In this document: positions 1 through 64,000 of the stretch, in pieces | How the letters are laid out: the number at the start of each line of letters is the position of its first letter | How positions within the stretch are numbered: position 1 is the first letter of the stretch | NCBI RefSeq assembly: GCF_033153115.1 | Contig: NW_026889750.1 | Location: forward strand, 5,828,001 to 5,892,000 | Source of the DNA: Saccostrea echinata | Taxonomy: Eukaryota | DNA length: 64,000 nt | Direction: 5' to 3' | Position numbers and translations under genes: made by a program | Notes under the pieces: model-generated | The model's database searches: none | What the model was told of the DNA's origin: nothing | The model's input: the letters and a program-made list of their open reading frames with translations, nothing else

Positions 1-169
1 TATTAAAATATCCACTTTTAATCAAATATCATAAGCCATGCAATTTATGTACATGTAGGTTTTGCGCATCAAACTGATCTTAGATAGTTCTTTAACGTTT
101 AGTAAATAAAAATTATATATTAAACCACAAAATACACAATGCCTATATAGCTTATTATTTCTTGTATTG

Positions 170-224
170 TTTGTGCAGAGGCTGAGCTTATATACAGATA
201 TGCATACCAACAACTTTGACCTTT

Positions 225-255
<31 letters not shown>

Positions 256-733
256 GAAAAACTTTAACCTTGACCATAACTTTTGAACAGTTGGTGGTTA
301 GGCTTTCAAACTTCACATGTGTATTTCTTGTGACAAGACCTTCCTCTGGATATCAACCACTTTGACCCTTTGACCTTGACCTAGGAGTTTGACCTACTTT
401 TGAAAAACTTTAACCTTGGCCATAACTTTTGAATGGTTGATGCTAGGGCTTTCATACTTCACATATGTAATCCTTGTGACAAGATCTTCCTTTGGATACC
501 AACCACTTTGACCTTGACCTTGACGTTTGACTTCTATTTAAAAAACTTTAACCTTCACCATAACTTTTGAACAGTTGTATCTAGGTCTTTCAAATTTCAC
601 AAGACCTTTCTTAGGGTATCAACATTTTTTTTTTTATCTTTTGGCTTGGATTTTGACTTGCATTTGAAGAAACTTTAACCTTCGCCATAAGCTGCCATAC
701 GGGGGCATCAGTGTTTCACAAACACATCTTGTT
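170..733. mobile_element. Helentron/HINE-like non-autonomous element with ~147-bp internal tandem repeats
   Basis: About 3 diverged copies of a unit rich in TGACCTTGACC and GAAAAACTTTAACC (starts ~212, ~358, ~504), ending in GGGGGCATCAGTGTTTCACAAACACATCTTGTT. Family assignment is from resemblance to bivalve HINE/pearl-like elements. Confidence 0.6.
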
Positions 734-1209
734 GTAATATAAGATTAACAATAGGTAAAAATTAGCTCAAATTCCGATTGTTTATTTACGTTTAGTAAAA
801 CTATTCTATTTCTATTATATTTCCTTATCTAATTATCTAAAGAGTTTTGTTACTTGTTTATATACTTTGTGAATAAAGATAATATTGGTCTTAGTGTAAA
901 AAATAGATATTTTCCGAGAAATACTCAGGAACCGCTAGCATGAAAATTAGGTCTTTGACCTAGTTATATAACACTACAATCATACGTAGGTCTACAATCT
1001 ACAATAGATGGTTTTTCATTCTTATCAGTGGAACTTTTTTGTCATCTGAGTAAACTTCATTCTTAGGGAAAAACTTACTATTTAATTGTCTTATGGATTT
1101 GATTATTGTTCTTTATTGAAAAGACCGAAGACAAAAATGCTTGCTCACGAATAGTGTTTTCTACACAGTGTTAATGTGAGCTACAATGAATTTGTTATAT
1201 TACAAATAC

Positions 1210-1373
1210 CTTTCATACACATAACGCCTGCATCCTCCCCATGATTACAGTTATGGTTAAGATGATTTGTATGCGTACAATGCAGTAGGGAACTTTCAGT
1301 CCCATAACAATTGACGTCATCCATATGAATAACACCAACTCCACGTCCAAAACGTGCACCGCTATATGGGCTT
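1210..1373 (-). CDS. SRCR gene copy A, exon 3 (C-terminal half of SRCR domain)
   Basis: Hand translation SPYSGARFGRGVGVIHMDDVNCYGTESSLLHCTHTNHLNHNCNHGEDAGVMCMK. Acceptor tttacag (phase 2), donor G|gtattt (phase 1); the gene continues left of this exon. Confidence 0.9.
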
Positions 1374-1438
1374 CTGTAAAAACATAATTTTATCCATGGT
1401 AAAAAAAATACTTACTTTTAAAAATGTAATATTCACGA

Positions 1439-1768
1439 TTCATTTAAACGAATAAGTCAAAAACAATTGGCAGTTTGGATACTTGGGAAAAAGAGAAGAA
1501 AAAAATATACATTGTTACAGAATTTCTTTACAGAAGGAGAGGTGTCTTTGTTTACCCTTAATTACTATACTTCTCACTTTTTCTACATTCATGCAGTTTT
1601 CTACAACATAAATGAAGACAGGTTCAAATTCCTTTCTCATCTGCCACTGCATCGTTGGAATGATAATAATGTAAATAAAAAAGGCTAATTTATAAATGTC
1701 GAAATCGTTTCGTTATGTACGAAAATGACATAAAATGCGTTTCAATAGAGATGAATAAACATGATCAA
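1439..1768 (+). repeat. Direct repeat copy 1 (330 bp) flanking the Penelope-like insertion
   Basis: Near-identical to 2663-2968 apart from small indels/substitutions. Confidence 0.9.
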
Positions 1769-2662
1769 TGAAATATATGAAGATAAAGAACAGTATTCAG
1801 GCTCAAAATTCCATCAAACAATACAAAATAGAGCAAACACGGAACTCCAAACATCAGAGGTTGGATCAGGTGCCATGGAGGAGTGAGCATCCCCTGCCGA
1901 CCGGTCACACCCGCCGTGTGCTCCTTGTCATGATCGGGAAATAACGGAAAAATCCGTAGACAATTCAGTGTGTAAATAATGGCCTAATAATTTGTATGAA
2001 AAACGTCAGTCAGCATTTGACTCAATGATAAGTTGTATTTGCTGACAAGGTCATTGTATCAACCATAGAACTTACGAAATGATATCTTTAAACGAGACAG
2101 CTGATATTCTTGTTTCATCAACTTGTTTGTCAATAATTTACCTCGTTTTAGAAATTGTACATACGTAGAGCATGCTCTTGCGTATCGAATCAAATGAGAG
2201 ATATATACCCCGTATGCAGTTGATGAAGGTATATTGCTGCATAAGTAAGGGAAGTTGACGATTGAAAAGTTAAAGTCATCATGTTTATCATAAAGCTTGG
2301 TTGTTAGATTACCATTAACGTCTTTTTCTAGTAAAATATCCAAATATGAAACAGATGTATCAGACTCTGTGGTATCTTTTATCTCAAGCTCACAAGGATA
2401 TATCGTATCGACATAAGAATGGAAATAGCCATTGTTAATTGACAATACGTCGTCGATATATCTTAATGTCGAGTTGAAGGTCACAGCAAGTGTTTTTTTC
2501 TTTTCATGTACAAGATTTTGGACAAATTCTGCTTTATATGAAAACAAAAAAAGGTCTGCTAATAACGGGGCGCAATTAGTACCCATGGGAATTCCAACAG
2601 ATTGTTGGAAGACCTGGTCTCCAAAAACCACATAGATATGGTCAATCAGAAACTCAAGCATG
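1769..2662 (-). mobile_element. 5'-truncated Penelope-like retroelement (RT C-terminal part + 3' end)
   Basis: ORF 2059-2667 has GIPMGTNCAPLLADLFL and RYIDD motifs plus the YDK..DFNF.IVNFP thumb region. No GIY-YIG follows the RT. Confidence 0.88.
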
Positions 2663-2968
2663 TTCATTTAAACGAATAAGTCAAAAACAATTGGCAGTTA
2701 TGGATACTTGGGAAAAAGAGAAGAAAAAATATACATTGTAACAGAATTTCTTTACAGAAGGAGAGGTGTCTTTGTTTACCCTTAATTACTTTTCACTTTT
2801 TCTACATTCATGCAGTTTTCTACAACATAAATGAAGACAGGTTCAAATTCCTATCTCATCTGCCACTGCATCATTGGAATAATAATAATGTAAATAAAAA
2901 AAGGCTGATTTATAAATGTCAAAAATGACATAAAATGCGTTTCAATAGAGATGAATAAACATGATCAA
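2663..2968 (+). repeat. Direct repeat copy 2 (306 bp)
   Basis: Matches 1439-1768. Confidence 0.9.
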
Positions 2969-3123
2969 GACTGCAAAAGCAAATTAAAAATAAAACAACA
3001 GAAGGGTAAAAGAATACACCATTTATTTATATATAGATATTTTTTTATATCACTTTTACTTTAAATTGTTATAACCATCTGTAGTTGAATTACATTTCAC
3101 TATTATTTAAGCACTTACCGATT

Positions 3124-3345
3124 AAACACGGACCTCCGGAAATTCCAGAGGTGGATCAACTGCCTAGTGCATAGGGCTCATGGCGGGTCTGACCAGTCGA
3201 CAGGGGATGCTTCCTCCTCCTAGACATCTGATCTTACCTCTGGAATTTCCAGGGGTTCATGCTTCATGCCATGTTTACAGATTTGTTTTGTTTGTAGGTT
3301 TTTTTTTTTAAATCGATCAATATTCGATATCTTCACCTTTTTCAT
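3124..3345. mobile_element. Inverted pair of Penelope-like 3'-end fragments
   Basis: 3124-3167 (minus) and ~3174-3345 (plus) both match the GGCGGGTGTGACCGGTC...CCCACCTCTG...GGTCCGTG 3' motif of the element at 1769-2662. Confidence 0.7.
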
Positions 3346-4762
3346 CAAGTAAAGTTTTCAGTTGACAATTGTAGTAAATACGAACTGTGAAGAAGTAAGT
3401 TTTTTGGCTATGAATTTGACGTATTTTTGAATTGGACAAATCGCTTCTGATAATTTCAAAATATTTATTTTAGCTTAGAGGGCTTTAGAATCCTATTTCC
3501 ATTTGATTGTCATTTTATGAAAAATACCTCTTATGCAATATTACTATCCATGGAATATTTTTCCCCTCAGGCAAGTACATGAATACAAATAAATAAAAAG
3601 TTGACCACATCTTAGCTTTATTTATATCTTTAATACTGCTATTGCAACGACACATGCGTTCGTTGGAACACTCTACTTAATAAAAATTTATTTCTCGCTC
3701 TATTCAAAAATCGGTATAGTTTAGGAAACAATATATTTTAGGAATCTTTCATGAAATCAGTCAACGTATTAAATTACTTGAATTTCCAAGCCAAAGCACA
3801 CTGCTTCTTGGGATAAAGAATATGTTTAAGGGAGAGAACCCCCCAATACTATCCATCTATGAGAGAAAGAATACTTCAGGTCTATGACCATCATCAGTTT
3901 TTCCTTTTTTTCAGAATGGACATTCGAATTCTCTACTCAATAACAACATAATAAGGAACCAGGACTCCCATCCATGGATATTGTCTCTATATGGCAGATG
4001 TCAGTGATGTCACCGCACCTTCTATGCCTTTTTACCATTAAATTCAGACATTAAATAACCTCTGTTTACATGGTATTTGGACCTGGATCGTTTCACATTC
4101 TATTTGTTGGTTGTTAATTTGTAGGTATATCAATTCTTCCATACACATCAATGTTGGTGAGAGAATGATATTCAAATTCTTACGTACAAAGTTATAAATT
4201 AAATTATACATATCATTTGTATAAAATGTTCAACAATTTTTAAAAGATAGCGCACTATTAATATTACTATCATTATGATAATAATACTAATAATTGTCAA
4301 AGGATTTAATTCTGTCCACTGAGATAAAGAATGCATCAACTGAAGACTATATGTTTATTTGGGGGTTTACGAGGTGATACAAAGCCAGAAACAATTGATT
4401 TGAAAACTATCATGAGCGCCAAGATTTGTCATTTTCCATCCACCAATTAACACCAAAAAATAAGACGTTCCTAATATTTACATTTTTTCATTGTAAAGTT
4501 TATTTTTTATTGTTCCTTTCCGTTCTGCTTTCCATTTTCTAATAAAGAAAACTCAATGTGCCACACCAAATGACCCCATGCAATTTCATTAAGAAGGTAT
4601 ATGCATACTGATACTTCATAATTTTATTTGTATGTTATTTTCAAATAAATGCACATAATTTAATTGACCATACCAAAGTGTAAATTCCTTTACCGTCAAT
4701 TACTTTGAAACCACAGCTTTTCCCTCAATAACTTTGAAACCGCTATAAAATAGAACAGCCTA

Positions 4763-4951
<189 letters not shown>

Positions 4952-5094
4952 TTAAAAAAAAAAAAAAATGTTTTACATATATATAAGATAAAGATTTTAT
5001 TAAGAAGCAGACTTTGATACTAAGGCTTCAAAAGAAAATGTTTTTGACAGGAGTATATTTTTATTTTTTTAGAAGGAGGGTTTTCTCTTTATTT

Positions 5095-5424
5095 ATACTT
5101 ATACATCCCTTGCGAGAATTTTTCACTCATTTGAGAATTCACCAAATACAGCCAAAAGGCTTCAAAGATAGACCTTTACTCGACACTCAGGGCCATTGTG
5201 CAGTGAGTTTTTTTTTTATTATGCCAACCTCTACTGTGAAATGGACTTCGGTTTTAAGGTCTCATCCGAAAAATCCATGACTTTCACTTCTAATTTCGGG
5301 TGCTTGGCGAAGAAGCAGTCACTACCTATGTTTAACGTCTTAAATTTGTTGCGGCGCAAGGAACGAGAATCTAAGCCGGACCTCCTGATTACGAAGAAGC
5401 GTCTTACGACTAGGCTACTGCGAC
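5095..5424 (-). mobile_element. tRNA-derived SINE, degenerate
   Basis: Minus strand begins GTCGCAGTAGCCTAGTCGTAAGACGC (A-box-like tRNA head), followed by a ~300-bp body and an A-rich tail region. Confidence 0.55.
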
Positions 5425-5816
5425 GTCATTTGAACATTTTAATTCATTTTCCATATCTTCTTGCTATCAGGTACAAGTTCATTTGGATGAAATAGGGTTC
5501 AGGGAAAGAAGTAATTAACCCTTTCAAGATTACAGAGGAAACGGGATAGATGCACACTGACAGGTAACACTATTTTCAGTGACTAAGTAAACATAATTTG
5601 AAATTATTACAGATGTAATTCAGACAATATTCTATATCCGTACATTTTCAATGAAATTTCATTCTTTATCACTCGGTAAGAAGGACTTTGTTTTTGACAG
5701 TTATGTTTAAATAAACTTACAAAAAACGACAAATTTGCAGCATGAAGTAGCATACCCTAAGCAAGATTTATTTGTTTAAATTTTATTAGAATTTACTCTT
5801 GAATTTGAAAAGCTAC

Positions 5817-6162
5817 CCTGTTTCACTGCCTCTGCCTCCACGTTGTTGTGCAAATTCTTAATCAAATCTTCTTGCTCTTGAATTTTTTCTTTCAACAATT
5901 TGATTTCCATATTGTTTTTCTCAACTCTCTCTTCCAACATGTTCTTAAAATCATTCATTTCAATCCTGTATTGTTTTAACCGAGATTCCATATTGTTTAA
6001 GTACGACATTATAACTTTTTGGGCTGCGGAGTTGATCAGAAGTTCCACCTCCTCTATCTTAGCCAATGGGCAATGGTCCAAAAGGCTAGATCCATCTAGT
6101 ACACTCTGGCCATTCACTGACATCAGGATAAGTGTCATACACAGTAGATTAACTATATCCAT
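5817..6162 (-). CDS. SRCR gene copy A, first coding exon (signal peptide + coiled coil)
   Basis: MDIVNLLCMTLILMSVNG hydrophobic leader, then a heptad-rich segment. Donor CAG G|gtagct is phase 1, compatible with the exon at 4809-4950. An acceptor at 6175-6176 implies an upstream UTR exon. Confidence 0.85.
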
Positions 6163-6376
6163 TTTAGACGCAAACTAAACAAAAATAAAAAAAAATAATA
6201 TATTTTTCACTGAGTATAATTGCCATTTTACTTTTGATTAAACATATTTATATATTGTCAAAAGTAAATCTGTAAATTTATATATGTAGTTTCATGGATG
6301 TTCAGATTTTATTCAATTTTATATGTTCCAATTCAAAGAATTCAACAAACTACATATTTCCTTAGGGGTATAGTCA

Positions 6377-7823
6377 AGTGACGGTACATATTGTCCTTCT
6401 GTACATATTGTCGTCGGCGACAGTATGTACCAACCCTTACTGCACATATTACTACTTAAATTTTCAGCCAAAATCTTGATATTTTTCCTATTAAGTCAAT
6501 AGCCTAAAGGTATTTTCTGATTCAAAAAGAACAATTATTAAACATACAAAATAAATAAATAAAAACGTTTTATTTGTTTTATTCACATTTCTTGTCATAA
6601 ATATATACATATAAAAGCTGTAAGTTTATAAGAGAGTCTCAGGCCAAATATACTTAATAACGAAATATTGTCAATTCCAGATCTATAAGGACTTCAGTTC
6701 TAAGTAACTATAAATGAAACAAAACCGGAAAATTCTTAAAATGGATTTTTCCCCCTCGAAAAGGCAATTTCTCCGAAACTTAAGCGCGACGGTCACCTTA
6801 AACATAGGCTTTATGAAGAGATAAAGATATTTTTCTATTACTGTATAATATTTGTTTCTTGTCGAAAGAATGCAATTTAAAATGAACAGGCTGATTAATA
6901 CCTCTTAACCCCTTCCATTTTTGAAATGCAGAAATACATGTATGTACGACATTATAGAAAAATCAAGTGAAGTTGTTTTAAATAATAATTTTTCCCAGTA
7001 TTTTAGTATTTTCCTTTAATTTATACGCTCGTACTTTGTAATATTATTTGATAATTGCTTAGTGATTCATCAAAGATTTCCAAACATCGATCGACCAATT
7101 GACATGATTGATTCTTAAATAGACAATGAACATGCCTGTTATACGCAGGGGAAAGGGGATTGGGGGGGGGGGGAGGGAGTGCCTCCACTTTTTTCTACTT
7201 TCAATACCTTTTTTTCTGAGAATAGTATTTTTGCTTAAAAAAGACTCCCACCCCCTTCGACACACACTGTTTGTTGCTGTAAGGTCGAACTCGGGTAGAT
7301 TCCCGTTTTTGAAAAGAACAAAAAATCAGGAAACGTAGAGAACCCCCATCTCCGCTCCGAAGAAATAGAATTTCTCAAAACGTTGCTATAGCTGTGGGTC
7401 TGATGAAGAATTTGTAGCAAACCAGCACGTGGAGCGATGGATACCCTGCTTATTGTTTACACGCGCCAGGTATAGGTTTAATTATGTACTTGCGTCTTCG
7501 TAAACAATAGCTTTCACACTCTGCCGCTCCAATGACCACAGATTGCCGTTATTCTTGCCGCTCCATTGACGACAAATATTGCCGTTACAAGTTTTGAAAT
7601 TCTATATTTCTCTCTCTTTTTTTTTTATTATTATTTTTTTTTTATTTTATTTTATTTTATTTATTTATTTATTTTTTGGATGTTCTTTTTTTGAAAAATT
7701 ATTGGGGCGGCGATCGCCACCCCTGCCGCCCCTTTGCCGACGCCCTTGTAGTGACGGTACATATTGTCCTTCTGTACATATTGTCGTCGGCGACAGTATG
7801 TACCAACCCTAACTGCACATATT
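6377..7823. repeat. 74-bp direct repeats (6377-6450 and 7750-7823) built of CATATTGTC motifs
   Basis: The two copies differ at one base; the CATATTGTC motif recurs to ~8140. Probably transposon subterminal sequence. Confidence 0.7.
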
Positions 7824-8159
7824 GTCATCCATCGGTACATATTCTTGCCGGCTGAAAAGTTACACATGGATATATTGTCCCTGCGACATTATGTTCAATA
7901 CTGTCACTGCACATATTGTCGACCCACTTATATTGTTGTTTATATTTTTTGTAGTTTTGTGAATGTAATTGGTGTATAAATCACACTGACGTTTCTCGTA
8001 TGGTTTTTCAGGCAGTGCGATTGTACATATACGGTATATTTATTAAAGGTACATTTTGTCGTCCTGTTCATATTGTCGCTAGCGACAATATATACTGTAC
8101 CTACTGTTAAGGTAGGTCATATTGTCGTCCATCGGTACATGTCGCCTGACAATACCTGG

Positions 8160-8940
8160 CGATGCTTCCATATAAATACATGTATTACTAATCATTGCTT
8201 TGCTGTTTTTGAGAAGATTTTAAGAAATATTGACATTAGAATATAAGAAGAATATATCTATATATTCTAATGTACAAATTTGATCGCCCATTGTGACCCC
8301 ACCCTAGCCCCGGGGTCATGATTTGAACAAATTTGAATCAACACTACCTTAAGATGATTCTATATACGAGTATGAGTAATTATGGACTTGCTGTTCTTGA
8401 GAAGAAAATTTCTAAATTTTTCTCTATATATTCCTATGTAAACTTTGTGGCCCCATCCTACCCCTGGGGATCATGATTTGAATAACGTTAACCTTGAATG
8501 TACACTATGCAATGAAGCTTTCAAATGTATCAACTCTTCTGGTCCAGTACTTCTTGTGAAGAAAATTTCAAAAGATTTACCCCTTTATATACCTACGTAA
8601 AATTTGATCACCTTTTGTAGCCCCACCCTTCCCCCGGGGATCATGATATGAACAAAACGGAATCTACCCTTTATAATGAAGCTTTCATATAGGTTTCAAT
8701 TTTCTGGCAAAAGTGGTTCTTGAGATAAAGGTTTTTACAAATGTTAATCAATTTTCACTAGGTCTATTATCTCCCCTTGAAACAGGACATGGTCCTTCAT
8801 TTGAGCAAAATTGAATTCCCTTTATCCATCGCTGCTTCGTGCCATGTTTGGTTGAGATTAGCCAAGTATTTCTTGAGAAGAAGCCGAAAATGTGAAAGGT
8901 AAATAGACGGATGGACGAAGATGACAGACAAAATTTGTAA
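8160..8940 (+). mobile_element. Degenerate HINE/CvA-like element with ~165-bp satellite monomers
   Basis: Same monomer motifs as 62578-63870 (TTGTGGCCCCA...GGGGTCATGATTTGAACAA...TTCTTGAGAAGAA) and a GACGGATGGACG remnant. Confidence 0.75.
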
Positions 8941-9723
8941 AAACTTCCCTTGCAGAAATGTCAGAGAACGAATCAAAATTCATTTTGCCGTCGTAAACTT
9001 CAGTTTACAAAACCTTATTTAAGTTTATCTGTCTGAAATGATGTTTGCAATAGATTTTGATAATAAACATACACCGTAGATTCTCATTTGAAAACTATAA
9101 TTTACATTCGGTACCCATAGTTAAAAATTGTTAATGATAGTTTCACAAATCTATATTTATTTAAACTATATTTATCAGATAAATAATGTTTTATATGTGT
9201 TATTTATATATTCCAGTAGTAAATTATGATAAACTGTCAGTTTTACTCATAAACTAACTTTCACAGACATAAATTACGATTAATAATCGTAAACTATAGT
9301 TTTGAAAGATTAACTATGATTAACATTTGTCAGTATACGAGTATACTTTATCGCCATAAACTATATTTTGTTAACTATAGTAAAGAGTTGCTAAATAAAG
9401 TTTATGAATCTAAACACCTGTAAATTATTAAGTATTGTTTTCAATTCAAGTTCTTTATGAATTACTTTAAAGAGTTATTAAGAACTGTAATTTTTAATAG
9501 AAAATGATATTTTTTTTTTCTTCAAATAACTGAAAATTTTATTGATATTTTGTTTCTTTCTGATTTTACAGAGGATTTGTTGTCGCTTTGTTGTGAAATT
9601 TAAACCTAGAAATGTAACAAGCTCACATAGAATTTCTCTTTTCGCCATTTGGATGTTAAAATCAGATGAGATACATTCTATTTTCTTCCTTATTTTTAAA
9701 GAACACATTTGTTTCAACCATTC

Positions 9724-9926
9724 NNNNNNNNNNNNNNNNNNNNNNNNNNNNNNNNNNNNNNNNNNNNNNNNNNNNNNNNNNNNNNNNNNNNNNNNNNNNN
9801 NNNNNNNNNNNNNNNNNNNNNNNNNNNNNNNNNNNNNNNNNNNNNNNNNNNNNNNNNNNNNNNNNNNNNNNNNNNNNNNNNNNNNNNNNNNNNNNNNNNN
9901 NNNNNNNNNNNNNNNNNNNNNNNNNN
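9724..9926. other. Assembly gap (N run)
   Basis: Run of N. Confidence 1.
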
Positions 9927-9994
9927 TAACACTGTACTTTCAAACTGTATGTTATACATTTACCACTCAAATTAAACTTCAATTACACTACGAA

Positions 9995-10135
9995 AACACG
10001 GCGGATATGACCGTTCGACAGGGGGTGCTTACTTTTCCATTTCACCTGATTCCACCTCTTATGTTTTAGAGGTCCGTTTTTGCTTTGCTCCTAATTTGTA
10101 TTGTTTCAATGGAATTTTAAGCTTGATTACTGTTC
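9995..10135 (+). mobile_element. Solo Penelope-like 3'-end fragment
   Basis: CACGGCGGATATGACCGTTCGACAGGGGGTGCTTAC...CCACCTCTTATGTTTTAGAGGTCCG matches the family 3' motif. Confidence 0.7.
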
Positions 10136-12197
10136 GAAAAGAGAACTTCGCCTCCACACCCCCCTCCCATCCACCCCCAGCCCATTCCATGAACACAAAG
10201 AAATTAAACTTAGTCGAATACTCATCACATATTTGTATAACTCAGAGTTCTAAAACTGATAAAACTAAATCATAAATCCCGATCGTAAATCACGCAAGAA
10301 ACTGACATTGTATTCATTTACTGACATTCCATTTGAATCCAATTTCCCTTCTCCATCAATATTCCTACTAAATAAATCGTTCCATTTCTCCCTTAAGAAA
10401 TTTTTAATCATCATTTTTTCCCGGTATATCAACCATTTTTTCAACTTACCTTGTCAACACTATTAAATAAAGTCCATATCAATTTTGATATACATAACTT
10501 ACCCAATGTGAATTCACCTTTGTAATTATTTTAATATCTGTTTTGCTGATTTAATAGACCTTATGCACATTTTGTGGAACTATGCATTTGTTTCTGCTTT
10601 GAGTTATTTAACAAGGAAGTAATGTTGAACAAATAGAGGTGCATTAAATGTCCATGCCCTATTTAGTCGCCGGAGAATATGTTTTTCAAATGGTAATCGC
10701 ATCTTGGCATTGTCAGCTCGAAACAATGATGTTTGATCTCATGATAAAGGTAAACATAAAGTTATTGCATTTTAAGTATCATCATATCTAACCTGTCTAA
10801 AAGTTGTTCGACTAGAATTGTGAGGAATTTATGCAGTATAATATTGCACAATATTTCTATCAAGTGGGAAGATAAAGTAACAGTCTTTTGAAAAGTAATC
10901 TTAGTTTTATTTGGTGACTTCCTCAATTCATTAGGAAGGGAAGGATATCCATAAATATTGATGCAATTTTCTGACCTCTATCACATAGGCCCCATTCCTA
11001 AATCTAGATACGAATTTTATGATTTGCCAGTAAGAATAACACATGGTTACGATGACGACACGTCTTGTTATTTGCTGCTTTTATTCAAATATGAACTTCC
11101 TTATTGCAAACTATGGCATAAAGATGAAAATAATATCTTCATCCTTCTTTCAGATACCTGGTATAGTATTTTTGACTTGAAAAAAAAAAAGATTTTAAAA
11201 ATTATTTACCCTTGTAGATTTCAATCAAATACATTTAGGGCACTAAAATATTATACGTTGATCTTTAGAGTGTTTGCCCTCTGAATAAGTTTTAAAATTG
11301 CAGTCTTAGAGAAAGTTTCATGGTTGAAATATTTGAAAAAGAAGGATTAATAGGTGATCTGCTTTTCATGTCGACGGAGAGGCGATGAAGAAAGTGATAG
11401 AATCTGTGTAATATGTGTAAACATCACCGCGCAATTAAAACAGTCATGAAGTTCCTTAAAGCTTAAGGAGAAATAATTAGGATTTATTTTCATGATTTTG
11501 AACGATATCGCACCCCTTTCAACTGACCCTGACGTGTATTTTTCACATAGTTTTGACTTGTCTCTTGAAACATGAACATTTCAAGTTGCTTAATAAGATG
11601 GGATAAATTTACTTATAAACTAAACTTTTTTTCCATTTGAACTTTTACGTTACATCACTTATTTAAAGAGAAATACCTTAAAATAGTTAAAAGATACGGG
11701 TCAAAATATGCTATAACACGCGAGCCCAAAACAATTATTTATTGCTTGAATGGAGACAGACAAACAAAAACTAGCAAGCAGGTAATGTGCAATTCAATGA
11801 CATATTCTTCAATGAACAGTAAGCACAGCATACACAAGTATCACTGTTCAAATTTGCGTGTTATCAGATGGAAACACAACTCCGCGATTAATGTTTGAAA
11901 GTGTATGAAAAAGTAAGAATTTAACATTTATTTCAAAGATCCTTGACATTTGGTGATGAAATATATTTAAATCCTGTTCGGGGATTTTTTTTTAATCATA
12001 CAATTAGAATGGATTCAAATTTTAGTCTGTTCTTGCAAATAACCAATATCCCTGTCCAGATTTGATTCAATTTGATTTGTGAAAATCACATTCTCTTTGC
12101 AAAATATTACCAATGACCTTGAATACCCGAGGTAAATTTATTCAAATTACTGTTTGTTGATTTATAAATTAAGAATTAAAAATGAATATCTTTTAAT

Positions 12198-13127
12198 AAC
12201 AAGAGGCCCATGAGCGCAAACGAATCTCTTTGGCAAAGTAATTTTTTTAATTTTCCCCTTTAATTATAAATAATTGTTGACCAAAATATAGGCCTAAAGG
12301 GTTACAATTTAAACACAACATCGGGGTGCTTCAATATCAATACATTCAATGTGGTCCTGCTGTTTTGGAGAAGATATTTTCCCCTGTACACATACATAAT
12401 GTAAAATTTGGATCTCTGATTCCGGCTCAATTCTAACCCAAGAGCTCATAATTACTGTACATGAAAAAAAAATCTTCTCTACACATCTTCCTATGAAAAT
12501 TTTTTATCGACTTTTGTAGCCTTCCCCTGGGATATTGATTTGAACAAAGTTGAATCTACAGTACCTGATGATGCCTCCATATTAGTATGGCAAAATGTGG
12601 CTTTGTTGTTTTTGTTGAAAATTTCTGGAGATTTTTTTTCCTTATAAATTCCTAGGTAAAATTTTGATGTCGTATTGAAATCCTTCCCTAGGGCAAGGGG
12701 TCCTGATTTGAACAAACTTGAATCTACACTTTCTGTAGATTCTTCTATTAAATATAACTAATGATGACTTGCCTGTTCATTTTAAAAGAAGATTTTTCTA
12801 ATATATTCCTAGGTAAAATTTTGATGTCATATTGAGGTCCTTCCTTAGCCCCAGGGGTCATAATTTGAACAAATTTGAATCTACACTACCTGAGGATGCT
12901 TTCACACAAATATAAATAATACTGGCCTTGCTGTTCTTGTGAGATTTTTGAAAATTTTTCCTCTATACAGTCATATTTAATTAAGCTTTCATAAGTTTCA
13001 TTTTAACTGGTCCAGTGGTTCTTGAGAAAAAGTCGAAAATGTGATATGTTTACATACAACACTACAGGCGTCCGACGGACGACCTTCAATCAGAAAAGCT
13101 CACTTAAAGGCTCAAGTAAGCTAAAAA
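12198..13127 (+). mobile_element. Degenerate HINE/CvA-like element
   Basis: Starts AACAAGAGGCCCATG and ends AAAAGCTCACTT...AAGCTAAAA like 62578-63870, with decayed monomers between. Confidence 0.78.
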
Positions 13128-13339
13128 TGCTTTCGATTGTTACATTTTATATTCTTTCAACCATCAATAAAATACTTCCATGAGCCATTTGGTAAATGTA
13201 TAGAACCATACACCATTCGCCGCTGATTCCAAATTTCAGCTGAAAGCAAATTTTATCTTACGTAACTTGAGGATTATATCCTTCTTTAATTCTCACTCAG
13301 TGTCTTGCTAAGTAATATGACAACTTTCAGGATATTTCC

Positions 13340-13860
13340 GACTATATTTACCACTAAACTCGAAATAAAAGACACTATTGAGTCTATCTCTACTGTATTT
13401 GAATGTTTTACTCAAGAGAAATAATGAAGGCAAACTAACAAATAAACTTCTGATAATCTTAGTGATTCAACTTTTTTTATCGTTAACTTCCCATATTTAT
13501 GCAGCAATATATCACTATTACCAGCATGTGGTGTTTATGTCTACCAGAGGATTCGAGAAGCATGAGCATGTTTTGCGTACTAAGATGACTTTCTAAATCA
13601 AGGCAGTCTACTGACAAATAATTTGATATTACGAGAGTATCAATAATCTTGTATTCAGACAATATTTTGCAAATTCTATGGTTAATAATGGACTTGTTTG
13701 TATATAAAACAAGTCGTTAGGTAGAATTTCTACTGAAGTTTATAATGCAAATTATAGGCCTTTATTTTCATACTGATTTGTCTTTGGATTACTCAATTTA
13801 CCTGATCAAAACATGCTTATGATCGGTGTGACCGGTCGATAGGGGGTGCTTACTCCTTAG
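13340..13860 (+). mobile_element. Old degenerate Penelope-like RT/3' fragment
   Basis: Nucleotide similarity to the ELEIKDTT...FYG region and the GGTGTGACCGGTCG motif; many stops and frameshifts. Confidence 0.65.
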
Positions 13861-13867
13861 AACATCC

Positions 13868-14280
13868 GCTTGCGTATCGAATCAATTGAGAGACATAAAA
13901 CCCATTTGCAGGTGATAAGGTTATAATGCTGCATAAGTAAAGACATAAGTAAGGGCATGACATGGATCTCTAAACATCAGAGGTGGGATCAGGTGCCATG
14001 GAGGAGTGAGTATCCCCTGCCGACCGGTCACACCCGCCATGTGCTCCTTGTGATGATCGGAATATAACGGAAAAATCCGTCGACAATTCAGTGTGTAAAT
14101 AATGGTCTAACAATCAGAATGAAAAACGTCAGTCAGCATTTGACTCAATGATAAATTGTATTTGCTAACAAGGTCATTGTATCGACCATAGAAGTTGCAA
14201 AATGATGACTCTAAACGAGACAGCTGATATTCTTGTTTCATCAACTTGTTTGTCAATAATTTACCTCGCTTTAGAATATT
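13868..14280 (-). mobile_element. Penelope-like 3' fragment(s), rearranged
   Basis: ORF part KRGKLLTNKLMKQEYQLSRLESSFCNFYGRYNDLVSKYNLSLSQMLTDVFH plus the 3' motif; a short RT piece lies at 13868-13940. Confidence 0.8.
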
Positions 14281-14759
14281 ATATATTAAGAAAGAAATTG
14301 GGGAAAAATTATGTGTTTGATTAAGAAGAGGCTGTAATGAATACAAGGCAAGTGCAGCAAAATAATGTAAACAATGTATTGTATTCGTTAGCCTTAAGGG
14401 ATTTTCTACAAAAATGCCATCAAATGTGTGATTTTAGAAATAAAATGAAGCAAACATTTTCTTTTCCATTTTTCCTTTAACACTTACAAGTTCTCAGGTG
14501 AAGTTTTATTCAAATAGCAACAGTTGTTAACACAGTGAATTATTAATTCATTTCTGTATCAACGCTTTTAAAGATATTTTTTTTAAAATTCATACAGCGA
14601 ACTTCCTTACACGGGTATTAGAAATTTTGGATATAAATAAGTTAAAAAAAGATTTTTGAACATGGCCCCAGGAGTTCTTAACAACCAAGTTTTACTTTAA
14701 TTTAAAGCAGAGCAGACCCCCTGGATAATCAGAAGTGGGATTAGGTGCCAAGGAGTAAT

Positions 14760-15210
14760 AGCATTATAACCTTATCACCTGCAAATGGGTTTTATGTCTC
14801 TCAATTGATTCGATACGCAAGCGGATGTTCTATGTACAAAGAATTTCTAAAACGTGGTAAGCTATTGACAAATAAGTTGATGAATCAAGAGTATCAATAG
14901 TCTCGTGTGAAGTCATCTTTTTCGCAAGTTCTATGGTCAATACAATTACTTTGTCAGCGAATACAATCCATCATTAAGTCAAATATTGACTGACGTTTTT
15001 CATATTAATTGTTAGGCCATTTTTTACACACTGAATTGTCTACGGATTTTTCCGTTTTTTCCCGATTATGACAAGGAGCACACGGCGGGTGTGACCGGTC
15101 GGCAGGGGATGCTCACTCCTCCATGGCACCTGATCCCACCTCTGATGTTTTGGAGGTCCGTGTTTGCTCTGCTCCTATTTTGTATTGTTTAATGGACTTT
15201 TGAGCTTGAG
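14760..15210 (+). mobile_element. Penelope-like 3' fragment
   Basis: Reverse-complement match to 1790-2240, including the full 3' motif at 15076-15170. Confidence 0.8.
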
Positions 15211-16606
15211 AGATGAGATGTTAGATAATAAATGTACAAACAAAATATATGTATCCAGTTTCTAGTTTACTTATATGGAACATAAATGGTGTTGTATTCT
15301 AGATAAGTATGTAAAAAAAGCATTTGCTGACTAATATACAACTATGTTTTAGATGTGATGAGTTTTAGTCAATTATTTTAAAAAATGATTTTCTGTTCAT
15401 TTAGGCTCGTTTTGAACAATTCTAAGATTATCATAAAACAGTCTACATATTCCTGTATAAAAGGTAACAAAGGTACATGTAACTATATTTGGGTCGAACT
15501 TAAAATGAGCAGGGGATTTCGACGGCTTGAACAATCTAGAATCTATCCTATGCTGGCAAGATTTTATACCAATTTGACAGTGCTAGTCTTCAAAAATAGA
15601 TTTTTAAAGTACTTGTCAATAACTTCCTTTTTGTTGCACTGAAAATTTAATGAGTTAAACTTATTTAAATATACATTACATAGAAATACTAATTTGTATA
15701 TTAGAATTATCGTCAGTGTAATGATATATTTTTGGATTTTTCACAAAATTTTATATACACTGCCATGAAAAACTCTAATGGTGTACACTAGCCAAATTAT
15801 TCAAAACAATACTAGTATTCATCGAAATTTGAATAAAAAATTTACGCAATTGTATCATGTCGTTATTGGAGGATTGGGGGAAGTAATAAGCAATCGCAAA
15901 TATCGTAAAAACATTGTTTAAAAATTACTTTCTTTATTTTTATAACTTTTTGGTATCAAATCTGGTGTATAAAATTTTAAACTTCGATATATATGTATGC
16001 AATTAGAAATAATCAATCAATTTTAGGAACAACTAACAACAAATTGGTTTTAAAATTACTCCTCTGTTAACAAGATAAGAAACATTTAGTAACAACGGGG
16101 CGGAGAGATGACAAAGTGATAGAAAATTATGAAAAATAAAAGAAAAATGATTAGAAGAATTTCGCATAATCTATTTTCATTCTGAATTTTCCATTATATT
16201 TATTTTTTCATTAAATTTTATTACTTAATGATATTCAACGTTACTTGAATTTGGTGCTTATTCATTATCTTGTGTTCAGCACAATTTGGTGCTTATTCAT
16301 TATCTTGTGTTCAGAATACAATATAATATTACTTCCTGTAGACAAATGCCCGACATTTAGAAATATCAATTTTAAACCCATATTTAAATTCTCAGATTTT
16401 TTCATAAGTATATAAATGAACAGATGTACGGCTAAAAGTTTCTGCAAAAAGACAGAAGCAAAATAACGCCAGTGAAATTGTGTCCGACACTATGGATTAT
16501 TACTTGAACTTGTTTTGACAAAGCAAATGTACAGATATTATCGATTATACATTTTGAAACTGTAATCGATTCACAATTGTTTGTGCTATATACACTTCTA
16601 AGAGAT

Positions 16607-16775
16607 TCATGAGCATGTGACACCAGCATCTTCATAATGTTTAAAGTTTTCCTTTCCATAGACAATGTGTTTGCAGTCAAAGATGGATGTCTCTGAGCCA
16701 TTACAGGTAACATCATCTAACCAAATACGCCCTGTTCCATGTCCAAAATAGGCGCGACTGTGAGCAGTCGAGTTT
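16607..16775 (-). pseudogene. SRCR gene copy B, terminal exon (second half of last SRCR domain)
   Basis: [55 protein letters not shown]. Phase-2 acceptor; the conserved Cys of NCxHxEDAG is Phe (TTT). Confidence 0.85.
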
Positions 16776-16867
16776 CTAATGAGAAAATTGTAAAACTATT
16801 TTATGATAATTCTTTAGTCTATTTTTATGGTAGAGATACAATGAATTTTAAATGAAGTAAAAATTTA

Positions 16868-17008
<141 letters not shown>

Positions 17009-17917
17009 CTGTAAATGAATTAAAATGAAAGCGAATCCGTTCAGCAACTTTCCTTATTATCAAAACACAAACAACAAATCAACACTAGCTTTTTTGCATT
17101 TATGTTCACGTTACTTAAAACTTCCCAGGTACTTATAGCCCTGTAAGCGTAAACATAGGACCCTAAAATAAAACAAAAACACAATAATAACTTCCTCTGT
17201 AAATGAATTTGGTAGAAAAAGTCAAAGAGTTTTCAAGCATGCAAAAAAGCAAACAAAGGTGTCAATTAATGTCTAGAAGCATGGTACGCTGATGTCAGAG
17301 AATACCCTTGGAAGAAATGCTATATATTTAGTAAACCTTCTCACATGAGGTAAGATTTACTATATAGTATTTCCTCCGCATACCTTCCAACCTAACGGTA
17401 CACTGTTGTGATTTTACGTATTCTATGAGGAATAATTGTAATATATCCTTTAACATGAAATATAGAATATCAAATAAATAAATAACCTTTAAATGAGAAA
17501 AGGTAGGCCTTTAATTTTTCACATATGTATATGGGGGTGGGGGTGGGGGTGTAAACTAATAGGAGTATGGAATGACATACTCCTGTAAAGATTCTTGAAA
17601 CATTCATTGCACAGTGGTGGAGTGAGTTATAGTGGAATCATAATTATATCCCATTCTATGTGAAAAGGCTTTCCCACAAATTGTCTAATGTACAAATCTA
17701 TGAATGGTAATCAGAGAATGAAATCTTCAGTTCCAAGTGCAAAGGTCTTTTTTGTAAATATATTGCAAATATATAAGTCTGGTCTGATCCACCATGGAAC
17801 AATGATCTGATTAGAATAATCGAGAAAACTCTAGACCAATAAAGAAAACCAATCAAATATGACCTTTCAAATCAATGACCAATAAAGACCAAAATAACAA
17901 TGTCCACTTCAAAACAC

Positions 17918-18054
17918 NNNNNNNNNNNNNNNNNNNNNNNNNNNNNNNNNNNNNNNNNNNNNNNNNNNNNNNNNNNNNNNNNNNNNNNNNNNNNNNNNNN
18001 NNNNNNNNNNNNNNNNNNNNNNNNNNNNNNNNNNNNNNNNNNNNNNNNNNNNNN
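17918..18054. other. Assembly gap (N run)
   Basis: Run of N; may hide the missing SRCR half-exon of copy B. Confidence 1.
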
Positions 18055-18153
18055 GGGTGGATATAGGTTATGAATAACAAATTTATATAAAAGTTAAAAT
18101 AATTATATATTCTGGCAAGTTCTAAAACTTTATTTTATACAAATCCAACACGA

Positions 18154-18730
18154 TCCGGATAAAACCAGAAGTGTTTCGAGATGAAACGCGAGGAAAATGG
18201 ATTGCTGATGGTGAATAGTTCCATGACTATTTCATCATGGGCAAATGGCTCAAAAACTATTCCACGCTTTGGGCTGTTTAGAAAACTAGCACATTTATTC
18301 ATCGTATATTTTTATAAACAAAAAACGTGCAGAGATATTGATAAATATTATACACCCATTTACTGGCTATGAGAACAATAGCAAGTTTATCGTTCCCCAA
18401 GACAGCAACTATTTCCCGAGGAGCAGCCGAGGGAAATAGTTGCTGTCGAGGGGGACGATAAACTTGCTATTGTCCGAATAGTCAGTAAATAGGTGTTTTA
18501 TTATACCGAAGCAGTCTTTACTTGTGCTACGTCACAATCTGGATAAAACCAGAAGAGTTCCGAGATAAAAAGCGAGGGAAACAGAATGCTGCCGGTGAAT
18601 AGTTTAATGACTATTTCACCATGAACAAATAGCACAAAAACTATTCTACGGTAGGGGCTGTTTGGCGAAAATAGCATGTTTATTCGTCATGTTTTTATAT
18701 AGAAAAAATTCACAGAGGTATGATAAATAC
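18154..18730. mobile_element. Two ~195-bp direct repeats separated by a ~150-bp palindrome (putative Crypton-like non-autonomous element)
   Basis: 18154-18347 is similar to 18538-18729; hairpin 18353-18495 has apex CGAGGAGCAGCCGAG. Family assignment is tentative. Confidence 0.55.
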
Positions 18731-19520
18731 ATGTATTTCCTCGCATAAAAATGTTGCGCATTCATTGGTTTAAACGCAACACGTGACTGCCACCTATATT
18801 TCAATGTCTTAAGAATCAATATCTGGCAATATGGCGGACGCGTTGCGTTTACATTTCGATATTAGAAGTTTATTACGGAAACCACTTTCCATAATGTTTT
18901 AGTTCAAAAATAGAGAAGCTGCTCTTTTGAAAAAAAAAATGACGTCAGATTTGTTGTGACTGCATCACAAGTGATGTTAGCGTCGAATTCTCTCAAACAA
19001 GAGTAAAAGTTTTAAATTAGAATCTAACCAGAAACGAATCATTAAAGTAAATAAAGATCCTCAAAAATTTATCAAGTTTACTTGACGGCTAAAGGTAAGT
19101 TTGATTATTTTGAAGTAATGAAGAGTTTCATTTTATGACATACGATACGATAGTCGAGATGTTGGTACACTTAAATTTGAATTAAAATGTGTTGTATTCA
19201 ATCATTTTGATCATTTAAGAATGTTGCCTTGCTGAAGGATTTACTGTATATTATTGAAGCATTCTGTCCCCCATCTTCACACACACTTTTTTATTGCAAT
19301 AGGTGGTAAGTATGAATGTTATTGCGTTCAAATAATCCCAACAGTTTAGAGGAAGATTCAAGCCATTCCCGACTTTTGGCAGTTTATGCCACTTTTTTAT
19401 ATACTTATTTTTTTTGTGCCTTCCCCGTCCTTCTTTTTGATAAACTTTGCTGTGGGGGGCTGTCTTGTGTTTATGTCTCTCATACTATGATCCTCGAGAA
19501 AATTCATCATTTATTAAGTT

Positions 19521-19637
19521 TGTTACTGTCTGTCTAAAGAAATATATCGGGTTGATCAATCTCATAGATGGCTCAGCTTCGCCTCGCCGTCTTTGATATT
19601 GATCAATCCGATATATTTCTGTAGACAATCAGTAACA
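19521..19637. repeat. Long imperfect palindrome, apex CTCAGCTTCGCCTCG
   Basis: TGTTACTG..AGAAATATATCGGGTTGATCAAT pairs with ATTGATCAATCCGATATATTTCT..CAGTAACA. Confidence 0.8.
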
Positions 19638-19699
19638 CACTTACAAACAATAATGTCAAATTAAATCGAAATATACTAAAGGCGGAATTACAGACTTAC

Positions 19700-19841
19700 T
19701 CACTATAACCTAGACTTCTACAAATGACACCAGCATTGCCATTGTCCCATCCATCATCACAAATAGTTCCCTATTCATTGTTCTCGTAAACTTCTACTCG
19801 TCCTTGAAATTCTAATTGTCTCGAAAGTCGAACAGGTGGTG
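19700..19841 (-). pseudogene. SRCR gene copy B, exon 2 with nonsense codon
   Basis: [45 protein letters not shown]. TAG at 19771-19773 replaces the invariant Trp of WGT.CDD; 142 nt, phase 1 to phase 2, donor gtaagt. Confidence 0.88.
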
Positions 19842-19956
19842 CTAAAATGTGTCATAATTGTCAAAAGAAATAAAAGCATAAGATGTCGGCAATCACATAA
19901 ATATATAACGCCCCCTCCCCCTTACAAGTGTTAGAATCGTGCATGCATATTCAGTT

Positions 19957-20330
19957 TAGTGACGTAGCATCGTTTTTGAAAGTGGGGAGGGGGGCCCGAG
20001 GAAAAAATTTTTAACTTACCTGAAAAAATTTGACAAGCAAAAAAAAAGAAAAAAAAAAGAAAAAAGAAAAAAAGAAAAAAAAAAGGAAAATTGTGCAAAC
20101 TCGAAAATCCTTTTTCATGGGGGTGGGGGGTGGGGGTTAGATTCCAACGTCTTTTAGTACCATTTTTTTTTTCAACTCAAACACTGCATTCCCCTTATAT
20201 TACCCTTATTCGACAATACTGCAACCAAAAATGGGGGGGGGGGGGGCAACCATAGAAAAACTTATGTCTGGAAAAAAGTGGGGGGCAAGGCCCCCCTGCC
20301 CCCCCCCCCTGCCCGATACTACGTGCCTGC
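19957..20330. mobile_element. Putative MITE with short imperfect terminal inverted repeats and G/C runs
   Basis: AGTGACGTAGCATCG at left, CGATACTACGTGCCTG at right, preceded by a GGGGGGCAAGGCCCCCC hairpin. Confidence 0.45.
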
Positions 20331-21002
20331 AGTTAAAATGATTATTGTGATACCATAGGTACATTTATTTTAAGTGATTATTATTTTACTGATTTTGGTT
20401 TAATGTTTTATTTCAAGTTCCTTATCAATAGAATTGCAGACATCTCAGTGTAAAATGATGGATTTCTCCTTCACACATGTAAGAAAATCGCAACACTTCT
20501 AATATTCATCATTATTTTTATTAGAAAAAAATGATTCTCGAAAAGACGACCAATGTGCTTTTCTTTTTAATCAGTGTGTAAATAATTTGAAAACTTAGTT
20601 AATAAGAGAAAAGTTTGCGAGCGTCAATTCTATCAAACATGTAAACCATGATTAAAATATATTTTCAAGTAATCAGAATCTATTTTACATTTATCCTTAT
20701 TATATCCTTGTTTCTTCTTTGAAAAAAAATGAATCCAACTTGAATATCCTTAATGTATAAAACGTTCTCGGGTGCCTATAAATTTGGTCCATAATAGTTT
20801 ACTGACTCTAGAGAAGAAAATTAATGAAAATGCCTCACAAGTTTACAGCTGAAACAGGACATAAGGACACCGATTGGCTAAAACGGATGAGAATGGGTTT
20901 AGTTCCTCATTTGACCTACCATAATGATTATTACAAAAGAACATTCTTCATTTCTCTGTCATTTCAACAAAAAACACTATCTGTGGGATCGTTTTTAATC
21001 TA

Positions 21003-21927
21003 CGAGGGTTGTCCCAGAAAAACGCGAACTTTTTAAATATTTCATAAACTACCTTACCAAAATTTTTCATTTTTGGCACAATTTTGGGAAAAGATATTTT
21101 CGTCACTTTGGCTAAATAATATAAGGTTGTAATGTTATATGCATTTAGAAAAGAAAAAAAAACATTTAAAGGGTGTTCAATATCGGTGGTTGGCGCACGG
21201 CAATTTCTTGCCTGACGTTATATACACAAACATCCTTAGTTAGATATTGTCAAAAACGGCGACGTCGGGCGATAATGCGGCACACCAAATTATTACTCAG
21301 TACTGTGTGGAATGAGGTATGATCCCTGTTCATACGGGAATCGCGAAAAGAGCTGGGAACCAGGGGACGACACAAATACTTGTATCGAACACTGATTTAT
21401 ACATAGTAAAAGAGTTCAAAGATGCATGTATTAGTTATCCGATGGAAGAAGCGTTTAGTATAGATCTACAAAAATGACAACTGAAAAGTCTAGAGCTGGA
21501 CGTCATACCTGAAGACCGCCGTAAACTATTCATGCAGTTAGATTTATGATTGAGAAATTGTCTATTAAAATACTAAATCCTTGATTTATTCTTAACTGTA
21601 GCTCGTGTGAAATGGATAACTGGATAAATTAAAGAAAATCAAATGCAGTGTCGAATTTATGTTTCGAACAAATTTTTAAAGATGCACGTTTCCTGAACAA
21701 ATTCAAAAACTACACGAGCTACGTTTTTGACGTCGTCGGTGTTGCGTCGACAGCTATTTTGAATGATTCGTTGATCAAAGATAAAAATGTTATTTATTGA
21801 GATATTTTATTGAAATTTCTGTGAATTATGTAACAAATGTTGATTATGGTGCATACCAATTTTTAACTTCATAGCTAGTGAAACAAAAAATATTGAAAAT
21901 GTTCGCGTTTTTCTAAGACAACCCTCG
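21003..21927. mobile_element. Non-autonomous mariner-type element
   Basis: 27-bp TIRs CGAGGGTTGTCCCAGAAAAACGCGAAC / GTTCGCGTTTTTCTAAGACAACCCTCG, with TA on both sides (21001-21002, 21928-21929); no intact transposase. Confidence 0.88.
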
Positions 21928-22288
21928 TAGTAAGACAGTGGAATCATAATTAACTTGCGAGGGGGTCCAAACTTCCTCTTCTTCTTCCTTTTTGTAGTTG
22001 CTGTATATAAGCACCCTAATCACTTGAATTTACATTTCGACGAATGTACTCAAATTTAGAATAAATATATTTTACAGCAAAGAAATTGCTCTCGAAATTG
22101 CTTTCCATCAAACATAGAATTTTTACATATCAATGAAAATGAAATGAATTTTAATGTCTTCACAGTAAAATTAGCAAAAGTCTACAAATGTAAACATACA
22201 ACACTTTTAAGTAATATATTCTTATCAAGATATACATGTACATGTATCCATAATAAATTACCAGATTTTACTCAATTTTCAAGCCTAC

Positions 22289-22634
22289 CCTGTTTCACTG
22301 CCTCTGCCTCCACATCTTTCTGTAACTTCTTAATCGTATCTTCTAACGTTTTGATTTTTAATTTCAACAATTTCATCTCCATAATGTTATTTTCTGCACT
22401 CTCTTTCAGAATATTCTTAAAATCATTCATTTCCATCCTGTATTGACTTTTCCGAGACTCCATATTGTGTAAGTGAGGCACGACAATATTTTTGGCTGCG
22501 GAGTTAATTAGAAGTTCCAAATCCTCTTTGTTTGCAAATGGACATTTTCCCAAAAGGCTAGATCCATCAAGTATACCCTGACCATCCACTGACATCACGA
22601 TAAGTGTCATATACAGAAGATTAAGTACATCCAT
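22289..22634 (-). pseudogene. SRCR gene copy B, first coding exon (signal peptide + coiled coil); exon intact but downstream exons disabled
   Basis: Clear paralogue of 5817-6162 (MDVLNLLYMTLIVMSVDGQ...VEAEAVKQG), same length, donor G|gtaggc. Confidence 0.82.
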
Positions 22635-23370
22635 TTTAAACTAAAACATATTTGCAAACTAAAGAGTTTAGATAATATATTGTTGAGTCTAATTTAAGTT
22701 ACGATGGTTTAAATTACGAAATTTATATCATGCATCAGAAAAATATCATTTTTAAACAAAAAGGATACATTCTAATGATTATTCGAAATAAATGATTTAA
22801 ATATTCAAGTGTTCTGGTCTTAGTATCTTTATGTACAATATATTTGTATAAAAAGGCGAAAAGCAAACAAAATGTATATTTCTACCTTTAATTTCTTTAA
22901 TGAGATCCGTTGATAACGGCACAGAAATGCACGTCGTAAATTGCTTTTAAATCAAGCATATACATGTATAATAATTATATATCATTAAAAATAATTTTTT
23001 TTCTTTCTAGTCTTTCTAGTCTAGTGATTCTGATAAGCGCAAAGTTTAAAACATATTTTGTATGAAAATTTTTAAAAAGCTTAATAAAATCGAAACCATT
23101 GGCTACAAATAAATAAATAAACAAAATGCGTAATGTGAGTAAAACACCGTTTACAGAAATGTATTTCAGTATCAATAGAATTTTTCAGAATTTTAAAACC
23201 ATTCGTTCTGAGGGTGTCATATGTTATTTTTCAATGAAAAATAATCATTATAAATTGCTTGATTTATAAGCATATGTAATTCGTGATACATTGTATTTCA
23301 ATATACGTGTCTCAGAGTTAATGAGATTTTCCTCGAAAACTTCATTTTTAAAAACCGTATTTTATGGTCA

Positions 23371-23374
<4 letters not shown>

Positions 23375-23454
<80 letters not shown>
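23375..23454. repeat. (TA)n microsatellite
   Basis: About 40 TA units. Confidence 0.97.
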
Positions 23455-23457
<3 letters not shown>

Positions 23458-26274
23458 ACTTTTGATATAGATGTACTTACCCAACATGAATTCAAACCTT
23501 TCACATTCATTAGGTTGCTGTGATGGTAAAACAATCTTTTAATTATATGAATTTCAGGGGAAAAAATGGTTGTGCACTACGTTATACGTGTTAGTTTCTG
23601 TTTCGAGTAATTGGATACATGTACTTGGATGTAACGTTTAACAAATAGATGTGCACTGAGGGATAACCCTCTTTAGTCTATGGAGAATATTATATATTCA
23701 TGTAATTGAAACGGTTTGTATTGCACAGGCCTAGAACAGTAATACAGACTTTTTAATCTTGAGAAACATACGTCTTATCGTATGTTCTGTAAAACTCTTT
23801 AACTTAAACAACATAGAACGATATTTTCTGCATTTTAGTTTGTTTTTTTTCATGAGTAGGAACTTGTACAGGTTGATTTTTGTGTCGCTTGCAGAGCAGA
23901 GCGGCAATCAAGGATCTCTCTACCCGACGTCTGTCTGTCTGTCACACCATATATATCTCGAAAACTGTAAGAGGTATGGATATGATATTTATAACATATA
24001 TTACTGGGAACTATGGATTTTGTAAACTACCATGGTTACCAACCTCCTGACCCATGACCTTCACTTTTGACCTATTATTTTCAAAATAGTTCATAGTGCC
24101 GATATACAGCATATTTTGACATTAAAGATGTAAGTCTATGCCATTTAGCATGTGCACTGTTTGTCATAAAACAATATGAAAAAGACCAGCATTACAATCC
24201 ACTTGACCTTTGACCTACTTTGCAGAAAATACCCCGGGTAGTTTCATTCCACTTATGAGGTTTGAATTTTGAGAGGCAGGATTTTGATCATGTTTATGAG
24301 CTCATGATACTGTACTTTGAAACTGTATAATATTAAGTTACCACATTAACTTACATTTAAATACTATTAAAATACATTGGGATCGGTATTCTACAATGGA
24401 TTGTGTAGACTAACAATTGAAGTAAAGGCAGATGGAAATCTCTTTCGGAGGATTGTTAGAAACACGTATTAATAAAATGATAAATAGTTAGTTTTAATAA
24501 TTTCAATTTGTTTATTCATTTGAGGGTTGGAACCATATTTTCTTTGATGTCTGATTGTTTCGCAGTCTTATACTATCCATGGATGCCATTTTTTCTTTGC
24601 AGGTAAATGCATTAACTTTCATGCTAGTAGTAAATAAAAAGCTAACCACTCTTAGATTTATTTACATCTTTAATGGAGATACAAAGCAAGCGACACTAGT
24701 TTTTGGAACATTGGTTTTCTTATGTAACATTCCTGGAAAGAAGGAGGACTGAAGATTTATTTATTTTAATACATGTTATAAGGCTAAAGTTAGAATTTCC
24801 TAAGTCATAAATAAATAGTGCTGGTCGAAAGACATAATATTCAACAAATTCTTACATTTATGTCCAGGCTTCCATTCCCAGTTGGGAAAACGATCTTTAT
24901 GTGTTTTCTCAGAAATAACGATTTCAATGTCAAAATGTCGTTATTCGTTTAAGTTACCGACATGTACAGCCTTCGGTCATGTGTTTCCTCTGCTTCCCTA
25001 TTATGTGAACAATGGTTTAGATAAGAGATGATAATCCTATGTTTTAAACGACTGATTTCAGTTTTATGACTTTAAAAAGATCATCAGTTATTTTATTATA
25101 GATATAAGCCCTATATCTTTGGCATTTAACGTTGGACCATGCTACTTTCAGTGTTTGTACACCGGACCGTAAGGCAAATTTAACGGTACTTTCGACTCGG
25201 AGAATATACTAAAGCTTTTCTAATACTTATAAAAGAACGAACTTAATTACCTATAATCTTCAGAAAATAATGAATGACCTTGGATCAGCAAATGCAGGCA
25301 ATAGACACTAAAAATATATTCATTCATTTGTTTTTACTAATTCTTCTGAAGTTGAAACCATTGATTAGAGATATTTTGTAGTTGCTGTTAACACTGCGTT
25401 ATAACACAAATCTTAAAACCCTCTTAAAAAGTCTAGTAAAAATTGAAGAGAGGAAAATTCAGAGAAAACATTTAGTTACCAATCACATACACTTTATTGT
25501 TGCCAATTTAGGGTTTGATATATGGCTAAAAAATGAAGAAAAAAAAAAATGAAATTTTGAGAGTACATAATATTTTTATAAGGTTCTACAAAAGTCATCC
25601 CAGCTTTCCACTGATTTGACCGTATTTCTTGTTAATACAAGTTTCAATGTTAAACCCCAATGAGTTTACAAAATTCAACATTGTGACTTGTTTCTTGACC
25701 CGTTCAAGTTGTGTATCAAGTATCTTACCACAACGCAACAAATAAATGAACAAAACTCTCACTTTTAGCTGCAAATATGGCTAGCATTACAATAGTTTTG
25801 GATTTAATTGAAAAGAGACAATCAAATTATACAGAACTTTAACATAAAATATGAACCCAAGCATTTATTTCCGGCGCGAATAAAATTGAACAAACATGTA
25901 AACGCGTGATATGTTTATTACAATGACACGGTCATAAATATATAGTTAAAATGGAATTTTTAACAGGTATGGATTCTAATTTTAAAATATTTTTTTAGTA
26001 ACCTATGTTTGCATCAAGATAAATGAGACATCTCAAAGATCAATGTCATTGGGTTATGAGATACGATTTTTGTTAGTTTTTTGTCCATGACTTTGAATGC
26101 AAGCGCATAAAGTTATTGCCTGAGGTATAATTGGGGAAAGGAGATTTTTAAACCTTTACATTTTTCATGATTCACCTTCAGATTTCAAGTACACTACAGC
26201 AAGATATATAGTTTTCTATTAAGATTGTTGTTGTTCGGCAATATTTCAGCCATAATTCGGCGATTTGATTTAAG

Positions 26275-27180
26275 AATGAAATATATGGATAAAACAAACA
26301 GTAATCAAGCTCAAAAGTCCATTTAACAATTCAAATTTTGGAGCAGAGCAAACACGGACCTCTAAAACATCAGAGGTGGGATCAGGTGCCATGGAGGAGT
26401 GAGCATCCCCTGCCGACCGGTACACCCACCATGTGCTCCTTGTCATGATCGGGAAATAAGGGGAAATCCGTCGACAATTTACTGTGTAAATAATGGCCTA
26501 ACAATTAGTATGAAAAACGTCAGTCAGCATTTGACTTCATGACAAAATGTATTTGCAGACAAGGTCATTGTATCGACCAAAGAACTTAAGAAATGACGAC
26601 TTTAAACGAGACTATTGATACTCTTGTTTCAGTAACTTGTTTGTCAATAACTTGCTTCGTTTTAGAAATTGTTCATACGGAGAGCGTGCTGCTCTTGCGT
26701 ATCGAATCAATTGAGAGATACAAACCCCGTATGCAGGTGATGAAGGTATATTGCTGCATAAGTAAGGGAAGTTGACGATTGAAAAGTTTAAGTCATCACG
26801 TTTCTCATTAAGCTTTGTTGTTAGATTACCATTAACGTCTTTTTCTAATAAAACATTCAAATATGAAACAGATGTGTCAGACTCTGTGGTATCTTCTATT
26901 TCAAGCTCACCGGGATATATCGTATCGACATAAGAATAGAAATAACCATTGTTAATTGATAATACGTCGTCGATATATCTAAACGTCGAGTTGAAGGCCA
27001 CAGCAAGTGTTTTCTTCTTTTCACGTATAAGATTTTGAACAAATTCTGCTTCATATGAATACAAAAATTGGTCTGCTGATAACGGGGCACAATTGGTACC
27101 CATGGGAATTAGAACAGATTGTTGGAAGACCTGGTCTCCAAAAACCACATAGATATTGTCAATCAGAAACTCGAGCATCT
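26275..27180 (-). mobile_element. 5'-truncated Penelope-like retroelement
   Basis: ORF portion MLEFLIDNIYVVFGDQ...FRYIDD...KQEYQ, same family as 1769-2662. The ORF N-terminus beyond 27180 is unrelated flank. Confidence 0.88.
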
Positions 27181-28271
27181 TCTGAGGACTTATCTGTTGA
27201 TTTACATAAGGTAGTAATGAATCAAAAGAGAAATCGTGTATTAAAAGTTTATTGTAAGACCGATGCCCATGACTACGCTTAGGTCTCTGTGTATGGTTAA
27301 AAAGTCCCATCACATTTAACATTGTTACACTGTGGACTGGAAAGATTCCCAACACTATCAACACTGTCATTGCGTCCATAGGGAAAGGCCGTGCCTAGTT
27401 TCTAATCCAATATTCTTATCGTTGTCTACGGAAAGGTGTACTCAGTGAAGGACTGTTTGTATGATGGTAAATCTTTTTCTAGAATTCTAACGTTCATTGG
27501 CAAATTATTTTTGTATTTAACTGGTCTAAAACAAGGGCATAACAATTTAATGGATATATCAGTCAAAAGCTACCCAACGATAGGTTGTATTTGTCATATT
27601 AACGATTAAAGACTTTTGTGAAATGCTGATGACTTTTAAGGATATAGTTGAAACCCTCTAACATCAACTTATTTGTCAGTAGCCTACTTCGGTTTAAAAA
27701 TCATCGTATTCAGAACTTGTCATGCGTACTGAATCAACACTATGCAATTGACTGTGAAATAGTATACAAACATATATAGTGCATAAATAGGCTAGGGAAA
27801 GCTGACGATGGAAAAGATGAAGTCATCCCGTTTGACATACATGTATACATTTAGTTGAGATTAAACCGATTTACAAATTCAATGCATTCTGTTTTCAGTG
27901 ATTCTTGTTGACATTCCTACTAAAGTGAAAGAATAGAATCCATATTTTCCTTCAAAGCATAGCTTCAAATCATAGTTTCTGTCTACTCAAAATAAAGAAT
28001 CCTTAATGTCGTGAACATAAAGGCAAAATGGCTTTTAAAATAATTTTCAGTTCTGATAAAAAACTTTTTGTGAATATGAACTTGGAATTATATATTAATT
28101 CTGAAACTTTGTACTTTTTATTGTATTTTTTCATACATGAGTAACTGCTTTTCTTGCTGGACCTACCCAATATCGAGTTAAATCGATGAACAAGGGGCAA
28201 GGAGGAGATAAAACCTTGATGACAAACTTTGCAACTGAATTTAAAAATATAAATTCTGCATCTATGAATTC

Positions 28272-28639
28272 TTAATTAAAACAAACATTCTTCAAGTGAT
28301 TCTCTAAAGATTCTCCTGTTCTAAGTCCCTTTCCACAACGAAAACACATAACAAAGCTTTTTTTGCTGTGTGAAAGCATGTGTTTTTTCAGGAAGCTTTG
28401 GTAAGGAAACATCTTGTTACAGGTTGGACACTTAAAGTTGGATTTTTGTCCATGTACAGCTGTTACATGATACTTCAGGGCGTACACAGAACTGAATTCA
28501 CGTCCACATTCCCAACAAAAATCCGGTTTTCCATGAAATTTCACTTCCTGAAGGTGTCTGTTGAAAGCAGACTCATTTAAAAACCGTTCCTTACAAACGA
28601 TGCACGATCTGTCCCTTACTGGCAGCTCTTCTCTTTTTT
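28272..28639 (-). CDS. Variable terminal exon 1 (most distal): 4 zinc fingers, last C2HC
   Basis: Acceptor tttttaattacag at 28640-28641, phase 1; own stop; paralogue of 30849-31237. Confidence 0.85.
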
Positions 28640-29169
28640 CTGTAATTAAAAATTGAAAGTGAATATTTTTGCAGTAAAATATATTTGATTGTAACAAATT
28701 ATAACTATCAAATTCTTTGAATCATTAATAGAGTTAATTAAAAATAAAAGTAAGTCACTAGCAACATGTGAAGTCTCATATGAATCTCCATTCGTACATA
28801 TGACCTATCCATTGCCACATAAAAGTTCATGTCAAATGAAACAAAAGAGTCTACTTTTGAGTAAAACATCAGTCATTTATTCGTTCTCATTCAATGCCTG
28901 GTGAGACAATATACCAATAGCTGTAAAAGTTAAGTACATTGCGGTGGTTTTAATTTCACAAATATATCTGTTCAAGTTAAAATGCTGTTTTACTGTTTTG
29001 TAACAGTAAAAAGAAGTAAAAAAAAGTATCATGTCATTTTTAAACTCTTTTAATAAAATGATGATCATATTTTGTCACATTTTATTGGAATGTCTATGAA
29101 GTGCCTGGTAAATAAAAGATCAACTTTTATGTCACTTAAAATACCTGTCTTTGTACAAACTTTATGATT

Positions 29170-29370
29170 TTATATCAGAAAATCTTACGCTGAATTGTCT
29201 ATGTTTTTTCACGTTTACTCGATTACGACAAGGGGCACACAGCGGCGGTGACTGGTCCAAGGGGGAATCTTACTCCTTCGTGGCACCTGCTCCCACCTCT
29301 GATATTTTTAGAGGTCCGTGTTTGCTCTGATCACAATTTGTAATTTGAGCTTGATCACTGTTCTTTATCT
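29170..29370 (+). mobile_element. Solo Penelope-like 3'-end fragment
   Basis: GGGGCACACAGCGGCGGTGACTGGTC...CCCACCTCTGATATTTTTAGAGGTCCGTGTTTGC. Confidence 0.7.
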
Positions 29371-30848
29371 TAATAATTTATGAATTAATTTCCCATTAAT
29401 AAGATGGGGACATTTTGGGGTGTCATGATTCATTTACCTAAAATAACCATAATCTGAATTTTAGCATATCCTCAAGAAGATCATTTTTTATCCGTAGTTC
29501 ATTCAAGGACATCAACATCTTTCCATATCATAAGTAGAAAAGGAGATGTAGAATAATGAAATTAAAAGTTTGGTATGTATTGTTTACAAACTTTAAACAA
29601 AATAAAGGAATCCTTCCAATAATTAACTTTTAAAATGTTAGTTTCCATACAATACACATGAAGACGCTTAAAACCAATTTCTTTCTTTGGCATCACTTGA
29701 CAAAAAAGAAGTTATCCTTTAAATGTCTATCTGTTCCATAGCAATAAATCGACAAGGAACATGAGAAATCTTTATGACACCTATCACAGGTTTGGCAGCA
29801 AATTTGCATGCATTTTTGTTTTGATTTGCTTTTTGGTCCAAATGGCTGTGTAAAGAAAATAAAATTTCACCGAAATTCAGATCTCTAAATATTCCTAAGT
29901 TGACAAGGATGGATGTCATCATATACGACTGAACAACACTGATATAACAGTAAAATAATATACTTGCATCAGATTTGCCTTTGCCACTCCTCACCAAACC
30001 TCCCAAAATTTGAATCGTTGAAAAAAGATAATAAGGATGAAGTGTTTTACACCAGTGTGTGTTTTTATTGAATTCAAAACTTTCAAAGATATTCATCAAT
30101 TTAAAGAATTTAATATGTAAAGTAAGATGAAGATTCTGAACATTCAATACACACTACTAGTATGTGACTCTCAATACACAAACTTCAATAATATACTTAA
30201 ACACAAACAGATTTCAAATATAAACTAAGATCATAATAATAACACAACCCTGGCTTTAAGAAGTACATCAACGAATACATAAAAGAAGCTGTTCTTTATC
30301 TTTAGGCTCTTTCACAAAACATTCATCAAAAATAAACTATAACTGTACATTATATACTCCCAGAGGACCTATGCCTCCGTGTATGAAAAATGCAGACATA
30401 TATCTAAAATACTCAAATATAGACCTTTGTTTTATACATGGCTTTTACTCAAGGTATAACAAAAAAGCACACCCTCTACATCTAATTTTAAAGATCCTGA
30501 AACGAGCGATTTGCATTGGAGTTTCATGAAAGCATTTTTTCTGGATCTCGATATTCTTCAAACTTTGGTCATTAAAGGTTTGATTGAATAGGCATGCTCA
30601 CAATCTAGGCGTATTAAGAAAAAGTCAAGAAAAGATGACAACAGGAAAGGAAGAAGGAAAGTAGAAAGATTGTCCCCTGAATACAAGTTTGTGCCGAGTA
30701 CAGTCTTAAATGTGGTACATTTTAGTGTATTCTCATATTTTATTCTCTACAACTATGCATTTTGCTGAAGTTGCCCAAACTGAAGATGACATACTACTTA
30801 AAGAGAATGAAAGAAAAGATAAACTGTTTGTGAGCTCATTTTTATTTT

Positions 30849-31237
30849 TTACTCAGAACTGCTTATTTTACAAACATTTTTCAAGTGGTACCCTAAAGAT
30901 TCCCTCGTTCTCAATGCCTTACCACAGCGACTACAAATGAACAAAGCCTTTTGGTTGTGTGAAAGTATGTGTTTTTTCAGGAAGCTTTGGTATGGAAACC
31001 TTTTGTGACAGATTGGACACTTGAAGTTGGATTGTTGTCCATGGACAGCTGTCACATGATACTTGAGGGCGTTCACAGAACTGAATTCACGTCCACATTC
31101 CCAACATAAATGAGGTTTTCCATGAAATTTCTCTTCAAGAAGGTGTCTCTTGAAAGCTGACTCGTTTAAAAACTGTTCCTTGCATACTATGCACGATCTG
31201 GTCTTTTTAGAGAAATCTTCCCCTCTCGTTTCAGAAA
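30849..31237 (-). CDS. Variable terminal exon 2: 4 zinc fingers, last C2HC
   Basis: Acceptor ctttctttttccag at 31238-31239, phase 1; own stop. Confidence 0.87.
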
Positions 31238-34200
31238 CTGGAAAAAGAAAGTGATCTTCTGTTAATCGAAATGTTTTTGATTGTTGCATTTTATTTTCAA
31301 TCATATTCTCTAAACGATTAATACGATACTTATTGACACATGTTACACAAAAAATATTGGATGCATGGATTAATAAATATTTTTGGATATTTTTACGTTG
31401 TAAATTATGCATATATTAAATATCTAAAATATTAACGAATCGTAGACTCTATGACGTCCAAATTTCTTCCTTTTTGCTATCACCCCTATAAATCTTCACA
31501 ATTTTCTATCACTTTATAGAACATTAACGAGAAACCTTCATGAAAAAAAGAAACTCTGTGCAGTTAAACTTAATCATTTTACTTGTAAAAAATATATATT
31601 TATTTATTTCCATGATTTTTGAAAAAGTTTGTATTATCTGTCCGTAAGTGAGCTTTTTTGGTTTGTGTTAAGACACAAACACAAAAAATCCCAATTCACT
31701 GCTAATGTTCCTATTCATTCAAATTATTATGTACACGAAGTGAAGCAAAATGTCTACCTTAGAAAAATATTTATCTTTCGTAGATTCTCAGTGTCTGATA
31801 GGATTTCATAAGGTTATTTCTTACCATGTGAATAAAACAATTAACAGCATTTAAAATAATATAATTCTCTCTATTTTTTTGTATCCATTGGACAATGGCT
31901 GTTTGATTTTTATATTTTTATTTGTACTAACTTCTTGCTCTGATGAAAGAAAAAAATTTCACATTTTTAAGTAAATTATTCTGCTATTGAACAACGTAGG
32001 CTTTTGTCAGGTATGATCTCTTACAAATTAAATTAAAAGAAAATAATGAACAATAATCAAGATCATTATCCAATTAAACAACAAAATTGAGAGCAGAGAT
32101 ACAAAGACCTCTTGAAAAAAACAGACACTCGCAGTGGCCTCTTGAAATACATTGAATACACATTATCTTGATTTTGGTACCTAGTACAACTATATCATAA
32201 AGTATGTCGTTTACAGAAAATTATTGCATTCTTCGGAGTCGAAGAAACTAACTCTAATACATTTTTAAATAGCATTATTGCAATATTTGAAAACAGATTG
32301 TCATAAGAAAATACGGAAATGATGGACAATTATCACTTTCATGTTGCACTGTTTAAGTCAGAAACAAAATCAAATCGCTGACTTGAAAATATACATGGGG
32401 AAAACCCTTTATTTAAACCGATTTCTTTTTTTTTAGACAATACGGGTGTTATATTTTATATGTCTATCTGTTCTGTAGCATAATATAGGCAATGAATGAA
32501 TAAATCTATTTTGACGGCATAATTGCATGACTTGCATCCATTTGTTCATCGTCTTAAATTAAGAATATGATTAAAAAATATAATTTCTACTGGCAATTAC
32601 AACTCCCAGCATCTCTTAATGGACGAAAATGGATATATGTATATTAGACTGAACAAAACACAGATAGTACATAATTTGTCTTTCTCGTGCCTTTTAAATC
32701 CCAAATAATAATTAACTCCTTGGAAAAATAACAAATAAGTGATCAAATGAGATTTTTATTGACTACTAATCTCCTTTTTTAATAATAAATCTAAAGCATT
32801 ACAACAGAATATGTCAAGAAAAAATTAAGATTTTAAACATTCAAGAAACACCCGCGGTTCTCCATGTAATATACAATCTTCAAAAAATCTTGAAAGCTTT
32901 AACATAGACACATTCAAAAAACACTCAACGCTATTAAATATACAACATTGGAATTATTAAGTTCTACATCAAGGCATACAAGTATTAAAGCTGGTTTTGA
33001 TAATTTGGCTTTTTCATAAAACATTTAAAAAGGGCTAGAACTGTACATGTCCGTGATGGTCCCTATTCCCTCTGAAGAATGCAAACAATGAGATATTCTT
33101 AAAATACTCTTTCCCTGCACTTCACATTCAAATATATTTACTTTTGTCTATGACTTTCACTCAAGGATAACATACCGTTGTCGAATAAAACAAAATTCTT
33201 TGTGAACAAAAATAACTCAGACATTTTGAAACCTCAACGTTAATCTCAACATTTCCTATGAATAAGCCAGTTTGGACAACCATTTAAGAACACTAATGCG
33301 TCACAGAGAGCATAAATACTGAAACGAAAGCTATCCAGGAACAAACTCTAAGCACTGACTATCTGCACTACTTTGGATCATGTAATTTTCGCAACACCTT
33401 ATTTTTACAAAATTGCTATTTTGCATTTATGAGAGAGACGAATTTCGGTCATTACTCTGTAAACTTTAATAATACTTATTACCCAGGAATGAAATTTTCG
33501 AGAAACAGAAAGTGTCACGTTATTATATGAAAATAAAATTCTAGCGAATAAAAAGTGATTTACAGTATTTATGTCAAAATTGAAAAATCAATTTAATATT
33601 TGTAATTGATGACATAACTTTTTAATGTGTTCTCTACAATTCAGTCTTTACAGTTTGGTCCTTTTTAAATGACAATACTTTTTGGATCAGTCGCATATTT
33701 CATCTGAAGTGTTTTCACCATATCCTTCATAAATCATTATCTCGTCTGAAAATTTGTGACCTTCAATATCAAAATGATAAACACCAGCTGATTATTCTGA
33801 TACACACTGGACAAGACCAACCTAAATGTAAACTGCTGTGTTTTGACCATTAAGCATCAGAAATTCTAAGGGCAGCAAGATATCAACTTGATGAAGATAT
33901 ATGCTACATGTCGTTTGGGATCAAGAAAAAATTAAAGTGGTTGATTCCACGAGGATGAGCTGTCATTAGTAATTGAAATTGATTACTGACATCCCAAGTA
34001 CAACTTTGTACATATCTTTGTGAAATCTTACTAAAATGGATTAACTGTACAATTTTACCTCTCTTTAAAAGAGCGTTTGTTTAACTCCATTTGAACTACA
34101 GATCAGTAATTTGTATACCATGAAAAACACAAAAAACTCTTCAAGCAAGTTCAAGTTCAAATCACCTTTCATCTCGCGAGTATTCGAACTTATGAGTTTT

Positions 34201-34336
34201 GAGAACGTTTATTACAGACCTTTTGTACAATATTTACAAGTATAACGTGTTCATACCACCTTACATGCATTTCTGATGCCAATCTATCAATCAAAGAATA
34301 AGATGTAAGTATAGAATCGTGTTTTACAGCCATACG

Positions 34337-34719
34337 CTATTTTTCCGAGGAATTTAAGATTAGATGGTCAGGATTCTTCCTCAAATGTGAGCTAAGATGA
34401 GTTCTAGATGGAAACTTTTTCTTGCAGGATTTACAAGGATACTTATTGTTTCCCACTAAGTGAGTGGTACCTAGGTGGTATTTTAGGGCAGTTTTGGAGT
34501 TGAATGGTTTTCCGCACAGAGAGCAGACGAGATCTGCGTCAAAGTTGTGGTAATTTACATCCAATAGATGTTGGTTAAATTTGGATTTCTTGAATCCTCT
34601 GCGGCAGGTGTGGCAGGTGACTTCGTTTCTTTCTTTGTCTGGAAAATTTTTCTTCTTCTTCCCAAGGCTTACCTTAGTCTTAGGCGGGTTGTAAACTTCA
34701 TTTGTTTCAAGGAAATAAA
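34337..34719 (-). CDS. Variable terminal exon 3: 3 zinc fingers
   Basis: Acceptor ttttatttcag at 34720-34721, phase 1. The frame is open upstream of the listed ORF (…KKKKNFPDKERNEVTCHTCRRGFKKSKFNQHLLDVNYH…). Confidence 0.85.
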
Positions 34720-36665
34720 CTGAAATAAAATGAAATGAATATATTCTTTACCGTTAAAACATAACATTTAACAATACTATAAAACTTCTTCTTTGATGTT
34801 TAATTAAAATATATATATAGCAAGGAAAATGTCAGAAATGGTAAAACAAACACAATTTTACTTTTTTTTCTTTCTTTTAGATTTTAAGTTATATAAAATA
34901 AACTCTTAACATCAAAACGAAAGCAATAAAGACTCTTTACAGGAGAATTTTATCTGTATGTCTGAAATTCTACTTTTTCTTATTAACAATAGGCGACTGG
35001 TCCTTATATTCGCCTCAGTTAAAAAACCTTCAAGGAATAAATAATAAACAAATGTGAACAGCCCTAAATCTCACAAGCTTTTCGTGTTTATCTATTATAA
35101 ACTAATACCCTTAAAAATTGAGTTTATCCATCGTTCAAAGTGACCTTTATCTTTGGAAAATATCCTTGAATTGTATAGCTAAAAATTATTATAGCCATGT
35201 ATGTGCTTTTAGACAAGTATGAGTTTAAATATTCAAGTTATGGACCAAATTTAGCTCCATGCTTTCATTTCACATTTGACCTCAATGCATCAAAATTTAT
35301 ACTTACTAACTTATGGACCCAATGTGCAAAATAAATTTCTCTAGCGAAACCATTCTCCAAATATTGCACAGAAAACTTAACTTCTACTTATTACTACAAA
35401 AAGGCCACCTTATCAAACCCTAGAACATTTTAAACTCAATGAACAAACCATCTTAAAACATTCTAAGGTTAATGAATATGATATCCCAACCCAAAACGTT
35501 CCAAACTTAAAGGATATCTTTATCCAAAACATTCCAAAATTAATACACAGAGACAAAAATCTTTTTACTAAATACATGTAGCACCAGAGGTACTTCTACC
35601 TATTTACCCCCAATTGAAAGACAGTCCCAGCACTTCAAAAGGCCAACCTATGATGATGATGATGTAAACATTACAGAACTATACATTTACAGGCTACTGA
35701 TTTACTAAACTAATATCAAGTGAGGTTTTTATCCAACTAGCACATTATACAGATATGGGCGTCCCAAAACAAACCTTTCTGAATTCGAAGATATTGTATA
35801 TTTATCAATTTTTTTTGTTTCCCCTCATATACAATACATTGTATTTGGTTAGAATTACTTTTTTGAGATGAAGATGAAAATGTTCATCAGATGACGCACT
35901 TTGCACTAGCGCAACAGGAACATATAGGAATTGATATTCCGAATAAGGCACCCAATTCACTCGAATGAAGTAACAGAATTGCATGGATAGATACCCACAT
36001 CATGATTTTCATCCATACGAAGATTCAGAAAAAAAGACCTATCAATTGATCAAAAATTGAAATGATTAAAATAAAAATAAATAAAAAGGCTTAAAATTCC
36101 TCATACATTGACCTTCTTTTAATGCTATTGAAGTGGGTCAGAGCACGCCTCGACATAAGCTTCTGTTGTGCAAAATGTAATTTTTTGAAGGAAGTCTCTA
36201 TTTTTTAGGAATCTATCTTCAATCATGGAGCATAAAGGGGGAAAACACATTTGGAATAATAATTTAAATATAACTTTTATTTTCCAAGGAAAAATCAATT
36301 GCAAGCATTGATTTACGATAAAAAAAAATCCACAGTTTTTCGCATTTCTGCCTAAGATTTTATTATTCCTGTGAAAGTTTAAGCACATATTTTCTTTACT
36401 AACATTTTTCTTAGCAAATAGATGACACTTAAAATAGATTGCCTATTGCAGAACTTTGCTAATCAGCAACAATAGACATGACTTGTGAAGTAAGGTTTCT
36501 GTTTTTTTTTTTAACATAGAAGCGCTTTTCAAAAAGCTGTTATTCCACTACTAGCATTAATCGTAGAGAACTTCTTCCTTTCCTTTTCCTATTTCTAGCT
36601 GTCCGTAAACATTTATATAGTAAGATCCCTTATTACCGGTAAACTTGTACAACCTGGAACAACTT

Positions 36666-36964
36666 CTACTGGGTTTCTGAGTGACTCTTCATGTGATTAT
36701 TGAGGTGTGTTCTGCTTGGATAACTCTTCCCACATAGATAACAACAGTGAACTTCTTCTCCTTCATTGTGAACAGTGGAGAGATGATACTTTAAGGCTGT
36801 CTTCGAGTTGTAAGGTTTTCCGCATCTCATACAAATTATCTTATGGCCATGGTTATCAACCTTTACTAGATGCTGCCTGAATGCAGGGCGGAATACTTCT
36901 TCATCGCATATATAACACCGAACGTGATCTCCACTTACTTGTCCCACCTTTCCAACTATCTCTC
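36666..36964 (-). CDS. Variable terminal exon 4: 3 zinc fingers
   Basis: Acceptor tcctcttctattacag at 36965-36966, phase 1. Confidence 0.87.
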
Positions 36965-37677
36965 CTGTAATAGAAGAGGAAAAATTGGATAAAATAACCT
37001 TTACGTCGATTTCTAATAACTGAGAAGTACTCTCATTCCCCCAAGAATGCAATTCAAAGGTTTTATTTGGTAACTCATTTTCACGCAAAAAACCCCCCCA
37101 GATCAATCCATTACTGATTTTAAAAGAAAATAAATATAATTCTACTACGATTATTGCCGAGATCAAAGAAATGCCGCGGACATTATTCTCCAATAAATCA
37201 CGAACGTCATCAAAAAATTATCAGATCAGAAACACATGTCAAATCTGTACAGTTGAAATAAATATTTCACTGTATAATCTAATACTTATATAAACCACAT
37301 CGATGTGTCGTCTTCCGCAGTCTAAACGTGTGTATTGCCTGAAACAGCTGATAAATATCCGTTTTTATAGCCAAGTTGGGCTGTTCTATGGACCTCCCCA
37401 CAACATTTACACTCCCGTGATTTTACTGATAAATCAATGAAATAGACAACTGGTTTTGTTATTTTTCATTCATAAAAATTAATCAATATATGATACAAGC
37501 AACTTTGTAAATAATTAAAGGATATTTTTAATCCAACGAAAGCTGAAATCATCTGCATTTAATGCAATCGATTGACCCTCTGGTGTTAAATGGAACAGCG
37601 AAATTGCGACATGGTGATCTAATTCGTTTCTCTATAGAGAAAACGATCAACTGTATTTTAGAGCCGTTAGTAGAATA

Positions 37678-37845
37678 GAAATAAAGTCCTTGTTGTCGTA
37701 AATGATGCAGGATAACCTCCTCGATCTCGAAATGTTGTCTGAAATATAAAAGCCTCGGCTAACGCCTCGGCTTTTATATTTCAGACAACATTTCTCGACC
37801 TCGGAGGTTATCCTGCAACATTCACGATAACGCGGACTTTATTTC
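37678..37845. repeat. ~168-bp palindrome, apex CTCGGCTAACGCCTCG
   Basis: GAAATGTTGTCTGAAATATAAAAGCC pairs perfectly with GGCTTTTATATTTCAGACAACATTTC; outer arms are imperfect. Confidence 0.9.
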
Positions 37846-38363
37846 TTAAATAACCACTCACCAAACTTAATTAGCAATGCAAACAAGCATCTTTTATGTC
37901 ACAATGGAATATTCTCAGAATATAAATTCTGAGGATGAAAATCGATACGCTTTGTCATGATCTGATTTAAATATATACATGTATATGTATGCTGTTCAAT
38001 TATCTACGTTCACATGATTGTTAACAAAACTGAATGCATAAAAAATTAATAAATAATAAATTTCATTTCAGTATTTTTAGAAAGATTTTAATAGCAACCC
38101 ATTAATATTTACATTTATACATTATACAATACTGAATACTCAATACAAAACTAACGATATTGTTTAATTTTTATTCACAAAATTCAAGTTCGCTCAGGTA
38201 CATGAAAGAGGTATCCGAAAAAAAAACAAGCGGATGAGGTTAAAAAAATATTTGTCACAACTTATTTTCTTTGTGTTTATTTTACAACATTTGAAACCAA
38301 ATGAAGACATATATGCTATAAAAGAAACTAAAAACTCTCTTCTATTGTATCTCTTCATTTCTT

Positions 38364-38758
38364 TCATTGTTTGTTACATTTATTATATTTCAAATGAACT
38401 CCCAAATTTGATTTGTGTTTGTATGACTTTTTACAGTGTGGACATGTAAAGCAAGCCTGGTCAGAATGACTCCGGGAGTGGTCCACAAGGTAGCTCTTTG
38501 TTGGAAATGTTCGGTCACACTTATCACATTTAAAATTGCTATAAAACGAATGTGCAGTTGATAGGTGATATTTCAGCGCTGATCGAGAATTGAATGGTTT
38601 ACTGCAGTGTAAACACATCTTCTTGTAGCCGTGGAATCTAACATTATGGATGTGTCTTGTCAAACCCTCAATGGATTGAAAATATGTATTGCATACATAA
38701 CACTGAGGGGGCACGTTGTGTTGGGCAGCTGCCGTTTCTACGGAAGGTGAGTCCTCAC
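38364..38758 (-). CDS. Variable terminal exon 5: 4 zinc fingers, last C2HC
   Basis: Acceptor tttattcgtag at 38759-38760, phase 1. Confidence 0.87.
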
Positions 38759-39165
38759 CTACGAATAAACCAAATTTTCATTATAGTCAGTGTATATCTT
38801 TTTTTTTTTTTTTTACTTTTTATTAAATTGTTTGAAGCACACTTTTAACTTCTATTGATATCTCATTTAAAGTTTTCGGGTATGTATAAGTTTTATTAAT
38901 AAACCTAAATTCTCACACAAGTCTTCATTACAATCAGATGTGAAAGGAAAACACAGTCGTGATCTTTTATCTGTTATTTTTATTTTCTTCCATATTGAAG
39001 CATTTAAAATACATTTAGTTGTACCTTCAACTATAGAGAAAAAGAAAGATTGCATATCACCAACAAACATTGAAAAAAAGCAGCCAACTAAATTAAAGAA
39101 AAATAGAAGTCAAGTCTGTGCTCTTTATAACTATACGAATTTCAAGTCAGTTATATGCATTTTCC

Positions 39166-39599
39166 TTATTTTGAATGTTTCAACCTACACGACTTTTCAT
39201 GACGCAACATCACGTGCTTATGTTTGAATTCACTTTTACACAAAGAACACTTCCAAGGTCTGTGATCAGAATGGACTTTTTTGTGCACCATTAACACAGA
39301 CTTTGCAGAGAATGCTTTATTACAGATATCACAACGTGGACAATCTTTCCCAGCTTCGTGTTCCATGCGCTGATGCTGTTGTTGACCAGTGATGGTCTTG
39401 AACCCTTTACCACATACTTGACATATCACTGCAAATCCATGATTGTGTACCGATTCATAGTGCTTTAACAAGACCTGGGTATTCGGAAAAATTACCAGAC
39501 AATATTTACAGAGAGAATTTTCAAACTGGGAGGGTACATCTGTCCTTATCGACCTTTTTTGTGTTACTAGTGCGTCGCGTATTCCTCTGCCCTGCGGTC
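39166..39599 (-). CDS. Variable terminal exon 6: 4 zinc fingers, last C2HC
   Basis: Acceptor ttttctatatttacag at 39600-39601, phase 1. Confidence 0.87.
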
Positions 39600-42500
39600 C
39601 TGTAAATATAGAAAATAGCCAACGGTGATCATCAAGTACTGAACAGAGATCTTTAATCACAGTGTAAAGGTCTTTGAAGTCAAACGAACATCGTTCAATA
39701 TTGAAACCAATTCGTGTTCTTGCCCGTATAATTTCTTTTTGAAATCAATTGTCCTTTAACAAGAGTATTTCCCATCTAATTATACAATTTAATGCATTAC
39801 TATATATTTTTAATGTTTCAGACATTGACTTTTAAAATAACATCTTCAAAACTTTTTAAAATTTTTATTTATTTATTTTTTTTTTATATTTTGTTTATTT
39901 TAGAATACTTACGCAATTTTTATTCCTTCAAATATTTTGAGTGTTCTTTATTTCCAAAAATAAGGAAAAAGAAATATAACTATTACATAGGATAAGAATT
40001 ACCACTTTTAAAGCTTGGACAATAGCTACATGTTAGAGTTAACAAATGTATATCGATTGTTTTAATAATAAGTACAGTAACGTTTCAAAACGACCGTCAG
40101 TGTAAACAACAGACAGCTACTGGCGATTGGAAGTTTTAGTGATTGCTTATAATATGAAACTCTAATTCCAAACATCATTTAAAGACAACGAGTAGCATAT
40201 ACACCATAAAGGATCAGAAAATAAGCTTCTGTACATTTTAAAATGCTTTGAAAAAAGTAAATTTACTTATGTGCATTGTTTCTGTCAAAATTTTTGCCTT
40301 CTCTAAAATTTATTGTACTGACATACGTTAAGGTCAAGATCTAGTCAATGAGTTTAGGCTGTCTTTTTGGTGAGCACTTGATCCATTGTGACGTCATAAT
40401 TGATTTAAACTTACTTTTTTCACGTATTTTACAGCTATAACAGAATTATGTAGAAAATAACGCATTTTCATGGAATTCAAATTAAAATCATGTCAAAAGT
40501 AACACCGATACCTATATTCAATTTAATATCATTTTAACTGTAGGCAATACTGAAACATTCCTTTGTCCTTGATGGAAAAAACTCCATGTTTTTACCAGAT
40601 TTTTCCTCATTTTTTATTCAAAAAGGCAGTTTAAAATATGTTTTTTCGTAGAGTTTACCTAAAAATTATGTCCCGATACACCTTAATTTATTAAGCTATA
40701 ATTGTAATAGATTATTAGAGAAATTTGTTTCTGAAATTTGAGAAATCTGTAGGCACTCTTCATTTACTAAATCTTGACTTTAAGCAAAATTTAGTAAAAA
40801 AAAAAAAACATTATGATAAATATTCTTCAAATTATCCGCATCATTGTTAGTTTCCGAAAATTACACACGTCCGACTGTAATATACGAGTGCTCGGTTCTA
40901 GTAAAACCAAGAAAACCAAGACCAAGAGGTCCTCTGCTTATGTTTGATTTTCCCGCACATCAAGTAACACAATACAATAATTATATTTCGTATGTATTTC
41001 TTTGGTATCCTTACCCTGGAATTACAACTTAGCGAATATAATATATAAAAGTATTCCTTTTTATGAAACGTTTGTCAAGGACATAACATCCATTTTTAAA
41101 GTCCAAGAAAAATGCCCTCGACAAAATAAAATGATTTCATAGAATAAAAGCACAAATTTCATAATAAAGACGCATAACATGACAAAGCTTCATCATTATA
41201 ATTCCCTGCCTTTAACAGTATGTATCTACAGAATTAACAATTCCATTTCTCTCCTATCTTGACAAAACATCACTAATCTACAGATGCAGAATTTCAAACA
41301 CAACAGCAAAGAAGCAAAAAACGAAAAACAAACCCAACTTTTCCATATTGAAGTAATGTCCAAATGATGTAGCATCAATCAATGCATCATATAGCATACA
41401 GAATTTCCTTTATTTCAATTGTTATGGCTCTGATAATCGAAATTCAGAAATCTTTCAGCGAATGATACAACAATCCAATCAAAACAACTGGAAGGATATA
41501 GATTCGTATAAGAATTAAAACACAGAAGATCGTGTTTAGAAAGGATTTTAAATCCAAGGATATCTCCTTCTTTACATAAAGTGCGCTTTGCAAGTTCGAA
41601 TTCCACAACGTGTGAATCTATCCATTTTCTTCCTTATCTTGAAAAACCTTTTCCATTTCCAAACACGAAAAGGGTGATCCAATTTCTTTTTGTACACTAG
41701 TATCTTTCCATAAGCTAAAGGATCACTTCGTTATAAATATAGCTCAGACCTACATGGCCTGTTTAAAATGAGGTATAGTTTCGCTAGACTGTGTAGTAGT
41801 AACACAGACTTTACGATTTCCTTTCTCTCTGTATTTTATATCAAAAAACAAACATGCATTAAAGAAAGATAACTGAAGGAAAATACACTTGTCAAGCCCC
41901 TATAAAAATTAAAATAGTTTGAAAAGACAAAACTGTAAAAGTGTAGTGAAAAGTGGATTCGAACCATTTCAAAATGTATAACTAAACATATGTATCAAGA
42001 ATCAGCGATGTGATTTTTGGACAGGTCAGGCGTGCCCCGAAAAATATCCTATTTTAAATTATTTTTTAGATCACATCCTATCAAAATATCATAATTTTAT
42101 TTAGGGGCAGGCCTGCCGTGATGGACCTCTAGGCCAACATTTATGGAAAGGTAAGTGCTTTTTCAGGGAAAATGCTATTTTACCCAACTTTGAATATTAT
42201 TTTCAAAATTGCAAGTGATAAATTTAAGGTTCAAATTGCAAATTTGAAAAACATTAGACTGATTTTTAAATGTTACTTTTTTCCGTGAAATTGTTCTTTT
42301 CTATAGACCAATTTTTTTTTTAATTCAGAACATATCCTTTTGTTTAGACTGTAACGAACACAGAAATATGGGACTGTACCCTTAAACAGATGTTGCTTAA
42401 AACCGGGGTTCGTGTCCTTACCTTGAGCCAGCGACACTAAATTCAGACAAAATAAGGTTTGTAAGCGTAAAAACCCCGTCCTCGCATTACTATGCAGCTA

Positions 42501-42803
42501 AAGAATTTTAGAGAGTCGAGGGTTGGCTGTGACAAACTAATTACATAACCCATTTTATAAAATTTATTTCAAACGGATTGACTACAAATAAATCTTGAAG
42601 AACCGTAGATTGTTATCCTTAAATGCTACTTTCACTTAAGTATGCAAACATCTGGTTATGAGCTAAATTATTTTACTTTATTTACAAATAAAAACCACTG
42701 ACACCATAAAAAACTGACTGCCCTTGCTGTATACATGCCACAACAGACATCACATCGTATTTGAAGGAATTCATATACAACAGTATACAATCACATGATT
42801 AAT

Positions 42804-43210
42804 TTAATTATTTGTTGATTGCTGATTTTGTTTTCTTAAGCATCTTGCTATGTGATCTTTTAAATTACTTTTATGCTTGAATCCTTCAAAACAAAACGAG
42901 CAAGTAAAATATCTTTGTTCTGAATGTCTTTTCATATGTCTTGCAAGGTGGCTTTTGCTTTGATTTGCTTTTCCGCAAACGGAGCACCTGTGTTTTTGAT
43001 TAATCATCCGGTTATGATACACATCCCAGTGAACCTGAAAACTATTTATATTTGTGTATCCCTTCACACACACCGGGCAGATTTTCGCAAAACCATGATT
43101 GTTAACCTCTTCAAAGTGCTTTCGTAGATCCACGGAAGCATGCTTGCAATAAGGGCACATGCCAGATGCAGAAGAAGATCTCCCATCTAATCTGTCAAGT
43201 TGTTGCATAC
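42804..43210 (-). CDS. Variable terminal exon 7: 4 zinc fingers, last C2HC
   Basis: Acceptor ttttctctcgatgtag at 43211-43212, phase 1. Confidence 0.86.
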
Positions 43211-43582
43211 CTACATCGAGAGAAAACTTGATAAGACTTATTTTTCAATCATTTTAACTTAGCCAACATGTCAATGATTTACGCCCTTAAATCTTAAATT
43301 AAAGGAAAATCTTAAGTATTTAGATTTAATTGATACAGTAAAATCTATCCAAATTTTTAAGTTTCAAATGAACCTCAAGTAACAAGAGCGACAACAACAA
43401 CAACAACAACAAAATAATACTCCTAACTTGCATATGAATTCATAAAAAGATTTTTGATAAAAAGAATATATTTTTTGACCGGAACATTAAACCCATTGTA
43501 TTCAAAAAGTGTACATAATTGATCCGCAAGGACATTATATTGAAAAAGAAATTCTCTCTTGCCTCATCAACAAAAATCTATT

Positions 43583-43908
43583 TCATGAAAATTTTGCCTC
43601 AGTTGGTACACGTTTGCAGCTTCTTCTAATGTGGTCTTTTAAACTCGATTTGTGTTTGTACGTTTCACCACAGTAACTGCATACAAAGTTTCTCTGGGTA
43701 GAGTGGGTAATCATGTGTCTTCGGAGATGAGCAAAACTTATCTGTGGTTTCCCACATACATTGCAAACAAATTTTCTGGTTTGTGAGAGATCCCTTTGGT
43801 CCTTTGCATGGTGCTCTTGGTAGTGTTTTACAATCTCACTCGCTGGGAATGTGATCCGACAAAAATGACAGAAAGTTGCGGACGCAGGATTATTTCTCAC
43901 AGTGGCGT
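43583..43908 (-). CDS. Variable terminal exon 8: 3 zinc fingers, last C2HC
   Basis: Acceptor ttttactgtatattacag at 43909-43910, phase 1. Confidence 0.86.
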
Positions 43909-45955
43909 CTGTAATATACAGTAAAACAGGTGAATAGTCTAATCCCTTGTGTACGTCTTACCCAGTTAAGTGGTATTTAACCAAAGAAAGAATATACTCT
44001 TAACCAACGTCTATGTATCATATATGCATTGAATATTTGTTTTCTTTACCTCTTCTAATATTTTTTAACTGCCCGAAACCTGTCTATCCGCCTTCTGTTA
44101 AATCATAGTTCATAAGAAACGATTAATAAAATGTTTGCTATCTTACAAGTACTATTTTCTACTAGTTCTCATAAAGTTTTACTGTTGATTGATTGATTGA
44201 TCGATTATTGTTTAACGCCGAGTCGGTAGTATTTCAGTCATATATCAATTTTGTTCAATTCAGCTTGGAAAAGAAGTTTTAAGAAAATATCAGATTATTC
44301 CAAGAAAAAAATAATTCAGAAAACACTTTTAAAGTATTGTGCATTTTGATGTTCTTTACGCTTGAGCACGGCCTGGTTCAAATCACAACAAAACTGAAAG
44401 AAGATTATTTGAACAGATTATTTTATTTTTATTGGCCATGGTATCGATACCATCGACAACGAAATGTGTATCTAATTAAACAAGACCTTACTCAAATTTG
44501 ACCATCCTGCTGATGTAGAACAATTTAAAAATAATTCAATAGACCATTCCATTTCTCCTGACAATGGGAAAATAAAAATCAAAACACAGAAGAAGTCTCA
44601 AGAGCACCAAGTTCTTTTCAAGTCACTAAACATAATAGAGAATGGGTAACTGTTTGAAATCTTGAAAACAAACAGAAGAACTTATAATGGACATATTACC
44701 AGAACGTGAAGCCTTAATTCAATAATACCAATAACTCTCTGTTACGATGAAGTAAAATATACTCCTTGTCATCAGTTTTACAGCAGAAATTTGTTATGAA
44801 TAAAGTGGGGTCTATTCAATTTTAGAGTACTTTGATCATTGGCAGATCCTGTGATATTTCTTGAATAACTATGTCGTACCACTCGAAATACTCTAAATAC
44901 ATTGATTAAAACAATGTTCATTAAAATTGATGAAGCAAATTTAATAAAACGCATTATCTAGAAACTTGACACATGATTGTAATGAAGCTTGGTTGCAAGA
45001 ACCGAAACTTCCCTGCCAACAAGTTTTTTATATGTCATCCTGAACGAAGTCGTACATCCTGTTATTGTTCTACCAAATATTATCAGTAATAATAATCACC
45101 ATGTGTAGTTGTGCATGTAACATTCAATATGGCCGTCGTTGCCATGGAAACGGAGGAATTTCAGCTTGGCTGATATATGATATTGTTAATGCAGTTTCTT
45201 GTGCTTTGGATACATATAATAAAAATCTTTTGCTATGTAAACGGAAGAATGTCAGTTTGGCTTATATACGCTATTGTAGACACTTTCGTATGCATGGGAT
45301 ACAGATAATAAAAATCTGAATGTGCTTCTGACAACAAGCAAGGCATGAGCATCCCAATATTGTGCAAATTCCAAGTTCTTCCAAGTTTGGGAGTCGGGAT
45401 GTAGCTGCAATAACGTTCAAATCACTAAATAAGAATGTAGAACTTTTTTCTAAGATATTTTGATTAACAACAATTTCTTATTTCAATTTCCTAACATCCA
45501 TGGTAGGTGAGATTCACGTTTGTTAAAGTCCTTGGAACAGATAAGGGCTGTAATTTTACATAAGGTCTTGCAGGCTTTCTCCAGAACAACATGGCTAAAA
45601 GAAAACAAGAATCAGTATGATTAAGGTTCAAAACCAAGCACTACATAGGACCAGAGCTTTGCTAAAAGAGATGTGACATAGCGATGAATGTGGCCCAGTA
45701 GTCTTTCGTTTCAAATTCATTCTTTATAGTTATGAAATGAATGGATACTTTAAACAAACAAGACAAAAAGCATGAATACATCTTTATTGAAAATTCAGAA
45801 ATACTCCTTATGTACAAACACAATAGACAATCAGCTGTTACTCAAAATAAAATCACACATATTTAATACACCCAAGAAACTTGAACTATGAGCGGGAAAC
45901 AAGCATTTTACAAAAAGGATTAGCTAAACTCCTCCTTTATATAAATAAGGTACGA

Positions 45956-46278
45956 TTAAAAATCCTTCCTAACAAGCCTTGCTTTTGCGTGAGTTAACAA
46001 GTGGCGCTTCATGACATCATGTCTTTTGTATGACTTATTACAGATAGGACACGAAAAGGGTTTCTCAGAGGAATGCGTTGTCATGTGTCTTTGAAGATGA
46101 GCAAAACTTATCTGTGGTTTCCCACATACATTGCAAACAAATTTTTTGGTTTGTGAAACACCCCTTTGGTCCTTTGCATGGTGCTCTCGCTGGTGTTTTA
46201 TAATCTCATTAGCTGGGAATGTGATCCGACAAAGATGACAAAGGGTTGTAGAAGCTGCATTTATTCTCACAGTGGTGT
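45956..46278 (-). CDS. Variable terminal exon 9: 3 zinc fingers (chimera-like)
   Basis: Acceptor ttttcctgtatattacag at 46279-46280, phase 1. Confidence 0.86.
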
Positions 46279-46720
46279 CTGTAATATACAGGAAAACAGG
46301 TGAATAGCATATCCTTCTTGAACTGTCCGTATTCAATAATAAAATTAGCACATTTTCAAGACAGGCCTTTGTAAAACAAAAAATATAGAGTTTAATTTTG
46401 TCATCGGACCACTGAGGAGGAATACATTCTACCTTTTAACTGCATACACGAAGCCAGCATCACATCAACAATCCCTCTCAGTCAAAGAGCATTAGCATCA
46501 CCACAAACATCTTACTATTTCTTACAGCTGACAAGAGCAAAGGAGAACTAAGACAAACTGAATAAATTATCTTTCTTTACAATTCAAATTAATTCCTTAT
46601 GTTTAAAATGACTAGAATATTCCCAGTTCTGCGCTGTGAAAACATGACTACACATAGATAAGTTCTATTCAGTGTAATATACTACTATGGAACACAGCAT
46701 TTAACTCCTGATTTCAAATT

Positions 46721-47097
46721 CTAACAGAAAAATTTGTCGTGAATTAACAAATGGCGCTTTAGTACATCATGACGCTTGAATGACTTATTGCAGAATGGAC
46801 ATGAAAAGGGTTTCTCAGACGAATGCGTTGCCATGTGCCGCTTCATGTTTCCCGAATACTGAAACGATTTGAAACAGACAGGGCAAATAAACTGTTCTGC
46901 AGTATAATGTGATTTCTGTACATGTGCGTCTAGTACTTGACGATTCTGAAAATATTCTCCACATTTGCAGCAATTCAGTACACTCCGAGTATGCTTTTCA
47001 TGTTCTAGCAGTTCGTCCACATTGCCAAAAGAGGTTCCACATATGTAGCATTTCACAAAAGAACCGTCGTTAGTCCTCTCTGTTTGCTCTTTTGATC
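46721..47097 (-). CDS. Variable terminal exon 10: 4 zinc fingers
   Basis: Acceptor ttttatttccttag at 47098-47099, phase 1. Confidence 0.87.
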
Positions 47098-47459
47098 CTA
47101 AGGAAATAAAACAAATGGAAATGGTACATCTATCTCAAATGAATATCAAAGATTACGTATTTAATAATACAAATCCGGTATTGTTTACAGAACCGAGAAC
47201 AATTCACCGAACCTACAAACTGCAGAAATACCTGTTCAAATACAAACAGTAACTTAAAAAATATAATGTATAAACTTCACAGGCAATCCAAAGCCAAGAA
47301 AAAAATTCACTGCAAATCCACTACCCATTTAAGCACAACAAATATCCAGCAACATTTTTAACGAACATCCTGAGCTCGACAAAAAGACTACATGAAATCG
47401 GCGATCATTGCAAACTGTCCAATTAAACGCTTATTAATTGCAATCCAAAACGTTTTTCA

Positions 47460-47686
47460 TCAATGTCTGAAAACTTTTTGTCCCATATGATACAATTCTC
47501 CGTCTTTCACTTCGAATTTGTCTTTATTCCGCCAATGTTGTAGGTATGCATTCTGCTGTTCCCTGTTCCTCAGCTTCTGGGGAACTCTGAACCTTCCCAA
47601 CACCAATTCAACAATGGTATCGTAACGAACACTCCTCAAAAATCGAATTGGGCGTGCCTTTGGTTCATCCAAAATACGAAGAGCAT
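47460..47686 (-). CDS. Variable terminal exon 11: non-zinc-finger basic domain
   Basis: Acceptor ctttattttaacag at 47687-47688, phase 1. Encodes ALRILDEPKARPIRFLRSVRYDTIVELVLGRFRVPQKLRNREQQNAYLQHWRNKDKFEVKDGELYHMGQKVFRH*. Confidence 0.7.
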
Positions 47687-48497
47687 CTGTTAAAATAAAG
47701 GCATACCTTTGGTAATTTGTGAAATAATACACCCGTAACCTAAAATTATCTTTTCTTATTGGTCAATTACTGACAAGAGAAAAAACTGTATTTGAAATCT
47801 GATTTAACCTTCATTTAAATCTGATTATTTCCCTGAAATATCACCAAATCGAAACTGAACCTAATGCATACAATTGTCTTTCTTAACAAACATTATTTCC
47901 TTTATGAAATCTTCGTAAGCTGATAAAAGAGTATGCGCCTGGTCTATATTCGACATTCACATTCTATCAGAGATGCACTTCCTTAATATGTGCTTCCTCT
48001 TGAAAAAAAATCTCCGATACCGATAATTGGCCAAGAGGCCAGTCAAGTCTAAAACTTGTTTAATACATGTAAATTTAAAGAAGATTATTAATCTTTAAAG
48101 AATTTTTATTCAACTTCTGTACCATTCGTTCGAAACTAAATAAACATATTTTCACAAATACGTCCATTCAGTGATATTTAAAAATCCACCAAATACATAT
48201 CTTTAAAAAATGTCTGTTGACTTTGATTTTAACACAGTAATCAAACTTATTAACTTTATTTGCTTCGCAAGAAAGCCGCTTATTAAGAACCAAGCAATTC
48301 ATCTACACAACATAAGATTTTAATGACGATATCAAAGGTAATATTTTGGAGTTATGGTACACAAACACCTCTTAACAGTGAAAAGACTTTTACAAAAACA
48401 TTTTAATACCATGCACAGCCCCCAGAAACTGCTTTTGTTTCATTTAATTTTGCTTTAGAAAGCTTAAAATCACCTCTCCATTGAAATGTTTTCCTTT

Positions 48498-48766
48498 CTA
48501 AGTAGTTTGAAAACAAGAACTCGGATGCAGTTTATGCACACCCATAACGTGTTGGTTTAGTATATCTTTACGCGAAAAATTTTTGTCACAAAATGAACAC
48601 TTGAACGGCCTCTCTAGCGAATGGCGTGCAATGAAATGACGGCGGCAATTTCGAAGATTTTTAAATTCTTTTCCACAGACAGGGCAGTACAAATCCTTTA
48701 TCTTTTCTGCAACAATTCTTTGAATACTGTTATCGTCTGTGATTTCAGAATAATCTTCCATGTTTC
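48498..48766 (-). CDS. Variable terminal exon 12: 2 C2H2 fingers
   Basis: Acceptor ctttttttctccag at 48767-48768, phase 1. Confidence 0.88.
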
Positions 48767-48851
48767 CTGGAGAAAAAAAGGTACTTTTTATTACAGACAG
48801 AAAAAGTAATTTGTTACTTCATGGTTTTCTGAAAATTGTTTCATATTTTTC

Positions 48852-49069
48852 TCATTTTGTCTTGTTTTTGTGCACTATACAAAAATGCTGCCTCAACACA
48901 TCCTTTCGTTTGAAAGATTTATCACAAAGAGAGCATTTGAAAGGTCTTCTATCTGAATGAATATCACGTAAGTGACGTCTCATATTGCTTTTATTATGAA
49001 ATAATTTCCCACAAATAGAGCAACACAGATCCTCATCCCAGTTCGATTCTCCACTCCTCATAGGAAAGC
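48852..49069 (-). CDS. Variable terminal exon 13: 2 C2H2 fingers
   Basis: Acceptor ttttctttctgtag at 49070-49071, phase 1. Confidence 0.88.
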
Positions 49070-49326
49070 CTACAGAAAGAAAACACCAGTTTTAAAAAGA
49101 TGTTTATTTTAATTCTTTCTACTTCTAATTCACAATTCAACTATTTCTTGTTTTTAAAATGTACAAATCCCCGTCTAATAAAATTCATTTTTAATACAGA
49201 ACGATTCTACAAAAAATAGACAATAAGATTTCAATCTGAAGATTATTTCAGGTGGAATATTTACATATTCACATATGCCAAATTAGGGTGGTTTTAAGCG
49301 CAAAGTCATTATTTCATATCAAATGG

Positions 49327-49643
49327 CTACATGGCCATCTTCCCTCGCTTAATTTTATGCACACAAAACAAATGCTGCGTCAACACATCTTTTCGTTTAA
49401 ACGACTTTTGACACAATGAACAACTATAAGGACGTTGCTCAGAATGCGTAGCTGCCATGTGACGCTTCAAGCTAGTTAGATGCTGAATTCTCTTGTAACA
49501 TATTGGGCACTTGAAGGGGTACAGTTGTCCACCGTGATCTGATTTACAATGCTGTTCGTATGTTGCTACGGAATCAAACCTTCGTCCACATTCACAATTT
49601 ATGACATTTGAATCCATGTGGAAATCACCTTCAACCCCAAAGC
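49327..49643 (-). CDS. Variable terminal exon 14: 3 fingers
   Basis: Acceptor ttttttttcttcgtag at 49644-49645, phase 1. Confidence 0.88.
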
Positions 49644-50046
49644 CTACGAAGAAAAAAAATGCAGATTTCGTAATATCATTGAAACTCCAACAACTTTCAT
49701 GTTACAATTATATATCAAGGCAAATCATATTGCGATGGGAACACTTTCGACCTCTGATCTTTCAATGAAAAGAAAAGCTTCCCATATCAAGCCCAATAAC
49801 CTCTTCCACTTTGCCTCAATGCAATCAACAATTATGAGAATAAATTAATCAATTGTTTATGCGGTTTTGTTCCACAGAAATCGAATACAACCTTCGACGA
49901 TAACAAACGGCAAACACGTTTTTCAACATTGATTATTACAATCTTGTGACAAAGTGACATCTCATCTCGCAAATTTAAAAAAAAAAAACAAAACAACAAC
50001 ACATTTTTAAAAAGTCATACATGTACGAAACTCAGCAGGTGTGAGG

Positions 50047-50408
50047 TTAACAATGTAGAGTTCTCCAGTGGTTTCGTAATGAATCTTTTCTATAGAAACT
50101 TTTGTTACATTTACTGCAATGAAACATTTTCCTATCAGTGTGAGTTGCCATGTGTCTTTTCATGCTGTGGAAATACTCAGAAGTAAGACCACAGATGTGG
50201 CACTTGTGGAGACGCCGATCCGCTTCATGCTTAACTTTATAATGATATCTATAGGCGTGGGCGCTTTTGAAGTATTTTCCACAATGACAAACAGAAGTTA
50301 TTCGATGTTCTGTTCTATAATGAATTTTAAGTTGCTGCTCTGTTGTCATTATTTGACCACAAACTCTGCAAGGGAATTGTTGGGATGGAATCTCCTCATT
50401 TAGATATC
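50047..50408 (-). CDS. Variable terminal exon 15: 4 fingers
   Basis: Acceptor tttcttatttcatag at 50409-50410, phase 1. The first finger CRVCGQIMTTEQQLKIHYRTEH starts upstream of the ORF-track Met. Confidence 0.88.
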
Positions 50409-50706
50409 CTATGAAATAAGAAAAAAAAAAGCTTAAAATTTTAGTCCTATCTTGTGCAATTTACACTCCACACGATGTGATAGTGCAGTATTCTACAATG
50501 CAAATAAACACCAGACTACACCAACGACTTGTGAGTTTTCTTCATTTATTAATAATATGAACATAGATAACGACTCAAACATATGAACACAGAAACATTT
50601 CAACGTCTAAATAACATTGAAATATATAACATATATAGCTTTATCTCTAATTTTGTAAGAAGAAGCCAAAAAAAATTTGCAAAGCTATTGCTTATTTGCA
50701 TTCTTC

Positions 50707-50954
50707 TTATGTATTGGGATCCAAATACGCCGACTCGTTAAAAGTCTGATGTAATGATGTAATGTGCAATTTTAAATAGTCTTTTCTCTTGAAGTTTTTC
50801 CCGCATTCTTGACACTGGAATCGTCTCAATGAGTGGTGAGTAGAGAAGTGTCGTCTTAAGTTACTCATGTATAGAGATGTTCGCCCACAAATCGCACATT
50901 GGTATCTGTTATTCTCCAATCGAATACAAGAATCACTGAATTTCTCAGCATATC
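50707..50954 (-). CDS. Variable terminal exon 16: 2 C2H2 fingers
   Basis: Acceptor attttcaatgtag at 50955-50956, phase 1. Confidence 0.87.
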
Positions 50955-51275
50955 CTACATTGAAAATAATTAAAATTGAAAATTTTGGAGGTTACATATT
51001 AAATCAAAGCACTAGCAGATAGGTATTTCTTGTATTCAATATCAAATGCAACAGCAAAAAATACAATATGTGCCTAATAGGAAATACAGATGTCATCCAT
51101 GTCCTCCAATTACAACATGTGTCCATAGTGAAATGCTCAGCGTCAGCAACCAATAAATAATAACTTTGAAAATTCAAATCAATTCTATCAAAAAGTCTCA
51201 CAAGAAGTAATTACACGCATAATTTTTTTTTAAAAATTAAAGACATCTCCAAACAAAAATCCTCGGAACAATATT

Positions 51276-51526
51276 CTAAGTCTTTGAATTGTCGGTCTTA
51301 TTTTTGTCGGGGAAATGCAAATACATATGCTGTGTTAAGTAGTCCTTTCTCTTAAATGACTTTGGACAAAGATTACACTGAAAACGCCGCTTAGTTGAGT
51401 GGCACGCAATGTGCCTCTTGACGCTACCACAATAAATTGAAGTGAAGCCACATATCGGACACTTGTATGATTGATTTCCGTGAGTTCTTATTGGATTAGG
51501 GAATATCTCTGGCTCCATTTGTGGTC
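51276..51526 (-). CDS. Variable terminal exon 17: 2 C2H2 fingers
   Basis: Acceptor ttatttctctgtag at 51527-51528, phase 1. Confidence 0.88.
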
Positions 51527-51781
51527 CTACAGAGAAATAAGACGAATTACAATGACAAATTTAAAATCTTTATTACTGAATGTTAAAATCATACAAATAT
51601 ATTACACAACAAAAAAGTGTTTTAAAGGTTAACATGAACCATCAAATGCTTAAATCCCTCAATAAAATTAAAAACAAGAAAAAAAACGTATACTAGTATA
51701 CTCATGAAAGAACTCTGAACCACTAATACAAGTATCAATGGTTTGTACTTCAATCAAACAGTATTTCTTCGAAAAATCAGA

Positions 51782-52029
51782 TCAGACAGCCTCAGGCTGA
51801 TAAAGAGGATGCGTGACATCCTTGTGATACAAAATGTGTTGTTTCAGATAATCCTTTCTTTTGAACGTCTTCAAGCAAAACTCGCACTTGTGTGGTTTTT
51901 CCTCCGAATGATTGGCCATGTGTCGGGTTAAATTAGTTCTATATAATGTTCTGAATCCACAGATAAGACAAACACAGTGTTTTTCGGAGTTGAACGAAGT
52001 GGTTTGTGGTATTTGGTGCCTGTGCTGGC
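51782..52029 (-). CDS. Variable terminal exon 18: 2 C2H2 fingers (not in ORF track)
   Basis: Acceptor tctcttctacag at 52030-52031, phase 1. …CVCLICGFRTLYRTNLTRHMANHSEEKPHKCEFCLKTFKRKDYLKQHILYH…*; no Met before the first finger. Confidence 0.88.
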
Positions 52030-52308
52030 CTGTAGAAGAGATAACCGGTAATTTCGTTACATTTTAACATAAATACTCGCTCCATAAAATTACATCATAC
52101 ATGTACGTATTAAAAATTGTTAATATATATTTAGTCTTCTCCCGTTTCAACCTGAACTTTCATATCATGCTTGTAATATCTTTACTCACAACCTTAGAAT
52201 CACAACACTACATGTGTACCGAAATTGCAAAAAAAAATCTTTTTAGATAAATATATATAATTATCCTTAGCAAAAGGTATATTAACAGTGCAAATCCTAC
52301 AATGCACC

Positions 52309-52538
52309 TTAAGAACTCTTTTTAAGGTGCACAGAGTCGACATGTTTCTTTAAATGATCTTGGCGTTTAAAGGTTTTGTCACATAAACTACATTCGTGTG
52401 GTCGAGCAGAGGAATGCATGACCATGTGTCTCTGATAGTTTCGTTTGGTTTTCAGCACAGTTCCACAAAGTAAACATGTGAAAGAGTACAAAAACGATGT
52501 TCTAGATTTTGTCGTGAAGAAGTCCATGTCCGGTACTC
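52309..52538 (-). CDS. Variable terminal exon 19: 2 C2H2 fingers
   Basis: Acceptor tctcttttctctttag at 52539-52540, phase 1. Confidence 0.88.
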
Positions 52539-52928
52539 CTAAAGAGAAAGAGAAAAAAACATATCAGAGATACTTGATTCCCTTCAGTCATTTTTTGAAT
52601 TAAAATTTACACGAACATCTAAAAACAGAAGACAATGTTCCAACGACTTCCTCTGCTGTTCCAATGCTGTTATTACCAATGTACTCCAAATCAAACAGAC
52701 TCCTTATACAGAATAGTGTGTATCATATATAGAAAGTAATCGGCTTATTGAACACATTCATAACACCAACAAAAATCATCAACGAAATTGCTTTTAATTA
52801 ACAATATAAAGTGAAGACTTTCAAAATGTACAGAGATCAGTCAAAAGTTTTTAAAGCTTAAGAGTTATTGAACATCGAATTCTTTGTTAAATCAAATTGT
52901 GTGTTTGGGCAATTTCAAATCTCTTCAT

Positions 52929-53152
52929 TTATTTAGTCTTCCGATGCGTACGCATGTGCGACTCCAAATAGTCTTTCCTCTTAAATTTCCTATTACATAT
53001 TGCACATACATATGGTCTAATGTCCGAATGTTGGATCATATGTCTTTTAAGACTCGCTTTATGAAGTTGTAATCCACACAATGGACATGTGGTGTAGGTG
53101 GAAGAGGAGGACTCGGTTACACCTATTTTTCCGTGCATCACCTTTAAAGGTC
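52929..53152 (-). CDS. Variable terminal exon 20: 2 C2H2 fingers
   Basis: Acceptor ttttgtcttctgtag at 53153-53154, phase 1. Confidence 0.88.

Positions 53153-63822: not shown

Positions 63823-63870
<48 letters not shown>
62578..63870 (+). mobile_element. Complete HINE/CvA-like (Helentron-associated) element carrying ~6 monomers of a ~166-bp satellite
   Basis: 5' ACAAGAGGCCCATGGGCC..GCTCACCTGAG. TTGTGGCCCCGCCC recurs at 62661, 62825, 62982, 63148, 63313 and 63479. Then a (GACG/GACA)n microsatellite and 3' AAAAGCTCACTTGAGCTTTCAGCTCAGGTGAGCTAAAA, which contains a hairpin and an inverted copy of the 5' GCTCACCTGAG. Confidence 0.88.
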
Positions 63871-63873
<3 letters not shown>

Positions 63874-64000
63874 TTACAAAAGCAAAGAAAATGTGCCTTT
63901 ATCACATTCTTCATTTCAAACGTCTCCAAAATGGAACTTGTGCTTAGACTTTAAACAGCCTCCAGCTTGGAAAAAAAAATGAAGCGAAAAAATTTATACT

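Follow-up and report, generated by a model that had tools for sequence, protein, structure and literature searches.

An alternative last exon of an oyster BTB gene is homologous to the domain at the N-terminus of integrase-type DNA transposases

Arrays of interchangeable terminal exons that encode zinc fingers pose a simple question when one member carries no cysteine at all: where did such an exon come from, and what might its product do at the end of the protein? The window analyzed here, a 64,000-nucleotide stretch of the Saccostrea echinata genome (contig NW_026889750.1, positions 5,828,001 to 5,892,000), includes an exon of this kind, and an initial annotation proposed that it encodes a transposon-derived, putative DNA-binding domain. 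The features needed for the argument are as follows, in window coordinates except for the last two.

28272..62466, minus strand: array inside the window, comprising 35 listed phase-1 last exons (34 of C2H2 type plus the Cys-free exon)
46721..47097, minus strand: downstream neighbor, a C2H2 alternative last exon (orthologues P0004 and P0206)
47430..47435, minus strand: possible weak polyadenylation signal AATAAG, a candidate 25 nt past the stop codon
47460..47686, minus strand: coding part of the Cys-free alternative last exon (transposase-derived module), phase 1, 74 codons plus TGA; matches the tail of predicted RefSeq isoform X28 (P0133, XP_061175086.1)
47463..47663, minus strand: residues 9-75 of the exon peptide, predicted to form a helix-helix-beta hairpin and matching by homology the first ~65 residues of rve+OTU transposases
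47687..47706, minus strand: splice acceptor of the Cys-free exon, with its AG at 47688-47687 behind a short run of pyrimidines; weak within the array
48498..48766, minus strand: upstream neighbor, a C2H2 alternative last exon (RefSeq P0126)
G000:C1:5896687-5897060 (L021:4687-5060), minus strand: first exon of the array, Cys-rich and non-C2H2, 5 kb past the window end
G000:C1 ~5899526-5901489, minus strand: the three coding exons of the shared part, which include the BTB domain, 7.5-9.5 kb past the window edge

The protein part encoded by the three shared exons is 100% identical to protein LOC133184031 of S. echinata, whose cluster has 31 isoforms (15 listed), and orthologous clusters of 34 to 262 members are present in S. 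cucullata, Ostrea edulis, Crassostrea virginica and Magallana. We list 36 phase-1 last exons for this gene, 35 in the window and one beyond its end, although last exons without zinc fingers may be missing from this list. In four contig sets, presumed to represent RNA, the last shared exon contributes its 3′ end as a loose end behind at least five zinc-finger acceptors (52540, 53154, 54432, 49645 and 58249). These joins of the shared-exon end to listed acceptors indicate that splicing uses the members of the array as alternative last exons. For the bin that includes the Cys-free exon (47057-47707), the contig depth in sets X1 and X2 equals, by arithmetic, that of the neighboring exon's contigs alone, although gaps of this kind in contigs are no proof in either direction. 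Other contigs link one last-exon region to the next acceptor (43209-43562, 46278-46433, 49642-50020, 52028-52307, 60992-61229 and 61466-61799), and thus some transcripts appear to read through or to splice between tips. Elsewhere in the window, positions 1-27400 hold repeated scavenger-receptor-like and coiled-coil exons that are unrelated to the exon finding, and reverse-transcriptase-like fragments are located at 2059-2667 and 26612-27394, all of these being named by eye.

The Cys-free exon shares most of the formal properties of its neighbors. It reads on the minus strand, as do the remaining exons, from the AG at 47688-47687, a phase-1 acceptor compatible with the shared donor, through two bases and 74 codons to the TGA at 47462-47460, which is directly followed by a second TGA. 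The resulting 75-amino-acid peptide begins with an Asp residue whose codon spans the junction (its G is provided by the shared exon) and falls within the array range of 72 to 144 amino acids. The strand, the phase, the similar size, the exon's own stop and the quoted sequence motifs (Y-x2-I-x4-L-G through F-E-V-K-D-G-E-L-Y) were all described correctly in the initial annotation. Two details need revision, since the junction had been placed at 47687, one base ahead of the first exon base at 47686, and the acceptor had been called strong. With 11 pyrimidines in 17 positions, this acceptor ranks 35th of 36 by a leave-one-out weight matrix of array acceptors, of which 15 are fixed by RefSeq isoforms and 21 are best guesses. 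Given this weakness, the corresponding isoform may be a minor one.

The peptide carries 17 Lys or Arg residues versus 10 Asp or Glu residues (net charge +7) and no Cys, versus 4 to 10 Cys residues in each of the 35 other listed exons. It had been presented as the only Cys-free exon of the array, which holds; it is not, however, the only non-C2H2 one, as the first exon of the array has a different, Cys-rich pattern. To us, this pattern recalls the C-terminal zinc domain of piggyBac. The first exon has no Pfam match, is spliced in S. cucullata isoform P0150, and is possibly a second transposase-derived tip of the same gene.

The evidence for splicing of the Cys-free exon consists of predicted RefSeq models. 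When 213 BTB-family and related proteins were searched with a profile built only from transposases, two full isoforms were found to carry the exon tail: P0133 (XP_061175086.1) from S. echinata and P0186 (XP_034321560.2) from M. gigas. Both models consist of the shared BTB part and the exon tail joined at the predicted junction, and four fragments of the same exon were also matched. The exon is thus annotated as a spliced alternative last exon of LOC133184031, one of ~36 predicted C-termini, and the proposal that it serves as an interchangeable C-terminus is borne out by gene models in two genera. Only 15 members are listed per cluster for Ostrea, S. cucullata and C. virginica, such that the absence of the isoform there is uninformative.

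Conservation of the reading frame in relatives, whose absence had been named among the findings that would refute the proposal, is evident from the comparison with M. gigas. The open frame, acceptor position and stop codon are common to both species, and the tails align without a gap at 59 of 75 identical residues (79%) behind the same shared exons. A third sequence, P0002, is identical to the exon tail at 60 of 75 positions. For the shared part, 463 of 547 residues are identical between S. echinata and M. gigas (135 of 140 in the BTB region and 328 of 407 in the rest), and the gene's zinc-finger tails show 55-82% identity with those of Magallana (14 of 18 rows with a counterpart in the exon list). 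A metagenome scan for orthologous exon DNA gave 595 pattern matches, of which none was confirmed.

The origin of the exon became apparent when the genome was searched with its peptide. This search yielded 22 matches, of which two are solo domains and 20 belong to four transposon families (A-D), represented by intact or broken copies. The long open reading frame of these families begins with an exon-type domain, followed by an integrase core and an OTU domain (present in all three transposase frames tested), with a weak F-box match in one family. The exon is 48% identical to the closest transposase family over 62 residues, with E-values of 3e-12 to four copies. A profile of 50 transposase rows that includes no host module detects the exon at E 5.9e-23, while the next best of 1965 frames scores 0.19, and hhalign aligns the exon with the transposase domain over 65 columns at 99.4% probability. 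None of 1000 shuffled sequences reached the exon score against any of the four families (scores of 101-150; shuffle maxima of 53-58). The transposon origin proposed at the outset is therefore well founded. Specifically, the homology of the exon covers residues ~1-65 in rve+OTU DNA transposases, and no other part of a transposase is left at the locus: no remnant of the integrase N-terminal domain (NTD) or core was detected within 80 kb (best E 0.40-0.43). The exon also lacks nucleotide similarity to present elements.

Among the 18 positions that are conserved in at least 60% of the 50 transposases, the exon keeps 14, including Y22, F33, P36, R40, W52 and R53, and thereby retains two near-invariant arginines. 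The four positions at which it differs are Q37, N41, H51 and Q70, and any binding specificity may have changed as a consequence.

The donor elements are best resolved for family C. Its members are ~9.1 kb long, with TG..CA ends and imperfect terminal inverted repeats (~350 bp in three of four copies), and carry a single rve+OTU open reading frame between these repeats. Perfect 6-bp target duplications flank three of the four copies, the targets being GC-rich. The copies are 96-99.7% identical to each other, and therefore are young elements. In one copy of family D, the TG..CA ends lie 7.3 kb from each other and the flanks match at five of six positions. Starts of TGTTA and TGTTG are seen in families C and D. 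Inverted repeats were sought at families A and B, and none was resolved. At four loci (L041, L044, L047 and L051), the donor elements are young, 7-9 kb long, and carry an integrase core, OTU and a tail resembling an F-box. In families B, C and D, pyrimidine-rich AG sites lie no more than ~20 bases before the start codon, and these sites may serve the elements as acceptors of their own.

The initial annotation had likened the exon to the helical segment just N-terminal to the H2C2 motif of Gypsy, Ginger and GIN1-type integrases. The position of the segment ahead of the integrase NTD and core was predicted correctly, but the donors do not match in detail: the H2C2 pattern of His and Cys residues is absent from all four transposase families, PF17921 gives no match to the donor transposases at E<=0.1, and the target duplications, in the one family where they are seen, are 6 bp. 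On these grounds the donors do not fit the definitions of Ginger1/GIN1 or Gypsy elements. Ginger1/GIN1, as defined in the accessible text of PMC2836005, shares with the donors TGT..ACA-type ends, an integrase core with a C-terminal OTU domain and a conserved segment before the NTD. However, it has H2C2 and a 4-bp CCGG/CCGT duplication, and the ~65-residue segment was not matched to its YPYY motif. A Gypsy LTR retrotransposon should have LTRs, gag and reverse transcriptase, in contrast to the single open reading frame between the inverted repeats of family C. Ginger2/TDD was rejected on the absence of H2C2 and on GC-rich rather than AT-rich targets; a duplication of 4-5 bp was expected for this group, although 6 bp is given in the part of PMC6839031 available. 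Polintons are large, with AG..TC ends and a DNA polymerase, whereas the donors have TG..CA ends, span ~7-9 kb and include no polymerase-sized open reading frame.

The donors fit IS3EU/GingerRoot better than Ginger1/GIN1 or Gypsy, a comparison made from published descriptions. As portrayed in the accessible sections of PMC10045372 and PMC6839031, IS3EU/GingerRoot elements likewise encode an integrase-type DDE transposase without HHCC, have terminal inverted repeats and a 6-bp GC-rich target duplication, and measure 4-13 kb; related sequences have been reported from the Pacific oyster. The donors depart from these descriptions in their TG..CA ends (a minority type there), in repeats of ~350 bp versus 100-150 bp, and in their C-terminal OTU domain, a term with no occurrence in the accessible text of either paper.

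The second solo match in the genome (G000:C14:13679270-13678969) is a phase-1 exon of a paralogous BTB gene, located ~440 bases past the last exon of its shared part, and therefore both of the solo copies found reside in BTB last-exon arrays. This sister gene on C14 carries a diverged copy of the module, 43% identical to the window exon, and the annotation of Crassostrea virginica shows this copy as spliced (P0216, a partial model that lacks BTB). The paralogue (G000:C14:13663500-13690009; L065, L052 and L066) has a mixed array in which the transposase module is accompanied by C2H2 exons and by three exons of the zf-Tnp_2 type (PF13842), one of the latter scoring above the Pfam cut-off. In an unrooted tree of 60 rows and 72 columns, each host group forms a starred clade whose stem is long (0.86 and 0.55) and whose between-species branches are short (~0.1 against the stem of 0.86). 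The best tree unites the two groups at a support of only 44/73, and thus one capture before duplication and two separate captures are both compatible with the tree.

BTB genes with many isoforms are not confined to these two loci. Several (P0003-P0122) from oysters, scallops and mussels have at least 20 annotated isoforms with tails that are C2H2, PF13842 or of no family, and many paralogues in scallops and mussels are likewise laid out with numerous isoforms, whose tails are often of the PF13842 type. These genes constitute a bivalve-wide family of arrays resembling that of mod(mdg4).

The ~65-residue domain itself is widespread. A profile search recovered 339 representatives at E<=0.001, and 60 of 152 classified proteins run on detectably into the transposase NTD or core. 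We discarded an automatic 'solo' label (82 of 152) as a count, since transposase sequence follows the domain in many of these proteins, which are short fragments. The domain is present in a starfish integrase-OTU transposase (P0284), and related proteins exist in a sea urchin and a hydrozoan, while host fusions have been found only in oysters so far. This distribution supports transfer from transposon to host. Among the relatives, a predicted protein of Lottia gigantea (P0219) has three solo copies, each ending at the domain boundary, which may be merged alternative exons and would in that case extend the capture to gastropods. A Diadema setosum model (P0218) has five near-identical tandem copies plus part of the next helix, and many relatives (P0252, P0275, P0315, P0321, P0326 and others) begin with a hydrophobic leader of ~20 residues that is either signal-peptide-like or a translated intron end.

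No Pfam family matches the exon at E<=10, and the domain is without a Pfam family. An AlphaFold model of the exon (pLDDT 85) predicts helices at residues 19-30 and 42-53 and a C-terminal hairpin. The transposase model shows the same two helices plus strands within residues 8-63, and its next helical domain begins at residue 66, the point that corresponds to the end of the exon, which therefore encodes one complete domain. Searches by fold gave no clear counterpart: the profile found one match among PDB sequences at chance level (E 0.44), and Foldseek, suggested earlier for the ~75-residue peptide, returned no match at E<=0.001 for the exon model (Ty3 integrase at rank 27, E 3.4). A wide VIA search with this model reached Z 2.8 at best, with none of 287 at Z>=2 on a second look, and these empty fold searches imply neither a new nor a different fold. 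The best ESM Atlas values, which serve as leads only, were 0.82 for the exon and 0.89 for the transposase domain, and a cluster at 0.86 has PF17921 in 33% of its members.

In weak whole-chain alignments of the transposase model (rmsd ~20-21 Å), HIV/SIV integrase NTDs align from residue 66, and for the integrases of foamy virus and Ty3 the alignment begins at the N-terminal residues. Foamy-virus integrase carries a DNA-contacting N-terminal extension (NED; described in the accessible part of PMC4132020), which would occupy the same slot ahead of the NTD as the domain studied here, a likeness taken from whole chains (model 9-294 on chain 8-309; rmsd ~21 Å) and not from the isolated domain. This shared slot, the excess of basic residues and the retained conserved positions, with their two arginines, lead us to infer that the domain likely binds DNA.

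BTB proteins dimerize via their BTB domain. Considering all observations, we judge it probable that the exon is the N-terminal ~65-residue domain of an IS3EU/GingerRoot-like rve+OTU transposase that is spliced to the BTB exons and places a zinc-free, DNA-contacting tip on the BTB scaffold. An element would have inserted into the array, or its 5′ part would have been copied there, in an ancestor of the genera Saccostrea and Magallana. Splicing from the shared exon would have been made possible by a phase-1 acceptor that preceded the start of the transposase, and a stop codon would then have become fixed right behind the first domain while the rest of the transposase decayed and selection retained the domain. 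BTB dimerization could pair this basic helix-helix-hairpin tip with itself or with the zinc-finger tip of another isoform, and the paired tips may change the site that the dimer binds in chromatin. Possible targets are the terminal repeats of the donor elements.

The same origin and splicing could, however, have produced a tip that contacts protein, be it a partner or the cognate transposase, or a dominant-negative module that acts through loss of zinc-finger binding. A net charge of only +7 and the weak acceptor would suit such a role, but Y22, R40, W52 and R53, which are highly conserved in transposases, are kept in both host copies, and all other listed tips of the array are Cys-rich, nearly all of them C2H2. 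A role in truncation alone would not need 79% identity between species. We therefore regard this alternative as rather unlikely. The weak acceptor might also be read as a cryptic site in a decayed transposon fragment that is spliced as noise and serves no function, particularly given how abundant transposon copies with the domain are in this genome. This reading is very hard to reconcile with a frame, acceptor position and stop that M. gigas has in common with S. echinata, with the survival of a single domain that has no nucleotide similarity to present elements, with a stem so much longer than the between-species branches, or with the conservation of the second such exon in the paralogue.

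The direction of transfer could in principle be reversed, with an old host domain having been picked up by transposons. The elements do carry host-like domains (OTU and the weak F-box), three solo copies reside in the Lottia gene model, and the tree is unrooted. However, many transposases have the domain as their fixed N-terminus, with the NTD and core directly behind it, and the few host fusions are placed among transposase rows in the tree; hence we consider this reversal highly improbable. A broader proposal is that bivalve BTB arrays act as capture cassettes for transposase DNA-recognition domains, with independent recruitment into two paralogues (and of piggyBac-type zinc domains into others), such that the isoforms bind and silence the terminal repeats of active elements. 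We hold this extension to be unlikely, but if true, it would constitute a splicing-based counterpart of KRAB zinc-finger defense.

Our search of the literature, which covered the main text of mostly open papers, found no description of the locus, the domain or multi-isoform BTB arrays of bivalves. According to the accessible part of PMC12111275, oyster BTB genes had not been the subject of any publication, and the terms 'Ginger' and 'piggyBac' do not occur in the text of PMC10027918 that was available. The finding thus draws attention to these arrays and defines a domain of ~65 residues with more than 300 representatives and no Pfam family. The locus also offers a clean test case, in which a host isoform, young donors whose terminal repeats are intact and a second captured copy in a paralogue are all present in one genome, and where self-targeting of donor elements by captured transposase domains can be addressed.

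Both capture of transposases by splicing and insect BTB genes with more than 30 last exons are already known; what is new is the donor family, a domain without a name, the trimming to a single domain inside a zinc-finger array, and the recurrence in a paralogue. In Drosophila, mod(mdg4) and lola combine a shared N-terminal BTB part with 30 or more alternative last exons, and 26 of 31 mod(mdg4) isoforms carry FLYWCH (accessible text of PMC4667647). The analogy drawn at the outset with mod(mdg4) holds as a matter of architecture, in that a BTB part is followed by many alternative last exons, most tips are of one zinc-finger type and a minority lack it. The oyster array differs in that its majority domain is classical C2H2 and all listed exons lie on one strand, so that cis-splicing would suffice.

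Fusion of host and transposase genes by alternative splicing is established in vertebrates, as illustrated by KRABINER, SETMAR and PGBD3-CSB (bioRxiv 10.1101/2020.05.07.082677, in the accessible part of which neither 'BTB' nor 'Ginger' occurs). In these genes, as in the oyster, splicing places a segment of transposase origin after a host regulatory domain, where it serves as an alternative 3′ end. The oyster exon differs from them in its BTB host domain, in its reduction to one ~65-residue domain, in being one of ~36 tips, in its integrase-type donor and in its occurrence in a mollusc, and it thereby extends transposase capture to a new animal group, host domain and donor type.
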